Below the pieces are notes generated by a model. That model searched no databases. It was not told the DNA's origin and saw nothing but the letters and a program-made list of their open reading frames with translations. The position numbers were made by a program, and so were the translations under genes. Shown piece by piece: positions 1 through 64,000 of a stretch of DNA of 64,000 nucleotides (positions are counted from its first letter, which is position 1; each line of letters opens with the position of its first letter). This DNA comes from Dipteris shenzhenensis (lineage: Eukaryota): assembly GCA_047967505.1 (NCBI GenBank), contig CM106538.1. One strand, written 5' to 3'.

Positions 1-1191
1 GGGTGCTGATGTACCGATCCATAGTCCCCGCGAAGCTTTCGGTGAAGGGTAGTCTTGTGTGTAAGCATAGCATTTTTCGTCGAACCCGTGACCTATTTGG
101 AATTGGTGGGATATCACCAACTTTCTGAAGGGGGTGAGATATGTGGTTGTTGTGAATGATGCTGGGATGGTGGATATCACATCTCTCTCAAGAGGCATGT
201 GGCTGCTAAGAGAATTCATCCAAAAAAATCCAGCCAAGATGTTGTGCAGTGTAAGAACAGTATGTGCCAAAGTATGTGCCTCATGAGGAATAGCCAGAGT
301 AATAGTAATAGGACGAGATCTTGATTCAAGAACAGTTATTGGCACACAGTGGTAGAGTTTCCTTGTCGCTATTTGGTTGTGATGTGGATGGAGGAGGGCG
401 AACTGGCAGATTCACCTCAGTTGATGCAACTCTTCTTTTCAGTTTGAGCCGACTTCCGTTGTGGCTTTTAGGCTCAGCCGAGCGTTGGTCTGGAGCATTG
501 CCTGATGCTCAAGAGGGGGTAGCACCTCCACTCCCTTGGTTCAGACTGCTCATGATATCTAGAGTCACTTGGTGACACTGTATGTCTCACCCGAGGTACT
601 GCTTGCTGACGGTACATTTGCCGCTGGACTTCTAGATCAATGTACTAGTCACTATCAACTTTCTTTAGGATTTTCTTAGAGTTTTGTTTAGCATGCATGC
701 TTCAAAGGAAATCTTCTAACCTTATTATTATTATGCTTCAATGAGTTTGCCTTGATGGCATTCAGTAAGCTGTGTATCAGTATAGCAGTGGACAAATTGC
801 TATGGATGTTATGTGCAATACATTTTGACATCGATGGTGTAAATAGGGGTGTCCTAACACAGATTTTATTTCTTCTTCTTCTTCTTTTTCTTTTTGGTTC
901 TCTTTTGTTTCTTGACTTGTTTGTCTAGTTTTGCTTAGTCACCTTCTTCCTATCTTCTTTATTTCTTGATATCTTTCCCTTTTGTTTAATTGACGTATTT
1001 TAGTAAGCACTCGGTTTGTCGAAGAGATTCCGTGGGTCTTTAGAAACCCAGTATAGCTGCTTATGCTTGGGCGTTGGTGACGACATAAGCATTGCTTTGC
1101 TTGCTGAGTATGTCTACCTTTTGTTTTTGTTAGCTTGATTTTAATTCTCTTTCGTTTTCTCTCCTTCTCAGTGTGGTGTGTGTGTGTGAGA

Positions 1192-1194
<3 letters not shown>

Positions 1195-1224
<30 letters not shown>

Positions 1225-1575
1225 CCCCCCTCGCTACCCCCTGCGCTACCCCTCGCTACTCCCTGCTCTCTCTCTCTCCTGCTACCCCCTGCTCTCCCCC
1301 CTGCGCTACCCCCTGCTCTCTCCACCCCGCTACCGCCTGCTCTCTCTGCTACCTCCTGTGTTACCCCTCGCTACCCCTTGCGCTACCCCCTACTCTCTCT
1401 CTCCCGCTACCCCCTGCTCTCTTTGCTACCCCCTCGCTACCCCCTCCGCTACCCCTCCGTACCCCCTCGCTACCCCCTCCACTACCCCCTCCGTACCCCC
1501 TCGTTATCCCCTCGCTACCCCTCTCTCTCCCCCGCTACCCCCTCGCTACCCCTCTGCTACCCCCCCCGCTAGCCC
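1195..1575 (+). repeat. (CT)n microsatellite followed by C-rich minisatellite (core CGCTACCCCCT) at the 5' end of LINE copy A
   Basis: (CT)n at ~1195-1221, then many imperfect CGCTACCCC(C)T repeats; the ORFs over this region are low-complexity artefacts. Confidence 0.85.
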
Positions 1576-2281
1576 CACAAACCCCCCCCTCCCCCCTTCT
1601 CGTTAAAAAAAAAAAAAGGTCGAAGCTGCGAGCGGGGGTTCTCCAACAGCTCGGACCTATTGCAATCCCTTCTTTGCCCGCTGCCGCCTCCCCCATAACG
1701 AAGGGAACAAGGGGATGAGGACAGGAGACTAGGCGGGAGACCCTTCGGTTCAAATTTGCATACGCGTGGAGATGGGGAAGGGGAATTGTGACAAGGTGAA
1801 AACACAAAAGCAACTCAATCTGGACGACTTCAACAAACGCAGCATTTGACAGTAGACAGCACCGCGGCCCAGAAGAAAGGGGCCCACCCAAAGCCCATGC
1901 TGCTCACCACATCCTCGACCTCTACCACTATTTCACCACCATCATCTGCCTCATCATCTACGCCACCTCTCTCCTCCCCCTCCCATGCATCATCATCATA
2001 GGTCTCCTCTCCAGTAGCCTCACCATTGGTCCCAGCGGCCACGGCTCCATAGTACTTTCTCCTCGTATCACCTCTACCTCTTAGTCAGCCACCCTTCATC
2101 ACCTCGTCCGGCCTCGCTACTCCTACATACCACTCCCCCGCCCAGATCATGCTGTCCCCATCCTCAGTACAACCTTAGCAACCCACCTTCATTCCAACCC
2201 CTCTCGAGATCCAGTTCCCACCTGGACCTCCCACCTGGACCAGGACATCTTAGGCCCCCACCAGATGCTTGGGACTCCCTA

Positions 2282-3010
2282 TTGGTTGAGATACACAGCA
2301 TCCGGGCCCGTCAGGCAGAGCTGACACATTACACCCAGGAGCAGGCCCACTACACCCAGGAGCGGGCCCACATAATACACGAGCAGGGCACCCTTATCCA
2401 GGGACTCAAGCACGACATCACACAGCTTCGAGAGGAGCTCGTGACCCTCAGAGTAGTGCCTGGAGGGACCCCAGTCACAGAGATGGAGGCACAGATAGCC
2501 ACGATACAGTCGGCTATAACAGAGACGACTAGATGGGTGGACGTGGCGAAACGGGAGCCCGCAAAGGCAACTGTTACAGCTGCCATATAGGAGCAGCAGC
2601 AGAGGGCTTCGAAGGCCCTCAACATTTGGATACGAGGGATCACGCGAGACAGCACCAACACCACTATGACGCCCATGGAGGCGGCGATCACCTTTGTGAC
2701 CACTACCATGGGGGTCCCCGACCATGGCATAGAGGGAGCATGGTGTGTTGGGAGAGATCCCAACCGAGAGCAGCCCCTAGTCATTCGCTTCAGAGATTCA
2801 CATGCTCGACTAGCGACACTCCGACGTCGAGCCGCTCTACGAGAGCATCCCACCCTGTCCATGGACGAGGACTTGACACCACTGTAGATTGAGGAGCGAC
2901 GAGTTCTTCTGCAGCAGCGGGATGTTGCCCGCAAGGAGGAAAAATGGACCGTGGTTCGAGATGGTAGGTTGTTGACTGACACCCGTCGGGCTCCCACCCG
3001 TACCCCCTAG
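2282..3010 (+). pseudogene. LINE ORF1 (coiled-coil plus RRM/CTD-like), with in-frame stops
   Basis: One frame from 2282: coiled-coil segment, then LNIWIRGI...PLVIRFRD...SMDEDLTPL*IEERR...ARKEEKWTVVRDGRLL; TAGs at 2588, 2885 and 3008. The true start probably lies further upstream. Confidence 0.75.
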
Positions 3011-3173
3011 AGGGACGAGGCCTATGAGACTCAGGTTTCCGAGACCCTAGATTGCACCATTTGGAACTGTAATGGTACCTTATGGTCAGACCCAGGGAAC
3101 TTCTCGGAGTCTTATACAGGACGAGACATAGTCTTTTACACGGAGACACACCAGAGCCCAGAGCGTCCACTAC

Positions 3174-3953
3174 CATGGTTGTAAGACACGTTAAGACACA
3201 ACACATTAGACATGCTTTAGACACGAGTGTCTAAAGTGTCTTAAAGATAAGACACGTAAGACGCGTTTTTCAGTTATAATAATATTAAATAAATATTAAA
3301 TTTAAAAATATAAGTATGTATAAGTACAACTTGGTAGCATGACTAGCTGCTAGTTTTAACATTTTAGAAGTACAATGTAGTTAAGAGTGAAGACTTCTCA
3401 CTTGTCAATTAAGACTTGAAAGTTAAATGCCAAGACTCCGGGACTCGGGACTTCTTGCAAGTTAAAAGTCAAGACTCGAGACTTAAAAGTTAAAAGTTAA
3501 GACTCAAGACTCATGGGCTTGCAAGTCTTGACTCACAACTTTAAGGTTTAAAGTGCAAACCAACAATTTGATATTCAAAATTCCAAATTACAACTTAAAA
3601 AGAGCCTAGAGGGCTACATAGATGATAGTCAATCATCATAGATCAATAAAGTTTAAACGTATGTAATAAATAACTAGGCCAATGCCAACAATCTAGTAGT
3701 CACATGTGACATGAATGAAATCTGAATCCTTATAGATATAACTGAATGGGAAACTTTTGAATCTCAAGAGTCAAGTCTCTCAAGACTCATCCTAGTCTGA
3801 ATCTGCTAGGTCACTGCCACTGTTGGATCCAAAGTCACCATCAGTGATAGTGTTACCCTCACTATCATACTGTGGCTCCTCAGGCACCTTATCCTCCTCC
3901 TCCTCCTCCTCCTCCTCCTCCTCCTCCCCCTCCTCCTGGTCCAAGGCAGACTA
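3174..3953 (-). mobile_element. One-ended hAT-like DNA transposon fragment inside the LINE endonuclease region
   Basis: Begins CATGGTTGTAAGAC with clustered subterminal AAGACAC/AAGACTC repeats. The minus strand encodes an acidic C-terminus (EEEEEEEDKVPEEPQYDSEG...DSD*). LINE ORF2 (ERPLP|IVCGYTWES) resumes at ~3954. Confidence 0.55.
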
Positions 3954-6900
3954 ATAGTTTGTGGCTACACATGGGAGTCAGCCTTGAGAAATGAGACGAG
4001 GGATACAGGAGGAGTCCGAGGATCAGGCGGGGTCGCAGTATTGTACAGGTCTTCCCTCGCTCGAGCCATCTCCATTAAGAGGAAGGACGCACACTCCCGA
4101 TTCATGTGGATCCGGATCCGACGCACAGACATCCGTGACCTTTTCATAGCAATATGCTACTTCTCGCCAGACACATCCCACTTTGCCAGAGTGGCACGAG
4201 AGGAGGGTGAGACATCGCCATATGCACCCTTACATCAGGATATCCCAGACATTTCAGTCCGCGGTGAAGTTCTCCTCGTTGGGGACTTCAACGCCAGGAC
4301 GAGCACACACCAGACACCACTCCTGGACTTCTGAGACGACTCTATCATGCTACCAGACACGGACCTAGACGGAGCAGGTATGACCAAGACCTCATCGGAC
4401 CGACACGGGCCTGTTACACCATATGGACACGCGCTCCTTGATCTGGGCAGGATGCATGATCTCATCATCTACAACGGGCTTGACATATGGCCCTCCTCAG
4501 GTGGCTTTACTTGCTTCTCACATGGGGGGGGGGCACTAGTGTAGTAGATTACATCATGGGATCCCCTACCTTCACTTCATGTATCAACAACTTCACCGTA
4601 GCACCACTCCTCCAGGAGCTGATCACACATACCTATTCTTCACTATCACCACCCCACGCTTAGCCACACCACACACCTCATAGGACGCACGACACCTACA
4701 CGACATACACTTTGATCACAGCCTCTCACCGGCCTACTCTGGACGCCTAAACAGACTCCTAACCTACATCGATCACATACCACTCATAGAGGACCGTGCT
4801 GCCCTGATTAGTTGCACACTCCATGAGGCTGTTCTCCAAATGTTTCCCCACACCACATGGTTCACTAGACCACCACCTCTTGGTTCTGAACCCTGCAACA
4901 ATTGGTACGATGCGGAGTGCAAGGCTTATCGCCGACAGCTCCGACTTGAAACCAAATGTCACCTCCCGAACACACCAGACACGGTACGCAAGTATCGATG
5001 TCCCGTACGTCAGGCATCTCTTCGTCGAAATGAGGAGGAGCTGCTGCACATCGGAGATTCCTTGAGCGTAGGTCTCCATCACCTCTCACCGACACGAGAG
5101 TCTGGCACACGTATGCACACCATCTTTATGATGTCCCACACCAGCCCACTCCAGATCTCATACACAGACTTCGCCCCACCACTTGCACGTTGTTCACCAG
5201 AGGGGGAGTCAAGGACGTGACATTGAAGCTGCACAATGGCTGAGCTAAGGATCATGAGGGGCTATGCATTGAGTTTATCACATGGGATCGACACGTTAGC
5301 CCCGATCCTAGCAAAGCTATTCGATGACGCTGTTTGCCTTGGCTTCCCCTGCACCTGGACACTCAACACCATCACCCCCATCCACAAGGTAGGGGATCCC
5401 ATGGACCGGAGTAACTACAGGACTATCATGATTGGACATGTGATGCCCAAGATCTATGCAGCTGTATTGGATGCATCGGTCAGCCTGTTCGCAGAGATGA
5501 GTAGGCTCAGTGCAGAGGGTGAGGCCGGTTTCAGGCGAGACCATGGGACTATGGATCACATACTTACGCTAAGGAGTGTCATTGAGGAGGCCAGATCACG
5601 GAAGGAGAGGGTATATTGCTGCTTTGTGGATTTTCGAAAAGCCTTTGACACAGTAGCTCGAGCTCGTCTCATCACACGCCTACAGACACTGGGATTTGAT
5701 CAGGAGATCATCTAGGCAGTCATGGCACTGTATGAGAGAGTCTCAGGTCGAGTTCCGACAGGCGCAGGTTGGACAGATGAGATCTTGAGTACCATAGGAG
5801 TCAAATAGGGTTGTCCCTTATCACCGACCCTGTTTGGCCTCTACATCGATGAGCTTGAGACTTTCATGGGGGGGTTCGGAGGGACCGGTTGCTCACTTGT
5901 CGGGATCATCATCAGGATTCTTCTTTATGCAAATGATGTGGCACTCTTGTCGTCCACACCCAAGGGGCTTCAACGACACTTGGATGCATTGCAGGCTTTT
6001 TGTTTATCCCTATGATTTGGAGGTTAACCGTGGCAAGACCAAGGTCATGATCTTTAACACCTCTCGAGCAAACATGCAACGGAAGCAGTTTACTTTTGCT
6101 TTCGGTGGGTCACCAGTTGAGATCGTATCCTTATACACTTACTTGGGGGTCATCTTCTCTAGCCCAATCTTCACGATGAGACCAGCGATGTAGGTTAGAC
6201 TGAGCAGGGGATACGTCTCACTGGCTCGGCTGGAGAGACAATGCTTCCACTCCCACTTCCAGGATCCTTGGACCAAGGCTCTTCTCTTCGACTCCTTGGT
6301 CCGACCAACTGATATGTATGGCAGCCCTTGTTGGGGGCCTGACATGTCAGAGATAGAGTGGACACGGGTGGAGCGCCTGCAGATCCTCATGCTCTCATGG
6401 ATGATCAGGGGGAAACCGTCTGTACCACATCACATCATTCAGGCCGAGTTTGGTGCTTCTCCACTCCAGCTAGATGCAGTCTTTCAGACCATTATATATC
6501 TACATCGGGTTAGATCATATGGGGATTGCACATGAGGGAGACAGAGGTTGCCATGGTTGGCTCTCAATTCCTCCATGAGGTTGGCAGCAGAGGGAGACCA
6601 GCGATGCTGGTATGCACGGACTCACAGATGGTTTGTGAGACTAGGGTTTCACATCGATAGGATACCTCCTTTTTAGTACAGTTTAGATGCCCCTCCGGTA
6701 CTCCCACTTACCATCCGGATCGGGACACACACCAACTAGGTCATTCGTGAGGATCTCCTGTAGCTACACACCTTTAGGACTTGGTTGGAGCCGAGGGAGC
6801 TTCCAGTGAAGCTTAGTTTCTACAGAGATTACTTTCTTCGAATTTCGGAGGGATTCATCATACCACCGGGGTACATTGAGCTTCATATGCCTCACTCACT

Positions 6901-8388
6901 ATGGATCTCCATCGGACAGTTTTGGGTATCATCAGACCGCCTCCGCATAGAGAGCGGCAGAGCAAAGGGGATTCCTAGGGAGCATCGCTTATGCATATTG
7001 TGCGATTGTGAGGAGGTCGAGTCGGAGGACCATTTGATTTTCAGGTGCCCAGTGTACTACGAGATCCGAGGTCGCTACCACTGCCTCTTCAGAGATAGCT
7101 CCGGGCTCCTTTCCAGATTCCTCGCCTACCCAGATTAGAGATGCCTCGCGGCCTTCATTCACGAGGGGGTCCGACACAGAGAGTACTTACTTAGGCGACG
7201 GGGCTTGGCCACATCATCAGACACCTCTTAGAGCAGGATCACAGAGTTCTTCCCATCGAGTGACATTGATCGTCCAATCTCTAGCCGCAGACGTGACAGA
7301 GACCCCGACCCGACGGCCGCAGCACGACACACGAGACATCGAGGGGACACACATATCACTCTGGGAGACCTCCCGTCATTGTTTAGACCTGGGATACGTC
7401 CCACGGGAGTCACGGTGGCTCTGGTCTTGTGTCGAGCCTCGTGCAGGAGACCGGGACGTATAGCACCCCTTGACGGGCACCAGCGTCCCATCATCGGCTA
7501 TGCACCAGCTAGGGCGACATGACATACGGAGGATTCCGCTCCGCTCCAGTCCTTTTATGTTCATTGTTACATCCAGATGTATTTGATTTGATTATGTATG
7601 ATCAGACTTAGGATTCAGCATGGGTGATGATGCTCGTTTCAGTAGCTCCACCCTTACTATGATTTGTATCAGGTTTTCTTTCAGTCTCATAGACCCATCA
7701 GTCTTCTGAAGACTCTAATAAAATTTCTTTCTTTCTTTCTTTCTTTCTCTTATTTTCATTGTAGAATTTTGGACTTCAGAACAACAAAAATCTGAATTTG
7801 TATGATTGGATATATTCTAGTTTTACAAAGGTATATATGTCCTATCACAGACTCCATTCTGAAGTTGTTTTGTGAGTAGACTCTTGGAAGTGAAGACTAT
7901 ATTCTTTTGTTTGTATTTATAATGCTAATTTTGGAATGAACTGGGGCTTTTTATCAGTATCGATGACAAATCTGGTCTCAGGCTGACTAGTCTGCATAAC
8001 AGAAGTCAAGGGCAGTTGCAAGTTGTCGTTTTGGTGCCAAGATAAAAAATTTTGAGGGCTTGCTTCAATGCCTAAGCTGTGTATCCTTAAAGGTGCTGTA
8101 GACAAGTAAAACTGTTAATCTAAACTGTGAACTCTGGATTATTAGAAGGTTAGGTCCACATCTCCAACTTTTTTTTTGTAAATGGATAAGGGTATTAACT
8201 CAAAAAGATGGATAGTATAAACAACATTGTAAATGCTGCTTCCATGGTAATGTGAGAGTGCTTTGTACATGTCTTGCCATTTTCAGTGAAATTTATCGTG
8301 ATTTTTAAAATGTGATCGTCAAATCAATCACATTAGATAAGAGGGGGACTGGGGCTGATGGAAAGTGGTGGTGTGTGAAGCCTGACAG

Positions 8389-11300
8389 GTTGAAGAGATG
8401 AAGGAAATGATCGAGCGACTTCTGCTAGAGCGCCGACAGCTGACAGCTAAGATGGTAGCAATTCAAAGGGGCATGCATCAGCTTGAACGCGAGGCTACTA
8501 TACGCGCCCGTGTTGAAGACGAACTTGCTGTGGCGACCACTCCAGATTCTACTAAGGTTTAAGTCTTCAACATGTTTATATTGATCTTGTTTAAGAACCT
8601 TAATGTCAAATAGGCTTTTCCCCATTTTGGCTGTACGGCTTTTAATTATAAACACTGATTTAGAGCCTTCTTATTGTGCACCATATCCAGCTGTAATGAG
8701 TTCTGATCTTTGCTGCTTGCTTCCTGTTATCGGTGAGCTTTATCTGTACGTGGAATTTGCATTGTTTCATTCATTGGCGCAAGGGCTTTCAATTATATTG
8801 AATCAACTTATATTTAATGGGAGTTGCATGCACCTTTTTAAAAATAATACACGCAATTGCACATCAGTATGCCATTGAACATATGCCATTCTCCTCAGAT
8901 TCCTGCAAGGGAGGATGTATATCTGATAGATAAGGGATATTTAATATCAATGTTTTTAGTCCTAGAAGAGCCATCTGGATTCTGGCTAGAGCGATACACG
9001 ATTGATTATTGAACCAATGGGGAGTGAACCCTCCTAGGCTATGCCAACATCACCAAGCAATTCTTGATGCTCGTTGGGAAGAGACTAAAATGAAAACGTT
9101 TATAGACTTCACAAGCAGTTGTAGCTTGAATGAAGAGATTTTGGACTACCTTTTGATTAGCCTTCTCCTTTAGTGCTAGCCTTCGTCATGGCTGAGTGTG
9201 CCCTTCACCTTCGGAGTGCCGACAGAAACTCAGTACGAAGACTTTGTATAAATGGATGCTCAAGTATGTGTGGGTGTGTGGATTTGTATGTGTGAGAGCA
9301 TATTTTTATACTATGGTCTACACCCACTGTTGGGCGCTGATGACGTCAGTGGGGATGTCATAGTAGCTAGTCCCTGCTATGCATTATGGAGTTTATGGTT
9401 TTCAACCTTGTGAGTGACTATCATGAGATTGAAACTGCATTATGTTGTGTTTTTAGAGGATGAGTTTGCGAATGTTCCTGGATTCATCCAGGTATATGCT
9501 TCTACCGTATTAGCGGACATGCAAACTTCACCTTGTGAAGTTTTCGTCCAAGTTGCGGCGTGCTGGTATTTTGATAATTTTTTCTATCTTAAATGGTGCA
9601 TTGCCCTATCAGATAGATTTAGATTTAGATGCTCGTTGGGGAGAGACTAAAATGAAAACGTTTATAGACTTCACAAGCAGTTGTAGCTTGAATGAAGAGA
9701 TTTTGGACTACCTTTTGATTAGCCTTCTCCTTTAGTGCTAGTCTTCGTCATGGCTGAGTCTGCCCTTCACCTCCGGAGTGCCGACAGAAACTCAGTACGA
9801 AGACTTTGTATAAATGGATGCTCAAGTATGTGTGGGTGTGTGGATTTGTATGTGTGAGAGCATATTTTTATACTATGGTCTACACCCACTGTTGGGCGCT
9901 GATGACGTCAGTGGGGATGTCATAGTAGCTAGTCCTTGCTATGCATGATGGAGTTTATGGTTTTCAACCTTGTGAGTGACTATCATGAGATTGAAACTGC
10001 ACTATGTTGTGTTTTTAGAGGATGAGTTTGGGAATGTTCCTGGATTCATCTAGGTATAAGCAATTCTTGAAGCCAAATGTCATATCGTTGCAGTAGCTGC
10101 CATGTTCTCAACCTTGTGGAAAAAGCTCGTGGACTTTAAGCCAGATGTCATATTGCTCCAGTAGCTGCCACGTTCTTAACCGTGTGGACTTTTTGTTGTC
10201 ACCATTGCATTTTCTGGAGTTTTGGACTGCATTTTCTCCAAACCAATTAGATTTGGAGAAGCCTATTGAGAGACTGATATTTTTTTGATTTAATTAGATT
10301 CGGTGGGATGTACCCCAAATTCTTGCAGCTGCTTTGAGATAGCATAGAGAGATACATATTCCAGATTTCTTTGGATCCGGATTCGGCACCTAGACAGCCG
10401 GGATCTGTTTGTCGCAGTTTGCTACTTCCCCCTGAGACCTCCCACTTTGCCAGAGATATCGGAGGTGATGATGAGACATCCCCATTTGCTACTCTTTATC
10501 AGTCCATCGTTGACTTCTCTAGCCGCGGAGAAGTCCTCCTAGTGGGGGACTTCAATGCAAGGACAAGGGCCTGTCAGGTACCACTTCTTGACTTCAGAGA
10601 TGATTCTACTCTACTGCTAGATATTGACCTTGAGGAGGCAGGTATGCTACGGGTTTCGGCTGATAGGCGAGGTCCATTCTCATCTTATGGGCAGGCCCTA
10701 TTAGACCTTGGCAGGATACATGATCTCATTATCTACAATGGTTTTGACAGGTGGCCCGCCTCAGGTGGTTTCACATGCTTTCCACATGGGGGGGCTCCAG
10801 CGTTGTTGATTACATCATGGGATCCCTTGCCTTCACATCTCGCATCACTGACTTCACTGTAGCACCTCTCCCCCCGGGGGCTGATCATACATACCTTTTC
10901 TTTAGCATCTCCACCTCTTCGCACAACACCTTCCACCCCACTCAGTTCTTACTCCACCTAACACGATATACGCTTTGATCGGGATACTCTGGCCGTCTGT
11001 ACATACTTCTCGCTTATATTGACTTCATACCCCTTTTAGAGGATCGTGCTGCTCTTGTCACCCGCTCACTACACGAGGCTGCCATTCATGCTTTCCCCCA
11101 CACCACCCGCTCCACCCGTCCACCACCCCTGGGAACTTTGTAATAGTTGGTACGATGATGAGTGTAAGGCTTTACGTCGTCAGCTCAGATTCGACAAAAA
11201 AAAATAGTCTTCCGAGCACCAGCCAGGGCGACATGACATACGGAGGATTCTGCTCTGCTCCAGTCCTTTTCTTTTCATTGTTACATCCAGATGTATTTGA

Positions 11301-11446
11301 TTATGTATGATCAGACTTAGGATTCAGCACGGGTGATGATGCTCGTTTTAGTAGCTCCACCCTTACTATGATTTGTATCAGGTTTTCTTTCAGTCTCATA
11401 GACCCATCGGTCTTCCGAAGACTCTAATAAAATTTCTTTCTTTCTT

Positions 11447-11494
<48 letters not shown>

Positions 11495-12936
11495 GCACGC
11501 ACACACTTTTTTTAGTAAAGCTTTTATTAGATGGGTCTTCCAAAGACTAATAAAATTTATTTATTTATTTCTCTCTCTCTCTCTCTCTATAGCAGCATAG
11601 GGCCAATAAGGCTCTCAAAATCAGGATCCGTGGGATCCCACGGACAGAGGTTACATCGATGGATGATGCGACCATCTTTGTTGCGACCACTTCAGGGATT
11701 CCTGATCGTGCTATTGTGGGAGCATGGTGAGTGGGGAGAGATCCCAACAGAGAGCAGCCCCTCATTATACAATTAAGAGACACTCAGGCACGCCTGGCAG
11801 CATTGCATCGCAGATTGACCTTATGAGATCACCCCTCGATATTTATCGATGAGGACCTGACACCTCTATAGATAGAGAAGAGATGCGTTCTCTTAGTGTG
11901 GGCCGGATGTCTCATCACCGGTCCCGGTCGGACATCTAACCACCCTCCCACGTAGGGGGGGGGGATCTATGAGGCGCGAGATACCGAGACCCTCCCTTAT
12001 ATCATCTGGAATTGTAATGGTACCTTATGGTCAGAGCCTGGGAATTCCTCGGAGTTTCTCGGAGTCCTACATAAGACGAGATGGTGTTTTTAATATAGAG
12101 ACACATCAGAGCCCAGAGCGTCCCCTTCCGATAGTCAGGGAGTATACTTGGGAATCAGCCTTTAGGGAGGAGACGTGGGAGACAGGTGGAGTACAGAGAT
12201 TCGGTATCACTACCTGACATGGATCTTGTTGACGTTGGCATATCACGAGTGTCTGCTAACGGGCGGGGCCCCAGCACCTCATAAAACATGTGCTCCTTGA
12301 TCTGGGTACAATACATGATCTCATTCTTTACAATGGTCTTGAGCGATGGCCCTCCTCTGGTAGCTTTACCTGTTTTCCACATGGAAGAGGGTCTAATGGT
12401 CTTGGGATCCCCTACCTTCATACCACACATCACATACTTCTTTGTGTCACCACCTCCACTTGGAGCTGATCACACTAATCTCTTCTTTAGCATCACCACT
12501 CCTCGCCTCGTGACACCAACCACCTACACCACCTACCAAGATATACACTTTGATCACAACTTCTCACAAAATACTCCGCACGGCTTTATACATTGCTCAC
12601 TTACATTGACCACATGCCCCTTCTGCCCCTTATAGAGGACCGTGCCACACTTATTAGTCGTTCATTGCACGACATTGCCCTTCACGCTTTTTCGTACATC
12701 ACACGCTCTACTCATCCACCACTGCCTCTTGGTTCTTTACCATGTAATAGCTGGTATGATGAAGAGTGCTCTTCGCTAACAACTCCGATTCAAGACCAAG
12801 CATGGCCTTCTGAGCGAACCAAACACGATATGTGAGTATCGTCGTCTAGTCCGCCGGAAGAAACAAGCCTTTGTTTGTTGAAATGAGGAATTATTGAACA
12901 TTTTGTTTAGTAACAACTCCAAGGACCTTTGGCAGA

Positions 12937-12984
<48 letters not shown>

Positions 12985-15900
12985 AATTTTACGTCTTCGG
13001 AAGACCGATGGGTCTATGAGATTGAAAGAAAACCTGATACAAATCACAGTAAGGGTGGAGCTATTGAAACGAGCATCATCACCTGTGCTGAACCCTAAGT
13101 TTGATCATACATAATCAAATACATTTGGATGTAACAATGAAAAGAAAAGGACTGGAGCGGAGCGGAATCTTCTGTATGTCATGTCGCCCTAGTTGGTGCA
13201 TAGCTGGTGATGGGACGTTGGCACCCATCAAGGGGTGCCGCGCGTGTCGGTCTCCTAGACGAGGCTCAACACAAGACCAGAGCCACCGTGACTCCCATGG
13301 GACGTATCCCGGGTCTAAACAATGACGGGAGGCTTCCCAGAGTGATTTGTGTGTCCCCTCGATGTCTCGTGCATCGTGCTACGGTTGTCGGGTCGGGGTC
13401 TCTGTCACGTCTACGGCTAGAGACTGGACGATCGATGTTACTCGATGGAAAGAACTCTGTGATCTTGCTCTGAGAGGTGTCTGATGATGTGGCCAAGCCT
13501 CGTTGCCTGAGTAAGTACTCTCTGTGTCGGACCCCCTCGTGAATGAAGGCCGTGAGGCATCTCTGATCTGAGTAGGCGAGGAATGTGGAAAGCAGCCCGG
13601 AGCCGTCTCTGAAGAGGCAATGGTAGTGACCTCGGATCTCATAGTACACTGGGCACCTGAAAATAAAATGCTCCTCCGATTCAACCTCCTGACAGTCGCA
13701 CAATATGCATAAGCGATGCTCCCTAGGAATCCCCTCTGCTCTGCCACTCTCTATGCGGAGGCGGTGTGATGATACCTGAAACTGTCCGATGGAGATCCGT
13801 AGTGAGTGTACCCCGGTGGTGTGATGAATCCCTCCTCCGAAATACGAAGACAGTAATCTCTGTAGAAACTCAGCTTCACTGGAAGCTCCCTCGGCTCCAA
13901 CTAGGTCCTAAAGGTGTGTAGTTGTAGGAGATTCTCTCGAATGACCTAGTTGGTGTGTGGCCAATCAGGATGGTGGGTGGGAGTACCGGAGGGGCATCTA
14001 AACTGTACTGAAAAGGAGGTATTCTATTGATGTGGAACCCTAGTCTCACAAACCATCTGTGAGTCCGTGCATACCAGCATCGCTCGTCTCCCTCTGCTGC
14101 CAACCTCATGGAGGAATCGAGAGCCAACCATGGCAACCTCTGTCTCCCTGATGTGCAGTCCCCATATGATCTAACCCGGTGTAGATATGTGATGGTCTGA
14201 AAGGCTGCATCTAGCTGGAGTGGAGAAGCACCAAACTTGGCTTGAATGATGTGATGTGGTACAGACGGTTTCCCCCGGATCATCCATGAGAGCATGAGGA
14301 TCTGCAGGCGCTCCGTCCGTGTCCACTCTATCTCTGACATGTCAGGCCCCCAACAAGGGCTGCCATACATACCGGTTGGTCGGACCAAGGAGTTGAAGAG
14401 AAGAGCCTTGGTCCGAGGGTCCTGGAAGTGGGAGTGAAAGCATGGTCTCTCTAGTCGAGCCAGTGAGGCGTATCCCCTGCTCAGTCTGGCCTGCATCGTT
14501 GGTCTCATCATGAAGATCGGGCCGGAGAAGATGACCCCCAAGTAAGTGTATGAGGATACGATCTCAACTGATGACCCACCGAAAGTAAAAGTAACCTGCT
14601 TCCGTTGCATGTTTGCTCGAGAGGTGTTAAAGATCATGACCTTGGTCTTACTAAGGTTGACCTCCAAATCATGGGATAAACAAAAAACCTGTAGTGCATC
14701 CAGGTGTCGCTGGAGCCCCTCGGGTGTGGACGACAAGAATGCCACGTCATTTGCATAAAGAAGAATCTCGGCAAGTGAGCAACCGGTCCCTCCGAACGCC
14801 CCCATGAAAGTCTCAAGCTCATCGATGTAGAGGCCAAACAGGGTCAGTGATAAGGGACAACCCTGTTTGACTCCTATGGTACTCAAGATCTCATCTGTCC
14901 AACCTGCGCCTGTCCGAACTCGGCCTGAGACTCTCTCATACAGTGCCATGACTGCCCAGATGATCTCCTGATCAAATCCGAGTGTCTGTAGGTGTGTGAT
15001 GAGACGAGCTCGAGGTACTGTGTCAAAGGCTTTGTGGAAATCCACAAAGCAACAATATACCCTCTCCTTCCACTGGTGTGGGACATCATAAAGATGGTGT
15101 GCATACGTGTGCCAAACTCTCGTGTCGGTGAGGGGTGATGATGACCTACGCTCAAGGAATCTCCGCCAAAAATCCTTAGAGTTGCTGTTGTACAAGATGT
15201 GCAGCAGCTCCTCCTCATTTCGACGAAGAAATGCCTGCTTCTTTCGACGTACGAGACGTGTTTACTTGCGTACTATGTCTGGTGTGTTCGGGAGTTGACA
15301 TCTGAGTTCAAGTCGGAGTTGTCGGCGATAAGCCTTGCACTCCGCATCGTACCAATTGTTGCAGGGTATAGAACCAAGAGGTGGTGGTCGAGTGGACCGT
15401 GTGGTGTGGGAAAGATTTGGAGGGCAGCCTCGTGGAGTGTGCGACTAATCAGGGCAGCACGGTCCTCTATGAGTGGTATGTGATCGATGTAGGTTAGGAG
15501 TCTGTTTAGGCGTCAGTGGGGATGTCATAGTAGCTAGTCCCTGCTATGCATGATGGAGTTTATGGTTTTCAACCTTGTGAGTGACTATCATGAGATTGAA
15601 ACTACACTATGTTGTGTTTTTAGAGGATGAGTTTGGGAATGTTCCTGGATTCATCTAGGTATATGCTACTGCCGTATTAGCGGACATGCAAATTTCACCT
15701 TGTGAAGTTTTCGTCCAAGTTGCGGCCTGCTGGTATTGTGATAATTATTTCTATCTTAAATGGTGCGTTGCCCTATCAGCTAGATTTAGATTTAGATGAT
15801 CCTTGGGGAGAGACTAAAATGAAAATGTTTAGACTTCACAAGCAGTTGTAGCTTGAATGAAGAGATTTTGGACTACCTTTTGATTAGCCTTCTCCTTTAG

Positions 15901-17924
15901 TGCTAGCCTTCATCATGGCTGAGTCTGCCCTTCACCTCCGGAGTGCCGACAGAAACTCAGTACGAAGTTTGTATAAATGGATGCTCAAGTATGTGTGGGT
16001 GCGTGGATTTGTATGTGTGAGAGCATATTTTTATACTATGGTCTACACCCACTGTTGGGTGCTGATGACGTCAGTGGGGATGTCATAGTAGCTAGTCCCT
16101 GCTATGCATGATGTAGTTTATGGTTTTCAACCTTGTGAGTGACTATCATGAGATTGAAAGTGCACTATGTTGTGTTTTTAGAGGATGAGTTTGGGAATGT
16201 TCCTGGATTCATCTAGGTATAGGAGTCTGTTTAGGCGTCCAGAGTAGGCCGGTGAGAGGCTGTGATCAAAGTGTATGTCGTGGTAGGTGTCGTGCTTTGT
16301 ATGTGGTGTGTGTGGTTTGGCGATAGTAAAGAATAGGTATGTGTGATCAGCTCTTGGAGGGAGTGGTGCTACGGTGAAGTTGGTGATACATGAAGTGAAG
16401 GTAGGGGATCCCATGATGTAATCTACTAGTAACACTAGTGCGCCCCCCCCCCCCGTGTGGGAAGCAAGTAAAACCACGTGAGGAGGGCCATAGGTCGAGT
16501 CCGTTGTAGATGATGAGATCATGCATCTTGCCCAGATCAAGGAGCGCGTGTCCATATGGTGTAACAGGCCCGTGTCGGTCCGATGAGGTCCTGGTCATAC
16601 CTGCTCCGTCTAGGGCCATTTCTGGCATGATAGAGTCGTCTCGGAAGTTTAGGAGTGGTGCCTGGCGCGTGCTTGTCCTAGCGTTGAAGTCCCCAACGAG
16701 GAGAACTTCCCCGCAGGCTGAAAGGTCTGGGATATCCTGATGTAAGGGTGCATATGGCGATGTCTCACCCTCCTCTCGTGCCACTCTGGCGAAGTGGGAT
16801 GTGTCTGGCAAGAAGTAGCATATTGCTATGAAAAGGTGACGGGTGTCTGTGAGTCGGATCCGGATCCACATGAATCGAGAGTGTGCGTCCTTCCTCTCAA
16901 TGGAGATGGCTCCAACGAGGGAAGACCTGTACAATACTGTGACCCTGCTTGATCCTCGGACTCCTCCTATATCCGTCGTCTATTAACGTCCACGGAAGAC
17001 CAAAGGTCTATGGGACAATAGAAAAACCATCTCCTTTCAGCTTGTAAGACTATCGTAGAACTTTCAATCATGAATTGAATGTAATGACAGCATATCCTTT
17101 ACATTTACCAATACGAACTGCTCTAGCTTCACCATCTTCATTAGGGCTGTTAGGCTTGTCGTCCTCGTTTGCTGTCCAGTCAATGTTAGGCATGGCTGAT
17201 TTGACATGTGCTAAGGTATCATCAAATGAGTCCTCCTCATTGTACTATCCATCTGGAAGTCCCTCAATTCTGATTTTTAATGCATTATCATGTCTGGCTT
17301 CATGTTCTTTTATCTCTTCTTGAATATCAACTTTGTTTGCCTTTGCTTCAAACTCTGGAGACTAACTCGGGGGTAGGGGGGGAAGCTGTGCAAGACTTTA
17401 CAACCTCATCTATTACTTCCTGCTTACCAGGTCCTTCAAGCACCTAGATTGTAGTTATTGCATCCGCCAGTTGCATCTTCAACTCTCTCACCTAATCTTG
17501 TAGGAACAAAATACATTCATGATACCCAATGATGGGTCGGTGAAAAAGGCCTCCTCATTCATAGACTTATGTATATGGAGAGGGTGTTTGAGCTGCAATC
17601 ATGGCATATCTGGCTCTATTGGTCGGTGTTGTTGGAGTTGAGGGGGTTTTTGAGGAAGAGGAAGAAAGGCTGGGCCACTCTTTGCTGGCCATTCTCTTGC
17701 TACCCCCTAGTTGCGTTGGGGGTTCAGTCCAGCTATGGGTGCTCTCTTCAAATAATAACCGGCTGGAGCTTGGCGTTGCTGCTGTCTATACCCCCCTCGA
17801 CCTAAGGAGCTGAGCGGGAGAGGTAAGCTGAGCGGAGAGCTAACGGGATAGGTGAGCGCTGAGTGGAGAGGCGAGCGGGAGAGTTGAGCGGAGCGCTGAG
17901 CGGAGAGGTGTGCGGGGGGGGTGA

Positions 17925-17976
<52 letters not shown>

Positions 17977-20812
17977 ATAGTCAAAGGGTCTATGAGATTG
18001 AGAAAACGAGATATAGCAGAGAAAAGCTAAAGAGTGGAGCCACTAAGCAGGCATCCGCTCCCAAAACTACCTACATCAGTTTGACTGAGAGTCTTTAGGT
18101 TTGAATTTGAAATCCCTAATGAGAGCCTTGCCTTCACGATAAACAGCCCACTTACCCTCCTTTCTGGCTGCCTTCACCTTCGATAATTCAGTGGTCTTTT
18201 TGGGTTCTAGTGGGTTCTTTTGATATAATACACACACACACACACACATATATATATGTGTGTATGTGCGTGCGTGCGTGTGCGTGAGCTCGGATGTGTG
18301 TGTGTGTGTGTGTAGAGAGAGAAGGGGGGGGAGGGGGGCGGCACTACGTGCACGCGCGCTCGGATGTGTGTGTGTGTGTGTGGAGAGAGAGAGGGGGGGG
18401 GGGGCGGCACTAGGGCATCCATACCCAAGGCTGATTCTGTGACGAGAAAAGACTACTACATCGCGCTGTCGTTGCGAGAGAAACCCAAAAGGTAAAACAT
18501 CAAGGAGGCATCCCCTGACCGCCTACCTACCGGTCAGCTGTCCATTGGATCGGCTGGACCTATGCATGTGAGAGAAGAGAGAGAGGAATGGCTGCCTTGC
18601 GGCATGCTTCTCAAGGGTTTAAGGCATTGCCTAAGGTAACCTTGGAGCAGGTGCCAAGAGTCAATGTGGTGGGTAACCTTGGAGCAGGTGCCAAGAGTCA
18701 ATGTGGTGGGTTATGTATAATCTATGGATTTTACAGGCCAAGCCTTTAGAATTCTGATGACATTCTGAGATCTTACTTAGAGCCCTCATTACCTTGCTCA
18801 CTGATAGATGGCTTAGGTATTTTATATCAAGTTAGATGTTGACAAGGATGACTGCAAGTCAGTTTTGCAGCCTCCCCATCACAAGACTGCATTGCACAAC
18901 CTAGATAGCGATGTTGTGATGCTGGCCATTGTCTCCCAAACATCATCCTTTGGTAAGCAAAAGGGGTGTTGCTTGGGAGTTGGTGCAACATGGTGAATCA
19001 CCCAGAGCATTGCTGCCTCTCCACTCATCTGTAAATGAGGAACATTGCCTCAATTTGGAAGGCATACCACCCCTTTGTGAGACAAGATACCATTCGTCAA
19101 GCTACCCTCAAGTGAGGACCCATCGAACACCAGTGCATGGTAGTATATACCTCTTCTTGAGCCTCAAGTCTGAAGACTCAATAGCCGAGGCATTTATGGG
19201 TCTAATTGATGTAAATTTCCAATATTTGCAGTATTTTGATTATTATTTTCACTATTTTGCCTTGGTATGGATATTTTGCAGTATTTCTTCTTAATATAGA
19301 TATTTGGTATTCCTGGGGGCAGGGAAAAACTACTTGAGAATGTATTGCAACTCATTTTGGACTGATTCTGGCGACAATGAGGAGGCTAGGTGGAGGGAGC
19401 GTAGTACTAGGTTTCATATAGAGTTGTATGATTGCTCAGGTCAGTGGTGTGATTATATTTTTCTGGCAAAATTTTTCAATCCTAGGCTATAGCTTAAATT
19501 TTTTAAGAGCCAAATCAAAGCTACGTCCACTGCACTAGCGGTTGGCAAATGTTAAGGCTTTTGTATTGATTGCACCATGGCCATATAAAATCAGTCTTAG
19601 CCAGCCTACATCTGTACATTAATATAGAATTTTGCTCTGTTTTTTGAGATGTAAAATTGATGACTCAATTGGTTGTTGTTGCCATGCCCAATGATGCAAC
19701 CAGCTGGAGCTTTCTTGCTGAGAGATCGGTAGACTTCAATTAGACCCAAGGAAAATAATAAATGCTCTGACCCTTTATGCAATGGTACAATATGGAGAAC
19801 CTCGTGTACTTTTGGATCTCTCAATTCTCTATAAATATTACTTACTTAATTAATCTTTGATAGGGATGGCTCAGCTGGGGTTCATCTAAAGACTCAGTTG
19901 CAGAGGCAGCAGCAGTTGCAGAGGAATCTCGAATACAAATGGAGGCTGCAGCCACTATGGTGAACAAGCTTGTTACTGAGAATGCAGAACTGGTTGAAAA
20001 AGTAAGGCAAATTCACACTCTAAGAATGTGTGTTCATACTTGTTGAAATATTGTCAGAATCTAGTGCAAGCGTGAGGGATAAGGCAAATTCACACCCTAA
20101 GAATGTGTGTGTTCATACTTGTTGAAATATTGTCAGAATCTAGTGCAAGCGTGAGGGATTAACTTTATGTTTCAGTCGGAATGATTATTTTGAAAGTGTG
20201 TTCATGCTAGTAAAGTTAGTGTCAGAGTCTAGTGTAAGTGTGAGAGACTAACTCTATGTTCCAGTCAGAATGATGATTATGAATCCAAATTTTGATTTTC
20301 AGGTGAATGAGCAGAGCGCTCTAATTGATCGCCTTACTGAAAAATACAGTTCTGTTCTGGAATTGCAAAGCAATGGCCCCTTGGAGAGTCCTAGGTATGA
20401 AAGAGAAAATGAAGTAGTAAGATCAGACACTCAAGAGGTTGTAATAGAACATATTGTAGCAGAAGCATTGCATGAGGTGTTGCCACCGAAGGTCGAGATA
20501 GTGTCAAATCCTTGCAATGATGAATCTGAAGCACACAGGGACGTTGTTCAAGATGTAGCATTGGCGGATAGCACTGGAAACGCTGTACTGGGTGTCGAAC
20601 ACGATCAATTGAGACTAGAATCGGCAGACATAATTGATCATCCATCAGATGAAGTTGTGAACCCAGGAAATTCACATCAAGTTGCCTTCATGAAGCCTAT
20701 TGAGTCAAAACCTTTCTCTGATGCTCCCATTATGGGTGCTCCTATTCGGATTTTCTCTTTCATAGCAAAATATGTGAGTGGTGCTGATCTTGTGAGAGTA
20801 GAAAGCTCCTAG
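8389..20812 (+). CDS. 3' part of a plant coiled-coil protein gene with conserved C-terminal DAPxxGAPxRxxSFxAKYVSGADLV motif (recalled as At2g38580-like); exons 8389-8556, 19864-20001, 20303-20812; 5' exons not found in window
   Basis: All exons are bounded by AG/GT in phase 0 and give an open translation: VEEMKEMIERLLLERRQL...TPDSTK|GWLSWGSS...MEAAATMVNKLVTENAELVEK|VNEQSAL...DAPIMGAPIRIFSFIAKYVSGADLVRVESS*. Exon 8389-8556 is less certain than the last two. Family name is from memory. Confidence 0.8.
9068..10057 (+). mobile_element. Insertion of 1.76 head-to-tail copies of a 562-bp non-coding unit, flanked by 13-bp TSD
   Basis: Period 562 (GATGCTCGTTGGG at 9066 and 9628); AAGCAATTCTTGA at 9055-9067 and 10058-10070. 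Confidence 0.8.
10345..11215 (+). mobile_element. Diverged RTEX-like LINE fragment (endonuclease region)
   Basis: GEVLLVGDFNARTR, HDLIIYNG, GGFTCFPHGG, SVVDYIMG and GADHTYLFF, all homologous to copy A. Confidence 0.85.
11216..11588 (+). mobile_element. Two stacked LINE 3' ends: ~220-bp 3' UTR plus (CTTT)(CT)(CA) tail, then a ~30-bp terminus plus (ATTT)(CT) tail
   Basis: 11216-11435 is nearly identical to copy A ~7503-7725; 11531-11588 reads GGGTCTTCCAAAGACTAATAAAAT followed by a tail. Confidence 0.8.
11589..12940 (+). mobile_element. Degenerate RTEX-like LINE fragment (ORF1 C-half, ORF1/ORF2 junction, partial endonuclease)
   Basis: GRDPNREQPLIIQLRD, IDEDLTPL, IIWNCNGTLW, ETHQSPERPLPIV, GADHT, CNSWYDEEC; starts immediately after (CT)n. 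Confidence 0.85.
12941..16982 (-). mobile_element. 5'-truncated RTEX-like LINE copy B (endonuclease-RT-Zn knuckle-3'UTR-(CT)n tail), interrupted at 15515-16219
   Basis: ORFs 16347-16934 (endonuclease), 13876-15195 (RT: VDFHKAFD, VKQGCPLS, LLYAND) and 13266-13703 (Zn knuckle); tail seen as (GA)n at 12941-12980; highly similar to copy A. Confidence 0.92.
15515..16219 (+). mobile_element. Second insertion of the ~560-bp non-coding unit (1.26 copies), flanked by 20-bp TSD, inside LINE copy B
   Basis: TAGGAGTCTGTTTAGGCGTC at 15495-15514 and 16220-16239; full unit 15659-16216 (558 bp). Confidence 0.85.
16985..17926 (-). mobile_element. LINE-related element: GC-rich 5' UTR, degenerate ORF1 and short 3' terminus; no ORF2
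   Basis: ATG at 17692: MASKEWPS...EIKEHEARHDNALKIRIEGLP...VKSAMPNIDW...AVRIG...AVITFNS*LKVLR*SYKLKG, then GTCCCATAGACCTTTGGTCTTCCGTGGAC (family 3' motif). The 5' end abuts (CT)n. Confidence 0.65.
17927..18205 (-). mobile_element. 5'-truncated ORF1-only element: ORF1 C-terminus, ~100-nt 3' UTR, LINE-type terminus and (CT)n tail
   Basis: ELSKVKAARKEGKWAVYREGKALIRD...SN* (TGA at 18078-18076), homologous to the copy A ORF1 end; then GTGGCTCCACTC...TCTCAATCTCATAGACCC and (CT)n. Confidence 0.7.
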
Positions 20813-21649
20813 TAAGCATTTTCCTGCATGCAATCATGTGCAACTCCTTTGGAAGCATTGATCCTTTGTTCATGTAAAACTCATGTAACGACCTCAAAAG
20901 GTCAAAGCAGAATTCACCATTTAATAATCGACTAATGTTGTGCATCATTCACAATATCTTTTTGAGCAGAATCTGATACATTCTGCTCTGCAAGGTACAC
21001 ACCAAAGGCTAGCTTCTCTCAGCTATTTCATGGAAGGCTTATGTGGCTTTGATTTTTCGCTTTACATAGCAAGCAGTATTACCTTGGTTTTAAATTGTCG
21101 TGTAGTATGAAATTAGAATTGCTTTTGTCAGCTGAAAAATCATTCTAAATCACAGGCAGTTTTTGTATTTGCGTATTGTATGGGTGAAACAATCCTCAAG
21201 TTAAACATTTATAAAATTGAAGTAAATTATGAAGATTGCACCATTACATTCATCCATTGATTTTGGCATCATGTCATTGTTCTTATAAGATGGGTATAGT
21301 GGTTTCGAAGGTTTAGAAGCCTTGTGTACAAAGTTAGAGCATTGAGTTTAACTCAAGAGCATGGGTTTATTGTCATTCAGAAAATGTGGCTGCAGTTGGA
21401 TAGTTGATATTAGACATTGGGACTTGCCAAGTTCCAAGGTGAAGGCGAAGGATGAGAGGGGGATTGGAAAGAAATGTCAGCCAAAATGTGGAAGCCTTCC
21501 TAGTTGTGTACATTGTGGCATTTTGTAAGTATGTATATGCATGTGTATCCCCTCTTGGGGGCTTCCCCCCACCAATAAAAAGAAAAAGAATCCCTAGTGC
21601 GCGAACTCACACACACATCCTCACCTTGCCCACGCATAAAGATGTGTAA

Positions 21650-22170
21650 TGCATATGGGAAAGTTCTACATTGAAATAGAACATGATAGTGCTATAGATA
21701 ATTTATGTAGAGCCTATCAAAGCAACGTTCGTGAACATATGCTTGTCGATGTGCCCAAAGAAGCAAGATTAAGAGGCTTGGGGCATCTTTGGCTTGCATG
21801 TTTGCCATCCCATGCCACAAGGAATAAATATCACGCATAGCCCTAACCATTGTTGATAGTGATGGTATCTCCTTTAGAGCCTTGCCTTAGTATGTAGGAA
21901 AACTTTGGGCGTAGTATCAAAGAGAAAATACCCAATGTTGAATGGGAGTTTGATGACATGTGGAGTCTATTAGATGTGGTTACATGCTCAAATTGCTTGT
22001 AGAAACAAGATAGCAAAAGGTATAGATTCTAAGGAAAACTCACAAATGAAAAGGTACTCGAATTTGGATATTAGAAGTGCTTATTCCAAATCAAAACTCA
22101 CCAGGGAAGCCAAGGAGGGGGGTAAATGGACTATTTACAAAAGAAAAACCACTCTATAAGGAATCAAAAT
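21650..22170 (+). mobile_element. Degenerate LINE-type ORF1 remnant, similar to the 17-18-kb elements
   Basis: Fragments IKEKIPNVEWE, RILRKTHK*KGTRIWI and TREAKEGGKWTIYKRK; no endonuclease motifs follow. Confidence 0.5.
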
Positions 22171-25100
22171 TTGAGTATGAAGGCTCAATCTTAAACCGAT
22201 GTGATGAAAGTTGTACTATGTTAGCATTAGAAAATAGTTGTGCACGGTGGAAATCCTTCATACACTCACTATTTTGGGGATTTGATATACAAGCTACTTA
22301 CTAGTCCAATAGTATCTTTCCGGTCTTTTGCGGATGTAAATAGAGCTTCTTCATTATATTGTCCATCTAATAGCCTCTCAATATGCAAGGTTAAGGAAAT
22401 ATTGAATCTTGCTAAAGGTTGATTGTTGTCCGCTTTTGTTGCATCTCTTCTTTCATGGACTTCATCTGAGTGTTGTTTATTTGTTGACACTAGAGAACTT
22501 GTGGTTCAAGAGTAGACATATTGTGTTTTTGTATTACCTCTTTGGCAAATTCTTGCTTGTCGATACTTTTTGTCTCATGGACTTCTTCTCCATTGTTACA
22601 AGTTGAAGCTCAAGATTTCTAATCTCTTGTTGTAGCTAGAAGATGTGCTCATGTAGTCTTAAAATGCTTGTAGGCTTCTTCTTCGGTATGTCTTCTAAAA
22701 TTGATTGGTGTAGGAGTAGAGGCAATGGTAGAATATGAGTATATGCTTGTTGAGGTTGAAGCAACAAAGACCTTTGTATTTGATTTCTTGCTCCATGTTC
22801 GCCTTCCTAGGTATCCCTTGGTTGGAACCAACCTTTGAATTGGGTTAGGGAGTCGACCTAACTTAGAGTGATTGAGGAAAAAAGGGGGACACCCCCCTAG
22901 GCCTAGTTTAAGGCCTAAAGGTTGAAGATGAGCAGGTTGGAAAGAAGCTAAGTGGGCTTGAATTGGTGTGTGTAGGCGAACATACAATAGATGTAGGGTT
23001 TGGAACAAAGTCATAGTTTGAAATTGAGCAGGTTTATAGAGGAGATATTGGGTTGGAGCGGGGTTATACGAGCTGAGGAGAAACTTTATGGGATGGAGTG
23101 GAGATGCAGCTATCTGGTTAGAACGAAACACTTAACCTTAAATAACAGAATCAATGTAGTACTAGTTGAGAGAAATATTTCAATCACCCATTTCATAGAA
23201 TAAGAGCTAGTCCAAATGGATGGATTGTCGATATGGATGAAACAAATGTATTGCATTTGCATGTGATATATTATGTCCATAATCCAAGAGGCTAGTAGAT
23301 AGCTTTTTAGAATAGTAACGTATTGTCACATGCATATTACAATTTAATGTATGCTTGCTTATATAAGTTTAGATGCTAGTATTGATACTATTTTTAGAGT
23401 ATTGTCGTTAGTGTGTATAAAGTAAACTAGATAACTTTTAGTATATTGATGTTGAATGTGAAAGCTTTTGCCTTTGATCATAGTGTTTTGTTGAGCAATG
23501 CACTTATGCTATCAATTTGTATTTCCTTTTGATGAAAAATGTAGTCATGTTCCAATGAAACAATAAAATCTACTATATACACATGTTACCCACATGGTAA
23601 TAAAAAGGTCAAAATCTCGAACAATGGGCATTATGGAAGAGGCAACTGAGATTTGAGGACTATTGTAGGTCTTCATTCTCTTGTTTCTCAATGGGCTTTA
23701 CACTTTAGTGGAACTATGAATCACGAAGATCTCTCGCATCTCTCTAGAGTTATATGCCACGTGGCAATGCATGAGTCTTAGATTAAATAGACATTAACTA
23801 AACGTGGATTAGGAAGAGGGTTGAATAATATATTGTAAGATGTCAACCTAGGGTGATTTAAAGACTCGTGATAAATGTATATCGTTGTTGCGCTTTGGGT
23901 TGCCTTGGTGAGATGGTCAATTTAGTCTATGATGCATATTTCTATGCCACTACTTCGACTATGGTAGATCTTCAGTTCATATTTGGTGGTTGATTTGCAA
24001 TGAATGCTCACATACCTCAGCTTATGCATGGGTTTGATATAGCTTCCCCTTCTTTGTTATCTAATGCACTCAATGGTTCTTGGCCTAGAGATCCTATTTA
24101 GTTCATAGGGCATACATCATTACATGTTGTAATTAGACACCAAGAAACCACCTTCCTAGGTGGGATGATGGTGAAGAATGAGCACTCGTTCATGTCTTAT
24201 AGGAGCATTGGTTATACACATGAAAATAGTGCTTTGCCATAGGTTTTAATAATTGAGTTGGTTGATCCAATGTGGAGGACCGGTGGATATTCACGATCAA
24301 GAGTTTTTTGGCATGCTCCATTCTTTGGGATTCTTCATTTTTGTAGTTTGAAATAAATGGAAGCCAAAAATGTATTGTCTCCCCTTTGAATTTCTTGCAT
24401 GGAAGGATGGGATCCCTCTTACCCTTCCTCCACTTTGCAAATCAACACTCGAGTTCTAACACATGCATAGAGCCTCACCTTTAAGGGGAAAATGTAGACA
24501 AGAGCTACTATGAAGGGGCTTCTCAAAAGGTAGAGCTGTGGATTTTAGGAAGAGATTGCCTTAAAGTGGGCCCCCTGGTTGTTTTTTCAGAGATGGCGTG
24601 GTCGCCTCTCATCTAGCATTTGTTGTGCTTTTCTTGACCCATTTTGTGGGTTGGTTGTCCAACCCTCGTAGTTTTATAGAATCTCTGAGAAAAGTTCAAA
24701 CATTGATTAGCCCTTTTAGCCATGTGTCATTACAATGAGTGCCATGTACCATATTCACGATTTATTATTTATAGGTGCATTTTTCTTTTTGTGGGTCTTG
24801 TATTGCATGCTAATATTGAAGGATTGAATATTATGGACATTATTATGTACATATAGAGTACAGTATTATGGAAGAGTGCCATTCAACACTTGCCAAATAC
24901 TTTGTGGGTGAGTGTCATGACCTACTATTAGCAATCTTCACACACGTGTGTACAATCTGAATTAAATGTACTAAGTGAAGAAGGTTTGAAGCATTTTTCA
25001 TGCATAATTAATTGTTAAACTGAGACTAAGTGCACATATAGTCACACTTTTCTAATTTTTTATTTGAAAGGTGCACGTGTATGTAGTCAAGATGCATTAC

Positions 25101-26549
25101 ATTTAATCAAGATTGTGGTTGCTTGAATAAATTGGAATTGCAACATAAAAAGAATCCAAGTATCACAATGCAAAGAATGTTAAGGTGAAGAATAAATATG
25201 ATGCAGTCAATAATTAACTTTCCATAATTTAGTTGTGATTCCATGTTAAAACCTTTAGAAATTGGAAAAACTATCTGAGTTATGTTTTCCCATTGTATGA
25301 AATCATCCTTGTTTTGTTGAAATTCATGGGAGCATGCCCATAACATTAAACTCCTTCAAGGCAGAGCGACCATTGTGGTTAATACCCATGGCTAATGCAT
25401 CTCGCCCTCCCACCCTGTGCCAACTATGCTGCTCACCCATGCCAACTTGTTGCTCACCCATGCCATAGCCCGTTGCCCCATCAGCATCATGCCCTACTAT
25501 TCACCCTTTCCATAGCCTCCTGCTGCTTTGCACACGTCTTATTGCTCACCTGCCTTGCTGTCCCATTGCGCCATAGCCTGTTGTGCCTCTCCTCCCCTTT
25601 GCCTAGCTGTTGCTCATCTCTAACCTTTGGTTTGCCCCTTTTCGCCATTGCCTCTGTTGCCTTTTCACTCAACGTATTGCTTCCCTCTAGTCGTTGCACT
25701 CGCATCTCCATTTTGCTCGTGGCTATTTTGTGCCGCTTTACAGTTACTGTGAGCCAGTTTAGCCCCCCCCCAAACTTACATTTGTAACCTCTCTCTTAAG
25801 CCCAACCTCCTCCCTTCCTCTTGGAATTTCCTCATAATTCTTTCCTTGTGACATTGGCTACCCTTGATCTTTAGTGATGGAGGGTTGTGTGCCCTTTTTC
25901 CCACCATAATTTCAATAAGAAACATGCAAGGAGAAAAACAAGGTAAAAAGAGAAACAATAAGCAATATGGAAAAAGGAGAGGAGGAAGAAAAGGAGGAAG
26001 AGAAGTCAAGAAGCCAACAACTCAAATAGCCCACTTAAGGGAGAGATAGTGATGTCAACAACTACCACAATTGTACTAGTATGAAGATATCTAGTGTGTT
26101 TGTGCAGAAGCTTGTAGCCCCAATAGTCTCAGTTTTAGCCTTAGTTTCAACCTCAACCTTAGCATCAGCATCATTTGCTTCCGACATCATCATCATAATC
26201 ATGGTCCACAGTGCACATCAGCCTCGGCCTTAGCATCATCATTGACATTAGCATCTGCATCAATACCAACCCTAACTTACGTAGCTAGTATGACCTCTAC
26301 AGTGCCCCCTATGCATCCTCACAATACTCTCTCTTTTTGTCACCCCTACCCCTCATCCAACCATCGTTCCCTGCTATTGTTGGGCTCATCTCAGCTACAT
26401 CCATACGTCTCCCCACCATTCTTAGTCTTATGCCATTCCCACCCCTCTGCCCCTATCTCAGATGTCCCCACCACTCTCAGTCTTCTGCCATCCCCAACCC
26501 TCTACCCCTATCCCCTATCACTCAAACTCCATTTATGCCTTATCCATGT

Positions 26550-29500
26550 TCATCACTTTGGGCACATCTGATTCCTCTCGAGGCTTAGGAGCAGCTGGTC
26601 ATGGAGGTTCATCATGTATGTGCATGAGGGATAAAGTAGGATCACTTCATAACCTCAATGTAGCTCCATAAGGAGATTGTGGTCGTACAACAGCCCTGAG
26701 CTATGGTTTAGTAGGTGGAGGCACATATAATTATCATACTGGCGAGTCGTAGACTTTTAGATGGGCAGATGTCATGAAATAGGAGCCTATGAAGGCCACC
26801 ATTTTAGCCACCATCTTGGAGAAGTAGTAGAAGCTAGTAAAGTTCTCTCACAAAATCACCACTCCCATTGAGGATGCGACGACCAACTTCATGGATTCCA
26901 CCCTGGGAGTCCTAGAGCATCAGATTGAGGGCAACTGGCACATAGGACGAGACCTTACTCGAGAGTAGCCACTTAACATTTAATTAAGAGACACTCAAGC
27001 TTGCCTTGTAGCAATACATAGGCATATGTGACGTCTTCATGCATTCCACCCTGGGAGTCCCAAAGCATCAGATTGAGGGCGATTGGCACATAGGACAGGA
27101 CCTTACTTGAGAGTAGCCACTTAAAACTTGATTTATAGACACTTAGGCTTGCCTTGTTGCCTTTTGATGGAGATATGATCTGTATACTACACGGATTTGT
27201 ATAGCACTACCATCGAAAGGCATGACACACTTTAGATTTCTATGGATTTTGATGTGACACCTATCTTGATAGGACCTCTTCACTCCAGTATGCCTACTTC
27301 CCCTTCAAGACCTCACACTTTTCTAGAGACCTATGTGAGAATAGTGAGACTTCCTTGTACGTATACCTATATGTGGACATCATGGATTTCTTGAGTTGTG
27401 GGGAAGTCCACCTTGTTGGAGACATGGGGAAAATACACGATCATGTCATTTCAAATGTTATGGATCATTGGACCTCCTCGGGTGGATTCACTTGCTTTTC
27501 ACATTGGGAGCGAGGGGTCTAGCGTAGTTGACTATCTCATGGGATCCCATGCCTTCACCTCATACATCATTGACTTCTCTCTCTCTCGCCACCATTAGCA
27601 AGAGTTGATCACACCTATCTCTTCTTTAGTATATCCATCCCTTGTCGCACTATGCATACCATGATATTGCCTACACACATTACATATCATGGTGTAGACT
27701 TTGATCATAGCCTCTCCCCTAAGTACTTTGCATTCCTTTCCACTTACTCATAGATCTTGAGGAATATATCTCCTAAAAGATCGAGGTGCTCTAATTAGCC
27801 ACTCCCTCCATCAAGCCACCCTACACACCTTCATGGACATCACCCATCCACTTGCCTCCTACCTCTTGGCTCATTACCCTACAATAGCTGGTAACGATCA
27901 CAATAGTAAGGTTCTACATTGTCAACTCAAATTTGATACTAAGCATCACCTTTCAAATGAGGCAGAGATGACACTTGAGTATTGCCACTTGGTCCACTGG
28001 AAGAAGTAATCTTTCATTTTTTAAAATGAGGAGGAGCCATCAAACATTCTATTTAGTAACAACTCTAAGGATTTCTGGTAGAATTTTCTCAAGCTACGAT
28101 CCCATCCCCTCTCACAGACAATACACTATGGCACTCTTATGCACACACACTGTACATAAACCTCATCTCTCACAGTTACCTTGTCTCACCTCGTGCACAC
28201 TTTTCAGTGCCAGTGGCATCGAACACATAGCTTTGAAGCTTCATAATGGATGCAAATTATATTTTGAGTGGCTGCACTTTGAATAAATTGCATATTAGTC
28301 CACCAAGGTCTATGCATCAATGCTCGACACAGAGGTTTCACTAGTTTACAGAGCTCTAGGGACTCAGGTCACGAGACAAGCAAGCTTTTAGGCTGGTCAT
28401 GTGACTCTAGATCACACTCACACTCAAAGGTATCATTGAGGAGGCCAGAGCATGGAGACAAAGGGTTTATTGCTACTTATATGGATTTTCACAAAGCCTT
28501 GGGTATAGTGCCAAGAGCTTGCCTCATCAGATGTTTGTAGGATCGAGGGTACGATCATGATATCAATGGGTAGTCATGGCATTTTATGAGCGAGTCTTAG
28601 GTAGTGTTAGAATGGGTACATGTTGGAAAAAGGAGATCATGAGCATTATCAGGGTCAAATAGGGTTGTCTGTTATCTCCACACCAACGAGCTTGAGACTT
28701 TCATCTCAGCACACTAGGGGATAGGCTGCTCTCTAGTTGGCTCCTTGATCCATATCCTCCAATATGTAGACAATGTGGTCTACTTGGGGTAGGCTACTCT
28801 CTAGTTAGCTCCTTGATGCATATCCTCCGATAAGTAAACAATGTGGTCTTTACTCTCATCTTCGGCAAAGAGCGTCCAATGACACTTGGATGCACTCCAT
28901 TACTTCTACTTGGCAAAACCAAGGTCATGATCTTCAACACATCTTGAGAAATGATGCATAGAGTGTAGTTCATGCTACATGGAGTATTGGTGGAGGTCAT
29001 TGCAGCCTACACATAGTTGGGGGTTCTTTTCTCTAGCTCAGTTGGGGGTTCTTTTCTCTAGCTCAATTTTCATTATGCAACCCACGATGTAGGCTTGATT
29101 GAGCAAAGGTCAATCAGAGATGTTTTGTGACTTTCCTTCATGAGGCAATCCGCCACCAAGACCATCTCCTCCAGGCACAATGATGAGATCACGGTGCTCA
29201 ACTAGATTCCACTTAGGTTGTCAAAAGTAGGTTCTCTATCCAGTTAGCACATACGAGCGGCGGACCTTGGAGAGATGGTGTAGCTGAGGCTTAGAGCGAG
29301 AGACATGATAGATGCACTAATGGGTAGATACATAGATCAGGCTCTTTCCTCGATGTTCACCACACACAAGAGACACAATTGACTAGTGTGATAGTGGCAC
29401 TTGTCTAGCATAAGGCCACAGCTAGGCGAGTGTAATGGATTGCACACACTGATCATGCCAATGCTCTGTCACATGCTTTAAGCCCCACCGCAACCTTGTA

Positions 29501-29760
29501 CATCGCTAGGAATTGCTTGTAGGCTTGACCCCTCCACTACCATCCAGAGGACCAAATGCATTGATGCCACACCACAACTTCTTTCCTCTCCATGGGAATC
29601 ATACATTTGATGTATTAGTGTTTCTATTTTTATGTTACATGTGTCGGGTGTAGATGCCCATCTACAGACTCCACCCATTAAGGTCATTGTATCTAGTTCT
29701 CAGTCTCATAGACCCTTTGGTCAAAGACATTTAGTTAACTCTCTCTCTCTCTCTCTCTCC
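26550..29760 (+). mobile_element. Highly degenerate RTEX-like LINE (ORF1, endonuclease, RT remnants, 3' end and (CT)n tail)
   Basis: Homology to copy A: GSSVVDYLMGS, IIEEARAWRQRVYCY, DFHKA, VK*GCLLSP, GKTKVMIFNTS; ends CAGTCTCATAGACCCTTTGGTCAAAGAC...(CT)n; ~155-bp internal duplication at ~26890-27160. Confidence 0.8.
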
Positions 29761-29860
29761 CCACCCCCCAATCGGTCCTTTTTTTTAATTGCTTGTTGTA
29801 TCTCTCAGTATTTTCACAAATTGGGTGGTCCTGCAAAGAGACAACATGCCCAACCAACAC

Positions 29861-32800
29861 TTCCTACATTGGTTTTACCACTTGCTCATTAGAGCTCCCC
29901 TCGACAACCCCCCTTAATTTCCCTAATTTCTTTTCCCTCAAACTCCCTTATTCTCCCCTACACATACACTTACACACACTTCCTATTCATTCCCCCTTTA
30001 CTTTTACCTTATTTTTTCCTTCTCGCCCCCCCCTTTTTTCTCCTAATTCTCTAATATCTATTCTCCCTATAGTTCTTTTTTTTGGAAAAAAAACCCCCTT
30101 CTTTTTTAATTTCACCTGACTTTACCTTGACTTCTTCCCCCCTCTTTTCCCTAATTTTCTCCCCCTAAATTTTTCTATTTTACTCTAATCTCCCTAAAAA
30201 CACCTTCCTAAGTTTCCCCTATTCCCCCTAAGTTCCCCTAATTTTCTCCCTACTTTCCCCTATCTCCCTCTAATTTTTCCTAGTTCTTAACTATGTGTTA
30301 CAATCTTTTCTATTTTTCTCCTTTTATTTTACCTTGTTTCTCGATTTTTCACTAATTACCCTACTCTACTTTTCACTAAATTACCCTACTCCTTTTTGTA
30401 CTATGTCCTCTATTTCTCCTTTTTTCCCTTATTAATTCTTTCACCAACTTCTCCCCTATTTTCGCTATTAAACTAATTCTCCCCTATTAGTCCCAAGGCT
30501 CTCTAAAGCCCTTTTTGTCCCCTATGCTAGGCCTACCTATGACCTTTCTACACACTAGCAGCCCTTAATGCTACTCACCACCTGTGCGCTCACGTGCATC
30601 TCCTACCATCCTTCTCTCTTCAGCTTCCTCGGGCTCTTCACCTCCCCGACTTCCCCTGCCCCGACTAGCCTAGCTTTCCCTTTAAATTAAACCCTCTCCT
30701 TCCACTCACCACCTACCCACTACTCTCAGATCTCGCTGCCCATGTTCGCCTTGCCTCACTTCCGTCATTCCTCAAGCCTAGAGCCTCTACACCACCTTAT
30801 ACTAACTTGCCCGCTCCCCAAAGTCCCCCCAACTGTTAAGCACCCTGGCAAAACCTACTCTATCCTTCACCTCTGCCCACTCCTCTACTCACTGTGCACA
30901 AACCCTCCCCCCCACTCCTCTATTCTTTACCTCTACATCATCACCCACCCCCTAGCTGCGGCTCATGACTCGAAAGCTTTCTCAAGCCCTGTGCGAGACA
31001 CACGTGCAACTTGACTCGCCACCCTTCATGACTATGGACTCACAGGTCCAGGGCCTTTTCATCTTTTTTGAAACCACCCCCCCCAAACTTTCCCTCTTAT
31101 TTCAAAAACACCCCCTTAAACTTTCCCTCTTATTTCCCTCTTATCACTCTTATTTCAAACCCCCCCCCCAAACTTTCCCTCTCCCTTCTTTTATAGTTAA
31201 TTTTGGCTCTTTCTTTCAAATCTTTTCCCACTTTAATTTTTTATCCAAACCCCTAATCCCAAAGTACCCTTAGTGCCTTTCTCTAACCTTTTTCTTCCCT
31301 CCTTATCCTTAAATTTTCTCTTTTTTTTGGGCATTTTTTCCACTTTATTTAATCCTAACTTTTCTTTCCTTGTTCTAAATGTCCCCCTCCCAATTTTTAA
31401 ATAAAGTGTCAACCTATTTTCTTTCCCTCCCTTAATTTTTCTTCTAAAAATCCCCCTCTAATTTATTTAAATACATATCCCCTAACTTTCTCCTTATCTT
31501 TCTATTTCTTTATGCTTTAAATTGTCTCTTTTAACCTTCCTCTCCTTCCTTTCATTTCTTATCTCCTTACAAATAAACCCTCGGTCTTTCCCACCTATCA
31601 CACTTTCACCTAACCCCTCCATTTCACCATCCCTCCCCTTATTTTTATCTAAAGGATCTCTATTAACACCTTTTTCCCATATCTTTATTTTTTCATAAAA
31701 CTTAAATTGCTCTTCCGTCTGCGAAAATGCCTCACTAATCAATTTTGCAACTTGCTTTGTAAAGTGCGTTGTTATGTAGATATTTTTTTGTGACTCTAAT
31801 AACAAGGGAGGGGTGTTTATGACACTTGCCTTCCCAACTAAGCTTTAACTAGTTCTTACCACGTTTTTCTTGTTGGATGGTGGCAGGCAGGTAGGCAGAC
31901 TCCCATCTTCAATAAAAGTGATGCTGCCAATGACTTATCAAAGCTTTACTGTTCACATTTTCTCTTTTGGGAGAAATTGTTCGTCCTTTAATGATGCTAC
32001 TTCATTGTTTTTGTGATGTTTATTGCAAAGTAAATCTATTAAACATTTCTCTTTCCTACTCTAAATTTATCTACTCTTCACTATGGAAGGGGGTGTTGTA
32101 AATGTCTACTACACACACATACTTTCCTTTGCAACTTTGGATGGTTGCACATAGGACCTTTAAGTCATCAAGGTCGTTTTTTGGCTTTTTGACTCCGTGA
32201 TTTGACTTGGTTTTCCTCTTTACTTCCATATTGTTCACCTACCTCACTCAAGTACTTCTTCCATTTCCATTATTTTAAATTGCACTTCTCAATACTTCTT
32301 ATTCTCTTCGGGTAGACAGTCGGTTATCACACTCGGTTATCACACTATGTGGTGACCTATTGTCTCACCTAGTGTGTTGTATCCTACTAGGGCAAAGGTG
32401 GGTACACACACACACACACACTCTCTCTTACTATCCCTACCTACATTGGTTTTACCACTTGCTTATTAGAGCTCCCCTTGACAACCCCCCTTAATTTCCC
32501 TAATTTATTTTCCCTTAAACTGCCTTTTTCTCCCCTACACATACACTCACACACACACTTCCTATTCATTCCCCCTTTACTTTTACCTTATTTTTTCCTT
32601 CTCCCCCCCCCCCCCCTTTTTTCTCCTAATTCTCTAATATTTCTTCTCCTTGTAGTTCCTTTTTTTGGGAAAAAAAGCCCCCTTCTTTTTTTATTTCACC
32701 TGACTTTACCTTAACTTCTTCCCTCCTCTTTTCCCTAATTTTCTCCCCCTAATTTTTCCTATTTTACTCTACTCTCCCTATCATCCTTCTCTCTTCAGCT

Positions 32801-34530
32801 TCCTCGGGCTCTTCACCTTCCCAACTTCCCCTACCCCGACTAGCCTAGCTTTGCCTTTAATTGAACCCTCTCCTTCCACTCACTACCTACCCAATACTCT
32901 CAGATCCCGCTTCCCCACGCTCCCTGCGCCCTGCCTCACTTCTGTCATTCCCCAAGCTCGCAGCCTCTGCACCACCTTATACTTTCTTGGCCGCTCCCCA
33001 AAGTCCCCCCCACTATCCGGCGCCCCTGCAAAACCCGCTCTATCCTTCACCTCTGCCCACTCCTCTGCTCACTGTGTGCTAACCCTCCCCCCCGCTCCTC
33101 TATTCTTTGCCTCTACATCATCACCCCATCACTCTGGCTACAGGCTGACAACTGCAAAGCTTTCTCGAGCCCTGTGGGACATAGATGCGATTTGACTCGC
33201 TGCCCTTCACGACTACGGACTTAGAGGTCTAGTGGCCTTTTCATCTTTTTTGAGACCAACCCCCCCCCCCCCAAACTTTCCCTCTTATTTCAAAAACCCC
33301 ACTTAAACTTTCCCTCTTATTACTCTTATTTCAACCCCCGCCCCCCAAACTTTCCCTCTCCCTTCTTTTAGAGTCACTTTTGGCTCTTTCTTTCAAATCT
33401 TTTCCCACTTTAATTTCTTCTCCAAACCCCTTATCCCAAAGTACACTTAGCGCCTTTGTCTAACCTTTTTTCTCCCTCATTCTTAAATTTTCTCCTTTTT
33501 TTGGTCATTTTTTCCACTTTATTTAATCTTAACTTTTCTTTCCTTGTTCTAAATGGGCCCCTCCCAATTTTCAAATAAAGTGTCCACCTATTTTCTTTCG
33601 CTCCCTTAATTTTTCTTCTAAAACTCCCCCTCTAATTTTTTTAAATACCTATCCCCCAACTATCTCCTTATCTTTCTATTTCTTTATGCTTTAAATTGTC
33701 TGTTTTCAACTTCCTCCCCTTCCTTTCATTTCTTATCTCCTTACAAATAAACCCCCGGTCTTTCCCACCTGTCACACTTAACCCCTCCATTTCACTATCC
33801 CTCCCCTTATTTTTACCTAAAGGATCTCTATTAACACCTATTTCCCATATCTTTAAATTTTCATAAAACTTAAATTGCTCTTCCATCTGCGAAAATGCCT
33901 CACTAATCATTTTTACAACTTGCTTTGTAAAGTCCTTTGTTATGTGGATATTTTTCTTATGACTCCGATAACAAGGGAGGGGTGTTTATGACACCTGCCT
34001 TCCCAACTAAGCTTTAACTAGTTCTTACCACATTTTTCTTGTTGGATGGTGGTATAGGTAGGTAGACTCCCCTCTTCAATAAAAGTGATGTTGCCAACGA
34101 CTTATCAAAGCTTTACTGTTCACATTTTCTCTTTGGGGAAATGATGATTTTTTTGGTGATGTTTATTGCAAAGTTTATCTATTAACCATTTCTCTTTCCT
34201 ACTCCAAATTTGTCTAATCTTCACTATGGAAAGGGGTGTTGTAAATGTCTACTACACACACATGCTTTCCCCTGCAACTTTGGACAGTTGCACATAGGAC
34301 CTTTAAGTCATCAAGACCGTTTTTGGGCTTTTTAACTCCCTGATCTAACTTGGTTTACCTCTTTACTTCCATACTGTTCACCTACCTCACTCAAGTACTT
34401 CTCTTTCATTTCCATTACTTTAAATTGCACTTCTCAATACTTCTTATTCTCTTTAGGTAGATAGTAGGTCATCACACTAGGTGATGACCTATCTCACCTA
34501 GTGTGTTGTATCCTACTAGGGCAAAGGTGG

Positions 34531-34565
<35 letters not shown>

Positions 34566-36520
34566 CGCACGCACTTAGTATCCCTTCCTACATTGGTTTT
34601 ACCACTTGCTCATTAGAGCTCCCCTTGACAACCCCCCCTAATTTCCCTAATTTCTTTTCCCTCAAACTCCCTTATTCTCCCCTATGAATACACTCAACAC
34701 ACTTCCTATTCATTCCCCCTTTACCTTCACCTTATTTTTTCCTTCTTTCCCTGCCCCCCCCTTTTTTCTCCTAATTCTCTAATATCTATTCTCCCTATAG
34801 TTCCTTTTTTTGGGAAAAAAAACCCCCTTCTTTTTTAATTTCACCTGACTTTACCTTAACTTCTTCCCCCCTCTTTTCCCTAATTTTCTCCCCCTAATTT
34901 TTTCTATTTTACTCTACTCTCCCTAATTCCCCCCAATTTTCTCCTAAAAACACCTTCCCTAAGTTTCCCCTATTCCCCCTAATTTCCTCTAATTTTCTCC
35001 CTACTTTCCCTCCTCTCCCTCTAATATTTCCTATTTCTTAACTGTGTTACAACTTTTTCTATTTTTCTCTTTTTATTTTACTTTATTTTTCTCTTTTTAT
35101 CTTAATTGTGTTACAACTACCTACCCACTGCTCTCAGATCCTGCTGCCCATGCTCCCTGCGCCTTGCCTCACTTCCATCATTCCCCAAGCCCGCAGCCTC
35201 TGTACCACCTTATACTTTCTTGCCCGCTCCCCAAAGTCCCCCCACTGTTCGGCGCCTCCGCAAAACCCGCTCTATCCTTCACCTCTACCCACTCCTCTGC
35301 TCACTATGCATGCCCTCCCCCCCGCTCCTCTATTCTTTACCTCTGCATCATCACCCCAGCCCCCTGGCTACGGCTGACAACTGCAAAGCTTTCTCGAGCC
35401 CTATTCAACTTGCCACCCTTCACGACTATGGACTTGCAGGTCTAGTGGCCCGTTCATCTTTTTGGAAACCACCCCCCCCCCCCCCCAAACTTTCCCTCTT
35501 ATTTTAAAAACCCCCCTTAAACTTTCCCTCTTATTACTCTTATTTCAACACCCCCCCCCCTCCCCCCCCAAACTTTCCCTCTCCTTTCTTTTATAATTAA
35601 TTTTGGCTCTTTCTTTTAAATCTTTTACCACTTTAATTTTTCCTCCAAACCCCTAATTCCGAAGTACACTTAGCGCCTTTCTCTAACCTTTTTCCTCCCT
35701 CCTTATCCTTAAATTTTCTCCTTTTTTTTGGCGTTTTTCCCACTTTATTTAATCCTAACTTTTATTTCCTTGTTTTAGATGTCCCCCTCCCAATTTTTAA
35801 ATAAAGTGTCCTTAACCTATTTTCTTTCCCTCCCTTAAATTTTCTTCTAAAAATCCCCCTCTAATTTATTTAAATACCTATCCCCCAACTTTCTCCTTAT
35901 CTTTCTATTTCTTTATGCTTTAAATTGTCTCTTTTCAACTTCCTCCCCTTCCTTTCATTTCTTATCTCCTTACAAATAAACCCCCAGTCCTTTCCACCTA
36001 TCACACTTTCACCTAACCCCTCCATTTCACTATCCCTCCCCTTATTTTTATATAAAGGATCTCTATTAACACCTTTTTCCCATATCTTTAATTTTTCATA
36101 AAGCTTAAATTGCTCTTCCGTCTGCGAAAGTGCCTCACTAATCATTTTTACAACTTGCTTTTAAAGTCCGTTGTTATCTGGATATTTCTATTATGACTCC
36201 CATAATAAGGGAGGGGTGTTTATGACACTTGCCTTCCCAACTAAGCTTTAACTAGTTCTTACTACGTTTTTCTTGTTGGATGGTGGCAGGTAGGCAGACT
36301 CCCCTCTTCCATAAAAGTGATGCTGCCAACGACTTATCAAAGCTTTACTATTCACATTTTCTCTTTTGGGAAAAATTGTTCATCCTTTAATGATGCAATT
36401 TCATTTTTTTTGTGATGTTTATTGCAAAGTTGATCTATTAAACATTTCTCTTTCCTACTCCAAATTTGTCTACTCTTCATTATGGAAAGGGGTGTTGTAA
36501 ATGTCTACTACACACACACA
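29861..36520. repeat. Head-to-tail array of three related 1.9-2.6-kb pyrimidine-rich elements separated by (CA)n
   Basis: CCTACATTGGTTTTACCACTTGCT starts units at ~29863, 32440 and 34587; units 1 and 2 end CTAGGGCAAAGGTGGGTA(CA)n; homologous minus-strand ORFs at 31494-31805, 33668-33910 and 35897-36145. Confidence 0.9.
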
Positions 36521-36949
36521 CATGCACGCGTGCACGCGCACACATCCCAATTGCACTATATAATAATTGATGAATTCCTTAATTAACTTCCAATATTTTC
36601 TTATTGGAGTGCATACCACATACATGTGGAAGTCATCTCTTTGATGCTTTATCCACCTTTGGCTAAACCTATTTGATTTTTTATTTTAGTGGGATCTTGC
36701 ATTTGACTAGACTACATGATCATTGGTCATCCACCTCAATTTTTCATGCATTTAAAAAAGGAGAGCTCAAACATCCTCCCCCACCTTGCACGTCCATCCC
36801 TCTTTCTCTCCTTGGTATTGAGTTAGCTAGTCAATAGTTTATTATCTTTAGGAGAAAAAAGCAACTGCACATTGAGCGAGTCAAGCAAGAGTTTATTATC
36901 TTGGGAATAATAAGAAATAATTCCTAAGGTCCCATCAAGACTTCCAAAT

Positions 36950-39410
36950 GCTGATAGCAATTTTTCCCTACATTGAGTCCTACCTGTGCCACCTATCAAG
37001 GTGCTCATTATTCCCTTGAGGTTTGGAGGAAGCCTTGGAGGGAAGAAAGCCCATTAGCAAGAAAATATGTATCGATGTGGATTCATTGATTGTGGGTAGT
37101 GAGATCCAACAAAGCACTTAAAGTTTGATCACTACTCATCATACTCAAGCCAGGCAGTTTTGATATCTTGTTTACTACTCATCATACTCAAGCTAATCAG
37201 TTTGGATATCTTGTTTACTAGTCCATTATACATAAGACATCATTTCCAAATGATGAAATTGTGCATTCCAACACTATAGAAATTAGATCTCCAACCATTC
37301 CATTGCATTCATATATACACGGAAGAGATATATAGAGCATACATTACTAAATCAACCTCCCATAAAAAGTCTTTCCAGGGCATCTGACACAAGCATGAAA
37401 CTATAGCCTGACATTGACCATTATGTATCCCAATCTCCAGCCCAGTTTGAATCATAGAACCCACCAAGCTCGCACACCAAGCTCTCTCATAGTGCAGTAA
37501 ATGATCCCACTCACAGTGCAGTAAATGATCCCATAACTATGTGTACCACCTTCAGGTGATTCTTTCTTGGCTTCAATGTGAATTGATAGAGTAACCCCAC
37601 ACAAAAGCTACATTCAATCGAGTATTAGCTAGATACAATAAGCTTTCAACCAAAGGCTGTATAAATCGACTAAGACGCATCCTCTTTTGCTCATTTTTGT
37701 CCTGAACTCATTGGGGCTAGTGCTTCCTTAGCAATACTTCTCTTGACAAATGAAAATATAGTCATTTTTATATTAGAGTTCTTTTCTAAGAGAGTAGTGA
37801 AGAAGTCCTAGCTCTATCATCTCAAACTTTTGCGTCAAGAGTCGTTTGACTTCCTAGATCTTCCTCCTATGATCACATGTGACAATTAAGTCATTAACAT
37901 AAAGGATTATAATCATGGTCTTACCTCCTTCCAGGAAAAGTTATAGGTTGGCATCAGATGGACTACAAGATAAGCCTTTCTCAACAAAGTAGTGATCTAT
38001 GATCTATCATCTAGTACCACACTCTTGGGGCCTATTTGACCCCATAAACTTACTCACAAACCATGTATACCTACTTTCCTTCATCTTGATACCAAAAACC
38101 GTCTTGTTACTCAACATAAACTTCCTCCTAAGGTTCTCCATTTGGAAAAGTCAGCCTTTGTGTCCAATTGAAAGATTGGCCCCACTTATGGTAGGCAATC
38201 AAAGCTATGTCCATATATATTGTAGTCATCCTAGATATAAGAGCGAACATCTCCCTGTAATCAACTCCCTTGGCTTATGATGAATAGCCTTTGATGACAA
38301 GTCTTAAATTGTACTTATCAAGGTCCCATCAATTTGTACTTGTTGTAATAAACCCACTTGGTTTCTACAACTTGCTCTTCTGAGGTTTATAAACTAGGTA
38401 CCATGTGTGGTTCTTTGAAATGGCCTCCTTTGAAATTCCCTTTGCTTCCTCAAAGGTTTTTGGTTACACACTTTTTTCAATATGAAGCATTAGGGAATAG
38501 TTCACTATTGAAATTTTCATTTGATATCTCTGTACCTCTGAATCATTTCACGAGTGTGTGTGGCTCTAGACTACTACTCCAGGATCTTGAAGTACCATCT
38601 TGACAACTTCCTCTCCTTTTTTGGTGTTCATCTTGTTGGCTTAGGTGCCTCTAACTTTGACTCTAAATCTCGAGTCTCTAGATCCTTCATCTCCTTTTCT
38701 TGCATGTGAGGAAGCCTAGGTCTCTGAAGAGGAAGTGGAGCCTCTCATCTAGATGCTTGTGGCTTGGACTCTATCTCCTTGAAATACTACACGAGCTTCT
38801 TTGTCTCTAGGTCATATAGTAGGAAGTCTTTTGATTCCTCATTGTAACCTATAGAGATGCACCACTTGGTCCTATTGTCTAACTTTGTTCTATTTCATAT
38901 GTTCACATTTACATAAGCATTAGAACCAAATACTCTCAAATGGGAAACAATGGGTCTCTTACCATAGTGCCTCATAATGCGGTTTTCCCCTCAATTGCCT
39001 CGGTCTTTGTCTTGTTTAGGATGTGAATTGCCACATGGACTACCTCACCCCAAAAGGATCAAGGAAGCTTCCTCCCCCTCAAGGTATATAGCCGCTCTCT
39101 ATGGTTACTTGATTCTTTGGTTTTGTCTTGGTTAGGATGTGAACTGCCACATGAATTGCCTCACCCCAAAAGGAAGCTTCTTCCCCCTCTGCATACATAG
39201 CCCCATCTTTGTAAATAATCGATTCTTCCTTTCTGCCACCCCGTTTTGATGGGATGTGTGTGTAGTGGTCATGTATCTCTTGATCCTAGAGTAGGCATTG
39301 AAAGCCTTTAATGTGGCTCTCCCTCTTTGTTGGTTCATAATATTTTGACTTTCTTTCCCAATTCTTTCTTGACTCTGCCCTTCCATTCCTTGAACTTATT
39401 GAATGCAACC
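36950..39410 (-). mobile_element. Degenerate Ty1/Copia pol fragment (integrase-RT-RNase H)
   Basis: Minus-strand HQNGVAERKNR (~39240), GVK*APRVW (~38030), IILYVND (~37900) and GFYDSNWAG (~37450), in Copia domain order. Confidence 0.85.
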
Positions 39411-40380
39411 ATATTGGGTTAATAAAACCTCATTGTATTTGAATGTGATGAGCACGTAGTGTCTTAGGTAACTCAAAGTTAAAGTTAGGTCAAGTTATAA
39501 CCTTTGTGACGAGCAGTAGCTATCCCTTGCCTTATTAGAAAAGGCACATGGCTATCCATTACATTTGTTTGAGTGGCATTGGATCAAGGTGAACAATCCA
39601 TAAGAGGCCTTGCCAGGAGGACCTACCCTTAGCCTTATGGATAAAGATAATGACCCTTTTTGCAAAGACGAGTGCATGCATGCATCTAGGAATTGGTTAT
39701 GCTTGGACTATGACTTAGTTATTAAGTTTAGTCAGACAAGCATGCAAATAGAGACTTAGTTACATCTTGCCTTATACTTAGGTTTGCTTATGCCTTATTG
39801 GGTATAAGATTCACGATGTTGCCTTTGTTTAGATGAAGGGAAGGTAAACTTGTACGAGAGAAATCCTTGCATTGTAGCATGATCGAAGCCTTTTATATGT
39901 CTGAATTACTTAGTATGTATTCCCATTGACAATGAAGGAGAGCAAGTAGCTAAGGTTGGCAACAAAATGCACACACCCATTGAGATGTGATGGTAGTTAT
40001 GTTAAATGCCTTTGTGGCTTGTGGCTTGTGGCTTGTTTTGTAAACTTAACTCTCCTTAATAAAACATGCAAAAAACGTAAAGATGCAATGATACATAATT
40101 TTGACAGTAAAGATCAACTCAAAACTATACAAAGTTTGAAAAGTCTTTCTTTAAAATAACTAATGTAATTTTAAGGTTATAATGGCCATTCTAGCTGTAA
40201 GATTATAATGTACCTTGTAACATGGAAATGATTAATCTAACATGAAAGTCCCTTTGTAGACTACTTATGCTAAGCTCACCAACACAACTTGATGGGTAGG
40301 TGGGAACCCTAAGACAAGCAAGTCTATACCACATGGCTTGCTCCTTCCCATAATGTGAGCCCTTTAAGCGATAGCAAGAG

Positions 40381-40411
<31 letters not shown>

Positions 40412-40911
40412 GAGAGGGTTAAATAAGGAGGAACATAGGAGTTAATATGCAAGGCCAACTTAATGAGATGCCCACTCCTTTTAGACGTTACTACTAGTAA
40501 TGCAACGCTGAGCCTAGCAAGGTTGAACTTTTAGGGTTCCAGGTTTTTGTGTCGGTAGGAGGTTTCAGATAAGAGGCCGAGGCATACACCAATCACACAC
40601 TCTAAAGGTGAGAAGAATGACTCTGCTAGATTGTCGACCAAGGGTGGGAGCTGAGAAGCGCAGCGTCCTGGGAATCAATGGAAGGAGATGCGTTGGTAGA
40701 GCTGAGGTGTTAGGCAAGGGATCTTGGGAAGAGTACTTAGCGTGAGAGAGAGATTTTCTTTCATGTGTCTTTGCTTGGGACTATTAATCTTCTCTTTTCC
40801 AAACAAAGGAACACTGTAAATAAAAGCAAAAGGAGAGTTCTTCTACCTCATTTAGACAAAGCCTTTTTTTTCTTGGTTCTCAGCAGCTCCCTCCTCCTCC
40901 CCGGAGCTTCC

Positions 40912-42477
40912 ATGGCCGTCATCACCACAGAGGATGTTGTCATGAAGGACTCCACAGCTCCCCCAGATCTGCCAGAGCCCTCCCCTCCCCCTCCTCCCCC
41001 TCTTCTTCAGCGTAATATTCTCTTTCGCTTTGCCCTTTGATCGCTGCTTCCTCGGTCTTTTGAACAGCTCCCCTCATTCCCTCCGTTTTGGCTTTTTGCT
41101 TCTCAGACTTGAAGAGCGTCGCTTCCCTTGTCGAACGCGGAGTTGCCACCAAGGAGATGCGGCTCATCGGCCGCGCTCTGCGTCAAATGTTTTCTTTGAG
41201 GCGACGGCTCAAAGGTTCCATCGTCGCTGCGTTTCTCAAACATGTGCTTCCTGTCGGGTCGGATACGTTGTCACGGTTGTTGCCCTATGTGATGAAGGTT
41301 GGAAATTATATCCTGGCCATATGATGCTAAGCTTGCTATCGCACAAAAAAGGTTTACATTCTTTTGCTGGAATTTGACGCCTGTGAACGAACAGTGAGTG
41401 TTAAAGGGCTACAATTAGGTCTTGCCCTGCAATCTTTAAAAGAGCGTGATCTTGTTCAATTAGCTTTCTAGGTCAACCCACCAGTCAAACTGGATCGATG
41501 ATCGTCAGTACTACAAGAAGCCTGCAGTGTTTCTTCTGCCGGTTCTGAGAAGACGTATATAACCGGGTAGGTCCACCGCCTTCAGTAGAATGCCAAATGA
41601 CAAATTTTAATGCAGAGAGAATACGGTGTCTCCAAAATGTAGGTATCTACATGAACGCTAGGTGGGGAAGGATACAACAAAGCCTGGCTTTTCAGGGGAT
41701 CGTTACTTTCATTAAATGTATAAGTTTTTAGGCAAGCGCGGGTTTTTTCTTGAACAGAATCGTATCCTTTGTGTCAGGGCTAACGAGTTATTGCAAAGAG
41801 CTATGAATCGATTCTTGAGGAACATGCTAACTGGAAGAGAGACGGGTTTTATTGCACTGTGGAATAGTGGTTCTATTGGATGATGCGGACACTTTCTTTA
41901 GGTGCATTGATTGGAACTTTGGAGGCCACCGGATGTTTTCTCCATGCAAGATGAAGGTTTCTGTATACTGCAGAGTGCACCAGAAATTATTATTCATCCC
42001 ATCAATCTATGCCCGCGAGAGTTCATATTGTAATTTGCGCAGTCTGCTGTGGGGCTTTATGCTCTGAGATAAGTATAGTCTAATGTATCTCTAAGTCTTT
42101 CAACGCTCAGGGTTACCTTCTTTTACCTGGTTCAGTGAAGACGTTTCAAAAAAGTTGGATTTTCAGTATCCATTGTGGTGAACTGGCTAGCTGCTAATCT
42201 TGTTTGTCATTTTGATTTTGCTGTCACACTCAGGGTGCTTCAGTTTTGTCCTCTTCAGTTTCAAAGCCCTTGTAGCTTACATATTTCTGGCTCCTTAGCC
42301 TCATTGGTGACCTTAGCAATGGGAAGGGTAGGACTGTTGTGGAAATGGCAAGTTTTGACTGAGAGTTGTCAGATAAGCTTGGTAAGCATTAGCTAGGATG
42401 ATGGACATGGAAGCTAGTTATACAAAGATCTTCGTCCTCATCTATCCTATCTACTTCCCCTCCTTGCTGCCTGTTGC

Positions 42478-42541
<64 letters not shown>

Positions 42542-44259
42542 CCCTCCCCTTCTGCGCCCTTCTTCCTCTCTCTCCCTCCCTTATGCTATTCTATCCCTCT
42601 TTCACTTGTTTTGATATTTTTAGGGCATAGTCCGTCTCTTCAAATTGCCTTTCTAGAGAACCTTGAACAAATAGCAATGCCAAGGTGTTTGTCCCGCGAT
42701 TGGATTTACCTCATCCCCGAGGGCAAAGACCAACAACATATTCAATAGTGGCAAATACCAAACCAAATCTTAGCTAAGATCTTGAGCCCTCGCCTTTGCC
42801 CTCTCCTCCAAACTTAATAGGCAAACAAGTCTGCTTAAGAAACACTATAACATGGATGTCATCTTCACATGTTTAGAGATCACATATTCAACACACCATC
42901 AATCCAAGTATCCCATGGCTTTTGACTTCAGGAAGACTTATAGTGGACTTCTCACTAGGGACGCTTTCTCGGACTCTAGATCACTTCGGCAAGGCTGCCC
43001 CTTTACCATATTTTCATTCCTTTTTACAACAAAACCCATGGATACTTACTACACTCACAAGACTATCCTAGTGATTATGAGGGCTTGGGACTCCTATGTT
43101 GTTAAGAGTAAGATATTTGCATTCAGGGTTTGGCCTTGTGTTTAAATGACAATATTCCCTATTTGAGGGGGTTACGTCCTCGGATGAGAAATTCTAGCAC
43201 ATTCTCAGTCAGATTCTAGATAGACCTAAAGGGATACCTTAGAGTGTGGACTCCCACAGTTAGAAGAGGGGCACATTCAGCATGGGACGTGTAAGGTGGT
43301 AGCTAGCTATCTCCAAAGACTTCCCCAAAGTGTGAGACAAGAAAAGATGCCCATACCCATTGGGAGGCAAATCGATGCAGCTACTTCCTTGCAGGTGTAT
43401 AATTGCTCCAATAATGGTATCTGAGCAAAAAATTGGGGGCTCCCAAAAAATAACCATGCAAGTAAAGAAAAACACTTTGCATCGGCATTCATCATTGACA
43501 ATGATGCACATTGATTGTTTTCAGCTCACAAAGTGATGAAACCCACAAGGACTTTTGACACCAACAAGATTACTCTTGACTAAAGCAATCACTCAATAGC
43601 ATGATCAAGCACTTCAACAATGGATACATACCTTTGTAAGACTACAATATATGCAGTCATATAAATTCAGATTTTCGTTAATCTAAAGTCCAAAATTCTA
43701 CAATGAAAATGAAAACGAAAGTGAAAGAAACAAAAAATGAGCTAACACAAAAAATTTGTAAAACAAAAGGTGCCAGGCATAGCTAGTAAGCAAAAGCAAC
43801 TTGCTTGAAGATCTATTGGGAGCAAATTTCAACAGGGCTCCAATCACGATTAAACATGTAGATATGCATTTCAACATCACATCCTTCAACTTTTAGAGTG
43901 TAGCTTCCATAGGGCGTAGAAAGGTTCTCTATCTCCTTTTGTCTATGTACAATGATGTAAGGCCTGAACGGTTGTTCAAAGTTTGAAATTGTCAAGGCAT
44001 AAGTTTATGCAAGTTGATGAGAATCTATCAATGAAAATTCTATCTTAAGGAAATCTCACTACAAAACTTGGTTTTCCATCACCAAAAAACTATTTTTGGA
44101 GCTGTGAATATGTAGAGAACATGCCTTGTATTTATGGTGAAAAGCCCATTTCTCAAAATCACTTGTGTTCTGTAGGAAAAGGGGGGTAGGGGCAGATTTA
44201 GAGGAAGGGGGATAGAATAGCATAAGCTAGGGAGAGAGAGGAAGAAGGGAGTAGAAGGG

Positions 44260-44314
<55 letters not shown>

Positions 44315-47300
44315 GTAGCAGGAAGGAGGGGAAGTAGATAGGATTAGATGTCACATCAAAAAGTATCCTTGTATATGAGAGGATGGTACTTATATAGTAC
44401 CACCTTAGCCCTTTCGACCCTTTGCAAACACCCTGCTCCATGGCTGTTACCAAGTCCATGTCAAAATACTAATTATCGAACCGCCACTAACTTGACCCAC
44501 TTTTGGGCTGCATTACAACCATCCCTCCTTTAAAGTAATAATTTTGTCCTCAAAATTGCAGGTGATGGGCCCCCTGCTGTAAAGAGGACATACGTCGTCA
44601 TGCATACCACCAGGGTCAAAAGGAAATGTAATATATGCTTGTGCCTTGGGTGTTTTGGCACCTCCGGGGTCATGTGGGTGGTAATCCCTCTTGCCACGAT
44701 CATTATCATGAAACTCCATAATCACATGAGTTCCGGCTCAATGGCAGCGTAAGCAATCCGATGACTGCCTGCTGCTTGGCTCGCTTGAAGCCTTAATACC
44801 TACTAGGTTGATGCTCGGTTCGGTATTTGGTCAGGGGTGCCCATCGTTCACTTCCGTGCATGTCTATCATGAGCAGGACGAGAATACCCAGTTGCCCTTC
44901 CGATCTGTCTGCTGAAATATTTGACTAGCTGCTGTGGCTGACATTGGTGCTGCTATCTGCTGGAATACAGAAATGAAGGTGAAAGGGAAACGGGGAGAGC
45001 ACCAGTGCCAGAGTCGAGGCTCTTTGTCTTGCGTGCAGGTCGCTGGGCTGTCTTGCAAATAATTGTTGTCTGCTTGCTCTGGTCCTCTGCGTGAAAGATT
45101 GTGTTGGTGTTGGCTATGGCAATGCCCTACGTTGTGGAAGGGCCCAGGATGAAGGTGAAATGGGGAAGCTATGGTGCCACTCTGATACGGAGGCTTGCAC
45201 GCTGTGTACAGATTGCCTATCTCATGTGTACGCTGTTGGTGTACAGTTCACCATAGTACGGACAGCAGGGTATGGTCCTCGTACAGATTAAGTCGAGAGG
45301 CTGTATGGAAGGCTAACGGCCTATGCATGGGATACTGTATGGGGACCAGTGTACGGAAACTGACAGGCCCTTGAATGATTGAGTGTGTACGATTATGCCC
45401 GAATAGTCGCAATTAATGATGATTTCGCAAGGAACTGGTTAAGCATTTATTTGCTCTTGTTGTGTAGAAGAACTTCCAGATGGAAGCCTGTCTCTGTCAA
45501 GTGTCCTTGGTTATGGACCTTGTTTATGCTTTCTCCCCTTTGCTCTAGAGTATGTGAATGGCTAAGTGGACACTTGGGTCAGCTATGGAGGTTTTGTGAC
45601 CACGCATTGGTTACTAGCAACAAACCTAGGCTGAGAGTAAGCCTTTTGGAGCTGAAGTGGATGCTTTTTTGCTCTGCTTGATGGAGGACAATTTCAGTAG
45701 TGGTTATTCTATGGTTTGCCCAAGAGACAGTGTATATACAGGAAGTGGTTGCTAGGCAGAGGGCATCTTTGGTACAGCCTCGTTGCTGAGTAGGCAAGGG
45801 TCGGGAATCCATGCTTGGAATGGGAAGTATCCCTGGAACCCCGAGAGGGATGGTATAGGTGTGACTACCATAGTGTTTGTTGTGTTGTGATGCCAGTTCT
45901 CTTATGGGAAACAAGTTGATGTATCAGGATATGTGCGACCCATAGGGTGAGAGACTATTGGTCATGGCAATCTTGGTCAGTGGAGAAAGCTCTTGTATGC
46001 TTTCTTTCTCTGCTTTGAGCAGATGGATGACTAATGGGGCACTAGGGACAGCTGTGGGGAACTGAGTGGCTGAGTGGGCTGCTAGTAACAGTTCCAGGAT
46101 GAGTGCAGTCAATCTGGAATAGAGATGGATGCTTATTGCTAGGTTTAGTGAGAGCGGTGAACAGTAAAGGCTATGCAGGGTATGCAGATGCCCACTGGGA
46201 TGTGGAATGCCCCAGTTGTAGGAAGGAATGTATCCTTTATGTAGCCTGGAATTCTAGGCCTCTCACTTAATTAAAGAAATACCGAAAGGGGCGTGCCTTT
46301 GTCTTGGTGTAGGGGCACTCTAGCTCCCAATCTGCCAGCTATACTTTTGCTGAATTGTTAATGTAACAGTGTTGACTAGTTACTTTTTAGTTTTACTGCC
46401 CTTTAAATTATTGAAGCCGGTTTCAGCGGCAGCCTTTGTTGGCACTAACCTTAGGTGTGGCCATGCCCTCTTTTAAGTCCATTTGCTTCTATGGATTCTC
46501 TCTCCAAGTCCCTTGGTCCATTTAAGGATAACCCCAAAGATTTTATAGCTTAATAAGCACTGGGTTTATCCAAGAGCTTCTGAAAACTTTCCAAACCGAG
46601 TTGGCAGCTTATTCTTGGATACTGATGAGAACATAATGGTAGCTTTGCTTACCAAGCTCTACCTTTTGCTCTTCCTTTGGCTCTTTTTCTCTCTCCTTTG
46701 TTCTTGTGCTCATTTTACAAAAAATTAATTTGTAAGGTTGGATGTATTTTAGTCGTATGAAGGTTTACATATCACCTAAGGACTTGTCTTAGACCTCCTA
46801 GGCTAAAATTTAGCTTCAGAATGTGATGCCCTTGCTAACGGCATACTTCCATTATGGTTGACATAATAAGCAGTCAATGGGTTCCGGGGGGGGGGGGGGG
46901 GGGGGGTTGTGTTCTGGACAAAACTCTAGACTTTCTGGGGTGGCTTTGGGGAGCTGGAGGAGGGGGAGATGCAGGTTGGAGCAAGAATTTAAGGGCATCT
47001 GTGGCTGGCGAAGGCTCTGCAATCAGGACCAAAGTTGATGGAGCCTCAATGTATCTAGGTTTCTCTGCACTCTGCAATGGGCATCTATGGCAAGTGGCCA
47101 TACTTAGAGATCAGGCCTGGTAATCCAGTTGCATCCATCCTCTGTTGGGACTTGGTTCTGCTTAATGTCTCCAAGATGGGCTGATGGGAGGTTGTTCGGG
47201 TTCTCCAGAAGGAGCAGGAGAGGAGGGAATAGAAGTGGAGTGTTGGAGAGGAGGGCAAGGCTGGCGAGGGTTAAGGGATTGGGGAAGAGAGGTAGTGAGA

Positions 47301-49861
47301 AGGGGACTCAAGAGCTGAAGCCATCAGCAATATTTCCACCTGAGAATCTCTCTCTCTCTCTCTCTCTCTCATACATCCTTGTCTCATGAAAGTTAAACGT
47401 ACACTTGCAAATGTCGTCTCTGTTTAGAATATAGTCCTTTTGCACTTCTCAGCTGCTGTATTCAGGTAAGTTTAATGTTGAAGAGGCCTATGGGTTTGGA
47501 AGGAAGTGTCTGCAGCAGCTTGACTTAAGCCTTTATTGTGCAGGATGATGAAAAAGATATGGAAACTGACAGTCCAGCAACAGCTTTTCCAGCTACCTCA
47601 TACAAGCATTCTTCGCTTCCTGAACTAGAAGTATTAAGTTACCTGCTAGTACTAGTCTTCTTAATTGATCAGAAGCAGTACAAAGAAGTAAGTTTTATTT
47701 TTTGTCGGTGCGTTAAATTTTTTAAGGCTTAGAAAATGGAGACTTTTATTGGGGCATCTGACATGGTTTTTTCATTGAGGCAGGCCAAAACGTGCTCTTC
47801 TGCTGCAATGAACCGGTTAAAGAGCCTTAATCGTAGGACAGTTGACGTCATTGCTGCAAGGCTGTACTTCTATTACTCTTATAGCTATGAGTTGACTAAC
47901 TCTCTTGTTGAGATAAGGGGGTAAGAATCTTCTTTCATAACGCCTCGAAACAGTATCACTGACTGAGGGTAACTTTTCTAAATTATCTCCTTGGTGTCTT
48001 CAGCACCTTGCTTGCACTACATCGGACTGCTACCTTGCGTCGTGATGAGCTGGGCCAGGTATGAAAACTAATCGACATACTTGTGTCCTTAGCTTATTTA
48101 AATTGTGATAGGGTTAACTTCCGCTTGGTTTATTTATCAAAAGGAGCTTGACAGAGTTGGGACTTTTTTTTCTGTGCACAGGAAACTCTGCTAAATCTTT
48201 TGCTGAGAAACTACTTGCAGTATAACCTGTATGACCAGGCAGAAAAGCTGCGTTCCAAGACACAGCGACTAGAGTCTCATTCTAATCAGCAGGTCTCTAA
48301 TTTGGAGCATCTAAACATTCTCTGCTTTGTCTACTTTTATTCGTGAGACACGTCTTGCATATATCTTAGTTAAAGGTGTATTTTACAGCTCTGTCGTTAC
48401 CTGTATTACTTGGGAAGAATTCGCACCATACAGCTTGAATACACAGATGCCAAGGAAAGCCTCCTACAAGCGGCTCGTAAAGCTCCTGTGAAGGCAAGAG
48501 GTTTTCGCATCCAATGCAATAAATGGGCTGCCATTGTGCGCCTTCTGTTGGGAGAGATTCCTGAACGGACAACATTTATGCAGCCTGGCATGAAGAAAGC
48601 TCTTAAGCCATACTTCGAGCTAACAAATGTAAGTTTTAAATGTGTTAGTGATACATGGTAAGGTCATACACACAGGCATGCAGATCGATCTATCTATCTA
48701 CGCGTGAGTGCACGTGCGACTCTCTGTCTGTCTCTGTCTCTCACTCTCCCCCCCCCCCCCCCAAATACACGCACAGACACATGCATGCACATACCTACCT
48801 ATCTACATACATATATAGATACATACATACCTGTCTATCTATTACTTATCTATCTTAAGTACGTATGTATGTGTACATATATATTAGTATGTACATATGG
48901 ATGCAGGCATGTACGCACATACCTATGAACATATCTACCTAATCTACCTACATAGATACAATTGTACATACTTATACACATGTGCACACATGTATAGATA
49001 GATACATACAAACATACATATATTATGTATGTGTGTAGGTGTAGGTGTAGGTATGTATGTGTATCTCTGTGGGGCGATGTATTCAGGCGACAGGAATGGA
49101 TGCATCTAGGTAGATGGGAATGGATGCATGCTTGTGCGCCTGTGTGACGACAACATATGCGTTTATTGGACAAATGAGAAAAGGATGTTGTGCGCTTCTT
49201 TTTTTCTGTTAAGATACTTGATTTGGTTGGTTTGCTGCGTGAACCATCTGTATACATGAGGGTATAAAAATCATTAAAAAAAAAATCTCCACTTTTGGGA
49301 ATATTGTTTTACCTTTTGAGCAAACAATTGATTTTATATATGCAGGCTGTCCGCATTGGAGATCTTGAACTCTTCCGCACGGTTGCGGATAAAAATTCCA
49401 GCACATTTCATGCTGACCGGACTCACAATTTGATTGTACGCTTGCGGCACAATGTGATCAGAACTGGCCTGAGAAATATCAGCATCTCCTATTCATGCAT
49501 TTCTCTTGCTGATGTGGCAGCCAAGCTCAGGTTAAATTCTGCAACGGCAGTAGCAGACGCCGAAAGCATTGTGGCCAAGGCCATACGAGATGGTGGAATA
49601 GAAGCTTGTATAGATCATGCAAACGGATGGATGCAATCTAAAGAGACTGGTGATATCTACTCATCCAATGAGCCTCAGCTTGCATTTCACACTCGGATTG
49701 CATTCTGTCTCAACACTCACAATGAAGCGGTCAGAGCTCTTCGTTTTCCACCAAATGCTCACAAGAAGGAGCTTGAAAGTGCAGAAAAGCGGCGTGAGCG
49801 GCAGCAACAGGAACAGGAACTAGCAAAGCATATTGCAGAGGAAGACGAGGGTGATTTTTAG
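40912..49861 (+). CDS. RPN3: 26S proteasome non-ATPase regulatory subunit 3 (lid, PCI domain); exons 40912-41011, 41107-41297, 47544-47687, 47784-47920, 48004-48058, 48182-48292, 48389-48628, 49346-49861 (497 aa)
   Basis: All GT-AG introns with compatible phases (1494-nt CDS). Motifs [72 protein letters not shown] and [22 protein letters not shown]. Confidence 0.96.
42441..44350. repeat. Inverted pair of ~150-bp (CT)n-containing repeats (42441-42598 +, 44209-44350 -) in RPN3 intron 2
   Basis: TCCTATCTACTTCCCCTCCTT...CCTA(CT)n...CCCTTCTTCCTCTCTCTCCCT...CTTATGCTATTCTATCCC present in both orientations. Confidence 0.8.
42690..43300 (+). mobile_element. L1-like RT remnant
   Basis: [17 protein letters not shown] and RSLRQGCPF motifs, with internal deletions. 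Confidence 0.6.
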
Positions 49862-52749
49862 TAGCCAAAATAAATGTCATTTCCTGGATAGTTGGCCAAT
49901 TTTCTGGTATGCTTTTTCATGAGGAAATTCAGCGGGATTCTTTCATCAGGTCTCAAGATGTTTTAGCTTTCAGCTACCCACTTCTGTCTGGAGGATGTTA
50001 TTGCTGAAAAATGTATCTTGTCATAGAGATGCCTTTGATATGCGGTTTCTTGTTCTTAAGGCCACTTTCATAAATGAAATAATGCTGTTCCTGCTAGAAA
50101 TTGGACACACTCACATCTGCCTTCTACAGAATGTTTGTGAAAATCATTTCGAATTTTGTACCCACGCCACATGCATGCCTGAAATTAAAAAGATCTTGGA
50201 ATCATTTTATCTGTCTTATTGTTTCCTCAACTAATATTTGCAGGTGACTGAATTTGAACTTTACTTCTGAATCTTAAATGTATTGGTAGAGGTGCTGTCT
50301 ATGAATTGAGTCTTTGCCTTTCTTAAGGTCACCTGTTTTTGTGAATGAAAAGCTGAAAACTTAACAGAAATTGATGGAGATTTCTGTGATGTGCTATTCC
50401 TGATGAAGTTTGGATATTATTTGTTCTGTCCTATACCTGGAGATTCTGAACAAAGGCAGAAACTGTGGAGTCTTTTAATTTCGAGGAGCCCAGATTTATC
50501 ACTTGGACGTGCATATGCAGTTGTGCAACTGAATATGAACAAATGTTCAATGAGTTCTGTAATACAGAATTTGTCTTGCACATTTTGCCTGTGTTAGTAA
50601 TCCATGTAAAACAGGCAAAATTTTACCTGTTAGCAAAAGTCAACATTTATACAGGAATCGATGTAATCATACAGTAAAACTATATTTTGAATGCAGATGC
50701 CTTATTAGCATTGTACTTTGTATCAATACCATCTAATGTGCGTGCAACAGAAAGAGCAATGCTGAAGCGTGGACTCTGGTACACGGTTTGTTCGAGAGGG
50801 TTTTAGATGTCATGTATGCAGCAGAGGCAAATGGAAAAAGGTTTTGTTTAGGTATTTACTGGCGGCGTCGGCCCATATAAGGTTATAGATTAAATGCCCT
50901 GTGCAAGTTCATTCTTCATATTATCAAACCTCAACAAAGTTATGTCGTTGCTTAGGCGTGAATAGCCAACACATTAAAGATTATGTGTACTATTCTGGAT
51001 GTTTAGGCCTGTAGTAAGAATAAGTAGCCTTCATACCAGTTCTTCTTGCAAATTGCTAAACTTGAACAAGATAGTTGCTGCCTTGTCAACAACAATGTTC
51101 TACTTAATGGCATGGCCAAAGGACCTTAATAGGAGTTAGAATGAAGTTTAGATTGTTCAGCTTGATCAAGGTTACTAGAAACTGGTAAAGGTGTTTGGCA
51201 GGGGCAAAAGGACCTGATTCATACTAGTGGTAGCTAAGTAATTGCTTCGTGCTCATTGACCTTGTAGAGCCTTTGCATGGCATGGATCTATGACATTGAT
51301 ACTCGTTAGTACTGGCTGTATGAGTTTGTTGTGTCACTGAAATTTGTTTTAATTAATGGCTGTGAGTAGGCAAGGATTGCGGCAGATAGTCTCTTGGAAC
51401 AACCTTGGGCAGGATGTGCTTCAGTTATGTTACGTAGCGTGCATACGCACATACGCGCATGAGTAGGCGTGTGTCATGTGCACTAGAAATTGCAAATCGA
51501 CCTTGGGTTAGATTGAAAATTGAAAGGACATGGTGATGAGCACAATGGCTCACTCCTGCCCATATACACAATAAAATTTCTACTAGCTTTAATTAGTATA
51601 TTGTATCGTACTTCTCGTTCAGTTATGGTACAACAAATGTCATGTATTCTATGGATTTATCTTGGGTTCACTCGCTCTTGCTTCTAAGCTAGGGCTCACG
51701 TGCTTGGGTTTTGAATTGTCATGGTGTGATCTTCACGTTCATGTTTTCTGTCTTCTCTACATTCTGAAATGTGAGCTTGGGTTCATAGAGATGGAGAGCT
51801 ATAGAGCTGTAAGGAGTCCTATTTCATCATTTCCCCTTGTTTCCCTTGCTTTGGAGTGGAGAGTGGCTTCATCCTTTCCATCTCACGAATTGGTGTATTC
51901 TTTATGTTATGGATCAAGCATTATTGCATGCTTGCTTTTTTTAATGTATGTAGGATAACTTTGATAATGTTAGATTGCTATCTTTTTTGTGTGCATGGTT
52001 TTGGGGTCCTGATGTGCTTCTTGAGTTTCTCTTCCAATAAACTTACATGAGCAACTAACTTGGATTCCGTTTTCACATTCCCACTCTAAATTCTCTTATT
52101 TTGGTTCCGTCAGAGTCCTATGCTTGCTTGTTCAAATTTTCAGATCCGAGTCACCCATTCTAGTTCGCTAGTTCTTAGACCTACCTATTTTGGGTTCAAG
52201 ATATACTTGTTCCAGCTTCAAGATCATGTCCTTCCAAATTTGGTTCATTTGTTTTGATATCAATTTTCTCGACTTTGAATTTTGGGATCACAAATTTCGG
52301 ATACACTTGATGCGAATTTTCGGTCCACCAATTTTGGTGTACATCCTTGATACTTTGTACCTCTTAGAAAATGCTACCTCTATTGGGCAAATTGATGTCA
52401 TTAGGATAGAGCTATGGGACACATGATGTGTATGTGAACATGTATGTGTGTGGATCTAAATTTGATGAGTCATAGTCAATCCACGGTGGAGACTTGGCCA
52501 AGTATTTAATGACCTCACCCATGAGGTGAACATCTATTGTACTTTGGCTATACAAGGCTACTATCAAACTTGGAAGGAGCTTTTCTAAGAAATAGGAACA
52601 AACTTGGCACCTACCACAGCCCAGAAGAGTACTTGACACAATTTTTCTTTGAGACACAAAAGTCTTGGGATAAATGGTTGTAGTGGGTAGAATTTTTTTA
52701 TAACTCTACTAAGCACACTTCTATTGGCATGTCTCTTTGTATCGATGCC

Positions 52750-53696
52750 AAGTTCAATCACCTTCTACAATTAGAGATGAAATCCTTCTTAATCAACATA
52801 CTTAGGATGAAGTGGACAGAATGCAAGCCATTCCATAACAGGCCAAAGATAATCTTCTCAATAAACAATCTTGAATGAAGGAGTACACTGATCAGAAAAG
52901 AAGGCTTGGTTTGAATTTTGGGAGGGAGAGTGTATCTCAGATTGCACACACATAGATATGCCATAGGTTTTAGGACCCCTACAAAATTCTTAAAAGCGTT
53001 AGTGATCTAGCCTATTAGCTGAAATTGCCTTCTACCACCAATATTCGAATGTATTCCATGTATCCATGCTTAAGAAGCATGTGGGATAAAACTTGTAGTT
53101 GGATGAATTAGTGCAAATAGAGTACATATCAGAAAGGATATTGGGCTACAGAGACAAATCCTCAGAAATAAGGTTTCGCTGGAGTACTGCATCAGTTGGA
53201 AAGGGTTACCAGAGGACTCCACATGGTAGCTTGAGAGCATTTGGTAGGAGTTTCCATATCTATTGAGCTGAATTTGAAGTCTTTCTGCTCATGATAGAAA
53301 GTACCCATACAATCTTCTTTTGAATCAATTATATCAGTTGTACTCATTGAGGACAAATTTTTTATAAGTAGGTAGGGATTGTAATAGTAGTGAAAGCTAG
53401 ATAGGAAATAGCTAGTTAATGGGTCCTGATAGCCAATAAAGGGTTCCCCTATTTGTAGTTACTTTAGTTTTGTTCTTGTACAAATATTTAGTACTATTTT
53501 TAGTATTGATTGTGGGCTTGCCACATGGCAAGCCTATTGTAATATCTCATAAGAAATGGTGGTGCCCTTATTTTCTAAAAGTATATAAGGGGCTCATCTT
53601 TACTTTCTAAAAGTATATAAGGGGCTTCATCTTTACTTTTAGCATTCATTCAACATTAATGTAATCACATTCTACTCTATGATTGTTGTCTTTACA
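52750..53696 (+). mobile_element. Chromoviral Ty3/Gypsy 3' fragment: integrase C-terminus, chromodomain, PPT and putative 3' LTR (53380-53696)
   Basis: MKEYTDQKRR, GPYKILK...AY*LKLP...FHVSMLKK, ERILGYR...EYCISWKGLPEDSTW; purine tract AAGTAGGTAGGGA followed by TGTAA...TTACA. Confidence 0.75.
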
Positions 53697-54568
53697 TCTT
53701 GAAATTTGGGTAACACATGAAAAAGTTACATTAATTTGAAAGGAGATGGGTTTTCATATTTTAGTGTATTTTTTGTTTTACCCCTCTCATCCAAAGACCC
53801 TCCTCTTGGGCCTCACATATTATGAAAAATATGTACAAATCTTAAAATCTTGCAGCACACAAGGCACAAGGTGGTGAACAGTGCACAGGGCCAACAAGGA
53901 AGCAAGAGAACCTGGGGCGCCAACTTCCTTAGTAAGAAAACCTATCCAAATCTTGAGTATAAGATGAATTTAACAATATGCCATGAGTAGAAAGTATTCA
54001 AATTAATGTGGTCGTGCTCTATACTAAAAGACCTTCAAATACGTCTTTACATCTTGAAATTTGGGTAACACATGAAAAAGGTATATTAATTTGAAAGGAG
54101 ATGGGTTTTCATATTTTAGTGTATTTTTTGTTTTACCCCCCCTCATCCAAAGACCCCTCCCTTGGGCCTCACATATTATGAAAAATATGTACAAATCTTA
54201 AAATTTTGCAGCACACAAGGCACAATAAGGTGAACAGTGCATAGGGCTAGCAATGAAGCAAGAGAACCTAGGGCGCCAACTTCCTTTAGTAAGAAAACCT
54301 ATCAAAATCATGAGTATGAGATGAATTTAACAATATGCCATGAGTAGAAATTATTCAAATTAATGTGGTTGTGTTCTACACTAAAAGACCTTTAAATATG
54401 TCTTTACATCTTGAAATTTGGGTAACACATGAAAAAGGTACATTAATTTGAAAGGAGATGGGTTTTCATATTTTAGTGTATTTTTTGTTTTACCCCCCCT
54501 CATCCAAAGACCCCCCCCTTGGGCCTCACATTTTATGAAAAATATGTACAAATCTTAAAATTTTGCAT
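53688..54568. repeat. Tandem repeat, ~2.5 copies of a 355-357-bp unit
   Basis: GTCTTTACATCTTGAAATTTGGG at 53688, 54043 and 54400. Confidence 0.9.
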
Positions 54569-54794
54569 ATTTTTCAAGGTATACACCTTATATTTTGTGG
54601 GAGGGGGGACATGAAATTTATATATTTTTCCCTTGCATATTTGAAAAATTTTAGGGAAATCCATGCATATTATATATGGACCTTGTCCCCCCATATTGTG
54701 GATTTTGGATGAGGGTAGTAACATATTACATATTGAGTTGGTACCTAAGGCAAGAGAATAGGCGATAATTGAGCGATTGCAACCATTTGCATGA

Positions 54795-54870
<76 letters not shown>

Positions 54871-57800
54871 GGGGGGGGAGCACCTACAAGTGTCTGTTTG
54901 CAGGAGCATGTTTTACTTGGAAAGATAGTTCAGTAGTCATGACCAAAGAAGCGGCTCTCTCTGCGCATATGTCCTCCACGCAATGATGCATTCATTTCAA
55001 TTTTGTGGATATCTATTTGCATCCGTGGAGTTTGATTATTACCCACTTTTCCCGACAGGTCATTTCATAGGCAACCATGAATAGTAGGTGTCCTTATCAC
55101 GAGCAACAAGGAGATACAAGAGCTCATATTTAATGGACTCATCACGAGGGAGTGCCTTTCTTAGATGGGGCAACGATAATGTTATATGTTCATCACAAAA
55201 GATGGAAAGTTGGAAAAATAAAAATTAAAGTGGTGAGTGGACTTTGGTTTCACACAAGCATCATCTTTGGTGGTCTTGTCCAAATGGTAGCTCGTTTTTA
55301 TTTATTTTGCCAATGATACATTGTGTTCTTCTCACTAGGAATCTTTGACAAACTCTAGTCTTGGTTTTCATCCGGCTATAAATATTCTATCCGTTTTCTT
55401 GTTTTCCATGTTAAAAGTATTGAATCTCTATTTCTTGTTACCTATGTGTTTAGGTGAGGGTCTAGCATAAAGAGAGTAAAGGCAACAATCAACAATGTAA
55501 CATGATTGCTGATACATCTCACCTAAAAACCAAAAGCAAAAAGCCCATCATTTCACGTCCTTGAATGAATTCCATAATGCACAATGCACCATCAGAGTGT
55601 GGTTGTGAATTCTCATACTTTACAAGAAAATCACATCTGAATGAGATTGAAAGAAGTAGAAGACAAAATTTAAAATTTTTTTAAAGTAGAAGACATTTTA
55701 GCCGATATGCATCCCAAAAAAATTATACTAGTACGAGGACTTGAGGGGTGAGAAGAAGCATGGGGAAGAAGCTAGGTTTCCCAAGGGTGGGTGGAGATAT
55801 GATGAGAGGAGGTCTGGTCTGAGCTATACCTACCATGGCGGATTAAAACTCGGGGGATTATACGTTTTTGTTACTAGAAGCATCGACCCTAGTCCCCCTC
55901 CTAGAAATGGAGCGCCAAACATCAATGTGAATGCTCCATCTCCTACCCTAGCAGGATATGGGTGATTGGTGTGGCACCTATTGTATGAATGTATGTGTAG
56001 GGGGGGGGGTCTTACATCTCTAGAGTGGTTGTGCAATACGCTAGTTCTATGGACAAAAAATAGGTTCCTACATATCCCATTGTTTGATATTTGTGGATAG
56101 TGTTTCAGATGTAAGACCTTGCAAATTTTATACAGCCTATGCCTAAATGTGGGATCACTCGTCTGATAGTGTAAGGGAGACTAGAAGGCACCCACTGTAG
56201 TCTACCGATGTGTAGCTAGATGAGGTATTGGTTAATGTAATTATCCATATACTTTATGACATCACTGAAATGTTCACACTGTTTTGATAAAGTCTATGAT
56301 TAATAATCTTTCATAAGTCCTCTCTAATCACATAAGGAGTGGCTGTTGCCACAAAGTTATGGTATGCTTTGCCATCAGAGGTGTCCATGAAAGGCAGTAT
56401 GAGATGAAGGTTGAGGAAGGTGTTCTGTATGTGATAAATGAAATAAAGGCTACACGAAGCCCTAATCCCTTTAAATAAGGCTCTGGACGCATTAAAAAAT
56501 ACATTGGTCTCATAAAAAGTCAAAAGAGCTTTATATACAATATTTTTTTGGATAATGTCTTGAGTTACTTTAGAAAATTTAAACACTCTAAAGCTAATTG
56601 GAAAAAAATTGGGCAATAAACTGTATTAACTTGTCCATAAAAAATTTAAGAATAAAAAATTCAAAATAATCGTCAGATTTCATGTTCACAAGAGGTGTCA
56701 CACTTTAAATCTATTAAATTTATTCAATTACAGTATGAATGGACAAGGTACAAGGACGTTTCCATTCCTTCTTTCCATTTTATGTGAAGAGAAAGTCAAA
56801 GTCATAAAAGGTAATAGCAATGTATTCTCGATTGTCTATCTCTGTGGTGTCCACTATATCACAATCCATAAGAATCCATGTGCTTGACTATTTTTCCAAT
56901 GCCTATAACCATACGTCATATAACAAATTCCACATACAACTTGATAATTTGTTATGAAACTTTACTTACTACACGTCTAAAATGGTCGCCCTATTGAAAA
57001 TCTTCTCTGACATCCCAGATTTGGTATATCAGATTATCATGGAATTTGTTTGCCAAGTTTTTGCATATCCACATGATCTATGTTTTGTGAAAGAAGATTA
57101 CAATTAAGGGCATGAGCCAACTTACACCCACATATTTTGTCCAAAAGTTAATTGAAATGGTGATTGAATATCCTCATTGGCATCCTAAATATATCTATAG
57201 TGAATGGATCAAGAAGAGCTCATTTGGACTATCAAAGTTAGGAAGAGGAATCAAACGGAGGTTTCCATATTTAGTGTCTCTTTAAGGTACTTGGGAGATT
57301 GCATTATAGAAATAAACACTTGACTTTGTTAAGGAGAGGGGACTGAATGGAAAGCTTGAAATGTTCTTGTGAGACTCTCTAAAGGTTGGATTTTGACTTT
57401 GATGGAAGGGTATATCTTTACACAATAACCAAGCAATGATAAGCAAGATGGCAATATGTGAATCTCTCTCTCTCTCTCTCTCTCCCAAAAAAAAAAAAGT
57501 ATTACCAAAATTGTTTTACAAATGGCCACATAGTAGCCATATGATGTACAAACTTTCCCTCACTTACTATGAACCACTAGTGTAGCTCAAAGTCCCTCAT
57601 CCAATGCATAGTCATACCATTCTCCACCAAATGAGCTAACCATCAAAAAGAAACTTGCCACAAGTGGAGCCCTTTGATTTGAACTATGTGAGATTTGATA
57701 CCAACTTTTGCATCAAGTTATGAAGGCATTCATCATTAACCAGATATGCCACAAGCCTATCCACCTAAAAACCTAAAAGAATATTAAATGTCTTGGGTTA

Positions 57801-58572
57801 TCCGACCCATGTGGAATGTTGCCAAAACCTTAGTCTTTAACCTTTATGGGCTTATTTATCATGGAATCTAGATGCGAGAAATGAAATTTGAAACCTGCTT
57901 TGCCCCCATTAGACATGAAAAGAAAAGATGTGGAGAAGTTTCCAAGCATGTAGTACAAAAACAAACAATTACCAAAAGCAATTTGCCACTTTTGCAACTA
58001 GTCCCCCATTGGTATTAGGCCTCCAACTAGCATTCGCTAGAGGAATTCTTTGCCTTGATATGAAATCTTAGACTACCATCCCTACAAAAATACTTCCTGC
58101 CACTAGGACCTACCCTTCCTAGTGGTACATACCCTAGTAGCCTTCTCGGTAATCCAGTGCTTATCTGTCACCATCACATTGGTACACTTGATTTTTTGTA
58201 CATTGGACAATATTTGAAGCCTTTATAAATGTCACCAAATTATGTAAGTACTACCTAACCTTCTCCCATAACTATACATGTCCACGAGGAATCGAAATAT
58301 ATTGACATATTTTTTTAAAAGACCCACTTGTCCCAACCGTACTGTTCTATTGAATTTTGGCCCCTCAACTATTTTTTAGACCAATCCAAAAGTTGGAAAA
58401 TAGACAACACCTCACCTATCATAGAATTCAACTATAATTAATGAGTTGGACGATCCCATTTTAGTGTGTGTGCCAACACCTCGTTTCTTGAGATCATCAA
58501 ATGGGAAAGGAGAGGTGAAGCCACCACTTGAATTTGTTGGGAGACCATTCAGCAAGATCTCAATATGCCAAT

Positions 58573-58908
<336 letters not shown>

Positions 58909-58949
58909 TATCGTGTTTGGCCTCTATATAGATGTGCTCAATAATTTCT

Positions 58950-60390
58950 TTGGGACTCTAGGAGAAGTTGGCTACTCTCTAGATGGACCCTTTCTCTAGA
59001 TTGTACTATATGTGGATGACATGGCCCTACTCTCATCCTTGGGAAAGGGCCTCTAGCAACAATTGGATGCACTTCATACTTTTTGTGAGACACATGACTT
59101 GAAGATTAACCTTGGTAAATCCAAGGTCATGATCTTCGATACATCTCTAGCAACCATGCATTGAGACAACTTTACAATAGATGGATTACCGATGGAGGTT
59201 GTTCCATCGTATGCATACTTGAGGGTTCTTTTCTCCATCCTAATTTTCATGATGCAATCAAATTTGTAGGCCCGACTAAGTAGGAGATACATTGCACATG
59301 CTAGATTCAAGCGATAGTGCTTTCACTCTCATTTCCAGGATCCCTAGACCAATTCTTTTCTCTTTGGTTCTTTGTCCATCCAATAGGTATGTATCGCAAC
59401 CCTGTTTGGGTTAGACCTATCAGAGATAGATTGGGCATGAGTGGAGAGGATTCAAGTTCTCTTGCTTTCATAGATGATCTACAATAATCCTTCATGCCCA
59501 CATCAGCTGGTCCTAGCCGAGTTTGGAGTATCCCCACTATAGCTTATAATAGAATTCTAGATCATCATGTATCTCTATTGTGTTAGGGGGTATGGATCTC
59601 GCACTACACAGCAACACAAGCTATCGTAATTGGCCCTATCTTCATCCATGGCTCTGGCAATTGAGGGTGACCACAGGTATTGGTATGAGATGGAGACTCC
59701 ACGTAAACAAACTAGCCCCATTTTAGCACAACATTGAGGCCCCCTTTGTCCCACTCACATATCGCGAGGTGAATCAGGATATTTGATAGGATCTCTTATA
59801 GGTATACACATTCAAGAAAATCCAAACTACGTGATGAGCAGGCACTCTGGTGGTGGACCTCCCGTTGTTAGAGCTAGTGCAAATATCTCCATTCCCAACC
59901 AGATGTGATGTGAGCTCTACTCTACAAGGAGACCTAGTTGGCACCTATCGAGCTTCCTATGAAGCTCAGCTATAGACACCATTGCACATTCAGGACCTAG
60001 TTGGCACCTAGCAAGCTTCCTATGAAGCTCAGCTTCTATAACTTGTAGATTCAAGTAGAGGGTTTCATTGATCCACCTTGATACACATGGATCCATCCCC
60101 CCACTCTTTGAGCATATCGATTTGGTAATTTTGTGTTTTATCACATTGACTTCACATTGAGAGTGGACAAGCTGAGGGTAGACCTAGAGAGGGTTGCATC
60201 TACACTTTATGTGATCACAGTAGGAGATTGAGTTAGAGGAGCACTTCGCTTTCAAATGCCCTAAATACTATGAGATCCCAAGGTGTCACCGTATCTTCAA
60301 GGATGGTTTTAGACCTCTATCTCATTTCTCATCCTACCTAAATCAGAGATGCTTGGTGACTTTCATCCATGAGGCTATCTAACATAGGAA
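58950..60390 (+). mobile_element. 5'-truncated, degenerate RTEX-like LINE (RT C-half and Zn knuckle)
   Basis: LYVDDMALLS, HDLKINLGKSKVMIF, HIESGQAEGRPRE and EHFAFKCPKYYEI; lies just downstream of the microsatellite. Confidence 0.8.
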
Positions 60391-60599
60391 GTGGGTACCT
60401 GCCAATTCAATAAATGCCCCAAGTGGTGGGGATAAGAGGGAGGCTAGTGGGAGGGAATGGGGAGCAAGGGAGTTCTCTCCCAAAAATGAGAGGCCAATAT
60501 GGAATCCTCCATTCTTTTAATGCTCAAGCCTTCCTATTGGCTAGTTTCCTAATCTTGCGATTAGATATTTCTTAAAGGGCCAATTCAAGAGGCCATTTT

Positions 60600-63500
60600 T
60601 GAGTCTAAATATCCCCTAATGGGTTATTTTAAAGTGACTACAATTCTTGCTATAGGCTATAGATATCTTTCTCTAGCTTTTTGCTTGTTTACATGGATTA
60701 ACTCTAGTTTATCCTTCCATTCATTTTGTTCATTACCTAGGAATTTTAGGTGAGACTTCAATGACCTATATTTGATCTCAAGCCATATTCTAACAACTCT
60801 ATTGCCTTGATCATCAACATGGCTAATTCTAAGGTATAGTTCCTCGTTAATTTTTACCATTGTATTTGGAGCCCTCAATAGACCTATTTCTTCTCTCATT
60901 GTTGGCCAACTACTTAGTTATCTAGAATGTCATCTTAGAAAGTTTTTCATTTTTGTGTCCTGTAGTTTCTTATTGTTAGCAACCTCCACCCGTAATAGCT
61001 ATTTGAAAGAATCTAGCTCTACTTCTATTCTATCGTGGAGATCTTTGTAGTAGTTTGAGGACCTTTTGTACTTGGGCAATTGTGACCTAACCACATAATC
61101 TTGATGTCTTATTCTCCATATGGTGTATAGGTAATGTATTGCTAACTGGAAATTGAGGGTGGTTGGCTAGGGGGACTTCATGGTATAATGTAGGCAACCC
61201 AGAGGTTTCAAGCAATGATGCTAGACACTATCCTCTAGAAAAACAAAGATGCTTTTGAGAAGGAGGAGAAGGGTCCTATACCACAATCCAAAATACCTCT
61301 ACTCATGGATCCTATCGGTTTGAGTTGTTCGGGTTGATGCAAAAGGTGTGACCCCCCCCTCGCTAGTCACACTGCCCATACCTTAAGTGAAGTTGCACTA
61401 CATCATTGTGTCTTGGCTATGAATTTAAAGGGTCCAAATCATTTGTGTTGTAGAACAACAGCTCCGTAGACCATGTGAAATCATCTCTATATTACTATTT
61501 GTGTAGAGGTGGCACCTTCGATCAACGTGCATCTCCGCCAACCAAGGGAAGATGGGAAATCCTCCATGGCCAAACATCTACAAGAAAATATGTAATCTTC
61601 CATGGCCAATGGATGGCCTACAAATGCAACCAAAATTTGGAGATGACCTCTCAGGACACCTCTTGCTCAACCCAGTGCCCCTCTTTAGAAGGAGTCCTTC
61701 TAGGGGTCACTCATGAACATGTAACATAGCAGGTTCATGCACGAAGTAGTATTTTTAAATATAGGACCAACATAAATTTACACACGAGGGGATTTATAAA
61801 ATAGAAACTATGTGATTTATATGTGTAGATTTATGGATGGGTGTCTAAATTTTAACATTAAACTCTAATCCATTTTGTATCTAAAAATCCATTGACATTC
61901 CCTAACAAACGCACATTCAAGCTGTAAGCAATGGTGGTTGGATCATGAATAAATTTCCTTAGTTTCCTATTTGGTGGATAGACTATAATAACATGAAAAA
62001 CATCCTCATGATTGCAGCATATGATGCAATGGCCATCCTGCTTTCCAATGCAAGAAAGTCTCAGGTTGGTCCAAATAGCCTAATGTGATTTTGAGAAATC
62101 ATCCATCACAAAGTCCCATGTTTTTTTTAAACATTTCGGTCCTAGGGTATTTTCCATACGTGCTTGCTTGCACATGCTAGAGTGCCCCCCCCCTTCCCTG
62201 GAGAAGGAGTGCAAGCTACTCCCTCTAGCTAGAGATGATCACCATGTACAAGCAGAAGGGCACCTCAACACATCTCTCTTAGTGCCTGTTCATGAAGGCC
62301 AAAACCACATTATCGGATCCCACTACACCTGGTGAAGTGGACGGCCCTCCCAAAACCAGAGATGCCATCATGATCCATCTTAACCCATCTTGGCCCACTA
62401 TGATTAGTACTAGATAAATGGTCTATCCTTGCCGAAGAGGCCTATTATCTTGGTCCTTTGCCACTATAGCAAATCTAGAGATCCATTCATCTTTGGTTGT
62501 CCATCTATCTTTCATTGGAGAAGGCATACTAGCCCCACTCTAGAGTGGAAGGATACAAGGGATCTATGCAAAAATTGAATCCTTAGATGCACTTGTATCC
62601 TAAATAATTGACCATAATAATGTGAGGGAGACGAGGATCTATGCAAACCATCACTCCAATACTCAAGGATGGTGCAATCAACCTCTAACATCCTTTTACC
62701 TTACCCCTTAGATGAGAGAGTGCTTGAACTTATTCCTTTGTCTTGGTGGGGATTTGGCAGCATGTTTTAAAAGAATTAGTCAGGCCACTATCCCATTGTG
62801 TCCAACCAATGTGCATTCTCGCTGCCCTAACATGAAGCCCTTGTGATCTCAAACCTTCAAATGGTAGAGGAGGGGTTGGTGCTCAAAATCATCATGGCAC
62901 CAAGGGATGCTAATAAGTCCCTCAAACAAATGTTACCACACTCCATGAATACTCTTAATAAGAGGTGAGCCCTTCCTTGTGAGGGCCCCTTTGAGGGGAA
63001 TATCCAAGGATGTGACTGTTGCCATTGACCTCCTATCAAAGGGGTGCTACTAAGAATCCCTCTCTGAAGCAAGAACTTCTAGAGCTCCCCTCTATACATC
63101 ACTAACAACCCACACAAAATATATCAAGTCTCTCTACCAGACCATCACAACCCACACAAAATATATCAAGTCTCTCTAAAAGACCATCATGCCACCACTG
63201 ATCAAAGGTTTAGTAGAGACTACCCAAAAGTTTAGGGAACTCCACCTCCTAGTCACAACCACCAATAATAAAGATGAAATGTGTCCAAGTACTTGGTATA
63301 AGGCCTTGTTGAGAAGGAGCTCCAACTTTTTTATCCTTCTCAAACTCTAGGGAAATCTCCTACCATGATTCATGAGTCAACATCCGAGAGGCTCTCCATA
63401 AATTCCCTTCCAAAAGAGGGCACCATTTTCTACAAGAAACGTCATAAAGTTTACAATCCCATTCCTAGAGTCTCCCATCCATAGGATGATCAATAACACT

Positions 63501-64000
63501 TGCACTCATAAGTTCTCTCTAATCAAACATATATGGGGCTAGATACTGGGCTACTAAGATGTTTACAGCGATGCTCTTTCCCATTTTTGTGGCGACACAC
63601 TTTAGGTCCTCTCCCCCCTAAGAGGAGGTGGCTCAGTTAGTTGTTGTCCATGGCTAGGAGCCTATCTTAAATCACAAGGGTATCTACCAAACATAGCCCT
63701 TTGTAACTCTTGACAAAGAAACATTTGTTGTGGTCGATGACATGCCTAAGCATGGCCATGCAGCACCTTCCAACCAAGGGAAGGAGGTGGTGGTAGTGAA
63801 CAAGGCCTTCTTGTGCATGGAAGCTTGTGTAATGATGGTGGATCTCTATGATTCTGGTGAGGTTTGGACACTAAATAGTTCATGCCAATGTGGTGGTGTG
63901 CCATAGGCATCACTAGCTCTATGCCCATACTCCGTGCTTAGCTAGTTTCTAGCATCCACTGTGCAACCTTGCTCCTTGGGTCCTAAGTAGGCACTAGCCT
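60600..64000 (-). mobile_element. Probable degenerate L1-like ORF2 remnants
   Basis: Stop-ridden, W/K-rich minus-strand frames resembling plant L1 ORF2 C-terminal regions; no clean catalytic motif seen. Confidence 0.3.

Follow-up and report, generated by a model that had tools for sequence, protein, structure and literature searches.

A dispersed family of non-coding fern repeats with one fixed 3' end and more-than-unit copies that fits no standard retroelement class cleanly

Introduction

What kind of element enters a fern genome as somewhat more than one copy of a short non-coding unit, stopping each time at the same point, is the question raised by two insertions in a 64,000-nucleotide stretch of Dipteris shenzhenensis DNA (contig CM106538.1; the whole stretch is hereafter called the window). 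Similarity of RPN3 likewise marks the host as a fern. SINEs mobilised by L1/RTE-type LINEs combine a fixed 3' end, 5' truncation, target-site duplications (TSDs) of 13-21 bp, 5' microhomology and many copies, and template jumping by non-LTR reverse transcriptases is established. For the non-LTR retrozymes, the mobiliser and the circle as template have been left open, with LINEs or Penelope-like elements proposed (PMC7229834, PMC7761336). Our results describe a family of fern repeats that none of the standard classes accommodates well; by analogy, it would seem to work like the animal non-LTR retrozymes or the non-autonomous Penelope-like elements, but it fails the hammerhead test.

Two separate insertions of one unit

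Insertion 1 (9068-10057, 990 nt) and insertion 2 (15515-16219, 705 nt) hold 1.76 and 1.26 copies, respectively, of a non-coding unit of ~560 nt, on the + strand in both cases. In insertion 1, a 5'-truncated upstream unit (9068..9496, unit positions ~134-562) is followed by a complete unit of the 562-nt type (9497..10057), while in insertion 2 a shorter remnant (15515..15663, unit positions ~414-562) precedes a complete unit of the 558-nt type (15664..16219). Both complete units stop at the common 3' end, ...TCTAGGTA(T), and the head-to-tail junction is identical, with no added bases, in 2/2 tandem insertions. Insertion 1 is flanked by an exact 13-bp TSD, AAGCAATTCTTGA (9055..9067 and 10058..10070, + strand), which begins at window positions 9055 and 10058 only and whose left copy has its final 2 nt, GA, in common with the unit. 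The TSD of insertion 2 is the 20-bp TAGGAGTCTGTTTAGGCGTC (15495..15514 and 16220..16239 on the + strand), the final 4 nt of whose left copy, CGTC, are likewise common to the unit, and it lies within a - strand LINE. By chance, a repeat of this length lying no more than 3 nt to either side of the boundary has a probability of ~3e-7 for 13 bp and ~3e-11 for 20 bp. The preliminary description of this locus, which had reported two insertions of 1.76 and 1.26 units with one 3' end, exact 13- and 20-bp TSDs and GA and CGTC microhomologies, is borne out on each of these points.

It had also stated that insertion 2 splits a LINE, and this too is correct. The host LINE (12960..16981, - strand), with an APE-type endonuclease, a reverse transcriptase (RVT_1, E 2.7e-20), a zinc knuckle and a (TC)n tail at 12941-12980, is 85-90% identical to an uninterrupted copy at 3994-7750, in which the 20-bp target occurs once, on the - strand (4761..4742); this single copy in the paralogous LINE is the empty site of insertion 2. 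Beyond insertions 1 and 2, BLAST and nhmmer found no further unit copies in the window.

Sister units differ at 9 of 428 positions in insertion 1 and at 3 of 149 in insertion 2, compared with 18/557 and 15/424 differences, plus two 2-nt indels, between units of different insertions. Further, none of the eight variable sites in the region that all four units span is common to both upstream units. Because units of one insertion are the more alike and no site unites the upstream ones, both units of one insertion come from one template type and not from a fixed two-unit master. The variants called "unit-2-type" in the earlier description of the first part of insertion 2 are indeed present, but they are merely the majority states of the family: at 9385, 9440, 9469 and 9489 the majority state accounts for ~89-100% of depth in all four sequencing runs considered below, and only the first unit of insertion 1 has the alternative alleles. 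The proof that insertion 2 is separate is its independent TSD, not these variants. Sister-unit differences have a transition/transversion ratio of 7:5, which does not depart significantly from the 181:56 of the LINE pair (P 0.17), and the ratio therefore does not distinguish changes before insertion from changes after it.

A dispersed family

A third complete insertion, bringing those examined to n=3, was found on a metagenome contig (L006); it is ~78% identical, has the identical 3' end and carries a 21-bp TSD. It was the one true locus among seven returned by a metagenome pattern scan, the other six having no match outside the pattern. None of the loci from viral contigs (10, 0, 0 and 0 in four scans) or prokaryote genomes (0 and 11 in two) was true, plasmids gave no match, and a bacterial promoter scan was uninformative. 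The copia gag flanking L006 matched only its own cluster plus Streptophyta look-alikes. Of the 24 sequencing runs listed by a search with the unit, 20 contain some of its words and six contain at least half of them, and no RNA run is among the listed runs containing the unit. Four runs from four studies, none of them with a small share of the unit words, hold 10-792 unit-matching contigs each, and hundreds of diverged unit contigs occur in three runs; the type of these runs (RNA or DNA) is a guess and contigs only were used, so that they carry no inference about expression. A literature search, with Repbase and Dfam outside it, found no published description of the unit family.

These data confirm that the family is real and dispersed. 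Local duplication, repair filler or a satellite fragment, which the presence of only two copies in the window might have suggested, is refuted by L006, and its probability is now vanishingly small: the two insertions have separate TSDs and an empty site, L006 lies elsewhere with the identical end, and diverged contigs number in the hundreds in three runs. The two outcomes that would have undone the preliminary description, namely that only two copies exist, or that other copies have random 3' ends and no TSDs, are contradicted by L006 and the run contigs in the first case and by the 3' end and 21-bp TSD of L006 in the second.

The fixed end also marks the runs, in which summed contig depth drops 79-, 16- and 20-fold just beyond it (X1, X4 and X5, respectively). 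In the same three runs, the initial 170 nt of the unit have a much lower depth than the 3' two-thirds, and depth is low at unit positions 1-131; like the drop at the end, this is a pattern only and not a measure of copy number. In run X3, a complete circuit of the unit can be tiled from one 559-nt contig and a 61-nt side branch, with no single record spanning the junction by 31 letters on each side; dispersed partial tandems alone would give such graph closure, without a circle. At the 5' side, each of the three copies is either truncated or no more than one unit long, as would be expected if the units were repeated in tandem at the 3' end of a larger LINE or another element, of which truncated ends alone are visible. 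We hold this to be highly improbable, given that no position-specific variants set upstream units apart from downstream ones, that the unit tiled in X3 is closed, with no exit among those listed, and that there is no similarity to the LINE ends in the window.

Content of the unit

The longest stop-free frame in the circularised unit is 73 codons, and GC is 41-42%. ARAGORN found no tRNA gene in the window, polymerase III A/B-box patterns are absent from the unit, and the Rfam scan for which the preliminary description had called gave no match at gathering level, with weak matches far below gathering scores only; by these three approaches, no head from tRNA, 5S, 7SL or snRNA was found. The unit has no poly(A), A-rich or simple-repeat tail at its 3' end. 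The earlier statement that long ORF, poly(A) and tRNA head are missing thus holds. Nor does the unit contain LTR, PBS or PPT signals: there is no Met-PBS, and the sole purine run of 10+ lies on the - strand. Plant LTR retrozymes, TRIMs and Cassandra are likewise small plant retroelements that lack coding capacity and show direct repetition, and retrozyme circles measure 600-1000 nt (PMC7761336 and the available part of PMC4918200). However, these have 4-bp TSDs, LTRs, PBS and PPT, whereas the fern unit shows no LTR pair with PBS and PPT, TSDs of 13-21 bp in place of 4-5 bp, and neither the type III hammerhead of retrozymes nor the 5S-derived region of Cassandra.

The signature of target-primed reverse transcription (TPRT), that is, a fixed 3' end, 5' truncation and a long variable TSD, is present in 3/3 insertions, as in SINEs. 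Further, L006 is a single unit that starts at most 22 nt from the junction, with first letters, TATGC, that are the five letters after the junction in the window. This start suits a linear monomer as well, and together with the low depth at unit positions 1-131 (X1, X4, X5) it would fit a SINE-like element with defined ends, for which a LINE reverse transcriptase, on arriving at the RNA 5' end, would switch to another RNA of the same source gene and continue from its 3' end, leaving a partial tandem. Such an origin is nevertheless unlikely. The junction is invariant and without added bases in 2/2 tandem insertions, a precise read-through; target matches reach into the read-through sequence (see below); and the unit has no polymerase III box, no RNA-gene head, no tail and no 3' end shared with a LINE, the LINEs tested being those of the window. 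Truncation at position 22 would account for the start of L006 equally well, because L006 retains the pairing partners of the missing segment.

Known self-cleaving RNAs were sought as the source of the fixed end. No Rfam ribozyme matched at E<=10 in 8500-16800 or L006, and neither strand matched a relaxed hammerhead pattern. A relaxed HDV-like descriptor gave 0-19 matches per strand, compared with 0-20 in 15 shuffles, with none at the junction and none in L006, and the core words of hairpin and twister ribozymes are absent or isolated. The unit does contain a hammerhead-like word, CTGATGA, which reads TTGATGA in L006; a hammerhead at this site was rejected, as stem II and GAAA do not come after it and a competing helix covaries.

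RNA folding

The competing helix pairs CCCACTG (9323-9329) with CAGTGGG (9347-9353) around CTGATGA (9323..9353, + strand); it is indicated by the fold and by paired variants, and is also found in the other units. The paired variants 9328T>C/9348A>G have matching frequencies, which reach 34.6/29.4% in X4, 0.41/0.45% in X1 and 2.2/2.6% in X5. At the other end of the unit, a G.U-rich RNA hairpin (10020..10051, + strand) lies 6 nt ahead of the fixed end and is retained in L006, and we infer it to be a candidate recognition signal for the reverse transcriptase. Circular folds of the unit give z of -2.9 to -4.8 on both strands. A test for whole-unit structure conserved in L006 fell short of significance on the + strand (P 0.06-0.18) and gave a stronger signal on the - strand (P 0.0006-0.02).

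Folding also bears on a DNA alternative, a non-autonomous rolling-circle element of Replitron or Helitron type, in which over-run of a circular single-stranded DNA would leave more-than-unit copies. The available part of PMC10288648 describes Replitrons as common in ferns, with an estimate of >500 copies for Adiantum nelumboides, and as having hairpins, a fixed end opposite a fuzzy one and, in Chlamydomonas, variable TSDs, and the fern unit is hairpin-rich in a way that would suit rolling circles. Its terminal structure, however, fits RNA better: the last 48 nt have a significant z of -3.59 as + RNA but -1.93 as + DNA, and the last 98 nt z -3.84 as RNA but -1.19 and -0.86 as DNA. Further, the unit has no Rep frame, no RG, the target in Replitron-1, adjoins the fixed end in 3/3 insertions, and long TSDs are present in 3/3, whereas the same source gives the other Replitron families, the fern one included, no TSDs or fuzzy ends. 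We consider a rolling-circle origin very unlikely.

Candidate mobilisers and related elements

The neighbouring LINE was proposed at the outset as a possible mobiliser. Our results do not support this role, and the sequences point to the host LINE as a target. Its 3' end carries another motif, with (TC)n/(TTTC)n tails, no 3' sequence is common to it and the unit, and no TSD was found in 3/3 copies tested; the best unit match to the LINE ends of the window is 12 nt, antisense, with E 0.26. The long variable TSDs, which had been taken as a hallmark of APE-type LINEs, do fit TPRT but are not specific to those LINEs, since the TSDs of Penelope-like elements vary too (PMC8557442, available part).

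Specifically, in non-autonomous Penelope-like elements such as MRC1 and Chlamys-N, a truncated copy precedes a full one, the fixed 3' end is without poly(A), 5' truncation occurs, TSDs vary, head-to-tail copies are found in non-autonomous Chlamys, and hammerheads are often absent, being lacking in Naiads and most Chlamys (PMC8557442, available part). The fern unit shares the 5' truncation and lack of poly(A), with partial tandems in 2/3 insertions, and its upstream partial unit could be a pseudo-LTR, the element being copied by a Penelope-like GIY-YIG/RT protein that the fern encodes. We regard this reading as possible but doubtful. The fern TSDs (13-21 bp) are longer than the 8-10 bp of rotifer elements (PMC3846280, available part), no insertion of the three has the inverted 5' copy often seen in such elements, there is no microsatellite targeting, and Pfam found no GIY-YIG or Penelope-like frame, and no autonomous partner, among 77 window frames scanned. 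The hosts named in the available part of PMC8557442 are algae, spike mosses and conifers, not ferns.

The metazoan non-LTR retrozymes (Cervera and de la Pena 2020, PMC7229834; PMC4918200, available part) resemble the fern unit in their tandem non-coding monomers, GC <50% and lack of LTR, PBS and PPT, and also in their large TSDs, strong folding and the circular-template reading of more-than-unit copies (PMC7229834). In Nematostella, tandem retrozyme repeats have TSDs of 15 bp (PMC4918200, available part). They differ in having a type I hammerhead in each monomer, neither this nor another known ribozyme having been found in the fern unit, in monomer length (150-450 nt vs 560 nt) and in forming long arrays, in contrast to copies of 1-2 units with a fixed 3' end. 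Circular and linear monomer RNAs are abundant for such retrozymes; the unit described here belongs to a fern and is represented by its insertions and by assembled contigs of uncertain type.

A model for copying

It is established that copies of the family are dispersed, share a single fixed 3' end but vary at the 5' end, have TSDs of 13-21 bp, lack coding capacity and form head-to-tail partial tandems. We see an even chance that it is a non-autonomous non-LTR retroposon family of ferns, copied by TPRT from an RNA template holding the head-to-tail junction. Of the original proposal of a circular or tandem RNA template, this keeps TPRT as the best fit and favours a template that would already contain the junction, as a circle or a multimer. 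Linear multimers, Penelope-type partial tandems and template jumping also fit the junction pattern. No cleaving motif accounts for the fixed end, a point against the TPRT model. A more specific and tentative version, itself rather unlikely, is that these are high-copy fern circular RNAs, on which a LINE enzyme would prime internally at one fixed site, with an undescribed self-cleaving RNA or none at the junction, and which would be a plant counterpart of the animal non-LTR retrozymes without the hammerhead.

As the family is young, with clean TSDs, one fixed 3' end and copies to either side of the one-unit mark, the questions of template and enzyme can be tested by counting copies in a single fern genome. 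If the junction self-cleaves, it is a candidate new ribozyme; if it does not, the family would represent poly(A)-free, hairpin-guided copying of multimeric or circular RNA into DNA.

In the TPRT model, the ~560-nt unit would be transcribed from its + strand into an RNA already holding the junction, either a monomer circle or a processed multimer, the two being about equally probable, with its end made by an unknown ribozyme, by a host nuclease or by internal priming on the circle. An endonuclease-bearing reverse transcriptase acting in trans, whose most likely source is an APE-type LINE distinct from the neighbouring one, would recognise the terminal hairpin, and the nicked target strand would pair with a few bases at and just past the junction (UAUGC). 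Copying would then continue until the enzyme falls off, with an early stop leaving a sub-monomer copy and a long run through the junction leaving a copy of 1.3-1.8 units, both units initially identical. Compared with the read-through TATGC, the target starts match at 10/14 positions (P 7e-4 at 0.27 per base), and at 5/9 (P 0.07) when the first two positions, where an endonuclease preference could explain the match, are left aside.

Two tandem insertions with a common 3' end

Both insertions of the ~560-nt unit claimed in the preliminary description, each longer than one unit and bounded by its own flanking duplication, are present in the sequence where they had been placed. Specifically, insertion 1 occupies 9068-10057, a length of 990 nt or 1.76 units, and exact copies of a 13-bp sequence flank it at 9055 and 10058; insertion 2 occupies 15515-16219 (705 nt, or 1.26 units) and has exact 20-bp copies at 15495 and 16220. 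The probability of such boundary matches by chance is ~3e-7 for 13 bp and ~3e-11 for 20 bp, and the 20-mer occurs once, at 4742-4761, in the uninterrupted paralog of the LINE that insertion 2 splits, representing the empty site. The fixed 3' end also held: CTAGGTA(T) terminates both insertions, which have the junction CTAGGTA/TATGCT in common, with one private change upstream of it in insertion 1. We found no further unit copies in the window. A degenerate ~70-bp direct repeat (10071-10190) continues the target region of insertion 1.

The described absence of a long ORF and of a tRNA head was likewise borne out, with stop-free frames of the circularised unit reaching at most 73 codons and a tRNA search of the window finding none; the proposed Rfam scan, run on the insertion region, matched no family. 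Neither a Met primer site nor an A/B-box pattern occurs in the circularised unit.

Sister units (the upstream partial and downstream complete unit of one insertion) differ at 9 of 428 sites in insertion 1 and 3 of 149 in insertion 2; the corresponding counts for units of different insertions are 18/557 and 15/424, with two 2-nt indels in addition. Across unit positions 132-409, the insertion-1 units are alike against insertion 2 at eight events, and across positions 410-562, covered by all four units, every variable site (8/8) is private. The similarity of sister units and the private sites therefore point to one template type per insertion, and the variant pattern of the four window units gives no sign of a fixed two-unit master.

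A dispersed family

The proposed mobility gains from a third copy, found on a metagenome contig (L006), which was the one true relative among seven loci from a pattern scan (nhmmer E 1e-122). This copy (2440-2001, minus strand; 440 nt) runs from roughly unit position 22 to the CTAGGTA at which the window insertions also stop, and a 21-bp sequence is repeated exactly on its two sides. Of 438 sites aligned with the window unit, 98 differ, and three blocks (76, 18 and 7 nt) are missing from the copy. Its neighbours are a copia gag gene and a primer site, and it apparently sits within the copia LTR. Local duplication as the source of the two window insertions is thus a reading to which we attach next to no probability.

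We further compared 9020-9640, with the fixed end mid-interval, to contigs of four sequencing runs from four studies, one of which could be the window's own source. Matching contigs numbered 792 (X1), 10 (X3), 551 (X4) and 233 (X5), spanned <90% to >99% identity and left the host flank uncovered. Summed contig depth dropped 79-, 16- and 20-fold directly past the fixed end in X1, X4 and X5, respectively, and was low across the first ~170 nt of the unit, although contig depth is not copy number, contigs cannot prove an end, and the run types (RNA or DNA) are guesses. We infer many diverged members, mostly 5'-truncated, with a common 3' end. X1 depth rises about six-fold at 9104, and in one X4 contig the fixed end (9497) leads, after six intervening letters, back into 9115; these signals possibly mark a shorter, ~390-nt monomer subfamily. 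X4 and X5 also hold contigs of 1.3-2.3 kb with embedded diverged unit pieces, which would be old copies within longer transcripts or repeats; that the unit is itself the 3' repeat of a larger element is very doubtful.

In X3, a 559-nt contig circles the unit once (joint 9627 to 9066, 562 back). A 61-nt contig (9484-9544) shares 30 nt with each end of it, and the assembly graph therefore closes, although neither contig crosses the junction with 31 letters to its left and 31 to its right, and partial tandems at dispersed sites would close it too, without a circular molecule. Our literature search, which did not extend to repeat libraries, found no published description; the family of fern retroposons is real and apparently undescribed.

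RNA structure and ribozyme search

The circular fold of the unit scored z -2.9 to -4.8 against 30 shuffles on both strands. Its last 48 nt form a G.U-rich hairpin of 14 pairs, ending 6 nt before the fixed end, with z of -3.59 as plus RNA, -1.99 as minus RNA, and -1.93 and -0.46 as DNA; the L006 hairpin scored -1.89 as RNA in the same sense. When the unit was aligned with L006, 5 of 122 predicted pairs showed two-sided change. Independently of that alignment, variants in the run contigs pair up across the helix formed by 9323-9329 and 9347-9353: 9328T>C goes with 9348A>G (34.6/29.4% in X4, 0.41/0.45% in X1, 2.2/2.6% in X5), and 9329G>A with 9347C>T (24/29% in X4), a pair that methylation decay could also explain. 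A whole-unit test that took its structure solely from a window unit reached significance on the minus strand (P 0.0006-0.02) but not on the plus strand (P 0.06-0.18); conservation is therefore supported for local hairpins and not for a global fold.

Neither Rfam nor relaxed hammerhead or HDV descriptors detected a known ribozyme in the unit. The word CTGATGA was considered as a hammerhead core and rejected, its GAAA partner being absent and the word lying inside the covarying helix. Within the loop region of a hairpin, the palindrome CTCCGGAG (9772-9779) persists in L006 even though the two sequences have diverged by 22%, and it might serve RNA dimerisation or bind a protein.

Template and mobilisation

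Copies of the family are dispersed, stop at one fixed 3' end but begin at variable 5' ends, and show long duplications, partial tandems and local hairpins. The family's template would be a plus-strand RNA already holding the head-to-tail junction, which a LINE-type enzyme would insert by target-primed reverse transcription, a reading to which we give about an even chance. A strictly circular template makes up about half of it; a hammerhead-free circular-RNA element is unlikely. The three insertions offer one hint, short of proof, that RNA lying past the copied end paired with the nicked target: their first target bases (AAGC, TAGGA, TATAC) agree with the read-through TATGC at 10 of 14 positions (P 7e-4). 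Agreement falls to 5/9 (P 0.07) when the first two columns are left out, and is 7/21 further on. Against this hint, the L006 copy begins with the same TATGC; it might represent an exact linear monomer or simply have been truncated at position 22. Template jumping on a linear monomer is rather improbable.

The suggestion that the neighbouring LINE mobilised the unit found no support. That family, whose RT has its nearest named relatives in Adiantum nelumboides and Ceratopteris richardii, encodes an endonuclease, RT and zinc knuckle, and its six listed 3' ends (7686, 11395 and 29705, plus strand; 13020, 17014 and 17996, minus strand) carry a motif of the family's own, with a (TC)n or (TTTC)n tail behind five of them. 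No 3' sequence common to LINE and unit was found, nor any target duplication in the three LINE copies tested (3/3). The LINE is a target and is not supported as a partner; its tails and lack of detectable duplications suggest that it targets microsatellites. The LINE end at 17014 is immediately adjacent to a second LINE copy, at that copy's truncated 5' end.

Target duplications of 13-21 bp, together with microhomologies of 2-4 nt at the 5' side, are in keeping with APE-type LINEs. The variable lengths had been taken as their hallmark, and here the fit stands and the exclusivity does not, as Penelope-like elements also make variable duplications (PMC8557442), with 8-10 bp in the rotifer examples of PMC3846280. 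A Penelope-type partner is a minority reading. Among 77 window frames scanned, none was Penelope-like or Rep; a rolling-circle DNA element is highly improbable.

Comparisons drew on PMC8557442, 10.1101/2022.05.23.493040, PMC7761336, PMC7229834, PMC3846280, PMC4918200 and PMC10288648. As described there, animal non-LTR retrozymes resemble the unit in their tandem non-coding monomers and large duplications, and we liken its mode of working to their multimeric cDNA from circles; unlike them, it yielded no hammerhead. It may also work like non-autonomous Penelope-like elements such as MRC1. The defining features of plant LTR retrozymes and TRIM/Cassandra, as given there, and those of SINEs were not found in the unit. 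The mix is unusual: Penelope/retrozyme-type partial tandems with LINE-type duplications, and neither a tail nor a known ribozyme.

Other features of the window

Plus-strand exons of RPN3/PSMD3, a 26S proteasome subunit, lie at 48374-48658 and 49268-49861; among 120 listed matches, the stretch 49340-49858 shares 91% identity with the proteins of Adiantum nelumboides and Ceratopteris richardii, 88% with that of Marchantia and, for the most part, 81-88% with those of seed plants. Together with the fern relatives of the LINE RT, this makes a fern by far the likeliest host. A non-coding, pyrimidine-rich unit of ~2.2 kb is repeated head to tail about three times (29827-36521; 87-92% identical, GC skew ~-0.55), beginning just past a (TC)n run and LINE-type 3' motif (29705-29760); its frames gave no Pfam match. 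A 357-bp AT-rich unit occurs in 2.5 tandem copies (53687-54567; 94% identical); inspection by eye showed no obvious duplication on its flanks, and it may be a further partial-tandem element.
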